Assembly (NCBI GenBank): GCA_963766525.1
Contig: CAVYAX010000014.1
Location: forward strand, 169,527-233,526
DNA length: 64,000 bases
Direction of reading: 5' to 3'
Source of the DNA: an uncultured Actinomycetes bacterium
Lineage (GTDB): Bacteria; Actinomycetota; Thermoleophilia; Solirubrobacterales; Solirubrobacteraceae
Shown here: positions 1 through 64,000 of the stretch, in pieces
Numbering within the stretch: position 1 is the stretch's first letter
Layout: the number at the start of each line of letters is the position of its first letter
Notes under the pieces: model-generated
Told to the model about the DNA's origin: nothing
The model's database searches: none
The model's input: the letters and a program-made list of their open reading frames with translations, nothing else
Made by a program: the position numbers and the translations under genes

Positions 1-180
1 GCAGCGCCGGCGAGGCGGGGCCGGGACGCACCGGCGGCAGCGCCGGCGAGGCGGGGCCGGGGCGCACCGGCGGCAGCGCCGGCGAGGCGGGGCCGGGACG
101 CACCGGCGGAAACGCGACCGAGGCGGGGCCGGGGCGCACCGGCGGCAGTGCCAGCGAGGTTGGCCCGGGACGCACGGGCG
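1..180 (+). repeat. 36-bp tandem repeat array of at least 5 copies, cut by the window edge. In frame it encodes 12-aa SAGEAGPGRTGG peptide repeats inside feature 3..491.
   Basis: Direct reading: the unit gcagcgccggcgaggcggggccggg(a/g)cgcaccggcg repeats from position 1, with two degenerate copies at 109-180. Confidence 0.7.
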
Positions 181-491
181 CCAGCGCGAGCGACGTCGTC
201 CCCAAATCGCCCAAGCAGCTGCAGGCGAAGTTCAAGCATGCGAAGGACTTCGGCGTGCCCGGCGGCTACAGCAAGGCCAACGAGAAGAAGTTCAGCGAGG
301 CCATCGACGAGCACATCAAAGGCTCGGGGGTCAAGGCGATCAAGGGCGCCTACCGCGGGCGGCCGGTGACGCATCACGTCGACCCGTCGACCGGGCTCAA
401 TGTCATAGTCGATCCGGCCGGCGACTTCGTCAGCGGGTGGAAGCTCAGCGCGGGCCAGCTCCGGAACGTCCTGAAACACGGAGGTCTCTAG
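3..491 (+). CDS. 3' fragment of a larger secreted or polymorphic-toxin-like protein. Gly/Pro-rich 12-aa repeats are followed by a ~95-aa C-terminal domain (FKHAKDFGVPGGYSKANEKKF...HHVDPSTGLNVIVDPAGDFVSGWKL). It is a putative nuclease-type toxin tip, possibly colicin-D-like; the family is not verified.
   Basis: Frame 3 is open from the window start to TAG at 489-491. The repeat-to-globular-C-terminus architecture is typical of polymorphic toxins, and a small ORF follows immediately. Confidence 0.45.
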   Translation, partial: SAGEAGPGRTGGSAGEAGPGRTGGSAGEAGPGRTGGNATEAGPGRTGGSASEVGPGRTGASASDVVPKSPKQLQAKFKHAKDFGVPGGYSKANEKKFSEAIDEHIKGSGVKAIKGAYRGRPVTHHVDPSTGLNVIVDPAGDFVSGWKLSAGQLRNVLKHGGL

Positions 492-493
492 CC

Positions 494-733
494 ATGTCCA
501 GCACGGCGAACGTCACGATCGAGCTCAGCCACGACGAGGCGCTGGTCTTGCTCGACTGGCTCGCCCGTATGCACGAGCGAGACGAGCTCAGCTTCGCCGA
601 CCAGGCGGAGCGGCGTGTCCTGTGGGACCTCGAGGCGATGCTCGAGTCGGCGCTGGCCGAGCCCCTCAGCGCCGACTATGACGCCTTGCTCGCAGCGGCG
701 CGCGCGCGGGTGCGCGACGCCGGCTCGCCTTGA
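494..733 (+). CDS. Small acidic, helical protein (79 aa) that is a putative cognate immunity protein for the upstream toxin domain.
   Basis: ATG at 494 lies 2 nt after the toxin stop. The size and position fit the toxin/immunity pair convention; no family was recognised. Confidence 0.4.
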   Translation: MSSTANVTIELSHDEALVLLDWLARMHERDELSFADQAERRVLWDLEAMLESALAEPLSADYDALLAAARARVRDAGSP

Positions 734-741
734 CGACGCGG

Positions 742-1130
742 CTACTCGAGCGGCTCGTCCTCGGACAGCTCGTCGAGCTGGCTCAGTGCCTGCGCCTCGT
801 CGGGCGCGACGTCCTCGGGCGCGGCGACCTCGCCGGCCGGCGGCGCCGCCGAGGCGGTGCCGGCCTCGAGCTCCTCCTCTTCCTCGACAGGCTGGCGCGC
901 GACGCCGCGGCGCGCGAGCCGTGCCACGGCGTGGTTGCCCAGCGTCGTGGCGAGCGTGCGCGACGGCGGCGCGGCGGCCGGCGCGGGGTCGGGCTCCCGC
1001 CGGGGGTCGCGCTCAGCGCGATCGCGCTCGTCGAGCAGCCGGTCCACACGCCGACCGTAGCCCCGCGGCCGAGCCCCGTCGAGCGGCCGGGCGAGGATTT
1101 CCTTTAAGGCTGCCCTCTCGGCCCGCGGCC
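742..1130 (-). CDS. Possible small hypothetical protein with an acidic C-terminus (..LSQLDELSEDEPLE). The start is unclear.
   Basis: Only the 3' ~390 nt of the long minus ORF 742..2046 is free of the plus-strand OmpA-like gene. No family was recognised and GC-rich DNA yields such ORFs by chance. Confidence 0.2.
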
Positions 1131-1204
1131 TGATGGCACGATGGCCCTCCCACGTCCGGTGGCCCACGACCCATGCCAACTGCCCGACACCGCCGAGCCC
1201 TCCG

Positions 1205-2086
1205 ATGAAGCACCGCGACCGGCGGCCGGCGGCGCTCGAGCACGACGACGAGGAGGAGCGCGAGAGCGAGGCCACGCAGGCCGCGCCGCCCGAGCCCGCG
1301 GCCCGCGACGACGCCGCGGACCAGCTCGTCGCGCGCGCGGCGCTCGGCCACGCCCTCCCCTCGGGGCGCGGAGGGGTCGTCGTCGCGCGCGCGCTGCGGC
1401 GCCTGAGCGGCGAGCGCAACGCCGCCGTCGCCCGCGCGGCCACCGCCGGCGCAGCCGAGGAGGCCGCCGAGGCGCCCGCCGGCGCGCCCGCGGCAGCGAC
1501 CGCTGGCGAGCAGAACGAGAAGCCGGACGCGGCCGCACTCCAAGCCGCCCGGGAGGCCGTCGCATCGCACCTCGAGGCCATCGGCGAGCACGCCGCCGAG
1601 CGCGTCGTGGCCGGCGTCGCGGACGGTACGTACATCGCCGTCGCGGACCTCGAGAGCGACTTCCTCGTCCTGGAGATCGCGCAGACGCCGGGCTCCACCG
1701 CCTCGAGCGTCACCCGCTCGCGCCAAGCCGCCCGGGTCGACATCTGCGACCACACCGTCGACAGCTTCGGCATCGACTCGGATGCGCTGCCCGGCGGCGG
1801 CGAGGTCGCGACGGCCGCCGACGAGCTGCTGGCACACCCCATGGCCACGGCGACGATCGAGGGCTTCACCGACGACGCCGGCAAGCCCGCCGCCAACGAG
1901 CCGCTGTCCAAGCGCCGCGCCGAGCGCGCCCGCGATGCGATCATCGCCGCCGCGCCCGAGCTGACCGAGGCGAACTTCCACGTCGCCGGGCGGGGCGCGA
2001 CCGAGTTCGTGGCGTCGAACGTCACCGAGCCCGACCGGCGCCGCAACAGGCGCGTGCGGATCCGCGTCGACGAGCCCGCGCCATGA
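1205..2086 (+). CDS. OmpA/MotB-like peptidoglycan-binding domain protein with an acidic, Ala-rich N-terminal region and no obvious signal peptide or TM helix.
   Basis: The C-terminus IEGFTDDAGKPAANEPLSKRRAERARDAIIAAAP...GRGATEFVASNVTEPDRRRNRRVRIRV matches the OmpA_C pattern GHTD..G....N..LS..RA..V...L.......I...G.GE..P......T..GRA.NRRVEI. The stop lies 11 nt before the first eCIS gene on the same strand. Confidence 0.65.
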   Translation: MKHRDRRPAALEHDDEEERESEATQAAPPEPAARDDAADQLVARAALGHALPSGRGGVVVARALRRLSGERNAAVARAATAGAAEEAAEAPAGAPAAATAGEQNEKPDAAALQAAREAVASHLEAIGEHAAERVVAGVADGTYIAVADLESDFLVLEIAQTPGSTASSVTRSRQAARVDICDHTVDSFGIDSDALPGGGEVATAADELLAHPMATATIEGFTDDAGKPAANEPLSKRRAERARDAIIAAAPELTEANFHVAGRGATEFVASNVTEPDRRRNRRVRIRVDEPAP

Positions 2087-2096
2087 CCCGGGGCAC

Positions 2097-2972
2097 GTGA
2101 CGATGGCGCTCGTCCTCGACATCCCGCTCAACACGATGCTCGCCGACCTCGACGAGTCGCTGCGCGCGCTCGTGCAGGGCGAGCTCGCCCGGCACGGCTT
2201 CGACAGCGTCGACGTGACCTTCGACGCGCCGACGACCGAGTGGTCCAGCCAGCTTCAGGCGCCGACGATCGACATGTTCCTCTACGACCTGCGCGAGTCC
2301 TCCGAGCACCGCCATCGCACGATCGACGAGCGCCGCGCCAACGGCGGCGCGGTCGAGACGCGCCCGCCGTTCATGCTCGAGTGCTCCTACGCGATGACGG
2401 CCTGGACGCAGGAGGTCGAAGACGAGCACCGGCTGCTGTCGCAGCTGCTGACGATCCTCTACTCCTATCCGCGCCTGCCGGAGGAGGCGCTCTCCGGCCG
2501 CCTCGCGGCCGGCGCCCAGCGCTACCCGATCTTCGGCCGCGTCGGCCAGCCGAAGGCCGAGGGCAAGGCCGACTTCTGGAACGCCGTCGGTGGGCAGTAC
2601 AAGGCCTCGCTGGACTACGTCGTGACGCTGTCCTGCGAGGCGGGCGCGATGCACGAGCGCGGTCCGGAGACGCGCGGCGTCACGGTGCGTGTCGCGGATT
2701 CAGGCGGGCCGCCCGGCTCCGTCACCGAGCTGCACAGCATCAGCGGCCGCGTCGCGGGCCCGGCCGGCGATCCACTCGCCGCGGCCTGGGTCACCCTGCC
2801 CGGCCTGGGGCGCTGGACCTCCAGCGACGAGCACGGCCGCTTCGCGATCACCCGCGTCCCGGCGGGCACGCATCAGGCGGTCGCACGCGCCCGCGACGGC
2901 GGCGAGACCGAGGCCACGCTCACGGTCCCCGGCGCGCCGGTCGAGCTGGTCGTCGAGCCGTCGCCCGATTGA
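2097..2972 (+). CDS. eCIS tail terminator or cap protein of the DUF4255 / Pvc16-Afp16 N-domain family, with a C-terminal carboxypeptidase-regulatory-like beta domain.
   Basis: The N-terminus L..L...L...L......FDAPT.EW......PTIDMFLYDLRE is characteristic of DUF4255. The start is GTG at 2097 or ATG at 2103. Confidence 0.7.
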   Translation: MTMALVLDIPLNTMLADLDESLRALVQGELARHGFDSVDVTFDAPTTEWSSQLQAPTIDMFLYDLRESSEHRHRTIDERRANGGAVETRPPFMLECSYAMTAWTQEVEDEHRLLSQLLTILYSYPRLPEEALSGRLAAGAQRYPIFGRVGQPKAEGKADFWNAVGGQYKASLDYVVTLSCEAGAMHERGPETRGVTVRVADSGGPPGSVTELHSISGRVAGPAGDPLAAAWVTLPGLGRWTSSDEHGRFAITRVPAGTHQAVARARDGGETEATLTVPGAPVELVVEPSPD

Positions 2973-3065
2973 CCGAAAGGGCATCCGACCGGCCCGGGCG
3001 AGGGTGCCCGAACGGCTGGCCACCGCGCTCTGGTCGGCTCGCCGCCGACGCGCAACGCTGGGCCC

Positions 3066-3443
3066 GTGACCTCGACACCGCCCGCCGAAGGGCTGCGCGT
3101 CATGCTCGGCAACCTCGGCCCGATCGCCCGCGTGGGGATGCGTCGGCTGCTGAGCGAGGGCGGCGTGGAAGTACTCGGAGACCAGCCGGAGCGCGAGCCG
3201 CTGGACCCCGAGATCGCGCGGCTGCAGCCTGACGTCGTCGTCCTCGACCTCGACCAGAGCGAATCGCAGGAGCTGTCGCGGCTCGTCCAGCGACAGTGCC
3301 CGTCCGCGAAGGTCGTGCTGTGGGCGCCGAACGAGGACGTCATGGAGGTCATCGACCCCGGCACGACCCGGCCGCGCTGGGTCCTGTCCGGCGTACCACA
3401 GGACCTGCTGACCGAGATCCGCACCCAGCGAGCGAGGGAATGA
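3066..3443 (+). CDS. Stand-alone receiver-like (CheY-fold) domain protein that is probably a pseudo-receiver, since it lacks the N-terminal acidic pair.
   Basis: The pattern VMLGNLGP..(alpha)..DVVVLDLDQ...KVVLWAP is beta-alpha receiver-like. It sits inside the eCIS gene string, its stop is 1 nt before the sheath ATG, and its start is GTG 3066 or ATG 3102. Confidence 0.45.
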   Translation: MTSTPPAEGLRVMLGNLGPIARVGMRRLLSEGGVEVLGDQPEREPLDPEIARLQPDVVVLDLDQSESQELSRLVQRQCPSAKVVLWAPNEDVMEVIDPGTTRPRWVLSGVPQDLLTEIRTQRARE

Positions 3444-3444
3444 C

Positions 3445-5028
3445 ATGCCGACCTACCTGACCCCCGGCGTCTACGTCGAAGAGGTCCCGTCCACGTCCAG
3501 GCCGATCGAGGGCGTGAGCACGTCGGTGGCGGCGTTCGTCGGCATCGCGCCCGGCGGCCCGGTCAACGTGCCGATGCGGATCTCCAACTGGACGCAGTTC
3601 GTCAAGCTCTACGGCGACCCGGTGGAGCCCGAGAACGGGCCGTTCATGGACGGCGCGTACCTCGCGCACTCCGTCTACGGCTTCTTTCAGAACGGCGGCA
3701 ACCTCTGCTGGGTCGTCCGCGCGGGCGGCGCCGCCTCGGGGTCCGCGCCACAGGCGCTGGTGGGCCTGCCGGCAGCCGCGGACGGCGACGTCGAGGCGCT
3801 GCGCGTGATCGCCCGCGAGGGCGTCAGCGACGCGCTGACAATCGAGATCGCCGAGAACGCGGTCGTCAAGAGCGAGTCCGGCGGCGAGGGCGAGAAGGCC
3901 ACGACCGAGCGCGAGCCGACCTACAAGGTCACGATCAGCGGCGGCTCCCAGCCCGAGGCCTTCGACGGCCTCACCCTGCGCAAGGGGCGCAACAACATCG
4001 CCACGAAGATCAACGCGACGTCCAAGCTCGTGTCGATCGAGGAAACCGGCGCGTCGCTGCCGGAGGCTCAGCGCGCGCCGGCGGCCGGCAAGTATCGCCT
4101 CTCCGCGCCGAGCGCCGCGGTCAAGCCCATCGGCGCCGGCGACCTCGCCGGCGACGTCGCCGAGCGGCGTGGCATCGGCGGCCTCGCGGCGGTCGACGAG
4201 ATAACGATGATCGCCATCCCCGACCTGTGGGCGCTCGACAACGGCCAGCGCGCGCAGATCACCGACGTGCAGCGCGCGCTCATCGATCATTGCGAGGCAG
4301 CGGGCGATCGGATGGCCATCCTCGATGCCCCACCCGACATGCGGCCACAGGAGGTGCTGGACTGGCGCCTTGACGGCGCCGGCTACGACTCGCGGTTCGC
4401 GACGCTCTACTGGCCGTGGATCGAGGTTCGCAGCCCCCTCGACGGGCAGACGCTGACGATCCCCCCGTCCGGGCACGTCGCCGGCATCTGGTGTCGCTCG
4501 GACGCGACGCGCGGCGTCCACAAGGCGCCCGCCAACGAGGTGACGCGCGGCGCCAGCGGCCTCGCGTTCCAGCTCACGCAGAGCGAGCAGGGCGCCCTGA
4601 ACCAGGCCGGGATCAACTGCATCCGCGCCTTCCCCGGGCGCGGCATCCGCGTCTGGGGCGCGCGCACGCTGTCCTCCGACCCCGCGTGGCGGTACATCAA
4701 CGTGCGCCGGCTGTTCAACTACGTCTCCGAGTCGATCATGCAGGGCACGCAGTGGTCGGTCTTCGAGCCCAACGACCAGAAGCTGTGGATCCAGCTTCAA
4801 ATCGCGGTGTCGAACTTCCTGACGCGCACGTGGCGCGACGGAGCGCTGTTCGGCGCCTCGCCCGACGCCGCGTTCTACGTCAAGTGCGACGAGGAGACGA
4901 ACCCACCCGACGTGATCGAGGCCGGCCAAGTCGTGTGCGAGATCGGCGTCGCAGCGGTCAAGCCGGCCGAGTTCGTGATCTTCCGCCTCAGCCAGTACGC
5001 CGATGGCGGCGGGCAGGTCGAGGCGTGA
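3445..5028 (+). CDS. Contractile tail sheath protein (Afp2/3, Pvc2, T4 gp18 family).
   Basis: The N-terminus MPTYLTPGVYVEEVPSTSRPIEGVSTSVAAFVGIAPGGP is the classic sheath signature, and the ~527 aa size fits. Confidence 0.9.
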   Translation: MPTYLTPGVYVEEVPSTSRPIEGVSTSVAAFVGIAPGGPVNVPMRISNWTQFVKLYGDPVEPENGPFMDGAYLAHSVYGFFQNGGNLCWVVRAGGAASGSAPQALVGLPAAADGDVEALRVIAREGVSDALTIEIAENAVVKSESGGEGEKATTEREPTYKVTISGGSQPEAFDGLTLRKGRNNIATKINATSKLVSIEETGASLPEAQRAPAAGKYRLSAPSAAVKPIGAGDLAGDVAERRGIGGLAAVDEITMIAIPDLWALDNGQRAQITDVQRALIDHCEAAGDRMAILDAPPDMRPQEVLDWRLDGAGYDSRFATLYWPWIEVRSPLDGQTLTIPPSGHVAGIWCRSDATRGVHKAPANEVTRGASGLAFQLTQSEQGALNQAGINCIRAFPGRGIRVWGARTLSSDPAWRYINVRRLFNYVSESIMQGTQWSVFEPNDQKLWIQLQIAVSNFLTRTWRDGALFGASPDAAFYVKCDEETNPPDVIEAGQVVCEIGVAAVKPAEFVIFRLSQYADGGGQVEA

Positions 5029-5064
5029 GCAAGGTGCCTTCCATAACGACGCGAGAGGACCACG

Positions 5065-5505
5065 ATGGCTGCTGAGGAGATCTTCGCCAACCTGTACTTC
5101 CAGCTCAAGCTCGAGGGCCGCGAGGGCACCGGGTTGTTCACGGAGGCCACCGGCGGCGGCTCGGAGAACGCCGTGATCGAGCAGAAGGTCGCGATGCCCA
5201 ACGGCTCGGTCGCGATCAAGAAGATCCCGGGCAACTTGAAGTTCAACGACATCACGCTCAAGCGCGGCGTCGACCCCGATCGGATGCTCTGGGACTGGCG
5301 CCAGCAGGTCGTCGACGGCAAGACCACCGAGGCCCGCTGCAACGGCAGCATCCAGATGCTCGACTCCTCGTTCGTGCCGGTCGCGACCTACGTGTTCGAG
5401 AACGGCTGGGTCAGCAAGTACACGCCCGCGTCGATGAACGCGGGCCAGGACCAGGCTGCCGTCGAGGAGATCACGATCGCGATCGAGAACTTCAAGCGCT
5501 TCTGA
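5065..5505 (+). CDS. Tail tube protein (T4 gp19 / Afp1 family).
   Basis: 146 aa with ...IEQKVAMPNGSVAIKKIPGNLKFNDITLKRGV...WDWRQQVVDG..., which is typical of eCIS and phage tube proteins. It directly follows the sheath gene. Confidence 0.85.
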   Translation: MAAEEIFANLYFQLKLEGREGTGLFTEATGGGSENAVIEQKVAMPNGSVAIKKIPGNLKFNDITLKRGVDPDRMLWDWRQQVVDGKTTEARCNGSIQMLDSSFVPVATYVFENGWVSKYTPASMNAGQDQAAVEEITIAIENFKRF

Positions 5506-5522
5506 CGCCGGCGGACGCGGGC

Positions 5523-5897
5523 ATGCAAACCGAGTTTCAGTTCGCGCTTCCCAAGGGCTACGTGGATGGCGACGGAACGCTGCACCGTCACGGGACGATG
5601 CGGCTGGCGACGGCCCGCGACGAGATCGAGCCGCTGCGCGATCCGGACGTGCGCCGCAACGAGGCATACCTCGCCGTGCTGCTGCTCGCGCGCGTCATCA
5701 CGCGGCTCGGCGAGGTCCCGGCCGTGACGCCGGCGGTTGTCGAGGGCCTGTACGCGGCCGACTTCGACCACCTCCAGCGCCTCTACGAGCGCATCAACGC
5801 CGACGGCGACGTCGTCGGCGCCCTGTCCTGTCCAGCATGCGGGCACGCCTTCGAGGTCGACCTCGGCGAGATCGGAGACGTGGGCCTGGGGGAATGA
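5523..5897 (+). CDS. Small hypothetical protein (124 aa) lying between the tube gene and the tape-measure-like gene.
   Basis: Good GC3 codon bias and an operon position. No family was recognised. Confidence 0.45.
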   Translation: MQTEFQFALPKGYVDGDGTLHRHGTMRLATARDEIEPLRDPDVRRNEAYLAVLLLARVITRLGEVPAVTPAVVEGLYAADFDHLQRLYERINADGDVVGALSCPACGHAFEVDLGEIGDVGLGE

Positions 5898-6043
5898 CGC
5901 GGCCGTCTCCCGAGCGACTGCTCGACGAGACGGCCCGGCTCGCGTTCCACTTCCACTGGCCGCTGGACACGATCCTGGAACTCGAGCACCGCGATCGGCG
6001 GCGCTTCTTGCGCGACGCCGAGCGACTCGCCAACCCGGCTTGA
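5894..6043 (+). CDS. Very small hypothetical protein (49 aa; MTRPSPERLLDETARLAFHFHWPLDTILELEHRDRRRFLRDAERLANPA).
   Basis: Its ATG overlaps the upstream stop as ATGA, which indicates translational coupling or frameshift linkage with 5523..5897. Confidence 0.35.
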   Translation: MTRPSPERLLDETARLAFHFHWPLDTILELEHRDRRRFLRDAERLANPA

Positions 6044-6055
6044 ACACACCCGACC

Positions 6056-7855
6056 ATGAGCGACGACACCACACCTCTCCAGCCCGGCTCGACGCGGCTC
6101 TCGCGCTCGGTCCTGCAGCGCGCCGGCCGCCTCGCGCGGTCGGGCTCAGCGCTCGCACGCACGGTCGCGGCCCGCCACGACGTGCGGCGGACCGCAGAGC
6201 CGCCGCGGCTGGTGCCGGCGGCGTCCGCGTCCGTGGCACGCACGGTCGCACAGGATGACGCGCCGGGCGCCGAGCCGATCGACGACGAGGCGCGTCGCGG
6301 CGAGGCCGAGCGGCTGTCGCGGCTGTCGGGCTACGCGCCGGACGTCATGGAGTACCTCGTGGGCAACGCACGTCCGGCGGGACCGGCGCCGCTGGCGCTC
6401 GGCGATGCCGCCGCCGGCATCCAACGGGTGGCGCGACGGGAGGCCGGCGAGCGCCCGGCGACCCCGCGCCGCAGCGCGATCGAGGAGGACGCCGCCCCGC
6501 GTGCGCTGCGCCTGTCGCGCACGCCGGCGCAGCCCGTCGTGGAGCCCCGGGTCAGCGCTGCGCAGCCGCCCGGCGAGGCGCTGTCGCCGCAGGCCACCGG
6601 TGCCGCGCCCGGCCCGGTGCCGGCGCAAGACCCGGTGCCGGCGCACGACGACGGCGAGCCACCCGCGGCCTTCGCCAACGAGCTGGCGGCGGCGTCCGCG
6701 GCGCAATCCGCGACGAGCCGCGCGCGGCTGACGCTGGCCCGGCGTGTCGCGCCGGACGAGCCGGCCACGGCCTCGACGACCGCACCGCCGGTCGCGCTGC
6801 GGCTTGCGCGTCGCGCCGCGCCCGAGCAGCCGGATGTGCCGGTCGCACCGCGGCTTGCGCGTCGCGCCGCGCCCGAGCCGCCGGATGTGCCGGTCCCACG
6901 CGAACCCGCGGCCGGCCCGCCGGCCCCCGAGCCGCCCGCCGGGCGCGAGGCGGGGCCGCTCGGCCGCCTGTGGCGGCGCGTGGCAAGCGGCCCGCGCGGC
7001 TCGGAGCCCGGACCCGAGCCCGCCCGGCCGCGGCGCGGCGCCGCGGCCGCGGCGCGCGTGGCACCGGTCCTCGCCCGTACGCCCACCGGCGAGGCACCGG
7101 CCCCGGCCGCCACCACGGCCGACGACGCGCACACGCTCGCCGCCACCACGGCCGGCGACCCGCACACGCTCGCCGCCACCACGGCCGGCGACCCGCACAC
7201 GCTCGCCGCGACCACCGCCGGCGATTCGCACGCGCCGGCGCTCGCGACCGCCACGACCGGCGACCCGCAGACGCCGGCGCTCGCCCTCGCTCGGACGCGC
7301 GACGCGACGGCCCTGGCGCTCGCCGCCGGCGCCACCGGCGTCGCGCGGGCTCCCGGAGGACCCGCGCCCGGCGTAGCGCAAGCGCCGCCCGCGCCCGGCG
7401 CGACGCGCGCCGGCGCGGCGACAGCGCGCCTCGCCCGCACGCCGGCGCGCCAAACAGAGCGGCCCCGGCTGCGCGTGCAGCGCCGCGAGGCCCCCGCCGC
7501 GGGGGCCGCGAGCGCGCCCGAGCCCGCCCGGCCCCTGACCACCGCCCAAGTGCTGGCCCGCGCGACCGCGGGTGCGATCGAATACGAGGACGAGGGGCGC
7601 GTCAGCGTGCTGCTCCCGCCGCCGGGCGCCGTCTTCGGGAGCCCGCCGCGGGCCATCGCCCGCGAGGAGAGCATCGCCGAGCCGGCCGGCGCTGCCCCGA
7701 TCGCGCCGTCGGGACCGGCCGAATCGCTCCCGCCAGCCGAGCCGCCTGCGACGGCGGACGGTCTCGCCGTCGACCGTGACGAGCTGTACGCCGACTTCGC
7801 GCAGCGGCTGCGGCGCGACATCCTCGAGCAGCGCGAGCAGCGCGGAGAGCTCTGA
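6056..7855 (+). CDS. Low-complexity Pro/Ala/Arg-rich protein (599 aa) with internal (L/V)ARR(A/V)(A)PEQPDVPV-type repeats and a conserved-looking C-terminal tail. It is a putative tape-measure or length-determining protein (Afp14-like).
   Basis: It sits between the two tube genes, its stop overlaps the tube-2 start (TGATG), and it has a non-globular repetitive composition with a structured C-terminus (..DRDELYADFAQRLRRDILEQREQRGEL). Assignment is by analogy only. Confidence 0.45.
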   Translation: MSDDTTPLQPGSTRLSRSVLQRAGRLARSGSALARTVAARHDVRRTAEPPRLVPAASASVARTVAQDDAPGAEPIDDEARRGEAERLSRLSGYAPDVMEYLVGNARPAGPAPLALGDAAAGIQRVARREAGERPATPRRSAIEEDAAPRALRLSRTPAQPVVEPRVSAAQPPGEALSPQATGAAPGPVPAQDPVPAHDDGEPPAAFANELAAASAAQSATSRARLTLARRVAPDEPATASTTAPPVALRLARRAAPEQPDVPVAPRLARRAAPEPPDVPVPREPAAGPPAPEPPAGREAGPLGRLWRRVASGPRGSEPGPEPARPRRGAAAAARVAPVLARTPTGEAPAPAATTADDAHTLAATTAGDPHTLAATTAGDPHTLAATTAGDSHAPALATATTGDPQTPALALARTRDATALALAAGATGVARAPGGPAPGVAQAPPAPGATRAGAATARLARTPARQTERPRLRVQRREAPAAGAASAPEPARPLTTAQVLARATAGAIEYEDEGRVSVLLPPPGAVFGSPPRAIAREESIAEPAGAAPIAPSGPAESLPPAEPPATADGLAVDRDELYADFAQRLRRDILEQREQRGEL

Positions 7856-8298
7856 TGGCAACGAGCGCAAGCAGCCGGCGCGACTTGGACAAGCTGGGCG
7901 AGAACCACTTCGTCCTCGAGATCAGCGGCCTGGCGATCGGCGCGTTCCGCGAGATCAGCGGCCTGCAGATGGAGCGCGAGATCCTCGAGTACCCCGAGGG
8001 CGGCCGCAACGACGTCGTCCACAAGCTGCCGGGCCGCGTGAAGTACCCGAACCTCGTCCTCAAGCGCGGCGTCACCGACCAGGACGAGCTCGTGCGCTGG
8101 TTCTGGAACGCACAGACCGGGCTCGACCTCAAGGACGTGATCGTCAAGCTCGTCGATCCGTCGACGGCGATCATGCGCACCTGGGCCTTCCGCCAGGCGT
8201 ACCCCGTCAAGTGGATCGGCCCGACGCTCAACGCGGGCTCCGACAGCGCGGCGACCGAGCAGCTCGAGCTGGCGCACGGCGGGCTGGCGATGCCCTGA
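7855..8298 (+). CDS. Second tail tube protein (Afp5-like).
   Basis: 147 aa, with FREISGLQMEREILEYPEGG...KLPGRVKYPNLVLKRGVT matching the T4 gp19 family. It is a paralog of 5065..5505. Confidence 0.8.
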   Translation: MATSASSRRDLDKLGENHFVLEISGLAIGAFREISGLQMEREILEYPEGGRNDVVHKLPGRVKYPNLVLKRGVTDQDELVRWFWNAQTGLDLKDVIVKLVDPSTAIMRTWAFRQAYPVKWIGPTLNAGSDSAATEQLELAHGGLAMP

Positions 8299-8948
8299 TG
8301 GCCGGCCCGGTGCAGAAGGCGACGCTGCAGGTCGAGGACGGCGAGACGCTGACCTGCCTGTTCAACCCGAAGGACTTCAGCGTCACGAAGTCCAACAGCT
8401 GGGAGGCGAAGGCCGCGCCCGGCCAATCGGCCGCCAAGCCGACCTTCGGCGGCGGCCAGCCGCGCGAGATGACGCTCCAGCTGCTCTTCGACGCGACGCT
8501 GCTGACGCCGCAGGTGAGCGTCAAGGACGTCAGCGCGAAGCTCTTCGCCGCGATGGACGCGTCCAAGAGCGAGAGCGGCGCGCGCAACAAGTCGCGACCG
8601 CCGGCGATGACGTTCCGCTGGGGCGCCTTCTCGTTTCAGGGCGTCGCGAAGAGCCTGGCGATCCAGTACCAGCTCTTCCGGCCCGACGGCGAGCCGATCC
8701 GGGCGGACGTCAAGCTCGCGCTCATCCAGTGGGACGTCGAGGGTCCGCCGGGCCAGAACCCGACGACCCGCGTCGACGCCTCACAGGCCGCTCACGTCAT
8801 CCGCCACGGCGATTCGCTCGCGTCGATCGCCCACCACGCCTACGGCGACTCTTCGCTCTGGCGCCGCGTCGCGGAGGCGAACGGCATCGACGATCCGTTC
8901 CGGCTGATCAGCGGCGCCTCCGTGCGCATCCCGAGCCTCGAGACGTGA
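8298..8948 (+). CDS. Tube-initiator or baseplate hub protein with a tube-like N-domain and a C-terminal LysM domain (Afp7 / T4 gp53-54-like).
   Basis: The C-terminus HVIRHGDSLASIAHHAYGDSSLWRRVAEANGIDDPFRLISGASVRIP is a LysM motif. Its ATG overlaps the upstream stop. Confidence 0.75.
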   Translation: MAGPVQKATLQVEDGETLTCLFNPKDFSVTKSNSWEAKAAPGQSAAKPTFGGGQPREMTLQLLFDATLLTPQVSVKDVSAKLFAAMDASKSESGARNKSRPPAMTFRWGAFSFQGVAKSLAIQYQLFRPDGEPIRADVKLALIQWDVEGPPGQNPTTRVDASQAAHVIRHGDSLASIAHHAYGDSSLWRRVAEANGIDDPFRLISGASVRIPSLET

Positions 8949-10522
8949 GCCCCGCGCCGCCACCCGGGCTCGTCGCCGCCGTCGAGATCCGTGTCGGCGG
9001 CCGGCCGGTCGATCCCTCGGTCGCCGAGCGCCTGCTCGAAGCCCGGGTGCAGGACAACCTCATGCTGCCCGACGCGTTCACGCTGCGCCTGCGCGATCCG
9101 AGCTTCGAGCTCGTCGACGGCACGCTGTTCGACGTCGGGACGCAGGTCGAGCTGCGCTTCGCGCCGGCCGGCGCGTCGCCGCCGGCGGCGCCGTTCGCCG
9201 GCGAGGTCGCGACGATCGCGCCGCAGTTCGAAAGCGAGGGCTGCGTGCTGGTCGTGCGCGGCTACGACGTCTCACACCGCCTGCACCGCGGCCACAGCAC
9301 GCGGACGTTTCAGGACATGACGGCCAGCGACATCGCGTCGAAGGTCGTCGGCGAGGCCGGGCTGGCGATCGAGGTCGAGCCGACCGACGAGGTCTACGCG
9401 TTCGAGCAGCAGAGCAACGAGACCGACTGGGACTTCCTCTGGCGCCTCGCCCGGCGGGTGAGCTACGAGCTGACCTGCGCCGGCGCGACGATGCACTTCC
9501 GGGCTCCGGGCGCCGCGGCGGGCCCGCCGGTAGCGCTCGAGTGGGGCGAGAGCCTGCGCGCCTTCCACCCGCGGGCGACGGCCGTCGGGCAGGTCGAGTC
9601 CGTCACCGTCAGCGGCTGGGACCCGCGGGCCCGCCGCCGGATCAGCGCCAGCGCGCAGGCCGCGAAGCTCGACTCGAGCATCGGCCTGAAGCGCGACGAC
9701 GTCGCAGGCACGCTCGGCGGCGCGACGACCGCCGTCGCCGACGAGATCGTCGGCTCTCAGGGCGAAGCCGACGCGCTCGCCCAGAGCACGCTCGACCGCG
9801 TCGCCAACGCCTGGCTCGAGGCCGAGGGGACCTGCCGCGGCAACCCGCACATCCGCGCCGGGAGCGAGGTCCGCATCGGCGGCGTCGGCACCCGCTTCGG
9901 CGGCACGTACCTCGTGACGAAGTCGACGCACGTCCTGCGCGGCCGGACCGGCTACCAGACGGAGTTCGAGATCAGCGGTCGCAGCCGCCGCACGCTCATC
10001 GACCTGCTGACGCCCGCGGCCCCGAGCGCCTATCGGGGCTCGCTCGTCATCGGCATCGTCACGAATGCCGACGATCCGGATGCGATGGGTCGCGTGCGCG
10101 TGAAGTTCCCGGGCCTCGACGAGCGACGCGAGGGCTGGTGGGCGCGGGTCGCCGGGATCGCGGCCGGGCCCACAGCCAAGGTCAGGATGACCCCGCGCGT
10201 CGACGACGAGGTCGTCGTCGGCTTCGAGCACGGCGACCCGCGGCGGCCGTTCGTGCTCGGCTGCCTGCAGCGCGCCGACTCGAGCGGCGCCGGCGGCGCC
10301 GCCCCCGACCCGCCGATGCTCGAGCTGCGCAGCGACGAGCGGCTCGCCATCGCCGCCGCGGGCGACCTGTCGATCGCCGGCGAGGAGGGGTCCGTCGTCA
10401 TCCACAAGGACGGCTCGATCGTGATCAGCGCGACGCGGGTCATGGTCGAGGCGGCGAGCGCGCTCGACCTGACATCCAACGGGGTCGTGACGCTGCGCGG
10501 CACCCAGATCATGCTCGGGTGA
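8945..10522 (+). CDS. Spike/hub protein of the VgrG / phage gpD (late control D) family.
   Basis: VEIRVGGRPVDPSVAERLLEARVQDNLMLPDAFTLRLRD...FDVGTQVELRF matches the phage_GPD N-terminal pattern. The GTG start at 8945 overlaps the upstream TGA as GTGA, and the ATG at 8729 is rejected because it overlaps the LysM gene. Confidence 0.85.
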   Translation: MSPAPPPGLVAAVEIRVGGRPVDPSVAERLLEARVQDNLMLPDAFTLRLRDPSFELVDGTLFDVGTQVELRFAPAGASPPAAPFAGEVATIAPQFESEGCVLVVRGYDVSHRLHRGHSTRTFQDMTASDIASKVVGEAGLAIEVEPTDEVYAFEQQSNETDWDFLWRLARRVSYELTCAGATMHFRAPGAAAGPPVALEWGESLRAFHPRATAVGQVESVTVSGWDPRARRRISASAQAAKLDSSIGLKRDDVAGTLGGATTAVADEIVGSQGEADALAQSTLDRVANAWLEAEGTCRGNPHIRAGSEVRIGGVGTRFGGTYLVTKSTHVLRGRTGYQTEFEISGRSRRTLIDLLTPAAPSAYRGSLVIGIVTNADDPDAMGRVRVKFPGLDERREGWWARVAGIAAGPTAKVRMTPRVDDEVVVGFEHGDPRRPFVLGCLQRADSSGAGGAAPDPPMLELRSDERLAIAAAGDLSIAGEEGSVVIHKDGSIVISATRVMVEAASALDLTSNGVVTLRGTQIMLG

Positions 10523-10529
10523 GGACGTC

Positions 10530-10934
10530 GTGACCGCCGACATCATCGGAACCGGCGTGGCCTGGCCGCTTGGCGTCGACCGCCGGGGAACGCTCGCGCT
10601 GGCGCACGGCGAGGAGGACGTCGAGCAGGCGATCTCGATCATCCTGTCGACGGCGCCCGGCCAGCGCCCGATGCGACACGAGTTCGGCTGCGGCCTGCAC
10701 GACTACGTCTTCGACGTGCTCGACGCCGCCACGCTCGGCAGCATGGAGGCCGAGATCCGGCGGGCGCTCGAGCGCTGGGAGCCGCGGATCGAGGTGGAGG
10801 GCGTGGACTTCGATCTAGAGGCGAGCCCGAGCGGCCTGCTGGCGATCACCATCACCTACCGCCTGCGCACATCCAACGACGTGCGCAACCTCGTCTACCC
10901 CTTCTACGTCGTCGCGGCGGACGAGGACGGCTGA
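10530..10934 (+). CDS. Baseplate wedge protein gp25 / GPW (lysozyme-like fold).
   Basis: 134 aa, with ...EQAISIILSTAPGQRPMRHEFGCGLHDYVFD... typical of the GPW_gp25 family. It has a GTG start. Confidence 0.85.
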   Translation: MTADIIGTGVAWPLGVDRRGTLALAHGEEDVEQAISIILSTAPGQRPMRHEFGCGLHDYVFDVLDAATLGSMEAEIRRALERWEPRIEVEGVDFDLEASPSGLLAITITYRLRTSNDVRNLVYPFYVVAADEDG

Positions 10935-12931
10935 TGTCACACCTGCCCCAGCTCCAGCTCGACGATCGCACGTTCGGAGATCTCGTCAGCGAGGCGCGCA
11001 CGCGCATCTCGCAGGCCTGCCCGGAGTGGACGGAGCACAACGTCTCGGATCCCGGGATCACGCTCGTCGAGCTGTTCGCGTGGATGACCGAGCTGACGAT
11101 CTACCGGCTCAACCGGATCCCGGACAAGCTCCACGTCGCCCTGCTGGACCTCGTCGGCATCGGCCTCGATCCACCGAGCGCCGCGACGGTCGACCTGCGC
11201 TTCGACCTGACCGGGCCGGCGACGGAGCCCATCTCGATCCCGGCTGCGGGCACGGAGGTCGGCACGCCGCGGGCGGGCGGCGAGGAGCCGATCGTCTTTC
11301 AGACCACCGAGGACTTCACGATCGAGCCGCTGCGCCCGGCCGCCTACGTGCTCAGGCGCGGCGATCAGATCACGAGCGTCCCGGTTGCCGGCGGCGTGGC
11401 GAAGCCGGCCGGCGCGCAGCAGCTCGCGTTCGGCGACCCGCCCGAGCTCGGCGACGCGCTGCACCTCGGCTTCGAGGCCCCGATCGGGCGGCTCGTGATG
11501 CGCGTCGAGGTCGAGGCCTCGCCCGCGCGTGGCACCGGCGTCGACCCCGACGATCCGCCGCTGCGCTGGGAGGTCTCGGCCGGCGACGACGAGTGGCACG
11601 CCGCCGAGGTGCTCGACGACGCGACCGGCGGCTTCAACTACGGCAGCGGCCGCGTCGAGCTGCAGCTACCAGCGCGCAGCGAGAAGCGACAGCTCGCCGG
11701 CCACCGCATGCACTGGCTGCGCTGCCGCGTCCACGACCGGACCGTGTCCGGTGCGCAGAGCGAGCCCTACGCGCACCCGCCGGAGATCTACTCGATCACG
11801 GCCGCCCCGACGGGCGCGCTGCTTGGCGCCGCCCACTGCTCGCACGCGGCCAGGGAGCCGCTCGGCGTCAGCGATGGCACGCCCGGCCAAGTGCTGTCGC
11901 TGCGCCGCCGGCCGGTTCTGCCGCTGGCCGCGGGGGAGACCCTCGAGGTCCAGCACCCCGGCGAGACGATGTGGAGGGCGTGGGAGGCGCGCGACACGTT
12001 CGCGACGAGCACCGCCGGCGACACGCACTTCGCGATCGACCTCGTCGCCGGCGAGATCACGTTCGGGCCCTCGATCCGCGAGGCGGACGGCGGCTGGCGG
12101 CAGTACGGCGACGTGCCGCCGAAGGGCGCGGCGCTGCGCTTCAGCGGCTACCGCCACGGCGGCGGGCGCAGCGGCAACGTCGCCGCCGGCACGCTCACGA
12201 TGCTGAAGAGCTCGGTGGCGGGCATCGACGCCGTCGTCAACCCGGCTGCGGCCACGGGCGGCGTCGACGCCGAGTCGCTGACCGCCGCGCGCCAGCGCGC
12301 GGCCCTCGAGATCCGCTCGCGCCACCGCGCCGTGACCGGCGAGGACTACGAGTTCCTCGCGGGCGAGGCCTCGCCGCGCGTCGCACGAGCGCGCTGCCTG
12401 CCCCTCGGCGACGGCGGCGCGGTTGCGCTGCACCTGCTCCCGCAGATCCAGCCCGCCGATCGCCGGCTCACCTTCGCGGAGCTCACGCCCGACGAGTCGC
12501 TGCTGCGGACCGTGGCCGCCTACCTCGACGAGCGCCGCACGATCGGCACGACCGTGCACCTGCTGGGAGTGAAGCTGCGGGGCGTCAGCGTCGTCGTCGA
12601 CGTCCTGGCGTCAGACGCGGCGGACACGACCCGCGTCGAGGAGGAGATCGCGCACGCCCTCTACACCTTCATCAACCCGCTTGTCGGCGGCGCCGTGCGC
12701 GGGGAGGGCAGCGGCTGGCCGTTTGAGCGCATGCTCAACCAGGGCGAGCTGTACGGCGTCGTGCATGCGATCGAAGGCGTCGAGTACGTCAAGCTCCTGC
12801 GGATCTACGAGACGGACCTCGCGACCGGCGAGCGCGGCGCGCAGCCCGCCGGTACGCACGTCGTGATCCGGCCCGAGGAGCTGCTGGCGTCCGGCCAGCA
12901 CCACGTCAAGGCGAGCCACCGGGACACGTGA
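10934..12931 (+). CDS. Baseplate J-like protein (T4 gp6 / P2 gpJ / Afp11).
   Basis: The N-terminus MSHLPQLQLDDRTFGDLVSEARTRISQACPEWTEHNVSDPGITLVELFAWMTE matches the Baseplate_J family. Its ATG overlaps the gp25 stop. Confidence 0.85.
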   Translation: MSHLPQLQLDDRTFGDLVSEARTRISQACPEWTEHNVSDPGITLVELFAWMTELTIYRLNRIPDKLHVALLDLVGIGLDPPSAATVDLRFDLTGPATEPISIPAAGTEVGTPRAGGEEPIVFQTTEDFTIEPLRPAAYVLRRGDQITSVPVAGGVAKPAGAQQLAFGDPPELGDALHLGFEAPIGRLVMRVEVEASPARGTGVDPDDPPLRWEVSAGDDEWHAAEVLDDATGGFNYGSGRVELQLPARSEKRQLAGHRMHWLRCRVHDRTVSGAQSEPYAHPPEIYSITAAPTGALLGAAHCSHAAREPLGVSDGTPGQVLSLRRRPVLPLAAGETLEVQHPGETMWRAWEARDTFATSTAGDTHFAIDLVAGEITFGPSIREADGGWRQYGDVPPKGAALRFSGYRHGGGRSGNVAAGTLTMLKSSVAGIDAVVNPAAATGGVDAESLTAARQRAALEIRSRHRAVTGEDYEFLAGEASPRVARARCLPLGDGGAVALHLLPQIQPADRRLTFAELTPDESLLRTVAAYLDERRTIGTTVHLLGVKLRGVSVVVDVLASDAADTTRVEEEIAHALYTFINPLVGGAVRGEGSGWPFERMLNQGELYGVVHAIEGVEYVKLLRIYETDLATGERGAQPAGTHVVIRPEELLASGQHHVKASHRDT

Positions 12932-13515
12932 GCGCGTTGAGCGACGCCAACGGCAACGGCACCCTGCTCGCGGACGCCCCGCCCTCCGTCTCGCGGCGCG
13001 CGCTCATGCGCGACAGCCTGCCGCCGATCTACCGGGAGGCGGACTTCGCGATGCGCCTCGTCGGCGCGCTGGAGGGCGTGCTCGACCCGATCTTCGCGCT
13101 GCTGGACTCGCTGCCGGCGAACTTCTCGGCGGACTACGCGTCGCGGCCGGCGGTCGATCTGCTGGCCGCGTGGATCGGCGTCGAGCTCGACGAGGCCCTC
13201 GAGCTCGACGCACGACGCGAGGTCGTGCGGATGGGCGCGGAGCTTCACCGCTGGCGCGGGACGGCGCGGGGCCTCGAGCTGGCGCTGAAGCTGACGTTCC
13301 CGGACCTACCGATCCGCGTCGCCGACGACGGCGGCGTTCACTGGTCGAGCGACGGTGAGCCCGCTGAGCCAAGGCGCGCGCACTTCACCGTCTTTGTCGA
13401 GCGCGCGCTCGCAGCGGAGCGCTTGGCCGCGGTCGCGCGCTGCATCGACCACCACAAGCCCATGCACTGCACCTACCGCCTGCGGTCGCGCAAGCGCAGC
13501 GACGCGGGCGAGTGA
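12928..13515 (+). CDS. Baseplate protein of the phage P2 tail protein I (gpI) / Afp12 family.
   Basis: 195 aa, with ...LPPIYREADFAMRLVGALEGVLDPI...LLAAWIGVELDEAL... typical of the tail_P2_I family. Its GTG overlaps the J stop as GTGA. Confidence 0.7.
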   Translation: MSALSDANGNGTLLADAPPSVSRRALMRDSLPPIYREADFAMRLVGALEGVLDPIFALLDSLPANFSADYASRPAVDLLAAWIGVELDEALELDARREVVRMGAELHRWRGTARGLELALKLTFPDLPIRVADDGGVHWSSDGEPAEPRRAHFTVFVERALAAERLAAVARCIDHHKPMHCTYRLRSRKRSDAGE

Positions 13516-13533
13516 CCGGCCTGCTGGTGAAAC

Positions 13534-14175
13534 TCAGATAAGGCCGTCGCGCACCGCGTGTGCCACCGCCTGCGAGCGGCTGCGGACGTTGAGCTTAGTC
13601 ACGATGTCGTGCAGGACGTTCTTGACCGTGCGCTCGCTGTAGCACAGCTGCTCGGCGACCTCGCGCGTCTGGTTGCCGGCGGCGATGAGCCCGAGTACGC
13701 GCTGCTCGCGCTCGGACAGGCGCGATCCCGCGAGCCGCGGCGGCGCGCCGTCGTCCACGGCGCTCTCGGCCGGCGCGCTGCGCAGGATCGGGCCAAGGAG
13801 CTCCAGCGCGACCACCGCGGCGCCGCCGTCGGCGGCCTGGATCGCGGCTTGGAGCACGTCCTGGGTGAGCGTGTCCTTGCGCAGGTACCCGACCGCTCCC
13901 GCCGCGACGGCGTCGACCACCGCCTCGTGGTCGCACGCGGAGCTGCAGACGATGACGCTGGCGCCGCGCCCGTCGGCGACCGCCGCGATGAACTCGCGGC
14001 AGCCCGCCTCCGAGGTGTCGAGGATCACGATGTCGGCGTCGGGGAGCGCGGCGTGCTCGCGCGCGTGGCTCACGCCGTCGGCCTGGTGCACGGTCTCGAC
14101 GCGCTCCATGAGCTCCAAGGAGGCCACGAGCCCACGGCGGAAGATGGCATGTGAGTCCACCACCAGGATTCTCAT
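13534..14175 (-). CDS. LuxR/NarL-family response regulator with a receiver domain and a C-terminal HTH.
   Basis: The N-terminus MRILVVDSHAIFRRGL is a receiver-type start. The C-terminus LSEREQRVLGLIAAGNQTREVAEQLCYSERTVKNVLHDIVTKL is a LuxR-type HTH. It converges on the end of the eCIS operon. Confidence 0.8.
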   Translation of the reverse strand: MRILVVDSHAIFRRGLVASLELMERVETVHQADGVSHAREHAALPDADIVILDTSEAGCREFIAAVADGRGASVIVCSSACDHEAVVDAVAAGAVGYLRKDTLTQDVLQAAIQAADGGAAVVALELLGPILRSAPAESAVDDGAPPRLAGSRLSEREQRVLGLIAAGNQTREVAEQLCYSERTVKNVLHDIVTKLNVRSRSQAVAHAVRDGLI

Positions 14176-14351
14176 CTGAGCCCCTACCTCCACGGTCGTC
14201 CGTAGTAGAGCCAGCGAAGCCGCAAGCGTCGGGGCTGAGCGTGTGCCCGCCCAATGCTCTTACGTGTCAAGTATCTTGACGCCGCCCACCCGTGGCAAGT
14301 GCAGCGCGAAGTACCTGCAATTTGCCGTAACCCACGCCGCGTCGCGCCCGG

Positions 14352-14918
14352 CTACGGCTCCCCGGCTCCGGGTTCGGGTGTGTCGCCGGACTCCCACATC
14401 TCCTCCATGCGCGCGATCTCGCGCTCGCGGTGCCAGGCGAGCTCGTCGTCGTTGTCCTGGTTCCAGCGCGTCTGGTGAAGGAACATGTAGACGTGGTCAG
14501 CGGACAGCGGCGCGGTGTAGTCGCCGACGCGGGCGACGAACTCGTCGCGCCGGCGCTCGTAGTCGCCCTCGAGCGCGAGCGTCCAGCCCTCGGCTCCCGC
14601 GATCGCGACCTCGTTGCCGTCGGCGTCGCACAGCGACTCGCCGCCGAGCACCGCCAGCAGCGGCGTCAGCACGCGCTCGAGCGGCGCCCGGATCGCCCAC
14701 GTGTCGTTCGTCAGCGCGATCCGGATCTCAAGCGAGCGCCGCGGCGAATGGTGGACGCGCAGGTCGATCCAGTAGCGAAACTCGTCGCGCAGCAGGAAGT
14801 CGACGCGGACGTGGTCCTCATGTGCGCGCTCGAGTCCGGCAGCGTCGAGCTGAGCGACAACCGCGCTGACAGCGGGCGCCGGCAGCGCCAGCTCCCACGT
14901 CGCCGACTCGCGTCCCAT
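14352..14918 (-). CDS. Hypothetical protein of 188 aa with no recognised domain.
   Basis: Strong GC3 bias. It sits between the LuxR gene and the PG-binding paralogs. Confidence 0.4.
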   Translation of the reverse strand: MGRESATWELALPAPAVSAVVAQLDAAGLERAHEDHVRVDFLLRDEFRYWIDLRVHHSPRRSLEIRIALTNDTWAIRAPLERVLTPLLAVLGGESLCDADGNEVAIAGAEGWTLALEGDYERRRDEFVARVGDYTAPLSADHVYMFLHQTRWNQDNDDELAWHREREIARMEEMWESGDTPEPGAGEP

Positions 14919-14936
14919 CGCGGCGCTGCTTGTCGG

Positions 14937-15374
14937 TCAGTCCGATCCGTCGGGCGCGCGCAGGCGACCCCACGTCTTCGGGCCGACGATGCCGTCGACG
15001 TCGAGCCCGAAGTCGCCCTGAAAGCCCTTGACGGCGGCCTCGGTCTTCGGGCCGAAGCGGCCGTCGATCTCGCCGACGTCGTAACCCTGCGCAAGCAGCC
15101 TGCGCTGCAGGCCGCGCACGGCGACGCGCTTGTCGCCCTGCTTCAGGGTCGGGTCGCTCTTGTCGGCGTCGTCGAGCTTCTCCCACGTCAGGGGCCCGAC
15201 GATGCCGTCCTGCTCGAGCTTCGCCCACGCCTGCAGCGACCGCACCGCGGTGTCGGTGTAGACCCCGAACTTGCCGTCCGGCTTGCCGGGCTTGAAGTCG
15301 AGCTCGATCAACGACTCCTGCAGGTCCTTGACGTCCGGGCCCTCTGATCCTCGCTCAAGCGTCGGCTCTGCCAT
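14937..15374 (-). CDS. Protein with two peptidoglycan-binding PG_binding_1 repeats and no catalytic domain.
   Basis: Two copies of ..G..V..LQ..L..LG.....DG.FG..T..AV..FQ.....DGIVGP.TW. The start is MAEPTL at 15374, with an alternative at 15422. Confidence 0.65.
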   Translation of the reverse strand: MAEPTLERGSEGPDVKDLQESLIELDFKPGKPDGKFGVYTDTAVRSLQAWAKLEQDGIVGPLTWEKLDDADKSDPTLKQGDKRVAVRGLQRRLLAQGYDVGEIDGRFGPKTEAAVKGFQGDFGLDVDGIVGPKTWGRLRAPDGSD

Positions 15375-15444
15375 CGGTGCTGCCCCCTTGGGATCGAAAG
15401 TTCGGCCGGAGGATACGGTCACCGGCGCTCCCCTGCGACCTGGC

Positions 15445-15891
15445 TCAGCGCCGCTCGCCCTCGGATTCCAGCGCGTCCACGACCGCCCACGTCTTCGGCC
15501 CCACGATCCCGTCCACGACGAGCTGGGCCTGCTTCTGCAGCGTCCTGACCGCGGCCTCGGTCTTCGGCCCGAAGCGGCCGTTGACCTCGGGGATCTCGAA
15601 GCCCGCGAGCTTCAGGCGGTTCTGCAGCCGGCGCACCGGCAGTCCCTTGGAGCCGTTCTTCAGGACGGGCTCGCTCTGGTCGGCCTCGTCGATGTTCAGC
15701 CACGTGATCGGGCCGCAGATGCCGTCGACCTCGAGGCCCTTGAGCGTCTGGAACGCCTTGACCGCGTCCTCGGTCTTCTTGCCGAACACGCCGTCGATCG
15801 GTCCGGGCGCCAACCCGAGCGCCTTCAGCGCCTCCTGCAGGTCCTTGACCGCTTGCCCCTTCGCGCCCTTCTTCAACGTCGGCTCAGCCAT
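15445..15891 (-). CDS. Paralog of 14937..15374 with two PG_binding_1 repeats.
   Basis: It has the same architecture and the same MAEPTLKKG start motif. The alternative longer start at 15945 is 7 nt from the upstream stop. Confidence 0.65.
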   Translation of the reverse strand: MAEPTLKKGAKGQAVKDLQEALKALGLAPGPIDGVFGKKTEDAVKAFQTLKGLEVDGICGPITWLNIDEADQSEPVLKNGSKGLPVRRLQNRLKLAGFEIPEVNGRFGPKTEAAVRTLQKQAQLVVDGIVGPKTWAVVDALESEGERR

Positions 15892-15951
15892 CGGATCCTC
15901 CTTGAGTCGGGGTTGCTCGGACTCTAGCCACGCGGCTCTAGCCACGCGGGC

Positions 15952-17628
15952 TCAACGCGGGCGCAGGACGCCGGACTTGACGACGGCCTTCCCCGCCCTG
16001 CCGCCGGTCGGCCGGTAGGAGACCCAGACGTTCACGCGCTCGGCCCGACGAAGCCGGCGGATCGCGGCGCGGCCGACCGCGTTCGGGCGCAGCGTGACGT
16101 GCAACGTCGCCGCGCCCTTGGGCTTGATCGTCCTGCGCGCGAGCGTGAAGCGACCCGGCCCCGGCTGGCGGACGCGCAGACCGGATGAGCCGAGCGTCCC
16201 GAGCACGAGGATGCTCCCCGCCCCCGGGACCGTGACGTCGAAGCGCGCGATGCCGTTCTGCGCGAGCCGGAACTTCGTCACCTTGAAGCGGTTGCTCGGC
16301 AGGCGCGGGGCGACGGGCGGCGGGGGCGGCGGCCCGAGTCCGAGCGGCAGCGTTGGCGCGGCCACGAGCAGCGAGGCGCTCGCCGCGGGGCCCGCGCCGG
16401 CCTCGACGGAGCTCACGACGCTCGTCGCGAGCGACTGCGGTCCCGCGGCAAGACCGCGGACGGCGGCGCTGAACGTGCAGGCGCCGCTCGGTGGCAGCGC
16501 CGCGCCGGCAAGCGCGATCGATCCGGAGCCTGCGGCGGCGGTGATCGTGCCGCCAGGGCACGAGCCGGTGAGCCCGCTGGGCGTGGCGACGGCGAGGCCT
16601 CCCGACAGCGCGGCGGTGAAGCCGACCCCACTGAGCGCCAGCGCCGGGTTGGCGTTGGCGAGCGTGAAGGTGAGGGTCGTCGAGCCGCCGGGCGCGATCG
16701 ACGCCGCGCCGAACGCCGTCGCCAGCGCCGGGGGCGCGCGCACGACGAGCGTGGCGGTCGCACCCGGTGCGGCGACCGCGCGCAGGTCGCCCCCGCCGGC
16801 GTCGTAGCTGAAGGACAGCGGACCGGTGGGATTCGGCGCGACGCTCGCCCCGGTGCCGACGACGTCGACGGAGACGCTGCACTGCGAGCCGGCTTCGATC
16901 GCCAGTCCGGCCAGCGCGATCGTCGCCGCGCCCGGGACCGCGACGATGCCGTCGGTGACGCACGTCGCGCCCGCGTTGGCGGGCGACGCCACCGCGAGGC
17001 CCGCCGGCAGCACGTCCTCGAAGGCGAGGTTGTAGAGGCGCGCGCCCGCGTTCGGGTTGCTCATCGTGTACGTCACGCGCGCCGTCTCGCCGACGACGAT
17101 CGTGTCGTCGTCGAAGGACTCAGCGAACCCGGGCGGTGCGAGAACCAGCAGCGACGCGACGTTGCTTGACGATCCGGGCCCGCTCTCGGCCGAGGTGGCA
17201 GGTCCCGCGACCACGTTCACGGTGCCCGGCGCGGGCGCGACGACGTCGAGGACGACCGTGCAGCTGTTGGTCACCTCGTCGTCCGCGGGCTGCAGCGTCG
17301 CGCCGCTGACGCTGATCGTCGTCCCGCCGTCAGCGGCGGTCACCGTGCCCGAGCAGGTCGTGAAGAGCTCGCTGGGCGTCGAGATCACGAGCCCTGCCGG
17401 AAGGGCGACGCTGAAGTCGACGTTCGTCATCGTGAGGCCGGCGTTCGGATTGGCGACCGTGAAGCCGAGGCCGACGTCGGCGCCCGCCGTCGCCGCCTCC
17501 TGCGAGAAGAAGGCCTGCAGCACGGGCGGCGCGACCTGCGCCTGCGCGGCCGCCGGCACGATCGCGCAGGCGGCCACCGCCGCGACCGCGACGCGGGCCG
17601 CGGCGGACGCCAAGCCAAGCGCTCTCAC
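15952..17628 (-). CDS. Secreted DUF11 'conserved repeat domain' surface protein. It carries a signal peptide and at least 4 DUF11-like repeats, then a poly-Pro linker and the shared C-terminal domain.
   Basis: GTG start at 17628 with signal peptide VRALGLASAAARVAVAAVAACAIVPAAAQA. The repeats have the form TxxNPNAGxxxxNVxFxxxLPAGL....CSG. The C-terminal part is GPPPPPPVAPRLP followed by the CTD. Confidence 0.65.
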   Translation of the reverse strand: MRALGLASAAARVAVAAVAACAIVPAAAQAQVAPPVLQAFFSQEAATAGADVGLGFTVANPNAGLTMTNVDFSVALPAGLVISTPSELFTTCSGTVTAADGGTTISVSGATLQPADDEVTNSCTVVLDVVAPAPGTVNVVAGPATSAESGPGSSSNVASLLVLAPPGFAESFDDDTIVVGETARVTYTMSNPNAGARLYNLAFEDVLPAGLAVASPANAGATCVTDGIVAVPGAATIALAGLAIEAGSQCSVSVDVVGTGASVAPNPTGPLSFSYDAGGGDLRAVAAPGATATLVVRAPPALATAFGAASIAPGGSTTLTFTLANANPALALSGVGFTAALSGGLAVATPSGLTGSCPGGTITAAAGSGSIALAGAALPPSGACTFSAAVRGLAAGPQSLATSVVSSVEAGAGPAASASLLVAAPTLPLGLGPPPPPPVAPRLPSNRFKVTKFRLAQNGIARFDVTVPGAGSILVLGTLGSSGLRVRQPGPGRFTLARRTIKPKGAATLHVTLRPNAVGRAAIRRLRRAERVNVWVSYRPTGGRAGKAVVKSGVLRPR

Positions 17629-17633
17629 GGCGA

Positions 17634-18485
17634 CTACTTCGGCAGCACGCTGTTCGTCGGCGCGCCCTCGACGGCGTTTCCGGTGACCTCGTTGTTGCCG
17701 AACGACGTGATCTTGCCGCCCCCGCTGACGAGCATGGCCGTGCCGTTGCCGTTGATCGTCGTGCTGCCGATGCGGATGTCCGAGAGCGCGCCGGACGAGT
17801 TGAGGGCGATGGTGTTGTCCGAGATGAAGCTGTGGAACACGTTGACGATCGCCGCCTGCGCACCACCGTTCGTAGCGACGGCGTTGCCGTTGTCGTCCAG
17901 CGTGCTGCGCCGGACGGTCACGGCCTCCCCGGCGGCTGCGGGGTTCAGGGCGACGGCCGTCGTGGCGGTGTGGATCCTCGAGTCCTGGACGATGAGGCGC
18001 GAGTTGGCCGTGGTGGACGCGAAGTTCACGCCGGCCACGCTGAAGCCGTAGATCTCGCAGTCCTCGATCCGCAGCATCTTGCCGGAGTTCATCTTGACGC
18101 CCACCGATGCCGTGTCGAGCCCGTTGATGTCCAGGCCCGTCAGCGTCACGCGGTCGTTCACGCCGGCGCTGACGTTGATCGCGTTCGCGGCGTTGGTGAG
18201 GACGCCCGCCGTGTTGCCCCGCGCGCGGATGTGAATCGACTTCGTGATCGTGACCGCGCCGAAGCCGCCAGGGTCGAGGACGTTGATCTCGCCCTTGGCG
18301 GCGGTCTTGGAGATCGCGCCGGCGAACGTCTTGCACGGCGCCGTGCGACTACACGGGTTGACGTCGTCGCCGACGCCGGAGACCCACGTGCGCGTGGCCT
18401 GTCCGAAGGCGACGGATGGGAGCACCGCAAGGGCGACGATGGCGGTCAGCGCGGTAGCGGCCGCGCGCGCAGGTGTGTTGAGCAT
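17634..18485 (-). CDS. Secreted right-handed parallel beta-helix (pectate-lyase-fold) protein.
   Basis: It has a signal peptide and repeated xxNxxxGxxxxG / IxxNTI beta-helix rungs. Its stop lies 6 nt before the DUF11 gene start. Confidence 0.65.
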   Translation of the reverse strand: MLNTPARAAATALTAIVALAVLPSVAFGQATRTWVSGVGDDVNPCSRTAPCKTFAGAISKTAAKGEINVLDPGGFGAVTITKSIHIRARGNTAGVLTNAANAINVSAGVNDRVTLTGLDINGLDTASVGVKMNSGKMLRIEDCEIYGFSVAGVNFASTTANSRLIVQDSRIHTATTAVALNPAAAGEAVTVRRSTLDDNGNAVATNGGAQAAIVNVFHSFISDNTIALNSSGALSDIRIGSTTINGNGTAMLVSGGGKITSFGNNEVTGNAVEGAPTNSVLPK

Positions 18486-18630
18486 GGTGCGAACCTACGC
18501 CCGCCGCCACCGGAGAGCAACGCAACCTTCGTCTAGGTCGCTGTCGCAAGCGCCTGGACGCCTCTCCGAGCCGGGGCGACCGGGCGTCAGCAAGGGGTCC
18601 CGGGGCACGCGGCGATAGATTGCGGCCTTC
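18486..18630. promoter_or_regulatory. Divergent intergenic region that probably holds the promoter(s) for nuoJKLMN and for the minus-strand surface-protein genes.
   Basis: A 145-bp gap separates divergently transcribed genes. No motif was confidently identified. Confidence 0.3.
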
Positions 18631-19296
18631 ATGGCGGAGGTGCTGTTCTTCCTGGCTGGAATTGGGGCGATTGCGGGGGCGATTGGGGTCGTCGCGGTTC
18701 GCAACCCGTTCTACAGCGTGCTCGCCCTCGTCTGCCATCTGCTGTCGCTCGCCGCGTTGTTCCTCCTGCTGCGCGCGGAGTTCGTCGCGGCGGCCCAAGT
18801 CGTCGTGTACGCGGGCGCCGTGATGGTGCTGTACGTCTTCGTCGTCGCGTACGTCGGCGGGCAGGACGAGCCGCTCGGCGCGCGTCCCGGGCGCGGCCTG
18901 CGGATCACCGCCGCGCTGTGCGGCGCGGCGCTGTTCGTCGAGCTCTGCATCGCGACGCTCGGCTCGGGCCTGCAGGCGATCGACACGGACGGCGCGGCGC
19001 TCGAGCCCGGCTACGGCTCGCCCGCGCAGATCGGCGAGCTGCTGCTCACGGACTTCCTGCTGCCGTTCGAGATCGCGTCGTTCTTGCTGTTGATCGCGGC
19101 GGTCGGCGCCGTCGTGCTCGCGCGCCGTCGCGGTGGGATCACGGCCGCGGAGGACCAGGCGCGCTACAGCGCGATGGACATGCTGCGCCCGGCCTACACC
19201 GGCACGATGGCCGAGGCCGTCGGCGGCCCGCACCAGCGGGCGCTCGCACCCCGGGCCCCCGTGGCCGAGGACGAGGATCGGGACGAGGACGCCTGA
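18631..19296 (+). CDS. nuoJ: NADH-quinone oxidoreductase subunit J.
   Basis: MAEVLFFLAGIGAIAGAIGVVAVRNPFYSVLALV... is typical of NuoJ/ND6. Confidence 0.9.
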   Translation: MAEVLFFLAGIGAIAGAIGVVAVRNPFYSVLALVCHLLSLAALFLLLRAEFVAAAQVVVYAGAVMVLYVFVVAYVGGQDEPLGARPGRGLRITAALCGAALFVELCIATLGSGLQAIDTDGAALEPGYGSPAQIGELLLTDFLLPFEIASFLLLIAAVGAVVLARRRGGITAAEDQARYSAMDMLRPAYTGTMAEAVGGPHQRALAPRAPVAEDEDRDEDA

Positions 19297-19595
19297 TGGC
19301 GATCGGCTGGTACCTCGCCGTCTCGGCCCTGATCTTCACGATCGGCGCGGCCGGCGTGCTCACGCGACGCAGCCCGCTCGTCATCCTGCTCTGCCTCGAG
19401 CTCATGCTCAACGCGGCCAACCTCGCCCTCATCGCGTTCGCGCGCATGCACGGCAACGCCGAGGGCCAGATCTTCGCGGTCATCGTGATGGTCGTCGCCG
19501 CGTGCGAGGTCACGGTCGGCCTCGGCCTGATCGTCGCGATGCACCGCCGCCGGCTGCCGATCGACGTCGACGAGATGCGCGAGCTCCAGGGATGA
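19296..19595 (+). CDS. nuoK: NADH-quinone oxidoreductase subunit K.
   Basis: 99 aa, with ...LLCLELMLNAANLALIAFA... matching NuoK/ND4L. Its ATG overlaps the nuoJ stop. Confidence 0.9.
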   Translation: MAIGWYLAVSALIFTIGAAGVLTRRSPLVILLCLELMLNAANLALIAFARMHGNAEGQIFAVIVMVVAACEVTVGLGLIVAMHRRRLPIDVDEMRELQG

Positions 19596-19752
19596 TCCTG
19601 AAGCCATCGAGCATCGTGGATGAATCCCTGCTGCCGGCGCGGTCCAGGGTCGATCGGCGGCGCACCGAATGGCGGGCCCCTTCGGAAGCCGCCGATCGGC
19701 GCTGGGCCGTGATCGGCGGCTGGGATTCGCCGCGAGGATCGGTGGCTTCAGG

Positions 19753-21766
19753 ATGAGCTCCGTGAAGCTCTTCGCCTGGGCGACCCTGCTGTTTCCACTG
19801 TTGGGCACGATCGTCGTCGCGCTCGCGGGCCAGCGTCTGAAGGGCCGCGCGCCCGGGCTTCGTCGCGACCGGCGCGATGGCGCTGTCGTTCGCCGCGGCG
19901 GTCGCGACGCTGTTCGCGCTCCAGGGCCTCGATCACGAGCACCGCCAGGTCGTCGCGGTCGCGTGGGACTACGCGAACACCGTCGGCGTCGACGCCCAGC
20001 TCGCGCTGCTCGTCGACCCGCTGTCGGTCTTCATGATCCTCGTCGTCGCCGGCGTCTCGACGCTGATCCACCTCTACTCGATCGCCTACCTGGACTCCGA
20101 TCGCGGCTACACGCGCTTCTTCTCGTACCTGAACTTCTTCGTCTTCTCGATGCTGCTGCTCGTCCTGGCGGGCAACTTCCTGCTGCTGATCGTCGGCTGG
20201 GCGTTCGTCGGCGCCGCGTCGTACATGCTCATCAGCTTCTGGTATCGCCGCACGACGGCGACGAGCGCGGGCATCAAGGCGTTCGTCATCAACGTGCTCG
20301 GCGATGTCGGCCTCGTGCTCGGGACGTTCTTCATCTTCAAGCACGTCGGCACGCTGGACTTCCTCAAGACCTTCGAGGCGGCCGGCGAGGAGTTCAACAC
20401 GGGCGACGCGGACCTCACCGCCGGCTGCATCCTGCTGCTCGTCGGGGCGTTCGCGAAGTCCGCCCAGGTCCCGCTGCACACCTGGCTCCCGGATGCCATG
20501 GAGGGCCCGACCCCGGTCTCCGCCCTCATCCACGCGGCGACGATGGTGACAGCGGGCGTCTACCTCATCGCCCGCATGCACCCGCTGTTCGAGCTCGCGC
20601 CGACCGCGGCCGACGTCGGCGCCGTCGTCGGCTGCCTGACGCTCTTGATCGCGGGGACGATCGCGATCGCGGTCACCGACCTCAAGCGCGTCATCGCCTA
20701 CTCGACGATGTCGCAGATCGGCTACATGGTCATGGCCGTGAGCGCCGGCGCGTACGCCGCCGGCCTGTTTCATCTCATGACGCACGCGTTCTTCAAGGCG
20801 CTGCTCTTCATGGCTGCCGGCTCGGTGATCGCCGCGATGGCCGGCCAGCAGAACCTCGACAAGATGGGCGGCTTCAGGCGCGCGATGCCGTTCACCTACG
20901 GGTGCATGGTCATCGGCGGCCTCGCGCTCGCGGGCATCCCGCCGTTCTCGGGCTTCTTCTCCAAGGACGAGATCCTGCTGCTCATCGGCGACCGCGGCGG
21001 CTGGTACTGGATCCTCTACGTCGCCGGCTACGTCGGGGCGTTCCTCACCGGTATCTACACGTTCCGGATGATCTTCCGGGCGTTCTGGGGCGACCCGGTG
21101 CCCGAGGCGATCGAGCTCGAAGAAGGCCACCTGCACCACGCCGAGGTGCACACGAACCCCGCCAGCGGCGAGGTCGAGGACACCGACGTCGGCTTTCCCG
21201 GCACCGAGCACCACATCGCCGAGCGCGAGCAGCCGATGAAGATCGCGATGGGGACGCTCGCCTTCCTCGCGATCTTCGGCGGCCTGCTGCAGATCCCGAA
21301 GGTCACGCACGTCATCGACCACTTCCTCGAGCCGACGTTCCACGACTCGGCGCTCTACGAGCGCCACCCGAGCGGCGGGCTGATCGGCTTCGGCCTGATC
21401 CTCGGCGTCGCCGTCGGCGTCGCGGGGATCGCGATCGCGTACGTCATCTGGGTGAAGAACCCCGGCCTGTCGGAGCGGATCCGCGCGCGCCTCGCGCCGG
21501 TCCACAAGCTGTTCGCGAACAAGTGGTACTTCGACGAGCTCATCGACGCGGTCGTCGTGCGCCCGGTGCTGTGGTTCGGCTCGTTCGCGCAGCAGACGTT
21601 CGAGCGCGTCTTCGTCAACGGCCTGCTCGTCGGCGGCGCGACCGGGATCGTGCGCGTCGGCTCGTCGGCGGTGCGCGCCGCGCAGACGGGCTTCCTGCGC
21701 TACTACGCCGCGGCGATCGTCGTCGGCATGGTCGGCGTCACGACCTGGTTCCTCTTTCAGTCATGA
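19753..21766 (+). CDS. nuoL: NADH-quinone oxidoreductase subunit L, with an apparent +1 frameshift near 19858.
   Basis: The N-terminal 35 aa MSSVKLFAWATLLFPLLGTIVVALAGQRLKGRAPG read in frame 1. The rest of NuoL (from FVATGAMALSF...) reads in frame 2, beginning right after a TGA at 19838. Confidence 0.8.
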
Positions 21767-23250
21767 CCCTGCACCTCTCCATCGGACTCTGGCTGCCGCT
21801 GCTGTTCGGCGTCCTCGGGCTGCTCGCGCCGCCGCGCTTCGCGTCGAAGCTCGCGCTCGCCGGCACGCTGCTCATGCTGGGCTACGCGATCGCCTACGTC
21901 GTCGACTTCGACAGCGCCAACGGCGGCCTGCAGAACGTCACCGACGAGATGTGGATCTCCGAGCTGGGGATCCACTACAAGCTCGCGCTCGACGGGCTGA
22001 ACCTCTTCCTCATCCTGCTGACGGGCGTCCTGTGGCTCGCGTGCACGCTGTGGGCGTCGTTCACCGACTGGGAGAAGCCGCGGCTGTTCTACTTCCACCT
22101 CGCGCTCGCGCAGACGTCGGTGCTCGGCGCGCTCATGGCGCAGGACCTCGCCCTGTTCGTCGTCTTCTTCGACCTCATGCTCGTGCCGTTCTTCTTCCTC
22201 ACCGGGATCTGGGGCGGCGTGCGGCGCGTGCAGGCGACGATGAAGCTCGTCATCTACACGCTCGTCGGGTCGCTGCTCATGCTCACCGCCGCGATCGCGA
22301 CCGGGGTGCTGGCGGCCGAGGGCGAGGAGTCGGTCTCGTTCGCCTTCTCGGACCTCGCCCAGCGCACGCTCGGCGAGTCGACGCAGAACTGGCTGTTCCT
22401 CGCCTTCGCGGCGGCGTTCCTCGTGAAGATGCCCGCGTTCCCGTTCCACGGCTGGATGCCCGACGGCTACCGGGCGATGCCGCTGCCCGTGCTGGCGGTC
22501 TTCTCGGCGGTGCTGAGCAAGGTCGCCGCCTACGGCTTCCTGCGGGTCGTGCTGCCGTTCTTCCCCGACGCGACCGAGCACTTCCAGACGCTCATGCTGC
22601 TGATCGCGCTGGCCTCGGTCCTCTACGGCTCGGCGATGGCGTTCACGGTGACGAACACCCGGCTGATCCTCGGGTACTCGTCCGTCGCGCAGCTCGGCTT
22701 CATCGTGCTCGGGATCTTCGCGCTGAACGCCCAGGGCGCGCAGGGCGCGATCCTCCAGGCGTTCAACCACGGCCTCGTGGTCGCGCCGGCGTTCTTCGTC
22801 GTCGCCCTGCTCGCCGCGCGCTCGGACGGCAGCGAGGACATCCGCGACATGGGCGGCCTGGCGATGCGCGCCCCGGTGCTCGCCGCGCTCTTCCTCATCA
22901 TCACGTTCGCGACGCTCGCGATGCCGGGCTCGTCGAACTTCGTCGGCGAGTACCTCATCCTGCTGGGCGTCTTCGAGGCGAAGATGGCGATCGCGATCAT
23001 CGCGTCGACGGGCGTCGTGCTGGCGGCGTACTACGCGCTGCGCCTCTACATCAGAACGATGCACAACCGCACGGGGCCGCGCGTCGAGTCGCGCGAGATG
23101 ACCGTCCGTGACGGGCTCGTGCTCGTGCCGCTCGTGCTCGCGATCCTCGCGATCGCGCTGTACCCGCAGTTCGCGCTGGACCGCAGCGAGGCGACCGTCT
23201 CGGGAGCCCCGACGGCCGAGATCGGGCAGCTTCCGGAGGTCGCGCCATGA
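21763..23250 (+). CDS. nuoM: NADH-quinone oxidoreductase subunit M.
   Basis: MTLHLSIGLWLPLLFGVLGLL... is NuoM/ND4-like. Its ATG overlaps the nuoL stop. Confidence 0.9.
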   Translation: MTLHLSIGLWLPLLFGVLGLLAPPRFASKLALAGTLLMLGYAIAYVVDFDSANGGLQNVTDEMWISELGIHYKLALDGLNLFLILLTGVLWLACTLWASFTDWEKPRLFYFHLALAQTSVLGALMAQDLALFVVFFDLMLVPFFFLTGIWGGVRRVQATMKLVIYTLVGSLLMLTAAIATGVLAAEGEESVSFAFSDLAQRTLGESTQNWLFLAFAAAFLVKMPAFPFHGWMPDGYRAMPLPVLAVFSAVLSKVAAYGFLRVVLPFFPDATEHFQTLMLLIALASVLYGSAMAFTVTNTRLILGYSSVAQLGFIVLGIFALNAQGAQGAILQAFNHGLVVAPAFFVVALLAARSDGSEDIRDMGGLAMRAPVLAALFLIITFATLAMPGSSNFVGEYLILLGVFEAKMAIAIIASTGVVLAAYYALRLYIRTMHNRTGPRVESREMTVRDGLVLVPLVLAILAIALYPQFALDRSEATVSGAPTAEIGQLPEVAP

Positions 23251-24800
23251 TCGCCGCCGCCGCGACGAAGATCGCCGGGCCGGAGATCGACTGGGCGGGC
23301 CTGTCGCCGCTGATCGCCGTCTTCGCCGGCGCGCTGCTCGTGCTCATGCTCGGGCTGCTGCGCTCGCGGGCGATGCGCGAGACCGCGGTGCCGGCGCTGT
23401 CGATCGCGAGCCTCGCGATCGCGGGCGGCCTGTCGATCTGGCAGTGGGGCGAGCGCACCGACCTCGTCGCGGGCGCGCTGCGCCTCGACGAGCTGACGCT
23501 CTCGCTGACGCTTGTCTTCTGCGTCGCCGGGATCGCGACGATCCTGCTGTCGTGGCGCCACGTGGCGCCACGCGAGGCGGCGCACGGCGAGTACTACGCG
23601 CTCTTGCTGACGTCGATCGCCGGGATGATCGTGCTCGTCGCCGCGCAGAACCTCGTCTCGGTGTTCCTCGGGCTCGAGCTCCTGTCGATCCCCTTGTACG
23701 TGCTGTGCGCGACGGAGATGCGCCGCGCGTCCTCGCTCGAGTCGGGGCTGAAGTACCTCGTCGTGGGCTCCGTCGGCTCGGCGACGCTGCTCTACGGGAC
23801 CGCGTTTCTCTACGGCGCGACCGGCTCGACGCAGTTCGCCGGCATCGCGGAGGCGCTCGGCGGCGACGCCGGCCTCACCTCGGATCCGCTGCTGCTGACC
23901 GGCATCGCGCTGACGATCGTCGGCCTCGGCTTCAAGGCCTCCGTCGCGCCCTTCCACCAGTGGACGCCCGATGTCTACGAGGGCGCGCCGACGCCGATCA
24001 CGGCGTTCATGGCGGTCGCGACGAAGGCCGCGGCGTTCGGCGTGATGCTGCGCCTGTTCGACGTCGCGCTCATCGACGCCGCGATCGACTGGGCTCCCCC
24101 GCTCGCCGTGCTGGCGGCGTTCACGATCGTCGTCGGCAACGTCGGCGCGCTCGGGCAGTCGTCGCTGAAGCGCCTGCTCGCGTACTCGTCGGTCGCGCAG
24201 GCCGGCTACATGCTGGCGGGCGTCGTCGTGGCGTCGCGGCTGGGCCTCCAGGCGACGCTCTTCTACCTCGTCACCTACCTCGTCATGAACCTCGCCGCGT
24301 TCGCGGTGATCGTCGCGCGCGAGCGCGAGACGCCGCTGGGCGACGACATCTCGTCGCTGAACGGGCTGGGCGCGACCCGGCCGGCGCTCGCGTGGCCGAT
24401 GACGATCGCGATGCTCGCGCTCGCCGGCTTCCCGGCCACGGCGGGCTTCGTCGGGAAGTTCTACTTGATCGATGCGGCGGTGGACGGCGACTACGCCTGG
24501 CTGGGCGTCGTCATCGTCATCGGCTCGATGATCTCGCTCGCGTACTACCTCAAGGTCGTGGCGGCGATCTGGATGACCCCGGCGCCGGCGTCCTCGACGG
24601 ACGTCGTCGTCGCGCCCGGGCCCGGCGGGCCGGATCCCGTGCTGGCGGGCGGCTCGGACGAGGCCACGAGCATGAGCGCGCAGGGCGAGGTCGTGGCCGT
24701 CGCGGTGCTCTTCGGCGCGCTGACGATCGTGCTCGGCGTCGTGCCGCAGCCGCTCTTCGAGCTCGTGCGCGACGCCGGCGCGGCCCTCGGCTTGTTGTAG
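23247..24800 (+). CDS. nuoN: NADH-quinone oxidoreductase subunit N.
   Basis: MIAAAATKIAGPEIDWAGLSPLIAVFAGALLVLMLGLL is NuoN/ND2-like, with an ATGA overlap on nuoM. Confidence 0.9.
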   Translation: MIAAAATKIAGPEIDWAGLSPLIAVFAGALLVLMLGLLRSRAMRETAVPALSIASLAIAGGLSIWQWGERTDLVAGALRLDELTLSLTLVFCVAGIATILLSWRHVAPREAAHGEYYALLLTSIAGMIVLVAAQNLVSVFLGLELLSIPLYVLCATEMRRASSLESGLKYLVVGSVGSATLLYGTAFLYGATGSTQFAGIAEALGGDAGLTSDPLLLTGIALTIVGLGFKASVAPFHQWTPDVYEGAPTPITAFMAVATKAAAFGVMLRLFDVALIDAAIDWAPPLAVLAAFTIVVGNVGALGQSSLKRLLAYSSVAQAGYMLAGVVVASRLGLQATLFYLVTYLVMNLAAFAVIVARERETPLGDDISSLNGLGATRPALAWPMTIAMLALAGFPATAGFVGKFYLIDAAVDGDYAWLGVVIVIGSMISLAYYLKVVAAIWMTPAPASSTDVVVAPGPGGPDPVLAGGSDEATSMSAQGEVVAVAVLFGALTIVLGVVPQPLFELVRDAGAALGLL

Positions 24801-24893
24801 GAGGCGGACCAATCGGGCTACCCGCTTTGGCGCCCGAACATGAACACCAAAGAATGTGACATGAGTTGACGACATCGTGCTAGGCTCCCGCCC

Positions 24894-26762
24894 ATGAGCT
24901 CCCTGCACGCCGGTCTCTCTCTGCTTGCGGCGATCGAGCCGCCCAAGTCGCCCCCGGCCGGGGGCTTCTCCGAACGCGACCTCGGCTATGCGGCTGCCGG
25001 GGCCGGCGTCGCGACGCTCGTGCTGTTGGTGGGCGGTCTGGGCCACCGCGCCGGGCTGGTCGGAGTCATCGGGTGGTTCGAGCGCTTCGCCGAGCGGATC
25101 TCGGGCCAGCCGGGATGGGCCTCGATGCCCTGCGGCCTTGCGATCGGCTCCCTGATCTGCGCGCTCTTCGGCTTGTACTGGGACGTCGCGCTGCACGTCG
25201 ACGTCGGTCGCGACAACGGCCCGTTCGGCACCCCGGCGCACTACTTCATCCTCGCCGGGCTCTACGGGATCGTCCTCGCGGGCTTCTTCGCGATGTGCCT
25301 GCCGAAGAAGAAGGAAGGACCGACGTTCATCAAGCTCACGCGCGACTGGCACGCGCCGCTGGGCGGCGTCCTCATGTTCGCCGCGGGCAGCTTCTCGCTG
25401 CTCGGCTTCCCGCTCGACGACCAGTGGCACCGGCTCTTCGGCCAGGACGTCACGCTGTGGGGCCCGACGCATCTCATGCTCATCGGCGGCGCCTCGATGA
25501 CGCTCATCGCCATCGCGGTCCTGCAGGTCGAGGTCATCCGCGCGATGAAGCGCGACGGCACGTTCGACAGAGAGAGGTGGTGGGTCAAGGGCCTGCGCAA
25601 CACCTGGTGGGCCGGCGGAACGCTCATCGCGCTGTCGACGTTCCAGCTCGAGTTCGACCTCGGCATCCCGCAGTTCCAGCTCATCTTCCAGCCGATGCTG
25701 ATCATGTTCGCCGCCGGCGTCGTGCTCGTCGCCGCGCGGGTCTACGTCGGCCCGTACGGCGCGATCAAGGCCGTCATCTTCTTCCTCGTGATGCGCGGCC
25801 TGCTGTCGCTCGGCGTCTCCGGGCTCGGCGAGTCCCTCGTGCACTTCCCGCTGTACATCGCCGAGGCGCTGCTCGTCGAAGGCGTCGCGCTGCTCGTCTC
25901 GGCGAGGCGCAGCCCGCTCGTCTTCGGAGCCTGGTGCGGCGCCGCGATCGGCACGATCGGCCTCGCGGCCGAGTGGGCCTGGTCGCACGTCTGGATGCCG
26001 ATCCCGTGGCCGCAGGAGATCCTCCCGCAGGTCGCCGCGATCGGTCTTGCGGCCGCGCTGGCCGGCAGCCTCATCGGCGCGTACATCGGCGCCCGCCTGG
26101 GCGCCGACGAGATCCCGCAGGTCGGTGGCCTGCGCTGGGCCGGGCTGGCCGGCGCCGTCGGCATGACCGCGATGATCGCGTTCGGCTTGCACACGCCGGC
26201 CGACCCCACGGGCGCGGCCGCGGCGATCACGCTGCGCGACGTCGACAAGGGCGCCGAGCGCACGGCGATCGTCACCGCGCGGATGATCCCCGCGAGCGCC
26301 GCCGACGACGCGACCTGGCTGACGGCGACCTCCTGGCAGGGCGGCGGCCTCACGGTCAACCGCCTCAAGGAGATCCGTCGCGGCGTCTACCAGTCGACCG
26401 AGCCGATCCCGATCCACGGCGACTACAAGGCGCTCGTCCGGATGCATACCGGCAACTCGATCTCGGGCCTGCCGATCTACGCGCCGGCGGACGCCGCGAT
26501 CCCGGTGCCCGCGGTGCCCGCCCCGCGCACGTTCGAGCGGCCGTTCGTCTCCGACCACAAGCTCCTGCAGCGCGAGGCCAAGACGAACGACTCCGCCGTC
26601 ACGGCCGGCGCCTACGGCATCATCGCGTTCTGCACGTTGCTGCTGCTCGCGATGCTCGCATGGGGCCTTCACCGCATCCGCGTGACCGCCTCGCCGGGCG
26701 GCTACCGGTCGGCGCCCGAGACGAGGCGCTCGTCTGTGCTCGCCACTCCTCCCGCGGCCTGA
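24894..26762 (+). CDS. Polytopic integral membrane protein (622 aa) of unknown function.
   Basis: More than 10 hydrophobic helices and good codon bias. It lies 93 nt downstream of nuoN. Confidence 0.55.
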   Translation: MSSLHAGLSLLAAIEPPKSPPAGGFSERDLGYAAAGAGVATLVLLVGGLGHRAGLVGVIGWFERFAERISGQPGWASMPCGLAIGSLICALFGLYWDVALHVDVGRDNGPFGTPAHYFILAGLYGIVLAGFFAMCLPKKKEGPTFIKLTRDWHAPLGGVLMFAAGSFSLLGFPLDDQWHRLFGQDVTLWGPTHLMLIGGASMTLIAIAVLQVEVIRAMKRDGTFDRERWWVKGLRNTWWAGGTLIALSTFQLEFDLGIPQFQLIFQPMLIMFAAGVVLVAARVYVGPYGAIKAVIFFLVMRGLLSLGVSGLGESLVHFPLYIAEALLVEGVALLVSARRSPLVFGAWCGAAIGTIGLAAEWAWSHVWMPIPWPQEILPQVAAIGLAAALAGSLIGAYIGARLGADEIPQVGGLRWAGLAGAVGMTAMIAFGLHTPADPTGAAAAITLRDVDKGAERTAIVTARMIPASAADDATWLTATSWQGGGLTVNRLKEIRRGVYQSTEPIPIHGDYKALVRMHTGNSISGLPIYAPADAAIPVPAVPAPRTFERPFVSDHKLLQREAKTNDSAVTAGAYGIIAFCTLLLLAMLAWGLHRIRVTASPGGYRSAPETRRSSVLATPPAA

Positions 26763-26775
26763 AAGGATCGTCGAC

Positions 26776-28314
26776 ATGGCTGACACGCTCGAGCTGGTGC
26801 CCGACGACAGCTCGGCGACCGCGGGGGACCGCGGCACCGAGCACGTCCGAATCGCGATCGTCGGCAGCGGGTTCGCCGGCATCGGCATGGCAATCCGCCT
26901 CAAGGAGGCCGGGATCGAGGACTTCGTGATCCTGGATCGCGCCGACGACGTGGGCGGGACGTGGCAGGCGAACACGTACCCGGGCTGCCAGTGCGACGTG
27001 CCCTCGCACCTGTACTCGTTCTCCTTCGAGCCGAACCCCGCGTGGACGCGGACGTACTCGCGCCAGCCGGAGATCTGGGAGTACCTGCGCGGCTGCGCCG
27101 AGCGCTACGGGCTGAAGGACCACCTGCGCCTCGGCCACGAGCTGACCGCCGCGACGTGGGACGAGGCGCAGCAGCGCTGGCATGTCTCGACGTCGCGCGG
27201 CGAGTTCTCCGCGGCGCTGCTGATCGACGCGACCGGGCCGTTGAGTCACCCCGCGGTCCCCGCGATCCGCGGCCTGCAGCGCTTCGAGGGCAAGCTCTTT
27301 CACTCCGCGAAGTGGGACCACGACCACGACCTGACCGGCGAGCGCGTCGCGGTGATCGGGACGGGCGCGTCGGCGATCCAGTTCGTCCCGCGGATCCAGA
27401 AGCAGGTCGGCCAGATGCACGTCTTCCAGCGCACGGCGCCGTGGATCATGCCGCACACCGACCGGCCGACCTCGCGCTTCGAGCGCCAGCTCTACCGGCG
27501 CATCCCGGTCCTCCAGCGGCTGGTGCGCACGGCCGTCTACTGGACGCGCGAGTCGTACCTGCTCGGCTTCGCCAAGCGCCCGCAGATCATGACCGGGGCC
27601 GAGCGGATCGCGAAGCTGCACCTGCGCAAGCAGGTCCGCGATCGCGAGCTGCGCCGCAAGCTCGAGCCGGGCTTTCGCCTGGGCTGCAAGCGCGTGCTGC
27701 TCTCCAACGACTGGTATCCCGCGCTCACGCAGCCCAACGTGGAGCTCGTCACGGACAAGATCTCGCACATCGACGGGCGCCGGATCGTGCTCGCCGACGG
27801 CAGCTCGCGCGAGGTCGACACGATCATCCTCGGCACGGGCTTTCACGTCACCGACCCGCCGACGGCGCACCTCGTGCGCGGTCGCGGCGGCGTCACGCTC
27901 GCGGAGGCCGCGGGCTCGAGCCCGCAGGCGTACCTCGGCACGGCGATGGCCGGCTTCCCCAACGTCTTCCGGATCATCGGGCCGAACACCGGCCTGGGCC
28001 ACAACTCGATGGTCTACATGATCGAGTCGCAGCTGTCGTATCTCATGGACGCGATCAGGTTGATCGACGAGCGCGGCGTCTCGACGATCGAGGTGCGGCC
28101 GGAGGCGGTCGCCGCGTTCAACGCCGAGATCCAGGCGATGATGCCCGGCACGGTGTGGGCGTCCGGCTGCTCGAGCTGGTACATCGACGCGAACGGCAAC
28201 AACACGACGTTGTGGCCGGACTTCACGTTCCGCTTCCGCCGGCGCACCCGCCATTTCGACGCGGACGCCTACGAGCTGCGCATCGGCGCGGCCGAGCCGG
28301 CGAAGGCGGCGTGA
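26776..28314 (+). CDS. FAD-dependent Baeyer-Villiger (flavin-containing) monooxygenase.
   Basis: The Rossmann motif IAIVGSGFAGIG, a GGTW motif, and the BVMO fingerprint FEGKLFHSAKWDHD (FxGxxxHxxxWD). Confidence 0.8.
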   Translation: MADTLELVPDDSSATAGDRGTEHVRIAIVGSGFAGIGMAIRLKEAGIEDFVILDRADDVGGTWQANTYPGCQCDVPSHLYSFSFEPNPAWTRTYSRQPEIWEYLRGCAERYGLKDHLRLGHELTAATWDEAQQRWHVSTSRGEFSAALLIDATGPLSHPAVPAIRGLQRFEGKLFHSAKWDHDHDLTGERVAVIGTGASAIQFVPRIQKQVGQMHVFQRTAPWIMPHTDRPTSRFERQLYRRIPVLQRLVRTAVYWTRESYLLGFAKRPQIMTGAERIAKLHLRKQVRDRELRRKLEPGFRLGCKRVLLSNDWYPALTQPNVELVTDKISHIDGRRIVLADGSSREVDTIILGTGFHVTDPPTAHLVRGRGGVTLAEAAGSSPQAYLGTAMAGFPNVFRIIGPNTGLGHNSMVYMIESQLSYLMDAIRLIDERGVSTIEVRPEAVAAFNAEIQAMMPGTVWASGCSSWYIDANGNNTTLWPDFTFRFRRRTRHFDADAYELRIGAAEPAKAA

Positions 28315-29271
28315 TGCGCGTTCCTTTGTTGTCCCGCGCGAACTACGACGTCGCCGGCCGGACCGTCTTCGTCACCGGCGCGGCGCGCGGCATCGGCGCC
28401 GCGATCGCGACGCGGCTGCACGCGGCGGGCGCGAACGTCGCGTTGGTGGGGCTCGAGCCCTCGCTGCTCGAGGAGCTCGCCGCGTCGCTGGGCGACGACC
28501 GCGCGGCGGCGTTCGAGGCCGACGTCACGGACTTCGAGGCGCTGCAGCGCGCGGTGCGAGGGACGGTCGCGCGCTTCGGCGGCGATCGACGTCGGGATCG
28601 CGAACGCGGGGATCCACTTCGTCGGCCGGCTTGCGACGGCGCCCGTGCACCAGGTCGAGCGCGCGCTCGAGGTCAACCTCATGGGCGTGTGGCGCACGGA
28701 CCGCGCGCTGATCGAGCAGATCGTCGCGCGGAAGGGCTACCTCCTGAACATCGCGTCCCTGGCCGCCGCGAGCCACACGCCGCTGATGGGGCCCTACTCG
28801 GCATCCAAGGCGGGCGTGGAGGCGTTGACGAACAGCCTGCGCGCCGAGACGCTGCCGACGGGTGCGCGCGTCGGCTGCGCGTACTTCGGCTTCATCGACA
28901 CGGACCTCGTCCGCACGAGCTTCGCCCACCCGTCGTCGCAGCTGCTCACCGACACGCTGCCGAAGTTCGTCTCGACCCCGGCGCCGCTGTCGGATGCCAT
29001 CGACGCGATCGAGCGCGGCGTGCGCCGCCGCTCCGCGCGCCTGTGGGCGCCGCGCTACGTCGGCGGCGCCCTCGTGCTGCGCGGAGTCCTGCAGCCGCTG
29101 ACCGAGCTGCAGATGCGCTTCAACCGCGACCTCCCGCGCGCGCTGGAGCTCGCCGACCCCGCACGCGGCGGGCTCGAGGACCAGGACTCCAAGCTCGGCG
29201 TGTCCGGCGACGCGACGCGGTCGACGTCCTCCGCGCCGGCCGCCGCGAAGCAGCCGGCGCAGCGCTCCTAG
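28314..29271 (+). CDS. Short-chain dehydrogenase/reductase (SDR), with an apparent 1-nt insertion frameshift near 28582.
   Basis: The N-terminus TVFVTGAARGIGAAIA is an SDR cofactor motif in frame 3. The remainder (IDVGIANAGI...NLMGVW...YSASKAGVEAL) reads in frame 1, and its ATG overlaps the BVMO stop. Confidence 0.7.
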
Positions 29272-29291
29272 CCGGATCGCGGGCCCGCGGC

Positions 29292-30122
29292 TCAGTCCGC
29301 CGTTTGGTCCTGCGCGTACATGAGCGAGCCCGGCGTCGTCAGCGTCTCGCCGGTTTCCAGCAGCGTCTTGAGGCCGGACAGGATCATCGGCCAGCCGCCG
29401 TAGAGCTCCGGATTGGCGCTCTCGGGGAGCTGGTCGTGGATCACCGTGAGCTGACACGAGTCGCCGACCGGGGTGATCTCCCAGGTGACTCTCGAAGCAG
29501 GCGCGGCCCTGACGTCGTCGCTCCACAGCGCGTTGAAGGTCTGCACGAGCCGGCGCGGCGGATCGACCTCGAGGTTCTCACCCGCCGCGATGTCGACGAC
29601 GCCGGGGACCGCCGCCGTGTAGCTCGAGCCCGCCGTCCAGTCGGAGTGGGTCTCGACGCCGAAGCTGTACTTGGCCCGCAGCGTCGGATCCGTGATCGCC
29701 TCCCAGAGGCGCTCCGGTGTCGTCTTGATGTAGATCTCGAACACCGCCATGGCTCCCTCGCCGGCGGGGTCGGGGCTGAGTGCGATCCGGTGTGTGACGT
29801 CGACTGCTTCCATCGTTTCCTCCTCGAGTTGTCGCTTGAGGCCCGTGAGCGTGGCGGCCCAGGGCTCGGCGTACTTGCTCACCCAGCGGTCGTGGACGAG
29901 CCTGATCGGGACCGGGTTCAGGAAGTGCAGCTTCTCGCGCCCGCGTCTGCGCGCGGTCACGAGACCCGCCTCCTCGAGCACCCGCAGGTGCTTCATCACG
30001 CCGAAGCGCGTCATCGGCAGGCGCGCTTCCAGCGCGCTCAGCGTCTGCCCGTCCTGCGCGAACAGCTCGTCGAGCAGACCGCGTCTGGTGGGGTCGGCGA
30101 GCGCCTTGAACACCGCGTCCAT
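29292..30122 (-). CDS. ArsR-family HTH fused to an SRPBCC (AHSA1/START-like) domain.
   Basis: The N-terminus MDAVFKALADPTRRGLLDELFAQDGQTLSALEARLPMTRFGVMKHLRVLEEAGLV is ArsR-like. The C-terminus carries the SRPBCC W..ITDP..L..W motif. Confidence 0.75.
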   Translation of the reverse strand: MDAVFKALADPTRRGLLDELFAQDGQTLSALEARLPMTRFGVMKHLRVLEEAGLVTARRRGREKLHFLNPVPIRLVHDRWVSKYAEPWAATLTGLKRQLEEETMEAVDVTHRIALSPDPAGEGAMAVFEIYIKTTPERLWEAITDPTLRAKYSFGVETHSDWTAGSSYTAAVPGVVDIAAGENLEVDPPRRLVQTFNALWSDDVRAAPASRVTWEITPVGDSCQLTVIHDQLPESANPELYGGWPMILSGLKTLLETGETLTTPGSLMYAQDQTAD

Positions 30123-30154
30123 GGGCGCACCATATGTGACTCTTTGGTCACATG

Positions 30155-30913
30155 TCAAGCCGCGGCGCGAGCGAGGAACGGCGCGATGAGGTCGAGCGGC
30201 AGCGGGAAGACGATCGTCGAGCTCTGGTCGGCGCCGATCTCCAGCAGCGTCTGGAGGTAGCGAAGCTGCAGCGCCGACGGCTGGCGGTCGATGATCGCGG
30301 CGGCGGCGGCGAGCTTCTCGGCCGCCTGGAACTCGCCCTCGGCGTTGATGATCTTCGCGCGCCGCTCGCGCTCGGCCTCGGCCTGGCGAGCCATCGCGCG
30401 CTGCATGACCTCGGGGATCTCGACGTCCTTGATCTCGACCGTCGAGACCTTGATGCCCCAGGGCTCTGTCTGCTCGTCGATGATCTGCTGCAGCCGCCCG
30501 TTGAGCCGGTCGCGCTCGGCCAGCAGCTGGTCGAGGTCGGCGCCGCCGAGCACCGAGCGCAGCGTGGTCTGCGCGATCTGCGAGGTCGCCGTCGCGAAGG
30601 CCTCGATCTCCGTCACAGCGGCGCTCGGGTCGATGACGCGGAAGTAGCAGACGGCGGCCACGCGGGCGGGCACGTTGTCGCGCGTGATGACCTCCTGCGG
30701 CGGCACGGTCATCGTCACCGTGCGCAGGTCGACGCGCACCATCCGGTCGACGAGCGGGATCAGGACGACGAGCCCCGGTCCCTTGACGGGCAGCAGCCGG
30801 CCGAGCCGGAAGACGACCGCGCGCTCGTACTCGCGCACCACCTTGACGGCGACGAGCGCGATGGCGAGCAGCGCGACGAGCACGGCTCCTGCGACGAGCA
30901 ACGGCATGATCAT
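30155..30913 (-). CDS. SPFH / band-7 (stomatin-prohibitin) family membrane protein.
   Basis: An N-terminal TM helix followed by [10 protein letters not shown]...[12 protein letters not shown]...IKDVEIPEV...AEGE..AA, the stomatin pattern. Confidence 0.85.
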
Positions 30914-31518
30914 CCCTCCGTTCGATTCTGCGATGCCCAGCGGCTGCGCTCCCTGCTCCCGTCGGGCGCCGCCGGCGCAAAGCCCAAGCCCTGCGCCGCT
31001 GTCGGTTCCGGGAAGCCTGCCGGGTGCGTCAGGAAGTCGCGCACGAGCCATCGCGCGCCGAGCCCCGCGACGACCAGCACGCCCAGCAGCACCGCCGCCT
31101 CGGACGGGCGGTGGTGGCGCACGCCCGCGACGAGCAGGGTGAGGACGGCGAGCGCCACGAGCAACAAGGACAGGCCGCGATGGAAGCGCCCGGCCTCCGA
31201 ATGTGGCCACGGGTCCAGCGGCGCGGACGATCTCGCGCCCGCGGTCGGAGTCCGTGCAGTCCTGCTTGCGCGGGCAGCCGTTGCAGACGTGGGCCTTCGC
31301 CCGGTAGCGGACGAGGCGGCGCTCGTGGTCGAAGTCGTGCGGCCACAGGTGCTGGCCCTCCGGACAGCGCCAGTGGTCGTGCGCCGCGTCGTAGTCAAAG
31401 CCGGCCGTGCGGTAGCGCAGCGAGCGCCGGTGGGTGTGCGCCGAGAGCCATTCCAGGCCGAACGCGCTCAGCACGAGCGCGCCGGCCCAGACCGCGGCGA
31501 GGATGACCTCGGCGTTCA
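30910..31518 (-). CDS. Membrane protein with an N-terminal TM helix, a zinc-ribbon (C-P-x-G...C-x2-C) and two C-terminal TM helices, sitting in the NfeD-partner position for the SPFH protein. It has an apparent frameshift near 31230.
   Basis: The GTG start at 31518 abuts the qNOR stop. Codon bias is good in one frame down to about 31240 and then in another frame, which ends with a stop that overlaps the SPFH ATG as ATGA. Confidence 0.35.
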
Positions 31519-33847
31519 CGTCGCCTTCGCCGCGCCGGCTTGCTCGTCGCCGCCGGTGCCGAGCGGGACCGCGATCTCCGTGAAGAGGATGTCGTCCGGC
31601 TCCTCGAGCGTGATGCGCTTGACCGCGTGCCGGATGCCGAGATAGGCGATGTACAGCGCGGGCACCGCCCCGCCGGCGATGAACACGATGTCGCCGGGCA
31701 GGCGCAGCCACTCGAGCAGCGTGTTCGTGTCGTTCGTCAGGAACTTCAGCTCGCGCGCCTCGAAGTAGCCAGCGTTCACCGACTGGTAGAGCTGGAGGAT
31801 CCCGAGCGGCAGCAGCGTCGCGAAGCACATCCACGCGAGGCCGATGTTCGCCGACCAGAAGCTGATCTTCGCCCACCGCTCGGGCCACTTGTCCGCCGGG
31901 ATGATGTAGCGCAGGCAGAACAGCGCGAGACCCAGCGCGAGCATCCCGTAGACGCCCATCATCGCGGCGTGCCCGTGGTTGGCGGTCAGCGCCGTGCCGA
32001 TCTCGTAGTAGGAGACGATCGGGAGGTTGATGAGGAAGCCGAACACGCCGGCGCCGAGGAAGTTCCAGAACCCGACAGCGACGAGGAACATCACCGCCCA
32101 GCGGTGGGGGAACGGCGTCTCCGAGCGCGAATGCTGCGAGGCCCCGAGCTGCAGGAAGCTCCACGCTTCGACGGTCAAGAACGTCAGCGGGATGACCTCC
32201 GCGGCCGAGAAGAACGCGCCCGAGCGCCATGTGCTCGGCGGGCTCGCCGGAGAAGTACAGATGGTGCATCGTCCCGATCACGCCACCGGCCGAGTACAGG
32301 ATGATGTCGAGGTAGATCACGGTCAGCGCGACCTTCTCGCGGACGACGCCGAGCAGGACGAACATGTACGCGACCATCACGGTCGTGAACAGCTCGAGGA
32401 AGTCCTCGACCCACAGATGCACGACCCAGAAGCGCCAGAACTCGGTCGTCGTGAAGTTGTCGCCCGTCCGCGCGAGGAGGCCTACGGCGTAGAACGCCGG
32501 GATCGCGCACGCCGCCAGGAAGAACAGCCACGGCATGTTGCCCGGGTGGTCTCTGGCAAGGCGCCGGCGCAGGACGCGCCACAGCATGAAGACCCACATG
32601 ACGAGCCCGACCGTCAGCAGCACCTGCCACAGCCGCGCGAGGTCGAGGTACTCGAAGCCCTGCAGCCCGAACCAGTTCGATGCCGCGTCGGTGAGCACGC
32701 CATGCACGCCGAGGTAGGAGCCGACGAGCGTCCCGAGCACGACCACCGTGAGCGCGCCGAGCAGCGCGAAGGCGAGCTTGCCCTGGTGGCGCGGCTCGCG
32801 GCCGGCGATCATCGGCGCCAGGAAGATCCCGGCCGCTACGAACGACGTCGCGACCCAGAAGATCGCGAGCTGGACATGCCAGGTCCGCATGAGGTTGTAC
32901 GGGAGCACCGCCGCGAGGTCGAAGCCGAAGAAGTCGGTGACCTCCGCGCGGTAGTGCTGCGACGCCGCGCCGGTGATCGTCTGCAGCAGGAAGAGCGCCG
33001 CCATGACGAAGAAGAACCACGCCGTCGCCCGCTGCGCCGGCGTCAGCGCGACGTCGCCCGGCTTGCGGAAGCTGAGCGTCGCCTGCTCGCGGCCGTGCCA
33101 CCCCAGGCGCGCGCCCCACCGCCCGAACGCCGCGAACAGCAGGCCCACCCCGGTCAGCAACGCGATCAGCGACATCACCGACCACACGACGACGTTCGCC
33201 GTCGGCTTGTTGTCGACACGCGACTCGGGCGGCCAGTTATTCGTGTACGAGTAGTTGTGGCCCGGCCGCTCGGTCGACGCGGCCCACGCCGTCCAGGCGA
33301 AGAACGCGGTCAGCCGCCGCAGCTCCACCGGGTCCGTGATCGCCTTCGGGCGCAGGCCGTGGTCGCTTGCCGGGTCCGAGAAGTACCGGCTGTAGTACCG
33401 CACGAGCGTCTCGAACGCGGCCGCCCGCTGCGGGCTGATCGTGAGCGTCCCGGTCCGCTCGTCGTAGCGATTGGTGCGGAAGTCCTCGATCGTCCGGCGG
33501 GCCGCCGAGTCCGAGCCCGCTCCGCCGTATGCGCGCCTGACGATGTTCGACGCGCGCCGCAGGTAGTCGGCGGTGAAGTCCGGGCCGAGGTAGGCGCCGT
33601 GCCCGAAGACCGACCCGTACTCCATGAGGCCGTTGTGCAGGAACACCTGCTGGCCCTTGGAGACGTCGCGCGCCGTGTAGAGCACGCGGCCCTGCTCGTC
33701 GACGGTGCGCTGCGGGACCGGCGGCTTGGCCTGGTAGCTGCGGTAGGCGAGCAGCCCCATGACGAAGAACCCGCAGAGGATCACGAGGATCACGACCTGG
33801 ACCCAGCCCTTGGAGATCAGCAGCGGCCGGCGACCAGTGCTCTCCAC
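31516..33847 (-). CDS. norB: Quinol-dependent nitric oxide reductase (qNOR, single-subunit NorB/NorZ type), with an apparent 1-nt insertion frameshift near 32224.
   Basis: About 777 aa, with an N-terminal extension followed by heme-copper oxidase helices (..[19 protein letters not shown] | [37 protein letters not shown]). The two halves lie in different frames, joined at ctcgggcgcgttc. Confidence 0.8.
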
Positions 33848-34053
33848 GACGACCCCCTCGGATCCGCCCGCCCGATCGCGCCATCGCGTGGCCCGCTCGC
33901 CGGCCGTCTGCCATATGCCCCGCGACGCAGGGCTTCGCAGGCGAAGCTAGCACTCCGTGGCGGACGTGGCCGTGCAGGGCCGTATCGCGCTCATGAATGT
34001 CGCCTATGACGCGCATAGAGCGTCATATTCGACAGAGTCGCGGCCCGGGGCGC

Positions 34054-34638
34054 TCAGGCGTCGCCGCGACGGCGCTTCTCGAGCCACCTCGCCGCGTCGG
34101 CGTACTCCTGCAAGCCGCGATCGCGTGCCGCGAGCGCGCCGCGGCGCGTCGTCTCGGCCGCGTCGGCGGCGGCGCGGCGGCCCGCGGCGGCCGCCTCCGC
34201 GGCGGCCCGGCGATGCTCGGCGTAGTCGGCGGTGCGCGCGGCGCGCCAGCCGAGCTTCAGGGCGGCGACCGCGAAGACGCACAGGCTGAGGCCCGCAACG
34301 GTGAACGCCGCGATGAACACGCCGCCCACGAACCAGGGCGGATCGCCTCCGCCAAGGCCGATCGCGCTCTCGATCGGGGCGGTGACGAGGCCGGACCAGC
34401 CACCGATCTGCAGAACGAGGAACGCGCCGACGGCGACGAGCGCGGCGACGAGGAAGACGCCGCCGCTGACGACCAGCACCCGCGGTCGATCGCGGTACCT
34501 GCGCCTGGCCTTGGCCGTGCCGTCCTGTTGCAGCGTGGCGACGAGCTCAGCGCGGCACACGCCGCAGAACGTATGCGCCGCGTTGTTGAGCGCGTTGCAC
34601 GCGCCGCAGGTCACGTGGTCGGTCGCCACCATGCTCAA
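34054..34638 (-). CDS. Small membrane protein with an N-terminal zinc-ribbon (CGAC...CGVC) followed by two TM helices.
   Basis: ORF with good codon bias, a C-x2-C-x12-C-x2-C motif and hydrophobic segments. Confidence 0.45.
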   Translation of the reverse strand: MSMVATDHVTCGACNALNNAAHTFCGVCRAELVATLQQDGTAKARRRYRDRPRVLVVSGGVFLVAALVAVGAFLVLQIGGWSGLVTAPIESAIGLGGGDPPWFVGGVFIAAFTVAGLSLCVFAVAALKLGWRAARTADYAEHRRAAAEAAAAGRRAAADAAETTRRGALAARDRGLQEYADAARWLEKRRRGDA

Positions 34639-34709
34639 GACTCAACTCGAGCCTGCGGCGCGTGACAGCCATGGTGGGAAATCTTCCGAGAGCGCGTTGA
34701 CCCCAGCGC

Positions 34710-35360
34710 TCAGGGGCGCGCGACCGTGTGGCCGTACGTCGCGAGCGCGGCGGCGACCGCGACCCTGTCCTCCTCGGCCAGCACGCGCGGCGTCCCGCAC
34801 GCGCACGCGTGGACGTACACGCCGCACGCCCATTCGAGGAGCTCGGTCGCGTCCAGCGCGTCTGAGAGCGAGTCGCCGTAGGTCACCGCCCCGTGCCCGC
34901 CGAGCAGCGCGGCGGTGCGGCCCTCGAGCGCCTCGACGACGACGTGCGCGAGGTCGTCCGTGCCGAACGTCGCGTACGGCGCGACGCGCACGCTGCCGCC
35001 CAAGGCGAGCAGCGCGTAGTGGATGCAGGGCAGCTCGTCGGCGACGCACGCGATCGCGGTCCCCATCGGCGGGTGGGTGTGCACGACCGCGCCGGCGTCG
35101 TAGCCGCGGTAGACGGCCAGGTGCAACGGCAGCTCGGACGTAGGCGCCAAGGGCCCGCTCACCTGCGTGCCGTCGAGCTCCACGACGGCGATCTCCGCGG
35201 GACGCAGCGACGACAGGCGCGAGCCCGTCGGCGTCACCGCGACGAGGTCGCCGAGCCGCGCGCTGACGTTGCCCGCCGTCCCGACGACCAGGCCCGACCG
35301 CGCGAGGCCGCGGGAGACCTCCACGACCTCCGCCCGCAGCTGATCCATGCCGACGGTCAT
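34710..35360 (-). CDS. Class II aldolase/adducin-family protein (L-fuculose-phosphate aldolase or ribulose-5-P epimerase-like).
   Basis: ...LVVGTAGNVSARLGDLVAVTPTG...VVHTHPPMGTAIAC... matches the Aldolase_II pattern. Start at MTVGMDQL (35360), or MDQL at 35348. Confidence 0.7.
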   Translation of the reverse strand: MTVGMDQLRAEVVEVSRGLARSGLVVGTAGNVSARLGDLVAVTPTGSRLSSLRPAEIAVVELDGTQVSGPLAPTSELPLHLAVYRGYDAGAVVHTHPPMGTAIACVADELPCIHYALLALGGSVRVAPYATFGTDDLAHVVVEALEGRTAALLGGHGAVTYGDSLSDALDATELLEWACGVYVHACACGTPRVLAEEDRVAVAAALATYGHTVARP

Positions 35361-35503
35361 GGCTTGTCTATCGGCGCATGGCGCCGCGCGCTTGACGACC
35401 GACGGTCCGAAGTTGTCCCTGGCCTCCCCACCATGGTGCAACGCTTGGAGCGTACCGGGGGTCCCGGCCGGGTAGCGACGCTACCCTGAGGCCGAAGCGC
35501 ATC

Positions 35504-35827
35504 ATGGCACGACGCGGCACGAACATCCGAGCGATTCCAGGGGCATGCCTCGCGGCGGTCGTGCTCGCGATCGCCTGCGCCACCCTGGCCGCGCCGAGCG
35601 CCGCGATCGTCCCGCCCACGGACTGCGGCGTCATCACGGTCAAGGGCAAGCGCTACGACATCAAGGCCGACCAGCTGCGCTGCGTGACCGCGAAGCCGCA
35701 CGCCACGCGGTACCTCTCGACGCACCGCCGGCCGACCGGCTACACGTGCCGCGACTACGGCAAGGACACGAAGCTGAAGTTCCGCTGCTCGCGCGGCATC
35801 AAGGTCTTCTTCGCGATCAAACGTTGA
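35504..35827 (+). CDS. Small secreted Cys-containing protein (107 aa).
   Basis: It has a signal peptide (AVVLAIACATLAAPSAA) and 4 Cys. No family was recognised. Confidence 0.4.
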   Translation: MARRGTNIRAIPGACLAAVVLAIACATLAAPSAAIVPPTDCGVITVKGKRYDIKADQLRCVTAKPHATRYLSTHRRPTGYTCRDYGKDTKLKFRCSRGIKVFFAIKR

Positions 35828-35865
35828 TCGCCCGTCGTGACCGCCGGCGCGCGCTCCACGCGGCG

Positions 35866-37279
35866 ATGGCGCTGCTGGTGGCCGCCGCGGCGCTCCCGGC
35901 CGTCGCACAAGCCCACGGGCTCGTCCAGCGCGCCAACCTGCCGCTGCCCGAGTGGCTGTTCGGCTGGGCGGCGGCCACCGTCCTGATCGTCTCGTTCGTC
36001 GCGCTCGCGACCCTGTGGCCCGAGCCCCGCCTCGAGCGCGATCGCTGGAGGCCGCTTCCGGGCGCCATCGGCCGCGCGCCTGGCAGCCGCCCGCTGGAGA
36101 TCGCGTGCGGCGCGATCGGCGTCGCGCTGCTCGCGCTCGTCCTGGTCGCGGGCTACGCGGGCACGCAGAACGCGTTGAGCAACATCGCCCCCACGTTCGT
36201 CTTCATCACGTTCTGGGTCGGCGTCGCGTTCGCGAGCGCGCTGTTCGGCGACATCTTTCGCGCGTTCAACCCGTGGCGTGCGCTGGGGCGGGCGAGCGGC
36301 TGGCTGGTCGCGCACACGCGGCGCGGCGACGGCAGCGCCGCACCCCGCCGCGAGTACCCCGTCAAGCTCGGCCGCTGGCCCGCCGCCGCCGCCCTGCTCG
36401 CGTTCACGTGGATCGAGCTCGTCTCGGGCTGGGGCGAGCACCCGCGCACGCTGGCGATCGCGATCACGCTCTACACGGTCGCGACGCTCGCCGGCCAAGC
36501 CGTGTTCGGCGTCGAGACGTGGTCAAGCCGGGCCGAGGCGTTCTCGGTCTACTTCGGGCTGATCGCACGGATCTCGCCGTTGCAGACGCGCGACCGCGTC
36601 CTCGGCGTGCGCCCGCTGCTCGGCGGCCTTCCGCGCTTGGACGTCGTCACGGGGACCGTCGCGTTCGTCGCGGTGATGATCGGCACGGTGACGTTCGACG
36701 GGCTGAGCCAGGGGCGCGTGTGGAACGAGGCTCGCAAGCCCCTCGACGACCTCGGCACGACGCTCGGCCTCGCACTCCCCAACGCGGAGAAGCTCGCGGA
36801 GACCGCCGGCCTGCTCGTCTGCGTCGCGCTCGTGGCCGGCTTCTACGACCTCGGCTGCCGGGCCGCCCAGCGCCTGGCGCCCGACCTCCCGGTCGCGGAG
36901 CTGCGCCGCGGCTTCATCCACTCGCTCGTGCCGATCGCGCTCGTCTACGTCGCCGCGCACTACCTCACGTTCCTGCTCTTCGAAGGGCAGGGGATCGCCG
37001 TATCTCGTCTCCGACCCGCTGGGCGAGGGCTGGGATCTCTTCGGGACGGCGGGCGCGGCGGTCGACTACGGCGTCATCTCGCAGAACCAGGCCTGGTATG
37101 CGCAGGTCGCGTGCGTCGTGGCCGGGCATGTCGCGGCACTGACCCTCGCCCACGACCGCGCGCTCGCGCTCTACGGCGAGGCCCGGGCCGCGGCGCGCTC
37201 GCAATACGCCATGCTCGCGATCATGGTCGGCTTCACGACGCTCGCGCTCTGGCTGCTGGCGCAGGCGGGCAGCTCATGA
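35866..37279 (+). CDS. Polytopic membrane protein with an N-terminal signal peptide (mature N-terminus HG...), and an apparent frameshift near 36998.
   Basis: At least 8 hydrophobic helices. The last ~90 codons (..VSDPLGEGWDLFGTAGAAVDYGVISQNQAWYAQVACVVAGHVAALTL..) lie in a different frame, which ends with an ATGA overlap onto the next gene. Confidence 0.5.
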
Positions 37280-38175
37280 CGCGCGCCCTCCTGGCAGCCC
37301 TGGCCGCCGCCGCGCTGGCGATCGCCGGCTGCGGCGCGTCGGAGGGCGAGGGTGATGAGGCTGCGCGCTCTCCCCGCCTCGTCGACTTCACGAAGAAGCC
37401 GCCGTTCGTCAACGCGCTCGACATCGACCCGCAGACCAAGGACTTCCTGCTGACGACCAACCGCGGCTTCTACCGGATCGCCCCGGACGGCGGCAAGGTC
37501 ACGCCGATCGAAGGCACGATCTCGGCGCAGGGCAAGCGCTCGACGGTCGGCACGTTCCTCGAGCTGCTCGTCGCCGGGCCGAAGCAGTGGATCGGCTCCG
37601 GGCATCCCGACCAGCAGGGCACGCTGCCGGCGTTTCTCGGGTTCATCCTCTCGCAGGACGACGGCAAGACGTGGACCGTCGTCTCGCGCCTCGGCAACGC
37701 CGACCTGCATAAGATCATCCGCGCGCACGACCGCATGTACGCCTTCGACGCGGTGCTCAGCGCGATCCTCATCTCCGACGACGGCGGGCGCACGTTCACC
37801 GAGAACTTCACGCCGCGCGGGCTCATCATCGACTTCGAGGTGGACCCGGCCGACGCGAAGCGCATCGTCGCGTCCAACGACAACGAGCTGTTTCGCTCGA
37901 CGGACACCGGCGAGTCGTGGCGGCCGATCGATCGCCGCGAGGGGATCCGGCTGTCGTGGCCGGCGCCCGACGCGCTGTACCGCGCCCTGAAGGACGGCAC
38001 GGTCGAGCGCTCGTCGAACGGCGGCGACACATGGGAGAAGGCTGGCTCCGTCGACGACGAGCCGTACAAGTTCAAGGCAATCGGGAAGGACGAGCTGTAC
38101 CTCGCGCTGATCGACGGCACGATCATGCACACGACCGACGGAGCCAAGACATGGGAAGCGGTGTTCAGGCCATGA
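37276..38175 (+). CDS. Lipoprotein with BNR/Asp-box repeats (sialidase-like or Ycf48-like beta-propeller).
   Basis: Lipobox ALAIAGC. Repeated S/T-x-D-x-G-x-T-W motifs (DDGKTW, DDGGRTF, TDTGESW, SNGGDTW, TDGAKTW). Confidence 0.7.
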   Translation: MTRALLAALAAAALAIAGCGASEGEGDEAARSPRLVDFTKKPPFVNALDIDPQTKDFLLTTNRGFYRIAPDGGKVTPIEGTISAQGKRSTVGTFLELLVAGPKQWIGSGHPDQQGTLPAFLGFILSQDDGKTWTVVSRLGNADLHKIIRAHDRMYAFDAVLSAILISDDGGRTFTENFTPRGLIIDFEVDPADAKRIVASNDNELFRSTDTGESWRPIDRREGIRLSWPAPDALYRALKDGTVERSSNGGDTWEKAGSVDDEPYKFKAIGKDELYLALIDGTIMHTTDGAKTWEAVFRP

Positions 38176-39203
38176 GCCCGAGGGTGGCGGCGCGCGCAGC
38201 GCTCGCGGCAGCGTCGGCGGTCGCCGCGGCGGCGGCGCTCCCGGCCGCGGCCGCGGCCCACTCGCTCGTGCGCCCCTCGGCCGGCGTCGTCTCGTACCTC
38301 TCCGCCGACGCCACCTCGCTGAACACGCTCACGGTGCGCGCGAGCGGCTCGCGGATCGAGTTCCGCGACCCGACCGTCGACGGCGGCATGGACCCCGGCT
38401 CCTGCACGCCCGGCGACATCAGCGCCGACGCCAACGCGTGGATCATCCAGACGTTCTGCCCCGCGGCCGGCGTGCGCTCCGTGCGCCTCGACCTCGGCGA
38501 GCGCGAGGACACCGCCACGGTCTCGGTGAACGTCGCGACGACGCTGCTCGGCGGCCCCGGGGCCGACAAGCTCACCGGCGGCCCGGCCGCAGACCAGCTC
38601 AGCGGCGACGACGGCGACGACACGCTCGCCGGCTCCGGCGGCAACGACGTCATGGTCGGCGGCCTCGGCGTCGACGAGCTCGCCGGCGACGCGGGCGACG
38701 ACGACCTGCGCGCGCGCGACGGGATCCAGGACCTCGTCCGCTGCGGCACGGGCGCCGACAAGGTCGACGCCGACACGCTCGACGAGGTCGATCCCGACTG
38801 CGAGAACGTCACGCGCACCCTGACCGCGGCACCGCCCGGCGCCACTACGACACGCGATCGCGTGGCGCCCCGCGTCGAGGTCGGCGCGCCGGCCCGCAAG
38901 CGGATCGCCCAGACGCGCACGATCCGCGTCTTCGCGAGCTCGACCGAGAGCGGCTTCGTCGCGGCGTCGGGGTCGCTCACCGTCGACGGCCTCGCGCTGC
39001 CGCTGAACGTCGTGCGCCGCCGGATCGCTGTCGCAGGCGGGGGCGCCGAGCTCGCGGTCAAGCTGACCCAGTCGCAGTGGCGACAGGCCCGGCGGGCGCT
39101 GCGGCGCGGGCGCAAGGCGACGGTGCGGCTGGCGGTCGTCGCGACGGATCGCGCCGGCAACTCGCGCGAGGCCTCGCCGATCACGATCCGCCTGCTGCGC
39201 TGA
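38172..39203 (+). CDS. Secreted protein with hemolysin-type (RTX) Ca-binding Gly/Asp nonapeptide repeats and the shared C-terminal domain.
   Basis: A signal peptide, then GGPGADKLTGGPAADQLSGDDGDDTLAGSGGNDVMVGGLGVDELAGDAGDDDL, then the CTD with its ATDRAGN motif. Its ATG overlaps the upstream stop. Confidence 0.7.
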   Translation: MSPRVAARAALAAASAVAAAAALPAAAAAHSLVRPSAGVVSYLSADATSLNTLTVRASGSRIEFRDPTVDGGMDPGSCTPGDISADANAWIIQTFCPAAGVRSVRLDLGEREDTATVSVNVATTLLGGPGADKLTGGPAADQLSGDDGDDTLAGSGGNDVMVGGLGVDELAGDAGDDDLRARDGIQDLVRCGTGADKVDADTLDEVDPDCENVTRTLTAAPPGATTTRDRVAPRVEVGAPARKRIAQTRTIRVFASSTESGFVAASGSLTVDGLALPLNVVRRRIAVAGGGAELAVKLTQSQWRQARRALRRGRKATVRLAVVATDRAGNSREASPITIRLLR

Positions 39204-39345
39204 CGACGCCGAGCACCCCGCAGTGAGTTTGTTGCGGATGTCTCAACCGCCGCTCCCGCGGGTAAGGGATGCCAGTCGAGGCCAAGCGCTTCGGTCGGTC
39301 GATCGTGAAACGACAGAGCTGGGGGAAGTCGTGGGAATCATCGGT

Positions 39346-41760
39346 ATGCGAGCAGTCTCGGTCGGGTCCCTCGTCGCGGCGCTGGCGCTGTGCGCCGTGC
39401 CGGGCGCACAGGCACATCGCTCGGCGGCTGGCGCCTCCGATCGACCCTGGAGCACCGACGGCGGGAGTCCCGCCGCGGCGGCGTCCGCGGGCCGCTCTGC
39501 CTTCGGCCTTCCGGCGACGACCCGCCAGCACGGCGGCCTCGACAACCATCTCCCGCCGGCGAAGGAGAACATCGAGCTGGTCTCCAAGCTCGAGCTGACG
39601 GCGCCGTTCGGCAACGTCCTGCCCGGCCAGATCGCGGACGTCGCGGTCTTCAAGAAGTCCGCCTATCTCATGTCGTGGTCGCCGCTGGAGAACCCCGGCG
39701 ACACGGCGTGCCAGCGCGGCGGCTTCTTCAGCGTCGACATCTCGAACCCGGCGGCCCCCGCGCAGAAGGCGTTCGTCCCCGCGTTGCCGCAGACATATCA
39801 CGGCGAGGGCGCGCACGCGATCACGCTCAGCACGCCGTCGTTCGCGGGCGACGTGCTGGCGGTGAACAACGAGCCCTGCGGCCCCGACGGCGTCGGCGGC
39901 TTCGACCTCTACGACGTCAGCAACCCGGGCAACCCGATCGCGCTCGTCAAGGGCGCGGGCGACCGGTCACCCGACGGCTCACTCGTCCAGGACCCCGCCG
40001 AGGTCCCGAACTCCAACCACAGCATCTTCATCTGGCAGGACGGCCCGCGCGCCTACGCGGTGACGGTGGACAACACCGAGCTGCACGACGTCGACATCTT
40101 CGACATCACGAACCCGCGCAACCCCGAGTTCATCGCCGACCTCGACCTCGTGGAGATGTTCCCGCAGATCGTTCAGAACTCGGCGAACGGCAACACGATC
40201 TTCCACCACGACATGGTCGTCAAGCGCATCAACGGCCGCATGACGATGCTCAACAGCTACTGGGACGCCGGCTACGTGCAGCTCGACGTGACCAATCCGG
40301 CGGCCCCGACGTACATCGGCGACACGCGCTTCCCGAACCTCGACCCGCTGATCTCGGTGACACCGGCGGGGCCGCCGGAGGGCAACGGCCACCAGTCCGA
40401 GTACAGCTACGACAACCAGTTCATCCTGGCCGCCGACGAGGACTTCGGCACGTCGCGGGCGATCTTCGAGATCACCGACGGGCCCAACGCCGGCACGTCG
40501 CCCGGCGGCGAGTTCAGCTTCAGCCTGCCGATCAGCGACCTGCCCGGCGGCCGCCTGCACGGCCCGACGGTGTACGGCGGCTACGGCTGCCCGGCACTCA
40601 ACCAGATCCCCGACGCGGCCACGGCGTTGCCCACAGTCCTACCGGGTGAGCAGCGGATCCTCGTCGTGCAGCGCGGGCCCGTCGGAGACGTCGCGCCGCA
40701 CACCTACGACGCCTGCCGCTTCGACGAGAAGATGGCCAACGCGATCGCCAAGGGCTACGACGGCATCCTCATCGGCCAGCGGCACCTTGGTGACGCGGCG
40801 TCCGACGGCGCGTTCTGCGGCAGCGGCGAGCCGCGCGCGATCCGGGGCATGTGCATCACCCACGAGGCCATGCACGACATCTTCAACGACCCGCCGGGCT
40901 TCGGCCTGCCCTACCCGACCGGGCACGGTCCCGCGATCGGAGCGCTCGGGGCGAGGGTGTCTGCGACGACGCAGTTCGACGGCTGGGGCTACGCGCATCT
41001 CTACGACGCCGCCTCGAACCTGCTCATCGACGACTACGCGATCCCCGAGGGCCTCGACGCGCGCTACGGATCGGGCTTCGGCGACCTGTCGATCCACGAG
41101 TTCGCGACCGACCCCGAGACGAACCTCGCATACAGCGCGTACTACGCGGGCGGCGTGCGGGTTCTGCGCTTCAGCCGCGCCGCCGGCCTCGAGGAGGTCG
41201 GCAAGTTCATCGACACGGAGGGCAGCAACTTCTGGGGCGTCGAGCAGTTCACGGACGCCGCCGGCAACCGGTTGATCGCCGGCTCGGACCGCGACTACGG
41301 CCTGTACATCCTCAAGTACACGGGCCCGGGTGCCGTGCTCGCCAAGCCGCCGGCACCACCGCCGCCGCCGCCCGTGGCGCCGCCGCCACCCCCACCGCCG
41401 CCGGTCAAGCCCAAGCCGTCGTCGTTCTTCACCTTCGGCACGCTGAAGAACCTGACGTTCCGCAACCGGGTCGCCCGCGCGACGATCCGGGTGCCGGGCA
41501 ATGGGAGGGTCACCGCCACGGTGAGGGCCAACATCGGCGGTCGCCAGCGCGTGCTCGACGGCGCGACGGCCACGGCGACGCGCGCGGGCAACGTGCGGCT
41601 GACGTTCCGCCTGACCGCGGCGACGGAGCGGTCGCTGCGGCGCACGCTGGCACGGCGGCCGACGCGCCGGACGGGTGGCGTGCTGCGAGCGTCCTACACG
41701 CCGACGGGCGGTATGCGCCGCACGCGCAACAAGACGGTCTCGATCGCTATCGGCCGCTGA
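39346..41760 (+). CDS. Secreted LVIVD-repeat beta-propeller protein with an inserted PA (protease-associated)-like domain, a poly-Pro linker and the shared C-terminal domain.
   Basis: A signal peptide and LVIVD-type motifs (FDLYDVSNPGNPIAL, IFDITNPRNPEFIADL, LDVTNPAAPTYIG). The C-terminal part is PPAPPPPPPVAPPPPPPPP followed by the CTD. Confidence 0.7.
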   Translation: MRAVSVGSLVAALALCAVPGAQAHRSAAGASDRPWSTDGGSPAAAASAGRSAFGLPATTRQHGGLDNHLPPAKENIELVSKLELTAPFGNVLPGQIADVAVFKKSAYLMSWSPLENPGDTACQRGGFFSVDISNPAAPAQKAFVPALPQTYHGEGAHAITLSTPSFAGDVLAVNNEPCGPDGVGGFDLYDVSNPGNPIALVKGAGDRSPDGSLVQDPAEVPNSNHSIFIWQDGPRAYAVTVDNTELHDVDIFDITNPRNPEFIADLDLVEMFPQIVQNSANGNTIFHHDMVVKRINGRMTMLNSYWDAGYVQLDVTNPAAPTYIGDTRFPNLDPLISVTPAGPPEGNGHQSEYSYDNQFILAADEDFGTSRAIFEITDGPNAGTSPGGEFSFSLPISDLPGGRLHGPTVYGGYGCPALNQIPDAATALPTVLPGEQRILVVQRGPVGDVAPHTYDACRFDEKMANAIAKGYDGILIGQRHLGDAASDGAFCGSGEPRAIRGMCITHEAMHDIFNDPPGFGLPYPTGHGPAIGALGARVSATTQFDGWGYAHLYDAASNLLIDDYAIPEGLDARYGSGFGDLSIHEFATDPETNLAYSAYYAGGVRVLRFSRAAGLEEVGKFIDTEGSNFWGVEQFTDAAGNRLIAGSDRDYGLYILKYTGPGAVLAKPPAPPPPPPVAPPPPPPPPVKPKPSSFFTFGTLKNLTFRNRVARATIRVPGNGRVTATVRANIGGRQRVLDGATATATRAGNVRLTFRLTAATERSLRRTLARRPTRRTGGVLRASYTPTGGMRRTRNKTVSIAIGR

Positions 41761-41944
41761 GCGGCGACATTTTCGATCGCGTCGGCCGCCAGGTGATACA
41801 CGGGGCCGTTCAACACGCGTATCTTTCGTCCGGTAAGTCTTGAAAAGCTAAACCTCGGGTAAGGCTCGGGTTTAGGCCGTGGCGCCGGGAACGGGGAGCT
41901 GGGCGGGAGCGCCAACCGCCCAGCGGGATCGAAGGAGGCAAGGA

Positions 41945-44455
41945 ATGTCAAGGTTTCGCGCAGGTGCCCTGACGGCTCTGACAACGATGTGCGCCATGGT
42001 GCTCGCCGTTCCGGGGGCCGAAGCGCTGACGAAAACGGCGCGGGACGCAGCCCGCATGCCGACGCAATCGGATGCAACGCGCGCCCCGATCAAGAACACC
42101 GGCCCGTTTGGACTCAGCAAGCACCACGACGGGACGACCGACCACCTACCCGGCGCCCAGAAGAACATGGAGCTCGTCGGAGAGCTCAACCTCCTCAGCC
42201 CGACCACCGGCAACCCGGTCCTGCCGGGTCAGGTCGCCGACGTGGCCGTCCACAAGGGCTACGCGTACCTCAACTCGTGGGACAGCCCCACGTGTGACGA
42301 CGGCGGCACGTTCGTCGTCGACATCCGCGATCCCGCGAACCCCACGCAGGTGGCGTTCATCCCGGCCCAGGAGCCCTTCTATCACGGCGAGGGCGCGCAC
42401 GTGATCTCCGTCGACACGCCCTCGTTCACGGGCGACATCCTCGCGGTCAACGACGAGACGTACGGCTCGAACGTCGCCCTGACGAACCCGACGTGCGCTC
42501 CGGCCAGCAAGCTCGGCGGCGGCTTCGACCTCTACGACGTCACCGACCCGGCGAACCCCGAGCCGCTCGTGCAGGTCGCGGGCGATCAGTCCCCCGAGGG
42601 CTCCGAGGTCCAGAACCCGGCCGCGGTGCCGAAGTCCTACCACAGCGTCTTCATCTGGCAGGACGGGCCGCGGGCGTTCCTCGTCGCGTCTGACAACACC
42701 GAGCTCGCGGACGTCGACATCTTCGACATCACCGATCCGACGAACCCCGAGTTCATCAACGACCTCGACCTCTTCGACCTGCCCGAGGTCGACGACATCG
42801 TCGACGACGGCGCGCGCGGCAACGCGATCTTCCACCACGACGTCGTGGTCAAGCGGGTCGGCGGTCAGATGCGCATGCTCGTGTCCTACTGGGACGCCGG
42901 CTACGTCGAGCTTGACGTCGACGACCCCGCGAACGCCACGTTCATCACCGACACGGACTTCGACGATCCCGATCCGCTGGTCGCGGGGGTCGACCCGCCC
43001 GAGGGCAACGCCCACCAGGCGGAGTTCACGCACGACGGCGAGTTCTTCCTGGCCGGGGACGAGGACTTCGCCCCGTACCGGCTGATCAGCGAGATCACCG
43101 AGGCGCCGTATGCCGGGCTGAGCTTTGCGTCGGCGCTGTCGGCAGCCGAGCCGATCAACCCGGGAGAGCTGATCCAGGGCGACACGATCTTCGTCGGCAA
43201 CGCGTGCCCCGGCACCGTGCCGCCGGCGACACCGGGCGGGCCGACGATCGCCGTCGCCGAGCGCGGCGGCACGTGCGCGCCGCCCGGGACGGGCTTCTTC
43301 CAGGAGAAGGCCGAGCAGATCGAGGCGGCCGGGTACGAGGTCGGGATCGTCATGAACAACAGCTTCGGGGCGGGCGGCGGCCGCTGCGAGGCGCTCCTCA
43401 ACATGCTGATCGACCCCGCCACCGTCGACATCCCGATGATCTTCGTCGGGCGCGCCAACGGGCTGCGGATCCTCAACACGTTCGACCAGGCCACGTACGC
43501 GTGCACCGGTGCGGCGACCGAGACGGTTGCGGACACCGACGTGCCGGTGCTCGGCACGCTTGGGCTCAACGTGCGGATCGGCTCGCTGTTCGACGGCTGG
43601 GGCTACTCGCACCTCTACGACAGCGAGACGGGCGACGAGCTTGACGCGTTCGCCGTCGCAGAGGGCATCGACCCGCGCTATGCGGCCGGGTTCGGGGACC
43701 TCACGATCCACGAGGTCGCGACGGATCCGTCCACGAACCTCGCGTACATGGCGTACTACAACGCCGGCATGCGGGTGGTTCGCTACAGCCGCGCGGACGG
43801 CATCGAGGAGATGGGCAAGTTCATCGATGACGAGGGCAGCAACTTCTGGGGCGTCGAGCAGTTCACCGACGCCGCCGGGAACCGGTTGATCGCAGGCTCC
43901 GATCGCGACTTCGGGCTGCAGATCTTCAAGTACACCGGCCCGGGTGCGGTGCTGGCACCGCCCCCGCCCCCGCCGCCGCCCCCACCACCACCACCGCCTC
44001 CACCGCCACCGCCCCCGACGGTGACGGTTCCGGGCCCGCCAGCACCGGTCGCACCGCCGCCGATCGTCGTACCGCCGCCGCCGCCACCACCGGCAGCGCC
44101 GACGACGAGGGCGCCGTCGATGTTCAGGTTCGGGTCGCTTACGAACCTGACGTTCAGCAGCGCCGGCCGCGCGAGCCTCACGCTCGAGTTCCCCGGGGCG
44201 GGCAGCGTCGAGGCACTGGTCAGGGCGGCCATCGGGCGCACCACGGTTCAGCTCGCACGCACGAGCCGGACGCTGACGGCCGCGGGCGACCTGCGGATGA
44301 CGTTCCAGATGTCGGCAGCCAACGCGCGCCTGCTGCGTCGGACGCTGTCGCGGCGCCCGACGGGTCGCACGCCCGGCGTCCTGCGCGTGGCGTACTCGCC
44401 CAGGGGTGGAACGCGGCGCACGCGCAACAAGTCGCTGTCGATCGGCATGCGCTAA
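41945..44455 (+). CDS. Paralog of 39346..41760 with the same LVIVD-repeat, PA-like domain, poly-Pro linker and shared CTD architecture.
   Basis: A GGAGG Shine-Dalgarno sits 8 nt upstream, followed by a signal peptide. It has the same motif set, and its C-terminus PPPPPPPPPPPPPPPPPP...CTD aligns with the 39346..41760 protein. Confidence 0.7.
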   Translation: MSRFRAGALTALTTMCAMVLAVPGAEALTKTARDAARMPTQSDATRAPIKNTGPFGLSKHHDGTTDHLPGAQKNMELVGELNLLSPTTGNPVLPGQVADVAVHKGYAYLNSWDSPTCDDGGTFVVDIRDPANPTQVAFIPAQEPFYHGEGAHVISVDTPSFTGDILAVNDETYGSNVALTNPTCAPASKLGGGFDLYDVTDPANPEPLVQVAGDQSPEGSEVQNPAAVPKSYHSVFIWQDGPRAFLVASDNTELADVDIFDITDPTNPEFINDLDLFDLPEVDDIVDDGARGNAIFHHDVVVKRVGGQMRMLVSYWDAGYVELDVDDPANATFITDTDFDDPDPLVAGVDPPEGNAHQAEFTHDGEFFLAGDEDFAPYRLISEITEAPYAGLSFASALSAAEPINPGELIQGDTIFVGNACPGTVPPATPGGPTIAVAERGGTCAPPGTGFFQEKAEQIEAAGYEVGIVMNNSFGAGGGRCEALLNMLIDPATVDIPMIFVGRANGLRILNTFDQATYACTGAATETVADTDVPVLGTLGLNVRIGSLFDGWGYSHLYDSETGDELDAFAVAEGIDPRYAAGFGDLTIHEVATDPSTNLAYMAYYNAGMRVVRYSRADGIEEMGKFIDDEGSNFWGVEQFTDAAGNRLIAGSDRDFGLQIFKYTGPGAVLAPPPPPPPPPPPPPPPPPPPPTVTVPGPPAPVAPPPIVVPPPPPPPAAPTTRAPSMFRFGSLTNLTFSSAGRASLTLEFPGAGSVEALVRAAIGRTTVQLARTSRTLTAAGDLRMTFQMSAANARLLRRTLSRRPTGRTPGVLRVAYSPRGGTRRTRNKSLSIGMR

Positions 44456-44484
44456 GCGATATCGCCCTCGCCGGCCGGCTCGTG

Positions 44485-44635
44485 ACGGGCCGGCCGGCAG
44501 GCGGTCGCTCGTCGGATGCGGCCGGCGGCTTCGGGGGCCGGCCGCCAGGCGGTCGCTCGTCGGATGCGGCCGGCGGCTTCGGGGCCGGCCGCCAGGCGGT
44601 CGCTCGTGGATGCGTCCGGCGGCTCGATAGACCCG
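44485..44635. repeat. Intergenic tandem repeat of roughly 49 bp x3, with a degenerate third copy.
   Basis: Direct reading: ggccggc(c/a)ggcaggcggtcgctcgtcggatgcggccggcggcttcggg(g) is repeated between the convergent genes. Confidence 0.6.
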
Positions 44636-44689
44636 CAGGGATCGCGCGGCGCTGGCCCGGGAGCCGGGAAGGCTCGCGGCGTGGCGGGC

Positions 44690-45771
44690 TTAGCGACGCA
44701 GGTCGATCGGCTTCGTGACCGTGCGCTTGTTGCCGGCGGCGTCCGTTGCCGTCACGCGCAGGGCGGCGGTCAGCTTGCGGCCGGCGCGCAGCTTGCGCGC
44801 GGCCGGCTTCCAGCGGGCGAAGACGTAGGTCCGGCCGGCACCGGCCAGCGACCACGAGCCGGTGGCGAGCACGACGCGCTTGCTGCCCAGCCCGGCGCGC
44901 CGGGCGGCCTTCGCATCGGCGGCGAGCGAGACGTCGAGATCGCAGGCCTCGGAGCAGGACGCCTTGACGACGAGCGACTTGCCGGCGTCGGCGAGGCGCT
45001 GGCGGCGCTGCACGGTGATCGTGATGGTCGGCGCGTTGACGTCGCGAGACCCCGGCGTCGCGGTCCCTCCGGGGCCGGTCCCGTCCCCGTCCCCGTGCCG
45101 GTGCCGGTGCCGGTGCCGCCCGTCCCCGGCGTCGTGCCGGTACCGGGCGGGCCGACGATCGACTCGTCCGGGTCGCACGCGCTGCCGATCCCGTCCTTGT
45201 CGAGGTCGTCCTGGATGAACGGGGGCGTGGCGCTCGGGAAGGGGTTCCAGACGGTCGGGCAGTTGTCGACGGTGTCATCGACCTTGTCGTTGTCGTCGTC
45301 GCGGTCGCAGGCATCGCCGCCGCGAGGGCTGCCGGGCTCGCCGTCGCCGTCGAGATCCTCCTGACCCGGGTTCGGCACCGTGACGCAGTTGTCAACATCG
45401 TCTGTGAGACCGTCGCCGTCGGTATCCACGGACGGGCAGGCGTCGCCGGCGACCACCGGGCGGGTTGGTGTCCTCCTGGCCGGGGTTCGCGACCAGCCGG
45501 CAGTTGTCGCCCGCGTCGGGGACGCCGTCGTTGTCGTCGTCCGCATCGCAGGCGTCGCCGCCGTCAGCGGCGCACCGTCGGTGTTGATCTGCGAGCCGTT
45601 CGCGGTCGTCGGGCAGTTGTCGGCCTCGTTGAGGATGAGGTCGCCGTCGAGGTCGCCCGGCTCGGGGTGGGCGGCCACGGCCGAGACGGTCGCGGCAGGC
45701 GCGCTCGCTACGAGCGCGGCGACGCCGCATGCGATCGCCAGGACGGCGATGAGTGCTCGGAGCAAGCCCAT
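44690..45771 (-). pseudogene. Secreted thrombospondin type-3 (TSP3) repeat protein with a Gly-Thr/Pro linker and the shared CTD. Its reading frame is disrupted at about three places.
   Basis: A signal peptide, then DxDGDxxxNxxDNCPxxxNPxQxDxDGDGxGDACD repeats spread over three frames (shifts near 45560, 45470 and 45080), then the CTD (..TATDAAGNKRTVTKPIDLRR). The last shift lies inside an imperfect hexanucleotide array. Confidence 0.5.
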
Positions 45772-45829
45772 CGCCTCCGATGATACGAACCGGCGGAAAG
45801 GTCCTGCGCAGCGTGGGGCGCGAAGGGCG

Positions 45830-46009
45830 CTAGGACTGCTGGGAACGGCGGTGCTGGAAGACGGCTGCGAGGAGCTGCTTGATCTCCGGCGTCACAACCG
45901 GCGCGTGACCGTTGAGCGACCGCGACGCCTTGATCTCGCGCGGACGGCTCTCGGCCGACTTGATGACGTAGGCGCCGTTGGTGCGGATGCGAGTGGAAGA
46001 TTTGCTCAT
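45830..46009 (-). CDS. Possible small protein (59 aa; MSKSSTRIRTNGAYVIKSAESRPREIKASRSLNGHAPVVTPEIKQLLAAVFQHRRSQQS) in a locally lower-GC stretch.
   Basis: An ATG..TAG ORF found by hand in the intergenic region. Codon usage is atypical for the window (aaa, tct, act) and the RBS is weak. Confidence 0.25.
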   Translation of the reverse strand: MSKSSTRIRTNGAYVIKSAESRPREIKASRSLNGHAPVVTPEIKQLLAAVFQHRRSQQS

Positions 46010-46045
46010 CGTGAAGGACGTTGCGAACCTTGAGCGATCCTGACG

Positions 46046-47337
46046 TTACGGGGCTGCCCGGATTGCAGACCATCCAAGCCGTAACGTCGCCAGGGTGCAC
46101 AGGATAGCCGCCGCCAGCCAGATCTCCAACGGACGGTCGCTGGGGATCTCCATGGCGAGCGATGCCGATGCGGCCAGCGCGCAGACGACCACCAAGACCA
46201 GCGCGCGCCGGCGATTTCGCAGGATCTTGTTGACGATGATGTGAAAGCCGGTCGCGGCCGCAAATCCCGACACGACAGCGCCACCTGCCAGCAGCAACGA
46301 CACGGCCGCGCCGGGCGTCGGCGCGTCCAGCCCCGAGAGCCAGCCGAGCCACAGCAGGACAGATACCGCCAGTGCCGTCAGGGCGGCGCGTGTCGCCGGG
46401 CCTTCGCGCTCGGACACGATCTCGACGGCCGCACGCACGTCCTCGTGCGGACCGATCCCGTTGGCGGCGTAGAGCGCCGCCCGGTTGACAGCCGTATCCG
46501 GTTCGCCGAGGTCAGCGATGCCGTCGCCGTCCTTGACCGGAAAGCGCCCGAGCTCGGCGCGGGCGATGCGCAGGTCCTCGGGGATGGCGATCTCCATGTG
46601 AAAGCTCGCCGCCCGCCACGCCCCGGGGCAGTCGATGAGAAACCACGTGCGGTCGGGGTAGCGCACGCGCCACAGCAGCTCGCTCGGCGCGTACTTGTCG
46701 AGGCGACGCACCCACGGCGGCTCGAGCGGGAAGTCCTCGCCGTAGCTGTACTTGATGACCCGGCGGTCGGGGCCATTGGGCGGCAGCGCGGCGAACAGCA
46801 CGTAGTCCGTCGCGAGCGTTCTCAGCATGCTCCGGCACCCCTCGTCGGCCAGGACCGCCGCGCGCATGGCATCACCCGCCTCGGCGGCTTCGACGAACGC
46901 GTCCATCGCGTCGACGGACAGGGGCTCGTCCTCGAACACGATCTGCCGCAGATCCGCGGTCAGCGATTGGAGGCTGTCATCTTGCGGTGGGTTTCCGAGG
47001 ACGTCGAGCGCCGTACTCAGCAGCGCGATCAGCGCCAGCTCGCGGTTGTCCGCCCGCCCGAGGATCGGGCGCGCGCCTTGGTCCTCGTCGCGCAGGTCGA
47101 AGTTGCGCAGCGGGCGCTTGGAGAGCACCGAGATCGGGACCGTGAGGCCGTGCCGCGTCGTCAGCCGCCTGCGCTGCTCCGGCGACAGCGTGAAGTCGAT
47201 CGACACCCGCCGGCGCGTCTCCTCCTGAGCGAGCATCTCGACGGTCTCGACGCGGCGGTTGATCCAGCTCTTGGGGTCCGCGATGAGCTCCGCGCACGCG
47301 GCGCCGGCCTCGACGAAGTCTGCGGATCGCTGCGCCA
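46046..47337 (-). CDS. Hypothetical protein with a soluble N-terminal domain (~300 aa) and four C-terminal TM helices. No family was recognised.
   Basis: Good GC3 bias and clear C-terminal hydrophobic helices. The start is uncertain, with a GTG near 47337 proposed. Confidence 0.45.
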
Positions 47338-47408
47338 CTCGCGCAAGTCTGCGGGTCCCGGCGGACGAAGCGACGTCCGCCGCACCGGTCGCTAGCCTCT
47401 CGAACCCC

Positions 47409-49007
47409 GTGCAGTACCCGGTCGAGACCTTCACGCCCGCCGAGCGCGAGCGCCTGCGGCCGCACGTCACCAACATCGACCGGCCGGTGTTCGCGCTGGT
47501 CAACCTGCCCGAGACCGTCAAGGGCGCGCTGTTCGCGCGCTACTCGCGCTACCCGGGGACGCTGCGCCGGCTGTTCCTCGACGAGTTCGCGTCGTCGCTG
47601 CCGGAGAACGCCGCGGCGTACGACAACGCCGAGGGCGCGCGCGCCGCGGACTTCTACGAGCGGATCTTCGTCGGCTACGGCGACGACTCGATCGCCCAGC
47701 TCGGCGGGGCGCACGTCGCGTGCGAATGGGTCTCCAACGTCCTGACGAAGGTGCTGCAGCGCCCGCGCCTGGGCGCCTACCTCGAGCAGTCGACGCGCTA
47801 CATCGCCTACGACCGCCCGATCGAGGGGACCTCGCAGTACCGCTACTACCGCGACGAGGCGCTCGGGGTCGAGTACGAGGCCGCGATGGACGAGATCTTC
47901 GGGATCTACTCCGCCGCGCTGCCACGGGTGTCCGCGTGGGCGGCCGAGCGCTACCCGCCTTCGGAAGGCGAGTCGCCGCAGGCACACGCGCGCGCGATCA
48001 AGGCGAAGTCGCTCGACCTGCTGCGCGGCCTGCTGCCGGCCGCGTCGCTGTCGCACATGGGGATCTTCGCGACGGGCCAGACCTACGAGCAGCTCATCCT
48101 GCACCTCCTCGCGCACCCGCTGCCCGAGGCGCGCCACTACGGGTCGATGATCCTCGAGTCCGTCCAGGCGGTCATGCCGAGCTTCGTCTCGCGCGTCGAG
48201 CGCCCCGATCGCGGCGGCGAGTGGGTGTCCTACCTGCGCCGCCGCGAGCAGGCCGCCGAGCGCTGGGCGGCGCGGCTGGGGCTCGATCGCCGGGCCGGCG
48301 ACGACGGCGCCGGCGGGCCGTCCGTGCGCCTGACCCACCACGACGGCGACGAGGAGCTCATGCTCGCCGCGCTGCTCTTCGAGTCCACGGGCGCCGACGA
48401 GCAGACGACGCGGGCGGCGCTGGCCGATCTCGACCCCGGTGAGCGCGGCGAGCTGCTGGCCGACCTCTGCGGCGGGCGCGCGAACCGCCGCCACCGGCCG
48501 GGGCGCGGCCTCGAGTCGCTGCGCTACCGCTTCGAGATCGTGAGCGACTACGGCGCCTTCCGCGACCTGCAGCGCCACCGGATGCTCACGTGCCAGTGGC
48601 AGACGCTCACGCCCGACCTCGGCGCGGGCGTGCCCGAGGAGGTCGACCTCGCCGGCGCCGGCGACGACTTCCGTCGCGCTCTGGACGTCTCGCAGCGCGC
48701 GTACGAGGGCCTGCTCGACGCCGGGCACGACCGCCGCGCGGCCATGTACGCGCTGTGCCTCGGCTACCGCATGCGCTACGTCCTCGACCTCAACGCGCGC
48801 GAGGCGATGCAGCTCGTCGAGCTGCGCTCGGGGCGCGAGGGACACCCCGCGTACCGCGCGATCGCACACGCGATGCACGAGCGGATCGCGGCGGTGCACC
48901 CCGCCGTAGCGGCGGCGATGACGCACGTCGATCGCGAGACCGAGCCGCGCCTCGAGCGGATCGTCTCCGAGCTGCGCACGCAGGCGAAGCTCGACGCGCT
49001 GGCGTAG
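47409..49007 (+). CDS. thyX: Flavin-dependent thymidylate synthase ThyX-like protein in a long two-domain form.
   Basis: ALFARYSRYPG and ...YGAFRDLQRHRMLTCQWQ... resemble the ThyX signature, though the RHR-x7-S position has Thr. The size (~530 aa) exceeds canonical ThyX and the start codon is uncertain. Confidence 0.55.
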   Translation: MQYPVETFTPAERERLRPHVTNIDRPVFALVNLPETVKGALFARYSRYPGTLRRLFLDEFASSLPENAAAYDNAEGARAADFYERIFVGYGDDSIAQLGGAHVACEWVSNVLTKVLQRPRLGAYLEQSTRYIAYDRPIEGTSQYRYYRDEALGVEYEAAMDEIFGIYSAALPRVSAWAAERYPPSEGESPQAHARAIKAKSLDLLRGLLPAASLSHMGIFATGQTYEQLILHLLAHPLPEARHYGSMILESVQAVMPSFVSRVERPDRGGEWVSYLRRREQAAERWAARLGLDRRAGDDGAGGPSVRLTHHDGDEELMLAALLFESTGADEQTTRAALADLDPGERGELLADLCGGRANRRHRPGRGLESLRYRFEIVSDYGAFRDLQRHRMLTCQWQTLTPDLGAGVPEEVDLAGAGDDFRRALDVSQRAYEGLLDAGHDRRAAMYALCLGYRMRYVLDLNAREAMQLVELRSGREGHPAYRAIAHAMHERIAAVHPAVAAAMTHVDRETEPRLERIVSELRTQAKLDALA

Positions 49008-49068
49008 CGCGTGGCGGCGCGATCGCGCCGCACGGCCGGTGCGCGGCGGCGCTGCTAGGGTCGCCGCC

Positions 49069-49425
49069 ATGGCGACGGACGACGAAGCCCGTGCCGAGCG
49101 CGCGCGCAACATGGGCAGCCTCGTGCTGCGCAGCAACCGCGACGGCGAGACGCACATCATCGAGCTGCTCGGTGAGCTCGACATCGCCGGCGCGCCGAGC
49201 CTCGAGGAGGAGCTGCTCCGTATCGAGGCGAGCGACGCGACGTCGATCGTCTGCGACCTCGGCGGCCTCGAGTTCATCGACTCGACCGGCATCCGCCTGC
49301 TCGTGATGGCCGCCGACCGCTCGGCGGGCGACGGCCGCTTCACGATGCTGCGCGGCCCCCAGCAGGTCCACCGCGTCTTCGAGATCACCGATCTCGTGAC
49401 GCGGCTGCCGTTCGCCGACCTCTGA
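49069..49425 (+). CDS. STAS-domain anti-sigma-factor antagonist (SpoIIAA-like).
   Basis: ...HIIELLGELDIAGAPSLEEELLRI...IVCDLGGLEFIDSTGIRLLV... matches the STAS pattern. Confidence 0.7.
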   Translation: MATDDEARAERARNMGSLVLRSNRDGETHIIELLGELDIAGAPSLEEELLRIEASDATSIVCDLGGLEFIDSTGIRLLVMAADRSAGDGRFTMLRGPQQVHRVFEITDLVTRLPFADL

Positions 49426-49494
49426 TGGAGCTCACCGGCGCGTCGACCCGGCGTCATGCCGCAGGCGCGCACCGTCACGCGCATCCAGCGCCGC

Positions 49495-51265
49495 TCAGCG
49501 GACGATCTTGAACGCCGTCCGCTTCGGCGGCGACGTGTTCGCCACCGGGCCGATTCCGCGTGCGTTGAGCCGGTAGCGGCCGGGCTTGAGCGTGCGGCCG
49601 CCGATCCGGCCGCGCAGCTCGATCTTGTTGGTGCCCTTGCGGCCCGTGACCGTGAACGAGCCCTTGACCGCAAGCCAGCGCTCGCAGCGCGGGCGGCGTG
49701 CGGTTGCGGGTCGACGGCTTGACGCACTTGGAGCTCACCTTGCGACCCGAGGCGGACCGGTCGATGGTGAACCGCACCTTGCCGGGCCTGTCGAGCGCGA
49801 ACGTCACGATCGTGCCGATGGCGACTCGGGCCGCGCGGAACGGGCCGCCGGACGGCGCGGCGCGGAACGTCGTGCGCGAGAGGCGCAGCGCGGTGATGCG
49901 CGGCGGGCTGATGAACGGGGTCGGGGTCGGCGTCGGGGCGGCCATCGGCGTCGGCGTCGGCACCGGCGTGGGCACAGGCGTCGGGACCGGCGTCGGCGTC
50001 ACCGTCGGCGTCGCGACGGGCGTGATCGCTGTCAGCGAGAACGATGCGACGCCGCGCGCTTGGTTGTCGCCGCCGGCGCTCGTGAAGCCGCCGCCCGCGA
50101 AGAGGCTGCGCGGGCTGGTCGCGGGGGCGAGGCGATCGAAGATCGCCAGCGCGTGTCCCTCGCCGACCCAGGGCCCGTTGCCGGCACCGTTCGAGCCCAG
50201 CGGGCGCCACGCGCTGCCGTCGTAGTAGGCGACGTTGTCGGCCGTCGGGTCGCCGGCGGCATCCTGGAAGCTGCCGGTCGCGAAGAGGTTCGAGCCGAAG
50301 CTCGTCAGCGCGTAGATGAAGGTCGAGGCCGGGAACCAGCCGTCGTCATTCGCGGCGTTCGAGCCCACCGCGCTCCACGCCGAGCCGTTCCAGCGCGCGA
50401 CGTTGTCGGCTTGCGCGATGCCGGACACGTTCTTGACGTCCGTGCCGACGTAGACGTCGGTCCCGACAGCGGTGAGGCTGCGGACGAAGCCGTCGATCGC
50501 GCACTGGCAGGCGCCCGCTCCGGAGCCCATCGCGTGCCAGCCGCCGGCGTCGAGGTAGGCGACGTTGTCGGCCTCCGGAATGCCGGCGATCGCGAAGCGC
50601 CCGCCGGCGTACAGCCTCCCGTTGCTGTCCGCGGCCAAGGCCAGGATCGGCCCGAAGCCCGTGGAGTCCGCGAGCGTCGAGGTCGCGTGGCCGTCGTTCA
50701 GGTCGCAGGCGACGAGGTAGTCAGCGGTGGCGATTCCCGCGCCGTTTTGGTACTCGCCGCCGACGTAGAGCGTCGATCCGATGACCTGAAGCGCCTTGAC
50801 GTTGCCTGTGAACGACGCCGGGCCGCCGGCGACGGTGTTGTCGCAGAACGGCGCCCAGGTCTGGCCGTCCCAGACGGCGAGGAAGTCGGCGTCCTGGTTG
50901 CCGCCGGCGTTCGTGAAGCTTCCGCCGGCGTAGGTCTTGCCGTTTGCGTAGGCGATCGCGAAGACGCCGCCGTTGAGCTGGTCGCTGGCCGAGCCGACCG
51001 CGTTCCACGCGCTGCCGTTCCAGCTCGCGATGCGGTCCGCGGCCGCGTTGCCGCCCGCGTCGGTGAACTCGCCGCCGACGAGCAGCAGGCCGGGCGCGTC
51101 GCCGCTGAGCACGTTCACGTTGCCGTTGAGCGAATCGGACCCGGGCGTGCCGGCGTCGCCGAGGTGATCCCAGCCGCCCGGCCCGGCGGTCACGGCCTGC
51201 CCGACGAAGGCACCACCGAGCGCAAGCGCGACGAGCGCGATCGCACCCAGCCATCTCAGCCCCAC
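49495..51265 (-). CDS. Secreted beta-propeller repeat protein (delta-60 / SBBP-like GGxFTxAGG...W(N/D)GSxWSxxG repeats) with a Pro/Thr linker and the shared CTD. It has an apparent frameshift near 49690.
   Basis: A signal peptide and at least 8 repeats, then TPVATPTVTPTPVPTPVPTPVPTPTP. The CTD's last ~60 codons (..RWLAVKGSFTVTGRKGTNKIELRGRIGGRTLKPGRYRLNARGIGPVANTSPPKRTAFKIVR) lie in another frame. Confidence 0.55.
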
Positions 51266-51413
51266 GGCAGCCCGCCCTCTTTCAGCCTGCGTCGATCGCC
51301 GGTCGCTCGAGCGAGCGACCGATCGGTCCGACCACGCTACCGCGAACCGGCCGCGGCGGCGAGCGGTGCGGTCCTTTTCACCGCCGTCCCCGGAGGCCGT
51401 ATGGTGCGACGCG

Positions 51414-53039
51414 ATGAGGCGGCGCGAATGGTGGGCGTGGGGCGCGCTGGTCGCGCTCGCGTTCGCTGCCCGCCTGGCCGACCTCGGAAGCCGCCCGTAC
51501 CAGTTCGACGAGGGCCAGGTCGCCTACGCCGCCTATCAGCTGTCGGCGCACGGCGACTACCACTACATGCCGGTCCTGCACGGGCCGCTGAACTACGAGC
51601 TCACCGCGCTGAGCCACCTCGTGTTCGGCACGGTCGACGTCGCCAATCGGATCCCGGCGGCGATCGCCGGCACGCTCCTCGTCGCGCTGGCGTTCGGCCT
51701 GCGCCGCCAGCTCGGTCGCGAGGCGGCGTTCGCCGGCGGCGTCTTGCTGTGCTTCAGCCCGACGCTCTTGTACTACTCGCGCTTCAGCCGCGAGGAGCTT
51801 GTCATGGCGTGCGTCACGCTCGCGCTCGTCGTGGTCGCGGCGCGGCTCGTCGCGGCGCCGCGCCGCTGGCACGTCGAGGCGCTCGGCGGCCTGCTCGCGC
51901 TGAGCTTCGCGACGAAGGAGGCCACGTTCCTGCACGTGCCGATCGGGATCGTCGCTGGGCTGGCGTGGTGGCGGTGGCGCGGTCCCGCGCGCCTCCCGGG
52001 GCCCGCGCGCCTCCCGGGGCCCGCGCGCCTCCCGGGGCCCGCACGCCTCCCGCTCGGGATCGGCCCGCGCGGGAGGGGTCTGGCGAAAAACGGCGTCTAT
52101 GGCGCCGTTTTTCGCCAGACCCCCCTGCGTTGGTGGCTGTCGGGCGCCGCGGTGTTCGTGCTCGTCTTCGTGATCCTCTTCGGGCAGTTCGGCACGCACC
52201 TCTCGGGCGTCTGGGACGGCGCCTACGAAGGCCTCGCTTACTGGGCGCACGAGCACGGCCTGCACCGCGGCGGCGAGGACTGGTTCGCCTACCTCATCCT
52301 GCTCGTCGCCTACGAGCTGCCGCTGCTGGTGCTCGGCGCGATCGGCGCGGTGTGGTCCGTGCGGCGGCGCCACGCGCTCGGCACGGGCATGACCGTCGCG
52401 GCGGTGCTGACGCTCGCGATCTACTCCTACGCCGGCGAGCGGTTCGCCTGGCTGCTCGTGACGACGCTCATCCCGCTCGCGCTGCTCGCCGGCCTCGGCT
52501 TCGCGGCGCTATGGCGGTCGCGGCGCGCCGTCGCGATCGCGGTCACCGTGCCGTTGCTGGCGGCGCTCGCCTGGAGCGACGTGCAGGCGCAGATCCTGCG
52601 CCCCAACGACCCGCGCGAGCTCATGACGGTCGCGCCCACGGACGCCGTCGTGCCCCGGATCGCGTCCGAGCTGCGCCTGCGCGACGCGCGTGCGCGCGCG
52701 GCCGGACGCCCGCGCCCCACGATCGAAGTCGACCTGAACTACGGCTCGGCGTCGCCGTGGTCGTGGTACCTGCGCGACCTGCTCGGCGGCTACCCCGACA
52801 TGGCCGCGGACACGTACGTCCCGACCGGCGAGGTGCTCATCGTGACCGACACCTCGCGCGAGCTGCTCGGCTCACGCCTGCGCGACTACGAGGGCCGCCC
52901 GTTCGTCCTGCGCGGCCGCCGGCCGTCGATGGGCACGGGCTTCAGCCCTAAGGGCCTCGTCCACTGGTTCTTGTACCGCGAGCCGTGGGCGCCGGTGACC
53001 CCCGAGCGCGAGTGGCTCTACGAGCGACACGCTCCCTGA
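51414..53039 (+). CDS. Large polytopic membrane protein resembling the PMT/ArnT-type (GT39/GT83-like) glycosyltransferase or 'flippase-like' family. It carries an in-frame 18-bp x4 tandem repeat and an embedded 21-bp hairpin.
   Basis: The N-terminus WWAWGALVALAFAARLADLGSRPYQFDEGQVAYAAYQL..HYMPVLHGPLNYEL is typical of this family. The start is at MRRREWW (51414), or at 51366. Confidence 0.55.
   Translation: MRRREWWAWGALVALAFAARLADLGSRPYQFDEGQVAYAAYQLSAHGDYHYMPVLHGPLNYELTALSHLVFGTVDVANRIPAAIAGTLLVALAFGLRRQLGREAAFAGGVLLCFSPTLLYYSRFSREELVMACVTLALVVVAARLVAAPRRWHVEALGGLLALSFATKEATFLHVPIGIVAGLAWWRWRGPARLPGPARLPGPARLPGPARLPLGIGPRGRGLAKNGVYGAVFRQTPLRWWLSGAAVFVLVFVILFGQFGTHLSGVWDGAYEGLAYWAHEHGLHRGGEDWFAYLILLVAYELPLLVLGAIGAVWSVRRRHALGTGMTVAAVLTLAIYSYAGERFAWLLVTTLIPLALLAGLGFAALWRSRRAVAIAVTVPLLAALAWSDVQAQILRPNDPRELMTVAPTDAVVPRIASELRLRDARARAAGRPRPTIEVDLNYGSASPWSWYLRDLLGGYPDMAADTYVPTGEVLIVTDTSRELLGSRLRDYEGRPFVLRGRRPSMGTGFSPKGLVHWFLYREPWAPVTPEREWLYERHAP
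51984..52055 (+). repeat. 18-bp x4 perfect tandem repeat (cccgcgcgcctcccgggg) encoding (GPARLP)4 inside the membrane-protein CDS.
   Basis: Direct reading. Confidence 0.8.
52075..52123. repeat. Perfect 21-bp inverted repeat (ggggtctggcgaaaaacggcg / cgccgtttttcgccagacccc) with a 7-nt loop, forming a hairpin with an A5/T5 core inside a CDS.
   Basis: Direct reading. It is locally AT-rich against a ~70% GC background. Confidence 0.8.
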
Positions 53040-53080
53040 CAACTTGTCATGGCGGATAGCACCCCAGCGTGTAGCGTGCG

Positions 53081-53629
53081 ATGCCAACGATGAGCGACGA
53101 GTTCCCCGCATCCACGCCGAGACGCAAGCTCGAGATCACCCTCGACGATCTCGGCGAGCCGGCGCCGACGGTGCCGCAGCCGCCCCCGGCCGGGCCGTTC
53201 CCGCCGGTGGGCCGCCAGCCGAAGCCGCCCGTCGCTCAGCAGCCGCCGCCGCAGCACCCTCCTGCGCAGCACCCGCCTGCGCAGCACCCGCCGCAGTACC
53301 CGCCGCCGCAGCACCCCCCGGCCCAGTATCCGCCGAGCAACAATCCCAACATGGCGGCCGTCGCGCTCGCGATGAACCACAAGTCCGCCGGCGTGGCGGT
53401 CCTGCTGTCGCTCCTGTGGACCGGCGCCGGCCAGGTCTACTGCGGCAGGGCCGGGCGCGGCGTCGCGTTCTTCTGCGCCGCGGTCTTCGCCTGGTGCACG
53501 CTGTTCTTCGTCATCGGCTTCATCCTGCTGCCGGCCGTCTGGATCTGGGCCGCGGTGGACGCGGCAAGCCTCGCGAACCGCCAGAACGCCATGCTCATGG
53601 CGTCGGTCGCAAGCCAGCCGTTCCGCTGA
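53081..53629 (+). CDS. TM2-domain membrane protein with a Pro/Gln-rich N-terminal region (QHPPAQHPP repeats).
   Basis: The C-terminus NHKSAGVAVLLSLLWTGAGQVYCGRAGRGVAFF...WIWAAVDA is TM2-domain-like (two TM helices). Confidence 0.6.
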   Translation: MPTMSDEFPASTPRRKLEITLDDLGEPAPTVPQPPPAGPFPPVGRQPKPPVAQQPPPQHPPAQHPPAQHPPQYPPPQHPPAQYPPSNNPNMAAVALAMNHKSAGVAVLLSLLWTGAGQVYCGRAGRGVAFFCAAVFAWCTLFFVIGFILLPAVWIWAAVDAASLANRQNAMLMASVASQPFR

Positions 53630-53630
53630 C

Positions 53631-55610
<1,980 letters not shown>

Positions 55611-55611
55611 G

Positions 55612-57156
55612 TCAGGCCTCCTTCGACCGCTCGCGCAACTCGATGCGGCGGATCTTGCCGGTCAGGGTCTTGGGCAGGTCGTCGACGAACTCGACGATCC
55701 GGGGGTACGCGTACGCCGACAGGTGCCCGCGCACGAACTGCGAGATCTCCTTGCCGAGCTCGTCCGACGGCTCGTACCCGGACGCGAGCACGACGAACGC
55801 CTTGACGATGTTGCCGCGCCGCTCGTCGGGCCACGCGACGGCCGCGGCCTCGGCGACCGCGGGATGCTCGAGGCACGTCGACTCGACCTCGAACGGGCCG
55901 ATCCTAAAGCCCGCGGAGATGATCACGTCGTCGGCGCGGCCCTCGTACCAGAAGTAGCCGTCGTCGTCGATCGACGCGGCGTCCTTCGTGTGGAACCAGT
56001 CGCCTCCGAACGTTTCCTTCGCGGCCTCCTCGTTGTTCCAGTAGCCGAGCGGATAGTGCGGGTTCGAGCGGGCGCGCAGGCAGATCTCGCCGCGCTCGCC
56101 GACGGCCACCGGCCGCTCGTCCTCGTCGAGGATCTGCACGTCCCAGCCGGGCAGCGGCTTGCCCATGGAGCCCTCGCGCACCTCCATGAACGGGAAGTTC
56201 CCGCACAGCGGATAGCTCTCGCTCAGCCCGTAGTAGTCGAGCACCGTCACGCCGTACTGCTCGCGAAACCAGCGGATCGCCTCGGGGTTCAGCGGCTCGC
56301 CCGCCGAGCAGACGATGCGGAAGTCCTGCGGGTAGCGCGTGCCGGCGTCGGAGATGCCCATCATCGAGCGGATCGCGGTCGGCGTGCCGAAGACGTTCGT
56401 CGGGCGGTGGCGCGAGAGGAACGCGAGCTGGCCGTGCGGGTCGAAGCCGCCCTTGCGCTGCAGCACGACCTGCACCGCGCCGTAGCGCCACGGCCCGATC
56501 AGCGGCGAGATGCCGGCCGCCCACGCCCACTCGCCCATGCCGTGGAAGCGCTCTTCGTCCTGCACGTCGTGGCAGTAGACGAACTCGTTGTGGCCGAGGA
56601 TGTAGCGGTGGGCGTGCAGGATGCCCTTCGCCAGGCCCGTCGTGCCGGACGTGTAGTAGAGCTGCGCCGGGTCGTCGGCGGCCGTGTCGACGGGCTCGAA
56701 GTCCGTGTCGCCGGAGTCCAGGTCGCCGGGCTCGATGACGATGACGTCGGCCTGGCCCTCGACCCGGGAGCGATTGGCCTCGTTCGTCACGACGACCTTC
56801 GCCTGCGAGTCCGACAAGCGGTGGGTGATCCCCTCGTCGCCGTAGAGCACGGACATCGACAGCAGGATCGCGCCGCTCTTCCACGTCGCGAAGAACGCGG
56901 CGGCGGTCTCGGGCGTCGGCGGCAGGAGCATCGCGACGCGGTCGCCGCGCTGCACGCCGTGCTCGCGCAGCCGCAGCGCGAAGCGGTTGGACATGTCCTG
57001 AAGCTCTCCCCAGTCCAGCTCGCGGACGTTGCCGTCGGGATCCTCGTGGATCATGGCGAGCTTCTCGCGCGGGTGCTTGTCGCAGACGTCCGCGGCGATG
57101 TTGTAGCGCTCGGGCACGTGCCACGAGTGCTGTGCACACGCCTCCTCGTAGGTCAT
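55612..57156 (-). CDS. AMP-dependent synthetase/ligase (acyl- or aryl-CoA ligase, ~514 aa).
   Basis: The AMP-binding motif YTSGTTGLAKGI and C-terminal ...GKIRRIEL. It sits in tandem with acs. Confidence 0.85.
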   Translation of the reverse strand: MTYEEACAQHSWHVPERYNIAADVCDKHPREKLAMIHEDPDGNVRELDWGELQDMSNRFALRLREHGVQRGDRVAMLLPPTPETAAAFFATWKSGAILLSMSVLYGDEGITHRLSDSQAKVVVTNEANRSRVEGQADVIVIEPGDLDSGDTDFEPVDTAADDPAQLYYTSGTTGLAKGILHAHRYILGHNEFVYCHDVQDEERFHGMGEWAWAAGISPLIGPWRYGAVQVVLQRKGGFDPHGQLAFLSRHRPTNVFGTPTAIRSMMGISDAGTRYPQDFRIVCSAGEPLNPEAIRWFREQYGVTVLDYYGLSESYPLCGNFPFMEVREGSMGKPLPGWDVQILDEDERPVAVGERGEICLRARSNPHYPLGYWNNEEAAKETFGGDWFHTKDAASIDDDGYFWYEGRADDVIISAGFRIGPFEVESTCLEHPAVAEAAAVAWPDERRGNIVKAFVVLASGYEPSDELGKEISQFVRGHLSAYAYPRIVEFVDDLPKTLTGKIRRIELRERSKEA

Positions 57157-57214
57157 GACTCAGACCGTACCCGTCCGGCCAAGGCGGAGCGCAAGATCGG
57201 CGCGGGCGACGACG

Positions 57215-58192
57215 CTACCGGCGCTTGCGCTTGCGCTTCTTCGACGACGGGTGCGGGCGGCGCTCGGGCAGCTCCGGCGCAGGCGTCTTCGGCGGCTCGG
57301 CGGGCGCGTGGCGCTTGCCGCGGCGCGGTGCTTGGTCGGCGTCCTCGTCGTCGTCGGGCGTGCGAGGTCCCATGCGCGCCTCGCGCAGCTCCTGCTGGGA
57401 CGGCCATGGCTGCGCGTCGCCGGTGACCCATGCGGGCGGCAGGCCGGCCGGCCACTTGCCGAGGAACAGCGCGCCGATCGCCACGAGCCAGAACGCTTGC
57501 ACGATCGGCAGCGACGCGCCCAGCGGGATGATGAACAGCGCCCCGACGATGATGCCCAGCACGCCCATGAAGCGCGTGAGCAGGCCGACGCGCATGCCGT
57601 TGAGAGCGAGCAGCACGAACGCGAGCGCCAGCGCGAAGACGCCGATGACCTGGAGCAGCCCGGCCGCGAGCAGCGCCGGCGGCTGGAGCGCGTCGCGCGC
57701 CTCGGCGGCGGTCTGCGTGGCGGAGTCCGCGAACGCCGAGGCGGACAGAGCGCCGCCGATCGCCTGCACGAGGCTCGACACGGCGAGCATGACCGAGCCT
57801 GTCACCGCGGCGACGACGATCGCGCGCGGCAGGTCGGGCCGGCGGGCTTTGACCGAGCGGTAGAGATGCGTGAGCGTGAGGCCGATCGCTGCCGCCGCGA
57901 GCGCCAGCACGACGCCGAGCAAGATGATCTGGACGGCGTTCTCGTCGGCCCACAGCACCTGGCGTGCCTTCAGCCCCGGCTCGGGCGGGTTGGGCGTGAG
58001 GTGCTCGCGGAGCGAGTCGATGACCGGCACGGTCGGCCGGTCGCTGAAGATCGCCGCGGTCAGCGCGCCGCCGGCGAGCGTCAGGATCCCGGCGGCGATC
58101 CCCGCGACACCGGCCTGGACGCGCCTGCGCTGCTCGTCGGCAAGCGTCGCGTCAGGGGTGGGCGCCATCGTCTCTTCCCCGGTGGTCGCCAC
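57215..58192 (-). CDS. Membrane protein with about 6 TM helices and a strongly basic C-terminal tail. Hypothetical.
   Basis: ORF with hydrophobic helices and a KKRKRKRR end. No family was recognised. Confidence 0.5.
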   Translation of the reverse strand: MATTGEETMAPTPDATLADEQRRRVQAGVAGIAAGILTLAGGALTAAIFSDRPTVPVIDSLREHLTPNPPEPGLKARQVLWADENAVQIILLGVVLALAAAAIGLTLTHLYRSVKARRPDLPRAIVVAAVTGSVMLAVSSLVQAIGGALSASAFADSATQTAAEARDALQPPALLAAGLLQVIGVFALALAFVLLALNGMRVGLLTRFMGVLGIIVGALFIIPLGASLPIVQAFWLVAIGALFLGKWPAGLPPAWVTGDAQPWPSQQELREARMGPRTPDDDEDADQAPRRGKRHAPAEPPKTPAPELPERRPHPSSKKRKRKRR

Positions 58193-58200
58193 GGCCGCAA

Positions 58201-58665
58201 GTGTATGTTGCGGTCGTGGAGATTCGAGACGTGATGACCGAGAGCGTTGTCACCGCGCGGCCGTCGGCCACGGTCCGTCAGGTTGCCGAGCTCATGCGCG
58301 AGCGCAACGTCGGCTCGGTCGTGCTGCTGGACTTGGAGGGGTCGCTCGTGGGCTTCGTCACCGATCGCGATCTGGCGCTGGGCGCGCTGACCGACGGCCG
58401 CGACCCCGGCGACCCGGTCGCCGCGCACAGCTCGTCGCCCGTCGTGACGGCCGAGCCGGGCATGGACGTCGAGGAGGCGGCCGAGCTCATGGTCCGCCAC
58501 GGCATCCGCCGCCTGCCGATCCTCGACGACGGCCGGCTCACCGGGATCATCACGCTGGACGACATCGCCGTGCGCACGGGCGATCTCGAGCTCGCCCACC
58601 ACATGACGGCGCAGATCACCCGGGCCGCGCTGCCGGGCTTCTACTTCCACGACCGCGGCGGGTGA
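58201..58665 (+). CDS. CBS-pair domain protein.
   Basis: ...VMTESVVTARPSATVRQVAELMRERNVGSVVLLD...GFVTDRDL... repeated twice matches the CBS pattern. Confidence 0.7.
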   Translation: MYVAVVEIRDVMTESVVTARPSATVRQVAELMRERNVGSVVLLDLEGSLVGFVTDRDLALGALTDGRDPGDPVAAHSSSPVVTAEPGMDVEEAAELMVRHGIRRLPILDDGRLTGIITLDDIAVRTGDLELAHHMTAQITRAALPGFYFHDRGG

Positions 58666-58828
58666 GCGACCGGCCGCTCGACCGGGCCTTGCCGCGCCCT
58701 GCGGCCCGAGCCGATGAGCGACAGGCCGCTCCTCTCGACCGAGCCTTGCCGCGCCCTGCGGCCCGAGCCGATGAGCGGCAGGCCGCTCCTCTCGACCGGG
58801 CCTTGCCGCGCCCTGCGAGCCTGCGCCG
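58663..58828 (+). repeat. Three tandem degenerate copies (52, 57 and 58 bp) of the first ~57 nt of the downstream methyltransferase CDS. Each of the last two begins with ATGAGCG.
   Basis: Direct reading: the units start at 58663, 58714 and 58771, and the real gene start ATGAGCGCCAGGCCG is at 58829. Confidence 0.75.
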
Positions 58829-59776
58829 ATGAGCGCCAGGCCGATCGCCGTGCCCGCGTGCCCGGCCTGCGGCGGGCCGCTCGAGCGGTGGCGCACCGTG
58901 CCGGGATCCGATCCGGCGCTGCCGGGCGACTACGCGCTCGACCGCTGCCGGGCGTGCGGCACAGCCGTGACGCTCGCGCCCGTCCCCGACGAAGCGCACG
59001 AGTCGGGCGCCTACGGCGGGGGCGCACCACGGCTGTCGCGCCTCGTCCGGCCGGTCCTGCGCCTGTTCGATCGCCGCCGCCTCGCGCTGCTCGAGCGCGC
59101 GGGCGCGACGACGCCGGGGCGCCTGCTCGACGTCGGCGCCGGTCGCGGGCGCTTCGTCGCCCACGCGCGCTCCGTCGGCTGGTACGCGCACGGGATCGAG
59201 CCGTCGCAGCGCGGCGTCGACGGCGCCGCGGCGCTCGGCATCGAGCTCGTGCATGCCGAGATCCGCACCGCCGATGTCCCGCCCGCGTCGCTCGACGCGG
59301 TGACGCTGTGGCACGTGCTCGAGCACCTCGACGACCCGGTGCTCGCGCTCGAGTCGATCGCCGGGTGGCTGCGCCGCGGCGGGCTGCTGCTGGTGGGCGT
59401 GCCGAACCTCGCGAGCGTCCAGGCGCGGGTCGGCGGGGCGCGCTGGTATCACCTCGACGTCCCGCGCCATCGGACGCACTTCACCGCGCGGGGGCTCGCA
59501 GCGCTGCTGCGCGCGCACGGCTTCGAGCCGGTGGCGACGCAGCACGTGCTCCTCGAGCACAACCCGTTCGGGCTGTGGGTGTCGTTCGTGAGCCACTTCA
59601 CGCGCGTGCCGTCGTGGCTCTACCACGCGCTCAAGCACAACGCCCCGCTGCGCAGCCGCGACGCGCTCATCACTGCGCTGGCGCTGCCGCTCGTGCCGAT
59701 CGCGGTCCTGCTGGAGCTCGCGTTCGGGCTGGCGCGGCGCGGCGGGACGGTCGCCGTCGTCGCGCGCCGGGTCTAA
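58829..59776 (+). CDS. Class I SAM-dependent methyltransferase with an N-terminal zinc-ribbon (CPACGG...CRACG).
   Basis: Motif I LLDVGAGRGRF, a post-I acidic residue, and the overall Methyltransf_11/13-like layout. Confidence 0.75.
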   Translation: MSARPIAVPACPACGGPLERWRTVPGSDPALPGDYALDRCRACGTAVTLAPVPDEAHESGAYGGGAPRLSRLVRPVLRLFDRRRLALLERAGATTPGRLLDVGAGRGRFVAHARSVGWYAHGIEPSQRGVDGAAALGIELVHAEIRTADVPPASLDAVTLWHVLEHLDDPVLALESIAGWLRRGGLLLVGVPNLASVQARVGGARWYHLDVPRHRTHFTARGLAALLRAHGFEPVATQHVLLEHNPFGLWVSFVSHFTRVPSWLYHALKHNAPLRSRDALITALALPLVPIAVLLELAFGLARRGGTVAVVARRV

Positions 59777-60774
59777 GCCGCTTCCTCCGCCCGCTCGTCG
59801 ACCCAGCGATCGAGCGTCAGCCAGCGGGCGAACAGCCAGTCGATGCGCTCGTCCTCGCCGGCCGGGATCTCGTCGGGTCGCACGACCCACATCCGCAGCT
59901 CGACGGTCCGCGGCTCGAGCAGCAGGCGCCAGAGGTTGCTCGCGCCCGCCGGGATCCCCGAGTGCCCGACGAAGATCACGTCCGCTTCCGGCGCGCCGTC
60001 CACCGCCGCGAGCGCGCCTCCGGGCCGCGGCGCGGCGACGTGCTCCATCTCGCGCGCCCAGGCCGCCTCCTCGTGATGGCCCGCTTTCGCGAGGCGCTCG
60101 ATGCCGCGCGCGCGCCGCTCTGCGGAGAAGTTGCCGCCCTCGGGGAAGATCAGCACGGCGTCGTCGCCGCCGAGGCCGCGCGACATGGCCTCGATCTCGC
60201 CCTCGATGTCGCCGCCGCGCGGGTCCACGAAGCGGTAGTGCAGCCGCCGGCCGAGGACGTCGATGAGCGGATCCAGCGCCAGGCCCTCGTGCAGCACGAC
60301 CCGCGGCCGGCGCTCGTAGCGGCACAGCAGCGCGTGCAGGACGAGCATCGAGTCGCCCTCGCCGGAGTGCCGGCTCAGCACGATCGCCGGCCGCCTGCGA
60401 TCGGAGAGCGCCTCCTCCGCCTCGGCCGAGTCGGTGACGCGTATCCGCACGCGCGCGAGCCGGGTGATCGAGCGGTTGATCCGGCTCACGAACGTGGCCA
60501 TCACCTCGTGGTAGGCGTGCTCCGCGCGTGCGTCTCGCCGCAGGCCGCCCCCGAGCCACACGGTGAGGCACGCGAGCATCCCGGCGAGGTGCGCGGCGGC
60601 CCACGAGGCGAGGATCGCCACGACGCGCAGCGGTCGCCAGGCGCCGCCGGTCAGCGGCGAGGCGACGGCGGCGGCGAGCGCGAGCAGCGGCGACGCGACG
60701 ATGATCGCGAGGTCCACGAGCGCGACGAGCGGCGCGATGACCACGCGCCGGACGAGGGTCGGCGGGACGAGCAT
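59773..60774 (-). CDS. Membrane-associated lysophospholipid (1-acyl-sn-glycerol-3-phosphate) acyltransferase-like protein (PlsC family).
   Basis: N-terminal TM helices, the HX4D motif (RHSGEGD) and an FPEGG motif. It is translationally coupled (TGATG) to the upstream patatin gene. Confidence 0.7.
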   Translation of the reverse strand: MLVPPTLVRRVVIAPLVALVDLAIIVASPLLALAAAVASPLTGGAWRPLRVVAILASWAAAHLAGMLACLTVWLGGGLRRDARAEHAYHEVMATFVSRINRSITRLARVRIRVTDSAEAEEALSDRRRPAIVLSRHSGEGDSMLVLHALLCRYERRPRVVLHEGLALDPLIDVLGRRLHYRFVDPRGGDIEGEIEAMSRGLGGDDAVLIFPEGGNFSAERRARGIERLAKAGHHEEAAWAREMEHVAAPRPGGALAAVDGAPEADVIFVGHSGIPAGASNLWRLLLEPRTVELRMWVVRPDEIPAGEDERIDWLFARWLTLDRWVDERAEEAA

Positions 60775-61644
60775 CAGGCGGCGCTTCCGAGGTCGTGCTC
60801 GTCGAGATAGCGCGTGGTGGCCGCGTGCGCGTGAGCGATGCGGCCGCCCGCCTTCGAGGTGTCGCGGTAGCGCAGCTGCGAGAGGTCGGTGTAGCGCGGC
60901 GGGTCCTTCGCGCCGGTCGGCAGCACGTGGACCTCGACGTCGTCGGGCAGGTCGGCGAGGTCGCCGAGGAAGCGGTGGCGGCGCGCGACCTCGAACGCGA
61001 CGAGCGCGACCTCCCACGGCCAGCGCGGCGGCTCGAGCGGCCGGTCGAGCCGGCCGACGTGCAGCACGAAGATCTGCCGCGCGCCGAGCGTCACCGCGCG
61101 GCTCACGGGGATGCTGTTGACGATGCCGCCATCGATGTAGTGCTCGCCGCCGATCTCGACGGGCGGCAGGATGCCGGGCACGGCGGCCGAGGCGAGGACG
61201 GCGTCGACGAGCGGCCCGTCGGCGAACCAGTGCTCGCTGGCGCGCTCGATGCTCGCGGCGACGCACTGGAAGGGAACCGCGAGGTCCTCGATCCGTCCGT
61301 CCCCGAGGACGCGCGGCGAGCCGGGCGCGCAGCGTCTCGTTGCCGTGCAGGTGGGTGCGCGTGCGCGCCAGCGTCGCGGCGCGCCGCAGGACGGACCCGC
61401 CGAAGGCGCCTTGGCGGCCGATGTCCGCCCACAGGCGGGCGAGGCGCTGCACCCCGTCGGCGGTCGGGTCGGCGGCGACCGCGGCGCCGTTGATAGCGCC
61501 GACGGATGTCCCGAGCACGAGGTCCGGGACGATCCCGCGCTCGAGCAGCGCGCGCAGCATCCCGACCTCGTGCGCGCCGAGCGGCCCGCCGCCACCGCCG
61601 AGGACGAAGGCCACGCCACCATCCGCAGGCCGCGCCGGGGTCAT
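60774..61644 (-). CDS. Patatin-like phospholipase, with an apparent frameshift near 61320.
   Basis: The N-terminal oxyanion hole GGGGGPLG and the GTSVG (GxSxG) motif read in one frame. The Asp-Gly-Gly region (YIDGGIVNSIP) and the C-terminus read in another. Confidence 0.65.
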
Positions 61645-61758
61645 CACCCCCTCGTACCCGGGCCGGCGTCCCCGCACCTCGCAGCGAGGGGTGTCTCGTT
61701 CTGGTCGCGTATAGCGCGACGATAACGAGACACCCCCCGCGGGCGAAGCGGCTCCGGC

Positions 61759-62568
61759 TTACACCAAGACGCTGCGCGCGGCGGCGAGCGTGTCCCCGTC
61801 GGTGCTGCGGCGCGCGTCCGGGAGGAGCTTCGCCGCGGCGTCGGCGGCCGCGACGACGTGGGGCGGCGAGGCCGGACCCGTCACGACGGCGACCGGCACG
61901 CCGATCGCGCGCAGCTCGCCGCGCGAAGGCGACCAGCTGAGCTGGCCGGCGTAGTCCGCGAAGAAGCCCTTGCGCGACCCGCGGGCGCGCTCGCGGCGAC
62001 CCGCGTCCGCGCCCATGGCGGCGCCCGCGCCCGCGCCCATGGCGGCGCCCGTGCCCGCGCCCATGGCGGCCGCGTCGGCGTCGTCGCGCGCGTCGAGCCA
62101 CGCCGCGATCGCCTCCTCCGGCCCCCCGTCGCGCAGCGCCTGCTCGAGCAGCGAGCGCTCGGCCGCGAGCGCCTCGGTCGCCGCCGGCACGAACGCGAAC
62201 AGCGGCAGGTCCGCCAGCACGGCGGCGCTCGCGAGCTGCGGCCGGCGCACGAGCAGCTCGAGCACGACGAGCGCGCCGAAGCCCTCGCCGACCAGCACGG
62301 CCGGCTCGGCGCCGAGCGCGCGCAGCAGCGCGGCGGCGTCCTCGGACTGCTCCTGGACCGTCGTCGCGGCGTAGGGCTCGGGCGCGCCGCTCGCGCCGTA
62401 GCCACGGCGGTCGTAGGCGATCGCGCGCGCGCCGCAGGCCGCGAGCTCGTCGAGCAGGGGCGCTCCCGCCGCGGCATCGGACGCCATCCCGTGGACGAGG
62501 AGCAGCGGGCGCCCGACGCCGCGCTCGTCGTAGTGCAGCGCGACCCCCGCGCCCTCGACCTCAGGCAT
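61759..62568 (-). CDS. Alpha/beta-hydrolase fold protein.
   Basis: LLLVHGMASD...AYDRRGYGAS...GEGFGALV (a nucleophile-elbow-like motif). It contains a 21-bp x3 tandem repeat encoding AAMGAG(T/A)G. Confidence 0.7.
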   Translation of the reverse strand: MPEVEGAGVALHYDERGVGRPLLLVHGMASDAAAGAPLLDELAACGARAIAYDRRGYGASGAPEPYAATTVQEQSEDAAALLRALGAEPAVLVGEGFGALVVLELLVRRPQLASAAVLADLPLFAFVPAATEALAAERSLLEQALRDGGPEEAIAAWLDARDDADAAAMGAGTGAAMGAGAGAAMGADAGRRERARGSRKGFFADYAGQLSWSPSRGELRAIGVPVAVVTGPASPPHVVAAADAAAKLLPDARRSTDGDTLAAARSVLV

Positions 62569-62595
62569 GGCAGCGAGGCTCCGCCACGCGCGCGG

Positions 62596-63424
62596 CTACG
62601 GCGCGCGCAGGATGACCGTGCGCGCCGCCGTGTACGTCGCGCCGGTCAGCGGGTCGACGGTCAGGCGGAAGGTGATCGCGAGCCGGCCGTTGCGACGCAG
62701 CGCCCGACGCGCGACCGCGTTGAGCGGGACGGCGAAGGAGACGCGGCCCGGGCCGACCGACGCGCGCAGATGGCGGCCGACCTGGACCGGCAACGTGCTG
62801 CGGCCGCCGCTGAGCGCGCCGCGCCGCGCGAAGGCGCGCGCGAGCAGCCGCGAGCCCGCGCGGCTGACGCTGACCGAGCCGCGCAGCGTGAGGCTGCGCT
62901 GGGGGTTCGTGACGCGCAGGAGGGACGCGGCCGCGCCGGTGGCCGGCGGCGGAGGTGGCGGCGGCGGGGACACCGGAGGCGGAGGCGAGACGGGGCGGAG
63001 GCGGCGGCGGAGGCACGGGGCCACCCGGCACCGTGATCGCGCCGTTCATCCCCTCGCCGTGGAGGGCGCAGTAGAACGTGTAGGTGCCCGGAGCGGTGAA
63101 CGTGCACCGCCCGATCCATGCCGAGTTGCTCGGCTGGTTGGGCAGCGGCGGCACCGGCCCGCTGGACGGGCCCGCCGTCTGCTCGCAGCTCGTCGGCGCG
63201 GTCTTGAAGACGACGTTGTGCGGGTGGCTGCCGTCCTGCTGAAAGTAGACCAGGCCGCCGGAGTCGACCGTCAAGGCCGGGGTGCCGCCGTTGAACGTCT
63301 TGAACGCGTCGTCGGTGGCCACGATGCCGATCGTGGTCTGGCTCTGCGCCGGCCCGCCGATCAAGAGCACCCCGCCTACAACGGCGGCGCCGACCAGCGC
63401 GAGATAGCCCCGACGCATCCTCAC
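62596..63424 (-). CDS. Secreted cupredoxin (a type-1 blue copper protein of the plastocyanin/azurin kind) with a poly-Pro linker and the shared CTD. It has an apparent frameshift inside the poly-Pro run near 63010.
   Basis: A signal peptide and the T1 Cu ligands H..(GSHPHNV)..C-x2-H-x4-M (YCALHGEGMNG). The CTD (..RRALRRNGRLAITFRLTVDPLTGATYTAARTVILRAP) lies in another frame after the PPPPPPPP run. Confidence 0.6.
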
Positions 63425-63506
63425 CGCGGAGCATCATCCGCCCCGGGCCCGCCGAAAGCAAGCTCCGCGAAAGCTCGGATCGACGGTTGGCTACGATGGG
63501 CGGACG

Positions 63507-63773
63507 ATGGAAGGCTTCGGAGGACTGTTCGGCGACCCGGAAGAGCTTCAGCGCCGCATGGCCGAGTTCGCCGAGCAGATGCAGGCGCAGCAGGGCCTCG
63601 TCTGGGCCGACAACGCGATCAAGCTCGCCGTCGAGATGACGGTCGCCGCGATCAACCGCGTGAACATCCAGGGCACGATCGAGCAGCAGGCCGAGCAGAT
63701 CCGCGCGGTCATGGCGACGGTCTTCCCCGACGCGGTCGCGCTCGTGCGCGAAGCGCGCCAGGGCCTTCAGTAG
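63507..63773 (+). CDS. Small helical hypothetical protein (88 aa).
   Basis: ORF with good codon bias. No family was recognised. Confidence 0.35.
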   Translation: MEGFGGLFGDPEELQRRMAEFAEQMQAQQGLVWADNAIKLAVEMTVAAINRVNIQGTIEQQAEQIRAVMATVFPDAVALVREARQGLQ

Positions 63774-64000
63774 CGCCCCGGCCCCGGCCCCGGCTCCGGT
63801 TGCGCGGACTCGCCCGTCCCGGGCCTCGACCGCTCGGCCGCCTTCTCGCGCTCGCGCTCGTCGCGACCCATCCGCATCGCCTCCTTGAACGAGCGGATCC
63901 GGAAGATCGACACGAGCGCGCCGAAGCCGACGGCAAGCGTCGACACCGCGATCACGATCTGCTGGCCGACCGAGTACGCCGCGACCGTCGCGCCCGACGC
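63767..64000 (-). CDS. Partial 3' end of a membrane-protein gene that continues beyond the window.
   Basis: The frame stays open to the window edge and the C-terminus is ...VIAVSTLAVGFGALVSIFRIRSFKEAMRMGRDERE.... It overlaps the convergent small ORF by 7 nt. Confidence 0.3.
   Translation of the reverse strand, partial: ASGATVAAYSVGQQIVIAVSTLAVGFGALVSIFRIRSFKEAMRMGRDEREREKAAERSRPGTGESAQPEPGPGPGRY

What the first reader, a model, noticed from the sequence alone, without database searches (positions are those of the whole stretch)
15952..17628. A shared ~100-aa Arg-rich C-terminal domain behind poly-Pro linkers marks at least seven different secreted proteins: candidate surface-anchoring or sorting signal
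Seven proteins in the window end with a homologous extreme C-terminal domain. They are the DUF11 protein (15952..17628), the RTX protein (38172..39203), both LVIVD propellers (39346..41760 and 41945..44455), the TSP3 protein (44690..45771), the delta-60-like propeller (49495..51265) and the cupredoxin (62596..63424). The domain is about 95-110 aa, beta-rich and very Arg-rich. Its conserved tail is roughly A..LRR.L.RR......V.L....TD.AGN.......I.L.R, for example LRRTLARRPTRRTGGVLRASYTPTGGMRRTRNKTVSIAIGR. It is almost always preceded by a PPPPPPP or Pro/Thr linker. The N-terminal passenger domains are completely unrelated (copper protein, beta-propellers, Ca-binding repeats). That pattern is what one sees for T9SS CTDs, PEP-CTERM, LPXTG or S-layer homology anchors. 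I do not recognise this CTD as any of those. The TD.AGN motif hints at an Ig-like fold. Seven members in 64 kb implies a large, lineage-specific surface-proteome module.
Basis: seen in the sequence. Interest (0 to 1): 0.8.

Follow-up and report, generated by a model that had tools for sequence, protein, structure and literature searches.

The report
Polycationic C-terminal domain on secreted proteins
Six secreted proteins of a soil actinobacterium (order Solirubrobacterales) end in the same unnamed, very positively charged immunoglobulin-like domain, which most likely holds these acidic proteins on the negatively charged cell envelope; that role is inferred, not shown.

Summary
Six of the seven proteins (DUF7933, RTX, two LVIVD/PA, TSP3, cupredoxin) end in one homologous domain of about 115 aa. 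Profiles stripped of every BLAST-detectable relative still find each copy (E 1e-8 to 2e-14), and shuffled copies score 12 bits or less against 56-90 bits.

The seventh tail (delta-60-like protein) belongs to a different family. Three of the seven genes need a 1-nt frame correction to join passenger and tail. Relatives are intact, and norB in the window is also frame-broken.

AlphaFold2 (pLDDT 90.8) gives an Ig/macroglobulin-like beta-sandwich with one helix. No Pfam, NCBIfam or PDB sequence match reaches threshold.

- **Size:** up to 2,933 50%-identity clusters, an upper bound.
- **Position:** 160 of 172 copies lie within 15 aa of the C-terminus.
- **Passengers:** members carry 54 different Pfam families among them.
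- **Taxa:** Thermoleophilia, including the isolates Baekduia alba and Conexibacter arvalis.
- **Charge:** +21 ± 4.5 (pI about 12) on acidic passengers (pI about 4.6). Lys replaces Arg in some members, even in a 72% GC contig.
- **Motif:** a conserved basic stripe, A-B-B-A-L-B-B-x-x-B, sits on the helix.

Best reading, inferred: non-covalent electrostatic retention on an anionic envelope polymer. It is a new, unannotated family of a known kind.

The parts
15955..16311 (-). Basic Ig-like C-terminal domain (CTD), 119 aa, net charge +24. It belongs to the DUF7933-repeat secreted protein (gene 15952-17628). A GLGPPPPPPV linker lies at 16312-16344.
   Evidence: Coordinates are. The family HMM gives E 1.5e-13 and the leave-out profile E 4.6e-11. 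The passenger is DUF7933 x3.
38850..39200 (+). CTD, 117 aa, net charge +17, of the RTX (HemolysinCabind) secreted protein (gene 38172-39203). A short AAPPGATTT linker lies at 38817-38852.
   Evidence: Supported (E 2.3e-22; E 1.1e-8). The AF2 model of this copy has pLDDT 90.8 and a helix at residues 74-85, QSQWRQARRALR.
41407..41757 (+). CTD, 117 aa, net charge +25, of the first LVIVD/PA protein (gene 39346-41760). A poly-Pro linker lies at 41344-41406.
   Evidence: Supported (E 2.3e-20; E 1.9e-11).
44105..44452 (+). CTD, 116 aa, net charge +18, of the second LVIVD/PA protein (gene 41945-44455). A 50-aa poly-Pro linker lies at 43955-44104.
   Evidence: Supported (E 1.7e-23; E 2.2e-14).
44693..45046 (-). 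CTD, 118 aa, net charge +17, belonging to the TSP_3 protein. The signal peptide and TSP3 repeats are read in another frame (45079-45771). A 1-nt frame break lies in the Gly-Thr linker at about 45050-45080.
   Evidence: Supported (E 2.8e-19; E 2.3e-13). The orthologues in L004, L005, L008, L009, L021, L023, L026 and L028 have the whole gene, CTD included, in one frame.
62599..62943 (-). CTD, 115 aa, net charge +19, belonging to the cupredoxin (Copper-bind) protein (start 63418/63424). The poly-Pro linker at 62944-63025 contains the frame break, an apparent extra C in CCGCCCCGTC near 62990.
   Evidence: Supported (E 1.5e-25; E 1.2e-8). Intact cupredoxin+CTD relatives are P0034 and P0036. Linker and CTD are in one frame in L002.
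49498..49906 (-). Not a member of the main family. This is a different C-terminal beta-sandwich domain of about 136 aa, also polycationic (+29), on the delta-60-like protein (gene 49495-51265). A Pro/Thr linker lies at 49916-50011. A frame break lies inside the domain at about 49661-49700.

Best explanation
**What it is (shown).** It is an unannotated, single-copy domain of about 110-115 aa with an Ig/macroglobulin-like beta-sandwich fold and one inserted alpha-helix. It sits at the extreme C-terminus of Sec/Tat-exported proteins of Thermoleophilia (Solirubrobacterales and Thermoleophilaceae), usually behind a Pro-rich or Pro/Thr/Gly-rich spacer.

**How it most likely works (inferred).** It acts as a non-covalent retention module.

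1. Its polycationic surface (about +21) includes a conserved stripe of Arg/Lys on one face of the helix, A-B-B-A-L-B-B-x-x-B.
2. That surface binds an anionic component of the cell envelope. Candidates are a teichoic- or teichuronic-acid-like wall glycopolymer, a lipoglycan, or acidic phospholipid head groups.
3. The stiff Pro-rich spacer lets the acidic passenger project through or away from the wall.

This would keep the following classes of protein at the cell surface of a monoderm that gives them no lipid, LPXTG or transmembrane anchor: electron carriers (cupredoxins), phosphate-scavenging proteins (PstS-like binding proteins, PhoD and purple acid phosphatases), Ca-binding proteins and propeller proteins.
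For: **Homology and fold**
- The six copies are homologous.
- AF2 gives pLDDT 90.8, a beta-sandwich plus a helix at residues 74-85.

**Position**
- 147 of 172 copies lie within 5 aa of the C-terminus and 160 of 172 within 15 aa.

**Charge**
- 143 CTDs have net charge +21.0 ± 4.5 (minimum +10) and median pI 12.0.
- 79 passengers average -19.5, with median pI 4.56, and 97% are acidic.
- Some members are 22% Lys and 1-4% Arg. One of these lies in a 72% GC contig (P0050, L041). The charge is therefore selected and is not a by-product of GC content.
- Basic residues occupy profile positions 76, 77, 80, 81 and 84 in 74-88% of members, and L79 is present in 142 of 153. That spacing (i, i+1, i+4, i+5, i+8) places them on one helix face.
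- In the window only these genes have strongly basic tails.

**Passengers**
- 54 Pfam families occur across 90 members, led by RTX 13, Copper-bind 12, TSP_3 7, PBP_like_2 7, fn3 6 and phosphatases 4.
- PstS-like members have AXA-type signal peptides and no lipobox.
- It is established knowledge that monoderms normally tether such proteins.

**Swapping at the same position**
- LVIVD/PA orthologues carry, at this position, one of the following: this CTD, Cys-pair variants of it, an unrelated third basic domain (+17 to +41), RTX repeats, or nothing.
- The delta-60-like protein carries yet another unrelated polycationic beta-sandwich behind a PT linker.
- Convergence on charge points to charge as the working property.
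Against: - There is no experimental localisation for any member, and no ligand is known.
- The wall chemistry of Thermoleophilia is essentially uncharacterised. The literature searches found nothing on it.
- The fold is generic, so the structure does not indicate a ligand.
- The P0050 (PstS-like) neighbourhood shows no pstCAB genes, so its transporter role is unproven.
- A +21 domain would bind any polyanion, so the target could lie outside the cell.
- The 834-kb sample used to count basic tails is biased towards one gene cluster.
Confidence: 0.45

Rival explanations
1. It is a targeting module for external polyanions rather than for the cell's own surface. The basic domain would dock the secreted proteins onto extracellular DNA or anionic exopolysaccharide of a biofilm matrix, or onto negatively charged soil particles (clay, humic matter). 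In that reading it works like a carbohydrate-binding or matrix-binding module.
For: - It shares the polycationic surface and helix stripe of the main explanation.
- The organisms are soil bacteria (record titles).
- Many passengers are adhesin-like: RTX, TSP3, cadherin, PKD and fn3.
Against: - Cupredoxins and PstS-like binding proteins (12 and 7 of 90 members) need to stay next to the membrane to be useful.
- Few passengers are polysaccharide-active enzymes.
- The fold matches are generic Ig-like hits, so they say little.
Confidence: 0.2
2. It is a C-terminal sorting or secretion signal, analogous to the T9SS CTD. A dedicated machine would recognise it and then cleave it or ligate the cargo to a surface polymer.
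For: - It is an Ig-like beta-sandwich of about 100 aa at the extreme C-terminus of many unrelated cargos, which is the T9SS CTD logic.
Against: - All window members already have N-terminal signal peptides, which is sufficient for export in a monoderm.
- No TIGR04183/Por_Secre_tail match appears even at E<=1.
- The lineage is Actinomycetota, not Bacteroidota.
- Internal copies are tolerated in RTX-CTD-TSP3-CTD fusions found in several genomes.
- No conserved candidate protease or ligase was seen next to the genes in the window or in 38 related loci. Only local neighbourhoods were inspected.
- Orthologues can lack the domain altogether (L025).
Confidence: 0.1
3. It is a structural Ig-like stalk or oligomerisation module with no specific ligand. 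Its charge would serve solubility, charge balancing of the very acidic passengers, or an export-kinetics role.
For: - The mean charges nearly cancel, +21 against -19.5.
- The fold is that of common spacer domains. Weak sub-threshold similarity to Big_13/VCBS adhesin repeats was seen.
Against: - CTD charge does not track passenger charge (Pearson r = -0.12, p = 0.32, n = 71). Whole-protein net charge varies widely, with SD 21.7.
- The generic adhesin repeats that match weakly are acidic, at -7 to -12.
- The strict C-terminal, single-copy placement and the conserved basic helix stripe are not expected of a spacer.
Confidence: 0.15
4. It is not a real domain. The similarity would be Arg-rich compositional bias of a 72% GC genome, or out-of-frame translation.
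For: - Pairwise BLAST between most subtypes is marginal.
- Three tails lie in a different frame from their passengers.
Against: - Leave-out profiles give E 1e-8 to 2e-14.
- Shuffles score 12 bits or less against 56-90 bits.
- AF2 gives pLDDT 90.8.
- Lys-rich members exist.
- The frames are coding-like, with high GC3.
- Intact in-frame fusions occur in relatives.
Confidence: 0.02

Closest known systems
T9SS C-terminal domain (Por_Secre_tail, TIGR04183) of Bacteroidota
   Different: - There is no sequence match.
- The phylum is different, and it is a monoderm.
- T9SS CTDs are not polycationic and must be C-terminal because they are cleaved by PorU. Here internal copies occur and the hallmark is a +21 charge.
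Non-covalent Gram-positive wall-binding modules (from general knowledge, not tested here): SLH domains, GW modules of InlB/Ami (bind lipoteichoic acid), WxL domains, CWB2, and the basic C-terminal wall-binding region of Lactobacillus S-layer protein SlpA
   Same: These are C-terminal modules that hold diverse exported passengers on the wall without covalent linkage. Several (GW, SlpA C-terminus) are strongly basic and bind anionic teichoic acids.
   Different: There is no sequence relationship: no SLH, GW, WxL or CWB2 hit in Pfam at E<=1. The fold is different (single Ig-like sandwich plus helix), the copy is single rather than tandem, and the ligand is unknown.
Bacterial Ig-like adhesin repeats (Big_13 PF19077; VCBS TIGR01965)
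   Same: The beta-sandwich fold is the same, and the T-D-x-A-G-N strand motif occurs in the RTX and TSP3 subtypes. Weak hits were found: Big_13 at 15.4 bits for the RTX CTD, and VCBS at 16.1 bits (cut-off 15.5) for the TSP3 CTD. Giant repeat adhesins match the profile weakly.
   Different: Those repeats are tandem, internal and acidic (-7 to -12 per repeat, at 8-18 bits each). This family is single, terminal and polycationic, and it has the helix motif. Only one of the six copies touches any cut-off.
Macroglobulin (MG) domains of complement C3/C5/alpha-2-macroglobulin, and domains 2-3 of Vibrio GbpA
   Different: Sequence identity is 9-16%, and no sequence-level match to any PDB chain was found. 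The similarity is at the level of a very common fold.

Membership tests
New basic Ig-like CTD family of Thermoleophilia (defined here) | Full-length match to the family profile, independent of close relatives | tested here: met
   Six window copies score E 1.5e-13 to 1.5e-25 and E 1e-8 to 2e-14 in the leave-out test. The delta-60-like tail fails.
New basic Ig-like CTD family of Thermoleophilia (defined here) | Extreme C-terminal position, net charge of at least +10, and the helix motif A-B-B-A-L-B-B | tested here: met
   All six end 0-3 residues before the stop codon. Their charges are +17 to +25. The motif is present in the alignments.
T9SS CTD (TIGR04183 Por_Secre_tail) | Match to the curated HMM | tested here: not met
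   An NCBIfam scan of all seven tails at E<=1 lists no T9SS family.
T9SS CTD (TIGR04183 Por_Secre_tail) | Host encodes T9SS machinery (PorU/PorV and others; Bacteroidota/FCB) | not testable with these tools
   No whole genome was available. The lineage is Solirubrobacterales, Actinomycetota, where T9SS is not known (general knowledge).
SLH domain (PF00395) | Match to the Pfam model | tested here: not met
   No hit at E<=1 for the seven tails or for the 22 aligned members.
Sortase LPXTG sorting signal | [quoted passage not shown] | tested here: not met
   Direct reading of the seven C-termini shows no LPXTG and no hydrophobic segment. The proteins end in a folded beta-strand...V.L.R.
PEP-CTERM / GlyGly-CTERM type signals | Short motif followed by a transmembrane helix and a basic cluster, with an NCBIfam match | tested here: not met
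   No such NCBIfam hit and no C-terminal hydrophobic helix.
Big_13 / VCBS bacterial Ig-like domains | Score above the curated cut-off | tested here: inconclusive
   Big_13 scores 15.4 bits against a cut-off of 27 (RTX CTD only). VCBS TIGR01965 scores 16.1 bits against a cut-off of 15.5 (TSP3 CTD only). The other four copies have no hit. A remote superfamily link is plausible, but family membership is not shown.
Macroglobulin (MG) domain | Sequence or profile match in addition to fold similarity | tested here: not met

The most novel reading that the evidence does not exclude
Thermoleophilia display much of their acidic exoproteome through a sortase-independent, purely electrostatic system. At least three sequence-unrelated families of polycationic Ig-like C-terminal domains would be interchangeable 'charge anchors' behind Pro-rich spacers, binding a still unidentified anionic wall polymer. 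The three families are the main one here, the delta-60-type, and a 'type 3' seen on LVIVD orthologues. That would be a new general surface-display principle for a major, poorly studied soil lineage.
Probability: 0.3. Interest if true: 0.7.

Novelty: new variant of a known kind. Interest (0 to 1): 0.55.

Why it matters
Solirubrobacterales and other Thermoleophilia are among the most abundant soil Actinomycetota, yet their cell envelope and surface proteome are almost unknown.

- **Annotation:** a defined, easily recognised C-terminal module marks exported proteins, including cupredoxins, phosphate-scavenging proteins and Ca-binding or propeller proteins. A profile would annotate hundreds to thousands of 'hypothetical' tails.
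- **A testable question:** it poses concretely how these bacteria keep proteins at the surface. Cultured hosts are available (Conexibacter arvalis, Baekduia alba).
- **Application:** if the charge-anchor idea holds, the domain could serve as a portable surface-display tag for high-GC Gram-positives.
- **Data quality:** the window's assembly carries indel-type frame breaks that split real genes. That matters for any gene-level reading of this sequence.

Tried and rejected
- **Pfam and NCBIfam:** scans of the tails and of 22 aligned members found nothing at threshold. The 'type 3' tails also have no Pfam hit.
- **PDB sequence search:** a search with the profile gave only noise.
- **The search for related loci with the CTD alignment:** it failed because no conserved 7-10 column stretch exists. 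I used the LVIVD1 protein instead, which biases the loci to that gene cluster.
- **afdb50 fold library:** it was not available.
- **Literature:** three full-text searches covering Solirubrobacter/Conexibacter C-terminal domains, the Thermoleophilia envelope, and Solirubrobacterales sortase or surface proteins found nothing relevant.
- **Charge-balancing idea:** rejected, because CTD charge does not correlate with passenger charge.
- **Transporter context for PstS-like P0050:** no pstCAB genes lie nearby, so this was uninformative.
- **Conserved frameshift idea:** I considered that the cupredoxin/CTD frameshift might be conserved or programmed, because P0012 and P0013 looked like separate CTD ORFs. 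I rejected this.
  - L001 is a noisy assembly with the break at a different place.
  - L002 is merely truncated in the linker.
  - Intact fusions exist.
- **Delta-60-like tail as a divergent member:** rejected.
- **Family size:** the figure of 2,933 hits was checked and must be read as an upper bound, because acidic multi-repeat adhesins also reach significance by summed weak matches.
Full report
**1. The window**

The window is 69-76% GC. A search with the LVIVD protein retrieved 38 loci. Nearly all come from Solirubrobacteraceae, Solirubrobacterales or Thermoleophilaceae metagenome-assembled genomes, with up to 75% identity. The source is therefore a member of Solirubrobacterales, class Thermoleophilia, Actinomycetota.

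**2. Is the observation in the sequence?**

Four of the seven named proteins are single ORFs that end in the described tail:

- DUF7933 protein, 15952-17628(-)
- RTX protein, 38172-39203(+)
- LVIVD/PA protein, 39346-41760(+)
- LVIVD/PA protein, 41945-44455(+)

For the TSP3 protein, the delta-60-like protein and the cupredoxin, the tail lies in another reading frame.

- **Cupredoxin.** The break sits in the poly-Pro linker, at a CCGCCCCGTC run near 62990. Removing one C yields ...PPPPPPPVSPPPPVSPPPPPPPPATG... joined to the tail.
- **TSP3.** The break lies in a GGCACC/GGGACG Gly-Thr linker.
- **Delta-60-like protein.** The break lies inside the C-terminal domain itself.

Relatives show these are single genes.

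- Cupredoxin+CTD proteins P0034 and P0036 are intact.
- A short-read contig has linker and tail in one frame (L002).
- The TSP3 orthologue has the whole gene, CTD included, in one frame in L004, L005, L008, L009, L021, L023, L026 and L028.
- The delta-60-type tail is in frame in P0185-P0193, at up to 81% identity.
- A noisy long-read contig (L001) breaks the cupredoxin gene at a different place. The break is therefore not a conserved or programmed shift.

The window's nitric-oxide reductase gene is also split between two frames. COX1 profile positions 2-277 lie in 32201-33946(-) and positions 305-435 in 31519-32178(-). I read all four breaks as indel errors of the assembly. Pseudogenes are less likely, and only the reads can decide.

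**3. Are the tails homologous?**

Pairwise BLAST is convincing only for LVIVD1/LVIVD2 (9e-25) and RTX/TSP3 (3e-8). Profiles settle the matter.

- An exhaustive HMM search supplied 172 external proteins.
- A family HMM built only from those scores the six window tails at E 1.5e-13 to 1.5e-25 and finds nothing else in the six-frame window.
- I removed from the profile every sequence that BLASTP can link to a given tail (15-69 sequences). The remainder still aligns that tail end to end:

| Tail | Leave-out E-value |
|---|---|
| DUF7933 | 4.6e-11 |
| RTX | 1.1e-8 |
| LVIVD1 | 1.9e-11 |
| LVIVD2 | 2.2e-14 |
| TSP3 | 2.3e-13 |
| Cupredoxin | 1.2e-8 |

- Five hundred shuffles of each tail never exceed 12.1 bits, and reversed sequences never exceed 6.8 bits. 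The real sequences score 56-90 bits.

The similarity is therefore not compositional.

The delta-60-like tail scores 8.3 bits, inside its own shuffle range. Its profile (A5) aligns to the main family with about 1% hhalign probability. It is a separate family of about 136 aa with a conserved Cys pair and a GRIGGR.L.PG.Y.L.ARETD motif. The count is six, not seven.

**4. What the domain is**

- **Fold.** AlphaFold2 on the RTX copy with a 22-sequence alignment gives pLDDT 90.8 and pTM 0.78. The model is a beta-sandwich with a single helix at residues 74-85, QSQWRQARRALR.
- **Sequence databases.** No Pfam or NCBIfam model reaches its cut-off on the family. The only touches are Big_13 at 15.4 bits (cut-off 27) on one copy and VCBS at 16.1 bits (cut-off 15.5) on another. 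No PDB chain matches by sequence.
- **Existing annotation.** Reference proteins carrying the domain are annotated 'hypothetical protein' or by their passenger.

**5. Family-wide features**

- **Size.** The exhaustive search gives 2,933 50%-identity cluster representatives at E<=1e-3 and 73 at E<=1e-10. The first figure is an upper bound. Giant acidic repeat adhesins, such as a VCBS protein of Oceanisphaera, reach significance through summed weak per-repeat matches of 8-18 bits, with repeat charge -7 to -12.
- **Position.** Among the 172 retrieved copies, 147 end within 5 residues of the C-terminus and 160 within 15. Most internal copies belong to RTX-CTD-TSP3-CTD fusion proteins that also end in a CTD (P0043, P0045; L010, L024, L030, L031, L035).
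- **Passengers.** Ninety longer members carry 54 different Pfam families:
  - RTX, 13
  - Copper-bind, 12
  - TSP_3, 7
  - PBP_like_2 (PstS-like), 7
  - fn3, 6
  - PhoD_N and purple acid phosphatase N-terminal domains, 4 each
  - also cadherin-like, PKD, PA/LVIVD and an M36 peptidase
- **Signal peptides.** By a simple heuristic, 56 of 80 apparently full-length members have signal-peptide-like N-termini. The rest look like fragments.
- **Taxa.** Named sources are Thermoleophilaceae, Baekduia alba and Conexibacter arvalis.

**6. The distinguishing property is charge**

- The 143 C-terminal copies carry +21.0 ± 4.5 (range +10 to +34) with median pI 12.0.
- The 79 passengers average -19.5 with median pI 4.56, and 97% are acidic.
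- Some members reach the same charge with Lys (22% K, 1-4% R). P0050 does this in a 72% GC contig. The basicity is therefore selected and is not a by-product of Arg-rich GC codons.
- Basic residues are conserved at profile positions 54, 70, 76, 77, 80, 81, 84, 105 and 110, in 68-88% of members. L79 is present in 142 of 153 and G98 in 148 of 153.
- Positions 76, 77, 80, 81 and 84 fall in the modelled helix, with spacing that puts them on one face.
- CTD charge does not correlate with passenger charge (r = -0.12, p = 0.32). Simple charge compensation is therefore unlikely.
- In the window, only the CTD genes have strongly basic tails.

**7. Swapping at the same position**

LVIVD/PA orthologues in other Thermoleophilia end in one of the following:

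- this CTD
- Cys-pair variants of it (L017, L019, L027)
- a third, sequence-unrelated basic domain (L006, L013, L016, L032; +17 to +41; no Pfam hit)
- RTX repeats (L014, L018, L022, L030, L031)
- nothing (L025)

The delta-60-type tail is an independent polycationic beta-sandwich (+15 to +29 in all homologues) behind a Pro/Thr linker.

I surveyed 399 coding-like ORFs of at least 200 aa across about 834 kb of these loci. Sixty-seven have a last-110-aa charge of +15 or more. Of these, 44 match the main family and 2 the delta-60 type, and several more look like divergent members. The sample is biased to one gene cluster, and L041 was not in the HMM database for that survey.

**8. Mechanism**

Shown:

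- the domain is a folded, C-terminal, polycationic Ig-like module
- it sits on acidic exported passengers
- it is usually behind a flexible or stiff Pro-rich spacer (mean 22% Pro in the 30 upstream residues)

Inferred: the domain binds an anionic envelope component and so retains the passenger at the cell surface. Three arguments support this.

- Unrelated domains converge on the same charge at the same position.
- A conserved one-faced basic helix stripe is typical of linear-polyanion binding.
- Cupredoxins and PstS-like binding proteins here lack a lipobox or other anchor, and such proteins must stay near the membrane in a monoderm (general knowledge).

Rivals:

- **External polyanions.** The domain could bind matrix DNA or EPS, or soil particles.
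- **Cleaved sorting signal.** This is weakened by N-terminal signal peptides, tolerated internal copies, orthologues without the domain, and the absence of a neighbouring partner gene.
- **Passive stalk or charge balancer.** This is weakened and by the acidic nature of generic repeats.
- **Artefact.** This is refuted.

**9. Comparison and novelty**

In logic the domain resembles the T9SS CTD, and in likely function the basic non-covalent wall-binding modules of Firmicutes (GW modules, the SlpA C-terminus, SLH, WxL). It is a member of none of them (see the membership table).

It is best described as a new, unannotated domain family and a new variant of the known kind 'C-terminal surface-retention or targeting module'. 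No function has been tested.

I score interest at 0.55. The family is large, clean and lineage-defining, and it opens a testable question in a neglected group. However, an Ig-like C-terminal module on secreted proteins is not in itself surprising, and the mechanism is inferred.

Noticed in passing
window 31519-33946 (-): The nitric-oxide reductase gene (NorB cytochrome-c-like domain plus COX1) is split between two reading frames near 32,200-32,280. This is a fourth frame-broken gene in the window, alongside the TSP3, delta-60-like and cupredoxin genes. It suggests indel errors in the assembly.
   Followed up: partly
window 35545-45771; loci L004-L040: A conserved gene cluster runs BNR/sortilin-like protein, RTX-CTD, one or two LVIVD/PA-CTD genes, then TSP3-CTD on the opposite strand. 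It recurs across Solirubrobacterales and Thermoleophilaceae MAGs. In several genomes RTX-CTD and TSP3-CTD are fused into one protein (RTX-CTD-TSP3-CTD; P0043, P0045, L010, L024, L030, L031, L035), which hints that the two Ca-binding proteins work together.
   Followed up: partly
L006 9863-12325, L013 1734-4490, L016 924-3533, L032 9362-12508: A third, sequence-unrelated and very basic (+17 to +41) C-terminal domain with a Cys pair replaces the CTD on LVIVD/PA orthologues. It has no Pfam match. Further basic FlgD-Ig-like tails occur at L006 559-4140 and L020 16836-20546.
   Followed up: partly
window 51366-53036 (+): A PMT_2 (protein O-mannosyltransferase/ArnT-like) membrane glycosyltransferase lies next to the delta-60-like gene, whose linker is a long Pro/Thr repeat. 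The Pro/Thr linkers could be O-glycosylated. That is an idea only.
   Followed up: no
window 1-13000 (+), e.g. 10523-12928: A Baseplate_J-like protein (PF04865, E 1.7e-20) sits among a run of same-strand ORFs. This looks like a phage-tail-like or contractile injection system or a prophage segment.
   Followed up: no
window 14937-15951 (-): Two small ORFs just downstream of the DUF7933 gene end in ...GRFGPKTEAAV..F Q...DGIVGPKTW..., which looks like a peptidoglycan-binding (PG_binding_1-type) repeat. I recognised it by eye in the output and did not scan it.
   Followed up: no
window 17637-18494 (-): A right-handed beta-helix protein (PF13229) is encoded immediately upstream of the DUF7933-CTD gene, in another frame of the long 15952-18336 ORF.
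   Followed up: yes
L041 (JGI 3300036851 contig, 72% GC) 7935-10010: The PstS-like protein P0050 carries a Lys-rich version of the CTD (22% K, 4% R) in a high-GC contig. The neighbouring PD40-like protein (5126-7843) also ends in a CTD.
   Followed up: partly

Follow-up and report, generated by a model that had tools for sequence, protein, structure and literature searches.

The expanded loop of an Agl23-like gene

The window (the whole 64-kb stretch of DNA that was analysed) contains, at 51366..53039 on the + strand, a gene for a 557-aa polytopic membrane protein of the Agl23-like/TIGR03663 type (PMT_2, GT-C-type). This assignment comes from the ORF and from profile matches to TIGR03663 (E = 5.1e-58, 197 bits; cutoff 126) and PF13231 PMT_2 (E = 5.3e-9). 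The protein has 217 homologues, the nearest of which are 75-85% identical. Inside the gene, an 18-bp tandem repeat is followed by a short spacer and a palindrome. The ORF is open across repeat and hairpin, translating them as (GPARLP)x4 ... RGRGLAKNGVYGAVFRQTPLRWW, and the GC3 periodicity of the gene runs unbroken over the insert with its phase unchanged.

An earlier note on this DNA, made from the sequence alone, held that the insert breaks up a transmembrane region. We place it instead between two hydrophobic helices, in a short loop that is strongly basic (K/R 9, D/E 0 in this segment) and presumably cytoplasmic by the positive-inside rule. In protein and DNA alignments, an expanded segment of residues 207-252 (51984..52121, + strand) takes the place of the canonical basic loop of ~8 residues (PARRRIEV-type). 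The earlier note had also proposed a comparison with orthologues that lack the insert, and 33 of the 36 close orthologues proved to be of this kind; they measure 44-47 aa from anchor to anchor, whereas the window's protein measures 83 aa. The net gain relative to orthologues is 38 codons (114 nt), the ends of the insertion being approximate.

The repeat lies in frame at 51984..52052 (+ strand), where Tandem Repeats Finder gives a period of 18, 3.8 copies and 98% matches with the consensus CCCGCGCGCCTCCCGGGG. It encodes (GPARLP)n and is read through by the ORF, in agreement with the (GPARLP)4 originally noticed. Orthologues without the insert have a single GGTCCCGCGCG(C/G)CTC where the window has the repeat. 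Because the repeat unit equals these loop codons, the array is, as judged from the alignments, an expansion of the host's own P-A-R-L codons. It shows no unusual fold alone (z = 0.2). In contig L031 (96% identical), the repeat region is ~39 nt shorter, though hundreds of flanking bases are identical. Array length thereby appears to vary between near-identical strains, although the L031 assembly is prone to indels (61 gap openings over 8.5 kb) and part of the repeat difference could therefore be assembly error. Gene calls are broken up by inserts of this kind and the VNTRs beside them, as for P0037 of the 96%-identical contig, and the apparent diversity of metagenome proteins is inflated.

Between repeat and hairpin is a 22-nt spacer, CTCGGGATCGGCCCGCGCGGGA (52053..52074, + strand), slightly longer than the 20 bp first reported. 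From direct reading and orthologue comparison, we infer that the head of the repeat (CCCGCGCG) recurs in it once more in partial form, as the 10-bp palindrome CCCGCGCGGG at 52064-52073, and that what is left of the native R-I codons (ATC) is probably there too.

The main palindrome consists of a left arm, GGGGTCTGGCGAAAAACGGCG (52075..52095), a loop, TCTATGG (52096..52102), and a right arm, CGCCGTTTTTCGCCAGACCCC (52103..52123). All three were located by inverted-repeat search, supplemented by family alignment for the left arm, folding for the loop and pair statistics over 16 copies for the right arm. As previously described, the arms are 21 nt each, 7 nt apart and 100% complementary (21/21 pairing); the terminal bases of the loop are also able to pair, which would leave a loop of 3-5 nt. 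Neither arm contains a stop codon in any of six frames. The 49-nt palindrome folds as DNA at -30.1 kcal/mol (z = -12.0), and its 96-nt context folds as RNA at -77.4 kcal/mol (z = -10.3). The rest of the 64-kb window has no second copy of the arm, which occurred in 0/100 dinucleotide shuffles, and the whole window has only three long hairpins. The hairpin is indeed less GC-rich than its surroundings (0.63, against 0.72 for the window).

Fold-back reads can yield perfect palindromes, and the related contigs look indel-prone. However, there is only a negligible chance that this palindrome is an assembly or sequencing artefact such as a fold-back chimera: the gene is normal on both sides, the same palindrome is found at the same site in L031, an independent assembly, and four other independent assemblies contain diverged versions.

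A role as an intrinsic terminator or attenuator inside the gene, shortening the host transcript, is an idea already raised in the earlier note; it would fit the very stable GC-rich stem, as well as the position of intergenic family members (see below) directly after stop codons. However, the U-rich sequence that had been reported to follow the stem is absent. Directly 3' of the stem one reads CCTGCGTTGG (+ strand) or TCCCGCGCGG (- strand), without a T/U run on either, and the T5 of the palindrome lies inside the stem rather than 3' of it. The terminator scan did not call the hairpin site, and the 300 codons 3' of the hairpin are conserved in the host gene, with their coding periodicity in phase. 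Hairpins without U-tracts did not terminate mycobacterial RNA polymerase in vitro (PMC3993855). Termination within the gene is thus a highly improbable role.

Two other suggestions found no support either. For a known recombination site, Rfam 15 gave 0 matches at the gathering threshold over the whole window; an attC-like reading, made by inspection, fails as the AAC/GTT motifs lie inside the arms, not terminally as in attC sites, and GAAAAAC does not fit RYYYAAC. The element is not an excision footprint, because it is intact and perfect.

A dispersed family of hairpins

The suggestion of a miniature inserted palindromic element (REP/MITE style) is supported both by the orthologues and by the search for other copies, which are present at unrelated loci in related genomes and metagenomes. 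The exact 19-mer of the arm occurs on four contigs of the MAG MFD02581.bin.2.156 (CAWEOF01), each time as a hairpin, and the arm match at these four loci is identical over 19-21 nt. A structured-pattern scan of soil metagenomes yielded additional members (L044, L051, L052, L064 and L065). Altogether, 16 copies at 8 independent loci align across ~49-55 nt, and the likeness between them ends at the hairpin boundaries. Their consensus reads GGGG-TSTGGCG-AAAAAC-GGCG, a loop of 5-9 nt and the complementary arm. All 16 copies share the core (TGGCG..AAC / GTT..CGCCA) without change, the outer stem covaries, and the loop sequence varies from locus to locus.

A covariance model (R1) scores all family copies at 35-79 bits and non-family sequences at no more than ~34 bits, and adds no copy from the window's 64 kb or from related loci totalling ~330 kb. 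All family copies are single, without dimers or clusters, and their density is very low, which is unusual for REP or MITE families. On inspection and by their low model scores, 26/30 matches of the genome scan and ~25/31 of the metagenome scan were chance coding or generic GC-rich palindromes and were dropped. The structured pattern has 0 matches in viral contigs, so nothing suggests a phage origin.

These copies also bear on whether the palindrome was made in situ, as a local accident of inverted duplication or template switching of host sequence. The native loop DNA is partly self-complementary (CCCGCGCG...CGCGCGG in L037), and in the window copy the stem continues, imperfectly, into the flanks. 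However, unrelated loci of another genome share 19-21 identical nt of the arm, metagenomes and an unrelated MMPL gene have it in near-identical form, and orthologues without the insert hold nothing like TGGCGAAAAACGGCG. An in situ origin is effectively refuted by the existence of paralogous copies, and we give it very little credence.

Five of the eight independent loci are intergenic, and at three the hairpin lies in frame in a polytopic membrane protein. Four of the five intergenic copies are 27-82 nt past a stop codon, and L065 lies between convergent genes. The genes flanking the intergenic copies share no theme (chaperonin/AHSA1, aconitase, GNAT, LuxR regulators). A regulon near envelope genes was considered and rejected, as the intergenic copies adjoin unrelated housekeeping genes.

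The three in-frame copies are each read differently: as GLAKNG..AVFRQT in the window's Agl23-like gene, as GSG..RRFSPDP in the L029 ORF and as GVWRKTA..PFFATRP in the L052 MMPL transporter. Three different frames in three hosts imply that the element is one of DNA and not a protein module. The L029 host ORF (multi-TM) has no match in a Pfam search, and its in-frame status is judged solely from ORF continuity and GC3 phase. In the MMPL transporter, the linker is canonically 46-48 aa, and the hairpin peptide is found at the same spot in 14/120 orthologues, which makes this a second insertion on record. A phmmer search of 1.84 billion representatives with the 30-aa peptide that the window's hairpin encodes revealed no other host in that frame, with poor sensitivity for a motif of ~17 aa; the sole match (P0241, E = 1e-4) was rejected as a host, being an unrelated repetitive protein.

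Could the element be a classical MITE, i.e. the two terminal inverted repeats of a DDE-transposase IS with almost no interior, moving by cut-and-paste? Its arms are perfect 21-bp inverted repeats, which is trivially the case for an element that is little else. Its presence is also polymorphic among orthologues (4 carriers and 7 non-carriers at the Agl23 site, besides the MMPL carriers above), and the loop of the L032 copy itself holds another, nested hairpin; element-into-element insertion has been described for pneumococcal repeats (PMC10969869). However, there is no consistent flanking direct repeat. A systematic test of the 16 copies gave longest shared k-mers of 0-5 nt, within the null distribution, and a TSD-like GAGGAGCGG repeat seen by eye around the MMPL copy did not exceed chance in this test. 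The element is only 49 nt and very low in copy number, and no locus examined has an IS with matching ends, the sole transposase (IS1595 in L037) not being beside a copy. We therefore regard a classical MITE as unlikely.

In the loci examined, no Y1 transposase was found among the Pfam-annotated genes, and there was no sign of a mobilising enzyme, a master copy or a recent transposition event. The family ends are GGGG.../...CCCC or covarying variants with no GTAG/CGTC tag, and the flanks share no conserved tetranucleotide. As it lacks a U-tract, a target-site duplication, a GTAG/CGTC tag and any Rfam match, the element is not a canonical terminator, a classical MITE or a tagged REP.

Age, maintenance and possible function

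Copies at the Agl23 site are found in three orthologues: diverged in L033, decayed in L034, and with a second hairpin in the loop in L032. This nested hairpin is not scored by model R1 and was not accepted as a family member. In addition, a MAG contig, L005, is syntenic with the window (flank identity 87.7% and 86.3%) and has the hairpin in a 310-bp remnant of the deleted host gene, along with collinear scraps of that gene. The hairpin is the best-preserved piece of the deleted gene and now lies between convergent genes. We had considered L005 as an independent copy, but the synteny and gene remnants make it an orthologous one. From this comparison, the insertion at the Agl23 site is old, predating the split from a MAG with ~87% identical flanks. 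The four carriers at this site all belong to one sub-clade of 11, where they are interleaved with 7 non-carriers, a pattern that requires the insert to have been either precisely lost several times or gained several times at one position.

Stem pairing has been preserved through compensated substitutions. Across the 16 copies, 86% of stem cells are paired, a fraction inflated by the several members found with a pattern that requires both arms (copies ascertained by orthology are free of that bias), and 8/21 pairs have changed on both sides. Covariation is 0.193, compared with 0.101 +/- 0.016 in shuffles (0/500 as high) and 0.05-0.09 in slid controls. At the MMPL site, the stem is kept across orthologues that are only 74-86% identical, inside an otherwise hypervariable linker, with a K->E change in one arm paired with F->L in the other. 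One ~50-bp palindrome is read in three frames by three membrane proteins and is kept palindromic by compensated codon changes (Lys/Phe to Glu/Leu), which amounts to a natural experiment in how DNA or RNA structure constrains protein sequence.

The stem may be kept up by selection on a 3'-end RNA or DNA hairpin function, or by intra-strand templated correction of a quasi-palindrome. Template switching within quasi-palindromes is an established mutational mechanism, and compensated changes are possible through it without selection. Together with hairpin-stimulated slippage, it would account for perfect or compensated arms and for the expansion of short repeats beside a stable hairpin.

Taken as a whole, our best explanation, which we consider probable, is that soil Solirubrobacterales (Thermoleophilia, Actinomycetota) have a low-copy, lineage-restricted family of ~49-55-nt hairpins, of which the palindrome is a copy: a REP/RPE-like element, here in frame in a membrane-protein gene beside a variable repeat. 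The family's usual home would be just 3' of genes, and because its arms hold no stop codon in six frames, a copy could also become fixed inside them. One copy would have entered the codons of the short arginine-rich inter-helix loop of the Agl23-like protein, where it may be tolerated and add a basic, flexible segment to the translated loop. Its later fates would have been to remain perfect (window), diverge (L033), decay (L034), gain a second hairpin in its loop (L032), be lost, or outlive the host gene (L005). The 18-bp array would be a secondary product, in which replication slippage amplified the host P-A-R-L codons beside the hairpin. The hairpin may promote this slippage, although the link between the two is an association only, and some MMPL linkers without a hairpin also hold repeats. 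For the spread of the family, we infer a TSD-free, hairpin-dependent route (HUH/RAYT-type single-strand transposition) or copy-in by recombination.

It is also possible, though we think it considerably less probable, that the family is mainly a host-beneficial cis-element rather than selfish DNA. This reading overlaps with our best explanation, differing on why copies persist and not on what they are. A sequence-specific hairpin (RNA, cruciform or dyad protein-binding site) would mark or protect transcript 3' ends, or be bound by a dedicated protein, and be kept wherever it lands, coding regions included. The invariant core within a covarying outer stem, the persistence of the stem in the hypervariable MMPL linker and the placement of most intergenic copies (four of five) shortly past a stop codon all point this way, as does L005, where the hairpin has outlasted its gene and sits between convergent genes like other intergenic copies. 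The invariance of TGGCG/CGCCA over long divergence and the survival in a pseudogene fit a host-beneficial element at least as well as they fit selfish DNA. However, the flanking genes have no common theme, and the Agl23-site copy has decayed in L034 and is absent from most orthologues, with no visible consequence. Compensated changes can come from template switching, with no selection needed. Lacking a U-tract, the hairpin does not qualify as an intrinsic terminator under the criteria shown for mycobacterial RNA polymerase (PMC3993855). Should selection act on the stem, the family would open a way into the biology of transcript 3' ends in a lineage without canonical terminators.

A bolder and more doubtful version is that the family is a conserved, sequence-specific Solirubrobacterales hairpin cis-element, with a predicted, dedicated factor that reads it as RNA or DNA. 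Selection would retain it wherever it lands: after genes, in loop-coding parts of polytopic envelope proteins (3/3 intragenic hosts) and in a gene wreck, and would seed in-frame VNTRs. If true, it would form a functional class of 'coding palindrome' separate from tagged REPs, RPEs and MITEs.

Comparison with known systems

Quasi-palindrome template switching and slippage are mutational mechanisms and not element families, and they leave the same sequence at unrelated loci unexplained. Intragenic MITEs (ERIC, Correia and cyanobacterial; PMC10969869) resemble the Solirubrobacterales element in their inverted repeats, presence/absence polymorphism and in-frame survival. However, our element has no TSD, no internal sequence and no identifiable parent IS. 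The SPRITE elements of Streptococcus pneumoniae (PMC10969869) are likewise repeated hairpins at gene 3' ends that insert into one another, much like the nested hairpin of L032, but they carry a Rho-independent terminator signature, whereas the Solirubrobacterales family has no U-tract.

REP elements, which are GTAG- or CGTC-tagged and associated with RAYT transposases (Di Nocera et al. 2013, PMC3733652), share several features with our family. Both are short GC-rich stem-loops found mostly just 3' of coding regions and sometimes inside genes, with no target-site duplication and a stem that is conserved while its bases vary. They differ in that the GTAG/CGTC tetranucleotide is absent from either end of the Solirubrobacterales element, which is 49-55 nt long compared with 20-40 bp for REPs. 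REPs often occur in dimers or clusters and in tens to hundreds of copies per genome, whereas our copies are single and, in the sequence scanned, very few, and no RAYT was seen in the loci examined. As a side observation, two long hairpins of the window both start with GGGGTSTS, loosely like the GGGGWSAS TIR motif of RAYT-like 'TIRYT' genes; the likeness is a lead and falls short of a match.

Rickettsia palindromic elements (RPEs, or 'protein-coding palindromes'; Ogata et al. 2000, 2002, as summarised in PMC10969869 and PMC3733652) are dispersed palindromic repeats that, like ours, occur between genes as well as in frame in unrelated genes, add a tolerated peptide and are retained over speciation. 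The Solirubrobacterales family lies in frame in several unrelated genes (Agl23-like, MMPL transporter and L029 multi-TM ORF). However, RPE-1-type elements are ~100-150 bp with one conserved peptide per family, whereas ours is ~49 nt and read in three frames. RPEs number dozens of copies per 1.3-Mb genome, while the Solirubrobacterales family is sparse, and the RPE sequences of R. conorii have a CGTC tag at one end (PMC3733652), which our family lacks. The hosts also differ, being Alphaproteobacteria in one case and Thermoleophilia in the other.

We found no description of in-frame protein-coding palindromes for the Solirubrobacterales/Actinomycetota lineage. Palindromic repeats lying in frame in genes are best known from Rickettsia, and REPs have been recorded inside genes here and there in other organisms. 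The present example adds a very different type of genome, that of free-living soil Actinomycetota with high GC.

The Agl23-like gene and its insertion

Tandem Repeats Finder and an inverted-repeat search agree with the earlier note on window positions 51984-52123, where it had described a tandem repeat followed by a hairpin. The repeat (51984-52052) comprises 3.8 copies of an 18-bp unit, CCCGCGCGCCTCCCGGGG, with 98% matches, and the palindrome consists of two 21-nt arms (52075-52095 and 52103-52123), 100% complementary and 7 nt apart. Both are in frame, as claimed, within a plus-strand ORF (51366-53039, 557 aa) for an Agl23-like/TIGR03663 protein (E = 5e-58, exceeding the curated cutoff) with a PMT_2 domain. 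Three details needed correction: repeat and hairpin are separated by 22 nt rather than 20 bp; they do not break up a transmembrane region but occupy a basic loop with hydrophobic helices on either side; and the U-rich run described after the stem is absent. GC3 periodicity keeps its phase across this segment and weakens only over it. The 49-nt palindrome has a DNA fold of -30.1 kcal/mol (z = -12; z = -10.3 within a 96-nt RNA context) and no match in Rfam. Its arm occurs once in the window and in 0 of 100 shuffles, and the entire 64-kb window holds only three long hairpins.

We compared the length between two conserved anchors in 36 database orthologues of at least 70% identity, the earlier note having suggested a comparison with orthologues lacking the insert. 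In 33 of them this stretch is 44-47 residues long, typically WWRLRG-PARRR-IEV-PxxWWLSG, vs 83 in the window. At the DNA level, the site is empty in L035, L037 and L038, three orthologous contigs. On these sequence comparisons, the hairpin segment of the host gene is an insertion. Its four carriers (the window and the homologues P0003, P0007 and P0008) all belong to one sub-clade of 11, and no orthologue outside this sub-clade has the insert. Within it, carriers and non-carriers are interleaved; P0008 carries the insert, whereas P0010, 93% identical, does not. This distribution may reflect one ancient gain followed by several precise losses, or a hot spot that gained the insert several times.

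The copies at this site have a reading frame and a ..CATG.. loop in common, and their states differ: the window and the related contig L031 have a perfect hairpin, L033 a diverged one (z = -4.8) and L034 a decayed one (z = -0.3). In L032 (z = -6.8), which encodes P0003, a second, unrelated hairpin with a 19-bp stem (CAGTGGTTCGAAACGCAAG-TCAGG-CTTGCGTTTTGAACCACTG, 3811-3853) lies in frame exactly in the loop of the first, suggesting either that insertions target hairpin loops or that palindromes grow from their centre.

The window also holds a 49-nt hairpin at 61688-61736 (GGGGTGTCTCG... / ...CGAGACACCCC, TATAG loop, two internal mismatches; DNA fold z = -8.8), of the same design but otherwise unrelated in sequence. 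It lies 23 nt past the stop of a minus-strand alpha/beta-hydrolase gene (TAA, 61760-61762) and about 45 nt upstream of the start of the next minus-strand gene, in an intergenic region (about 61615-61790) that cannot be aligned with L031, which has no hairpin there. Both long hairpins start GGGGTSTS, loosely like the GGGGWSAS of TIRs around RAYT-like genes, a likeness that serves as a lead and not as a test.

A dispersed family with a maintained stem

The earlier note had also proposed searching for other copies of the palindrome, and these were found at unrelated loci in a related MAG and in soil metagenomes. Searching the 19-mer arm in one genome per species gave 30 matches. Most are coding sequences of unrelated phyla that match by chance; four come from one MAG of uncultured Actinomycetes (MFD02581.bin.2.156), on as many contigs, each in a hairpin of the same design. 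A structured-pattern scan of metagenome contigs added L044, L052, L064 and L065, all from soil samples, and found none in viral contigs. L051, from a soil metagenome, is probably a further member. The names on homologous proteins indicate Solirubrobacteraceae/Thermoleophilia as the lineage. Identical arms at unrelated loci rule out a local accident, and presence in independent assemblies rules out an artefact. Similarity between copies stops at the foot of the stem, and the family unit is therefore about 49-55 nt. Searches of the window and about 330 kb of related loci with a covariance model of 11 copies found no additional copy, so the family is sparse.

Judged by codon-position GC and stop codons, several copies are intergenic: 42 nt past an AHSA1-like gene (L003), 82 nt past aconitase (L027, with L044 as its orthologue), 43 nt past a GNAT gene, with the stop codon of a convergent gene 7 nt away (L065), 27 nt past a LuxR-type regulator (L051), and in an AT-richer spacer (L064). 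We found no common theme among the flanking genes. The orthologous copies in L027 (5989-6043) and L044 (169-223) come from two different samples and have the loop in common as well as an internal A/A mismatch (AAAAA facing TTATT), but differ in the outer stem; this pair shows that an imperfect copy was inherited vertically.

At three loci the hairpin lies within a gene: the Agl23-like gene, an ORF in L029 and a transporter gene in L052. The L029 copy (6941-6991, peptide GRGSGAIRRLCRRFSPDPP) is a putative insertion in a minus-strand, stop-free, multi-TM ORF of more than 488 codons with no Pfam match; its intragenic placement is based on ORF continuity and a coding phase identical on either side. 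The L052 copy (peptide RGVWRKTAPWSPFFATRP) lies in a 790-aa MMPL/RND transporter. These hosts read the same hairpin DNA in three different frames, and the arms are stop-free in all six, making this an element at the DNA level rather than a protein module.

The transporter is an independent replicate of in-frame insertion. Among 120 orthologues, the linker after VDYAIQLQSR has 46-48 residues in about 90, and the hairpin peptide recurs in 14 close ones (74-100% identical), matching in position and frame. DNA from five carriers retains the palindrome with compensated changes (GGCGAGAAACG / CGTTTCTCGCC in L071 and L072; GGCGG.../...CCGCC in L073), which couple residues in the peptide: where one arm encodes Lys the other encodes Phe-Phe-type residues, and where it encodes Glu the other encodes Leu. 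Across 16 copies, some ascertained by a pattern requiring both arms and the orthology-derived ones not, 86% of stem cells are paired and both sides change in 8 of 21 pairs. Covariation is 0.193, vs 0.101 +/- 0.016 in shuffles (0/500 as high) and 0.05-0.09 in slid controls; TGGCG..AAC / GTT..CGCCA is invariant in all 16. As read from these alignments, the covariation shows that the stem is maintained. Selection on a hairpin function would give this pattern, as would template-switch correction within quasi-palindromes.

Adjacent repeats and a lost host gene

The 18-bp unit is the host's own loop-coding sequence, present once in empty orthologues as GGTCCCGCGCG(C/G)CTC, and a partial copy (CCCGCGCGGG, 52064-52073) adjoins the hairpin. 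The repeat region is about 39 nt shorter in L031, a contig with 96% overall identity to the window and hundreds of identical bases on each side of the region; because this assembly is prone to indels, little should be read into its frameshift and split gene call (P0037). Most hairpin-bearing MMPL linkers have a variable tandem repeat directly after the hairpin, reaching about nine GKEGGAAA-like units in P0127, and some hairpin-free linkers likewise bear repeats. The repeats are most simply read as products of slippage within a permissive loop, a process that the stable hairpin may promote.

Further repeats were observed. Orthologues differ in the length of the MMPL cytoplasmic linker (44 to 137 residues), which contains hypervariable in-frame (GKEGGAAA)n-like repeats of a 24-nt unit (L072 11159-11482, also L071 and L070; P0123-P0127 and P0141) and the longest arrays directly after the family hairpin. 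Just downstream of the Agl23-like gene, a 182-aa protein (53081-53629, plus strand) contains an imperfect 15/27/42-bp tandem repeat (53233-53339) encoding a proline-rich PPQHPPAQ-type array. A 24-bp x 3.2 repeat (GCGGCGCCCGCGCCCGCGCCCATG, 94% matches) at 61993-62070, within the minus-strand alpha/beta-hydrolase ORF, is mostly missing from L031. L031, an ENA contig (1-12866), matches window 50134-63221 at 96% identity over 8.5 kb with 61 gap openings, falling to 86-87% beyond about 58.8 kb, and gene calling has fragmented its acetyl-CoA synthetase and Agl23-like genes; the contig is probably a recombinant, a long-read assembly prone to indels, or both.

L005, one of the four matches in the MAG, is syntenic with the window, its flanks being 86-88% identical to window 47378-49412 and 53641-58153. 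The intervening 4.2 kb of the window (49412-53641), with genes for a secreted-looking minus-strand protein of about 596 aa, the Agl23-like protein and the 182-aa proline-rich membrane protein, is reduced to a 310-bp remnant (L005 3180-3491), beside which ThyX/STAS and acetyl-CoA synthetase are kept at 86-88% identity. This remnant consists of the hairpin and collinear scraps of the host gene (WLSG and WDGAxGGLRYW codons). The insertion is therefore older than the divergence of these lineages, and in L005 the hairpin has survived the loss of its host gene. It now lies between convergent genes, like other intergenic copies.

Relation to known elements

The earlier note had offered a terminator-like hairpin, a stem followed by U-rich sequence, as an alternative. 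On neither strand is the stem followed by a U/T-rich run, and a terminator scan makes no call, which rejects a canonical terminator; mycobacterial polymerase failed to terminate in vitro at hairpins without U-tracts (PMC3993855). Its inserted-element reading stands as regards insertion and dispersed copies, but not as a classical MITE (target-site duplication is not beyond chance, and no parent IS was seen in the loci compared) or a tagged REP (the GTAG or CGTC tag is absent; PMC3733652). Nor is this a strict RPE, as the hairpin is a third of RPE size and encodes no single peptide. Our best guess is that it spreads by a mechanism that depends on the hairpin and leaves no TSD, for example HUH/RAYT-type transposition.

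The phenomenon is already known in principle, and our literature search found no such element for Thermoleophilia. It is unusually clean here, with three-frame usage, compensated codon changes, survival in a gene wreck and adjacent VNTRs, and these leave room for a functional reading. Elements of the REP/RPE class are small palindromes located past the ends of genes that can also become fixed in frame within coding sequence (PMC3733652, PMC10969869). The family hairpin behaves alike in both respects, but lacks the tags that define the named families, and we file it as a new member of this general kind.

Follow-up and report, generated by a model that had tools for sequence, protein, structure and literature searches.

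Tandem multiplication of a methyltransferase start region and a putative relay reading frame at the junction of two actinobacterial genes

How might a gene stay translationally linked to its upstream neighbor when its own start region has been multiplied in tandem between them? The question is raised by a 64-kb stretch of DNA from an uncultured actinobacterium (hereafter the window; positions are counted from its first letter), in which a gene for a CBS-pair domain protein is followed on the same strand by a gene for a class I SAM-dependent methyltransferase (MT), with closely similar copies of the MT start region lying between the two. Here we describe the array and its reading frames, compare the junction with those of related genomes, and weigh how the MT gene could be translated.

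The array and the genes that flank it

Tandem Repeats Finder places an array at 58677-58843 (period 57, 2.9 copies, 93% matches, 0% indels, score 290), and a repeat-family search of the window recovers the same 57-nt family at the MT start. Matches to a 36-nt core of the unit are confined to the array, with 0.00 expected (100 shuffles, zero matches), and the tandem multiplication of the MT start region reported in a preliminary description of this DNA is thus both real and local. Aligned on its start codons, the array resolves into three consecutive units (52, 57, and 58 nt; 58662-58828) and a 15-nt partial copy after them. The features of the locus are as follows.

58204-58209, + strand: candidate -10 hexamer TATGTT (TANNNT motif) of the CBS-MT bicistronic operon, a putative promoter
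58234-58665, + strand: CBS-pair domain gene, 143 aa from ATG 58234; two domains, Pfam CBS E = 1e-30
58662-58713, + strand: unit u0, 52 nt, opening GTGAGCG (GTGAGCGACCGGCCG...); its GTG overlaps the CBS TGA at 58663-58665 (GTGA)
58662-58832, + strand: bridge ORF, 56 codons, reading VSDRPLDRALPRPAARADERQAAPLDRALPRPAARADERQAAPLDRALPRPASLRR and a stop; GTGA joins it to the CBS stop and ATGA to the MT start
58714-58770, + strand: unit u1, 57 nt, opening ATGAGCG (ATGAGCGACAGGCCG...); its ATG is in frame 1, that of CBS, and lacks a Shine-Dalgarno (SD) sequence
58771-58828, + strand: unit u2, 58 nt, opening ATGAGCG (ATGAGCGGCAGGCCG...); 3′ end diverged, with one base extra
58829-58843, + strand: partial fourth copy made up of MT nucleotides 1-15, ATGAGCGCCAGGCCG; the Tandem Repeats Finder array extends to 58843
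58829-59776, + strand: MT gene, class I SAM-dependent methyltransferase, 315 aa; Pfam Methyltransf_23 E = 7.5e-26

The unit lengths of 57 and 58 nt and the unit starts at 58714 and 58771 given previously are correct; the first unit, described as partial, is in fact nearly complete and begins a base before the given start, with a GTG at 58662. This ancestral GTG in the first copy and the 56-codon bridge ORF that it opens were both overlooked. Units u0 and u1 differ by three substitutions and a 5-nt deletion, u1 and u2 by four substitutions and one inserted base, and pairwise identity among the units is 93-95%; u1 translates as MSDRPLLSTEPCRALRPEP, and the partial fourth copy is identical to the GTG-start copy at 12 of 15 bases. 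The units had also been called diverged versions of the real MT start, which is true of the first ~17 nt, where the similarity is strong. Over the full 72 nt only 0.03% of random window segments score equally well, and beyond nucleotide 17 a single colinear TGCC-CGGCCTGCGGC match is left (p ~0.045), so marginal that we place no reliance on unit homology to the MT 5′ coding region past that point.

The window as a whole has a G+C content of 72% and contains about 10 tandem arrays, their periods ranging from 18 to 57 nt. Two other stretches were considered as bridge arrays at a gene junction and set aside as different phenomena: that at 44487-44624 sits between convergent genes, and that at 6787-7285 is covered only by long overlapping ORFs.

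The longest ORF of the CBS gene opens at GTG 58201, and gene callers give 143 aa for this gene in relatives; the last 18 nt of its 3′ end (CACGACCGCGGCGGGTGA) are near-invariant among them. The MT N terminus carries a CxxC...CxxC zinc ribbon (CPAC...CRAC). The MT protein has 1928 homologues at E <= 1e-20, named from Solirubrobacteraceae or Solirubrobacterales MAGs; the only 100% match is P0001 (one NCBI/ENA contig), and the next best are 84-85% identical. Since the upstream neighbor is divergent and the downstream neighbor convergent, CBS and MT make up a unit of two genes.

The candidate -10 hexamer TATGTT sits 25 nt 5′ of the CBS ATG at 58234, with a GGAGA in between. Its motif, TANNNT, of the actinobacterial -10 type, is depleted in the window (36 observed vs 153 expected) and is absent from the + strand between 58210 and 61718, with the next occurrence at 61719, so that no -10-like element lies within or after the array. 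A scan of 57800-59400 for sigma-70 promoters and intrinsic terminators gave no match. From these patterns we infer that CBS and MT share a transcript and that MT lacks a separate initiation signal. About 2.5 kb away, a minus-strand patatin-like gene changes frame near 61313 when set against four relatives; an assembly indel might account for this, or the gene may be a genuine pseudogene.

Reading frames across the junction

Each of the reading frames treats the array differently. The ATGs at 58714 and 58771 share the CBS frame (frame 1), which is open to 60810 (698 codons) and runs out of frame across MT. The MT frame is closed by TGAs at 58715 and 58772, within the ATGAGCG copies themselves, so that MT can start no earlier than the ATG at 58829; GTG 58850 may serve instead. 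The bridge ORF occupies the third frame, and its TGA (58830-58832) overlaps the MT ATG at 58829. The distance from GTG 58662 to ATG 58829 is 167 nt, or 2 mod 3, and it is because of this that the TGA of the ATGA falls in the frame of GTG 58662; at a single locus, such a GTG-ATG distance would be met by chance one time in three. GC3 is 0.93-0.95 in the CBS and MT genes and only 0.63-0.70 in the bridge frame, and a Pfam search with the 56-aa bridge peptide and the frame-1 peptide returned no match; with this low GC3 and no family match, the bridge peptide itself lies outside coding selection. All of these frame relations hang on the 5-nt and 1-nt length differences in one assembly.

The frame arithmetic of the preliminary description is sound: 57 + 58 = 115, neither upstream ATG is in the MT frame, and loss of the 58-nt unit or a change of one base would fuse an upstream ATG in frame. 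Its proposals that the upstream ATGs act as functional starts fared less well. Anti-SD pairing at the ATGs at 58714, 58771, and 58829 is -2.2 kcal/mol, against a mean of -3.5 kcal/mol at random positions (the statistics for crude longest-ORF gene starts, averaging -4.5 kcal/mol against the same -3.5, were uninformative), and the frame of the upstream ATGs continues to 60810 through MT. Because these two ATGs lack an SD sequence and their frame is out of register through MT, they are probably silent by-products of the duplication, and we caution annotators that neither the upstream ATGs nor the out-of-frame ORF at 58714-60810 represent genes.

We found no evidence for either a phase switch or an attenuator. 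A classical slippage switch is at odds with the 57-nt basic unit, a multiple of 3, whose gain or loss keeps the frame. The suggested leader-peptide attenuator would combine a leader ORF with terminator and antiterminator hairpins; the scan described above gave no terminator-like site, Rfam returned no family at E <= 1 over 57000-60500, and the RNA fold of 58640-58870 has no special structure (-111.3 kcal/mol, z = -0.29 vs shuffles).

The junction in relatives and the origin of the array

We compared the window with 44 related Solirubrobacterales CBS-MT junctions, from 35 species-representative genomes and nine JGI, ENA, and Logan contigs. In 37 of the 44 the MT start codon and the CBS TGA overlap (GTGA type or 8-nt overlap), and the -4 overlap is called independently on the JGI, ENA, and Logan metagenome contigs. 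As overlap is found in most relatives, the ancestral junction is, judging from this distribution, a coupled NTGA overlap of the two genes. Counted over 45 junctions, that is, the 44 relatives and the window, the classes are these.

Direct -4 overlap, 34/45: the MT ORF begins in frame at an NTG overlapping the CBS TGA (GTGA, ATGA, TTGA)
Direct -8 overlap, 3/45: 8-nt overlap between the MT start and the CBS end
Relay, 6/45 with the window included: a short ORF from the overlapping GTG, whose TGA overlaps the MT start codon
Neither, 2/45: L024 and L007, the latter with an insertion of 183 nt

An unbroken overlap chain is retained in 43 of the 45. The bridge ORFs of the five relatives in the relay class (L002, L003, L005, L203, and L205, the last two from JGI metagenome contigs) are shorter than that of the window, with bridge distances of 20, 35, 50, 56, and 65 nt, every one of them 2 mod 3. 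The stretch from the start codon to the CPAC motif is hypervariable among relatives (2-55 codons), and small tandem repeats precede CPAC in L011, L015, L019, L029, L032, and L071 (read by eye), with in-frame N-terminal repeat extensions of 47 codons in L071 and 55 codons in L029; this segment appears to be unconstrained and repeat-prone. Among ~17 expansions of the junction, tallied by eye without correction for independence, two are uncoupled against ~5.7 expected (binomial p ~0.04), which is no more than suggestive of selection for an unbroken overlap chain at the CBS-MT junction. The MAG-derived relative L004 carries a frameshift within MT.

The first copy of the array preserves what relatives use as the MT start. 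The u0 sequence GACCGCGGCGGGTGAGCGACCGGCCG matches L201 over 26 nt, and there the GTG is the called MT start (VSDRPIACPAC). The L201 junction, GACCGCGGCGGGTGAGCGACCGGCCG joined directly to ATCGCGTGCCCC, is the window sequence minus the insert; its insert-free site reads GTGAGCGACCGGCCG followed by ATCGC, and the window resumes with ATCGCC... after 167 nt. In alignment the window is colinear with relatives on both sides of a window-only block of ~150 nt. The nearest relatives L001, L004, and L203 have two starts, GTGAGCG...CCGATGAGCG, spaced 24, 30, and 35 nt apart, and so the two-start state is older than the array. The array is bounded by the 15-nt direct repeats GTGAGCGACCGGCCG and ATGAGCGCCAGGCCG, and unequal recombination or slippage between them would have duplicated a start-plus-spacer unit twice.

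In the nearest relatives the MT DNA is ~84% identical and the CBS DNA 88-94% identical to that of the window, and the array is absent. With units 93-95% identical to each other, MT only ~84% identical to that of the nearest relatives, and no relative with the array, the duplication is young and lineage-specific, postdating the splits from those relatives. A blastn-short search with the unit against the window and 80 relatives' loci (~0.55 Mb) found only 11-17-nt chance matches, and metagenome contigs scanned with a specific unit pattern yielded no hit. Single matches to an 18-mer core in metagenomes (at least 120) were rejected as chance, flank identity being at most 25/59 among the matches listed. 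Among all collections searched, the array is present once, in one assembly, and no copy-number variant was found. Of the meanings proposed earlier for the repeats, a duplication scar is the best label for their origin, and we read the array most readily as a small and ordinary example of one.

Relay coupling, its rivals, and known systems

We favor, with moderate confidence, an explanation in which the MT start region underwent lineage-specific tandem multiplication in situ and coupling to CBS was kept by a relay through the bridge ORF. The ancestral GTG and its context are retained at 58662, and the MT ORF now opens, at 58829, with the second start, ATGAGCG, that the nearest relatives also have. 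Transcription of the operon would begin 5′ of CBS, and ribosomes ending CBS at the TGA at 58663-58665 would reinitiate at GTG 58662, as in the relatives; this restart is the best-supported step because its context is base-for-base that of the relatives' MT start. The ribosomes would then read the 56-codon bridge ORF, itself functionless, terminate at the TGA at 58830-58832, and reinitiate at the overlapping ATG 58829. In this way MT expression would remain coupled to CBS by relay, a predicted dependence. The relay arrangement may simply have come about by chance, or it may have been selected.

The array could also be a neutral scar, with MT initiating independently at ATG 58829 or GTG 58850 and the bridge overlaps being coincidental, a reading we regard as a credible although less probable account. 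It gains from the fact that one in three random spacings yields the same frame relation, from the low GC3 of the bridge frame, from L024 and L007, which apparently manage without an unbroken overlap chain, and from the frequency of tandem repeats in this genome, including non-operonic ones such as that between convergent genes at 44487-44624. However, ATG 58829 has neither an SD sequence nor a preceding -10-like hexamer, the overlap chain is unbroken in 43/45 junctions, and the context of GTG 58662 is that of the relatives' working start, which makes translation of the bridge ORF very probable. We consider it improbable that the frame relations reflect an assembly indel, such that the real length of the array is divisible by 3 and GTG 58662 is the MT start of a protein with a ~55-residue repetitive N-terminal extension. 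In-frame tandem-repeat extensions are known in L071 and L029, and the apparent frameshift near 61313 in the conserved patatin-like gene and that inside MT of L004 would be in keeping with such an error. The unit differences, however, are not homopolymer slips, u0 lacking 5 nt and the extra base of u2 lying amid three other differences; the MT-frame TGAs at 58715 and 58772 block fusion, so that a single indel suffices only 3′ of 58774; and relay ORFs are also seen in JGI metagenome contigs (L203, L205).

Slightly more improbable still is a VNTR switch, in which recombination between units alters the frame and toggles the MT N terminus or turns coupling on and off. The units, at 93-95% identity, are able to recombine, and loss of the 58-nt u2, or of one base of it, puts an upstream ATG in frame; with u2 lost, ATG 58714 would come into frame and add a 19-aa extension. 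Against this, the basic unit is divisible by 3, the single occurrence of the array in all collections searched offers no copy-number variant, and the pre-CPAC stretch is unconstrained in relatives, so an extension would probably be without functional consequence. We give least credence to a mobile MIRU-like family that inserts at start codons, as opposed to a local duplication, and think it very unlikely. The units do resemble such elements in being ~50-58 bp, tandem, and intercistronic, in the ORF that overlaps both neighbors, and in the empty sites of relatives, yet searches of the 64-kb window, of loci from relatives totaling ~0.55 Mb, and of metagenome contigs gave no second copy. The 64 kb of host sequence should be set against a density of roughly one MIRU locus per 100 kb in M. 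tuberculosis. The unit moreover holds the host start codon and the first host codons, and a two-start intermediate exists in the nearest relatives, both of which point to a local origin.

Returning to the relay that we prefer, its components have precedents. Coupled prokaryotic genes are spaced by an NTGA stop/start overlap more often than in any other way (PMC6728339; PMC12548453), and both termination-reinitiation at NTGA and the "delivery" of ribosomes by short ORFs are well established as concepts (Huber et al. 2019, PMC6728339; PMC12548453). The window resembles such pairs in the co-orientation and overlap of its ORFs (GTGA at 58662-58665 and ATGA at 58829-58832), in the direct CBS-MT overlap conserved in relatives, and in a downstream start without an SD sequence; it differs in having two steps in series by way of an ORF made by duplication, and in that coupling here is deduced from sequence. 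A coupled pair overlapping by 4 nt could thus accommodate 167 nt of inserted sequence with its coupling chain intact, translation of the relay ORF being driven by the displaced start. Together with the five shorter relay ORFs and the in-frame extensions, the window provides a small comparative set on the junction rearrangements that are tolerated. The observation is of modest importance, and would represent new biology only if the relay proves to be required or the unit to be dispersed.

The array shares with contingency loci its position at the 5′ end of a gene and a length that sets the frame relation to upstream starts. It departs from them in having units of 57 nt, not 1-9 nt, and upstream ATGs that lack a ribosome-binding signal. 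Phase-variable arrays have units that are not a multiple of 3, or else sit in the spacer of a promoter; the consensus period here is 57, and only the diverged 58-nt unit shifts the frame.

The closest described system, on our comparison, is the MIRU array. MIRUs (Supply et al. 1997) are mycobacterial units found in tandem within operons, for example in the intercistronic region of senX3-regX3 (PMC12548453; PMC3184786); the MIRU ORF is coupled to the neighboring genes at -4 spacing, and insertion is thought to be near-neutral for expression (PMC12548453; PMC3184786). M. tuberculosis MIRU units are 51-54 and 77 bp in size (PMC3558156). Like a MIRU array, that of the window has few tandem copies of a similar unit size between co-oriented operon genes in a high-GC genome of actinobacterial type, and related genomes have an empty site. 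CBS and MT, which share a strand, are separated by its 52-, 57-, and 58-nt units, with no -10-like element or terminator between the genes, and the ORF at 58662-58832 overlaps both neighbors at -4, although it is the whole array, not each unit, that forms this ORF. MIRUs are dispersed at ~40-50 loci and thought to be mobile, whereas the window unit, found at one locus within 64 kb, was put together out of the start region of its host gene. With a length of 53 or 77 bp (2 mod 3), a MIRU unit could serve as a relay ORF by itself; at 57 nt the window unit is 0 mod 3, and only the entire array forms one relay ORF. The window host, by the names of homologues, belongs to the Solirubrobacterales, not to Mycobacterium. 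Because the searches gave no second copy, and because it derives from a host start and has a unit of 0 mod 3, we liken the array to MIRUs by architecture and do not file it as one; it would be a MIRU-like architecture arising locally in another actinobacterial order. We speculate, as a rather doubtful proposition, that insertions and duplications at the conserved CBS-MT junction survive only with an unbroken overlap chain, in the form of an in-frame extension or of a relay ORF, and that the window holds a MIRU-like coupled array born in situ from the start codon region of a gene, outside the mycobacteria; if true, it would offer a possible model for the origin of MIRU-type elements.

The CBS–methyltransferase gene pair

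Genes for a CBS-pair protein and a zinc-ribbon SAM-dependent methyltransferase are adjacent, with a stop/start overlap, in the window (58234-59776) and at 44 related loci. This adjacency is kept across Solirubrobacterales genomes in which the methyltransferase is at least ~72% identical, and the CBS neighbor is mostly missing beside more distant methyltransferase homologues (around 60% identity). The conserved, overlapping arrangement hints that the CBS protein could serve the enzyme as a partner or a regulatory subunit. In a crude set of 46 longest ORFs spanning the whole window, 18 starts have the NTGA form, suggesting that 4-nt stop/start overlaps are probably very common in this genome.

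The motif TANNNT is depleted about 4-fold over the whole window (36 occurrences versus 153 ± 12 expected), and the sole case inspected, TATGTT at 58204, lies directly 5′ of the CBS start, where it would fit as a candidate −10 element.

Frame switches near and within the pair

Downstream lies a convergent acyltransferase/patatin ORF, whose stop shares 4 nt with the methyltransferase stop (59773-59776). Comparison with homologues places a frame switch near 61313 in the patatin-like gene:

61270-61360, minus strand, patatin-like gene (ORFs 59773-61677 and 60774-61622), homologue matches split over two frames

The gene is unbroken at this site in relatives L002, L003, L006, and L013, and the switch in the window reflects a pseudogene or, alternatively, an indel in the assembly. 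It bears on every 1-nt frame argument within the window. Patatin and acyltransferase parts are seemingly fused in a single 630-aa ORF in L013, and are two genes in other relatives. The methyltransferase homologue of L004, a MAG, loses its reading frame directly after CPACRGPLER (about 3030-3060), probably through a sequencing indel or as a pseudogene.

Insertions and tandem repeats

At the same CBS–methyltransferase junction, relative L007 carries a 183-nt insertion (about 2821-3004) that disrupts the direct overlap; a second ORF terminates in GTGA at a candidate methyltransferase start. A perfect inverted repeat of 14 nt, GGGGTGTGTCGAAT...ATTCGACACACCCC, lies inside the insertion, which may be a small hairpin element. 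Three other relatives have in-frame tandem repeats in an N-terminal extension of the methyltransferase:

L071, 2866-3004, PPAASAP x3 and DSSTAAN x3
L029, 2806-2971, GRGL x2
L011, 2905-3004, 21-nt unit x2

Many further tandem arrays occur in the window, with periods of 18-51 nt, every one a multiple of 3, and its genome seems to have a tendency to minisatellite-like duplication. These arrays include:

1-187, tandem array
6787-6899 and 7106-7285, tandem arrays within a stretch where only long overlapping ORFs occur
44487-44624, 48-nt unit x 2.9, flanked by convergent genes
51984-52052, tandem array
61993-62070, tandem array
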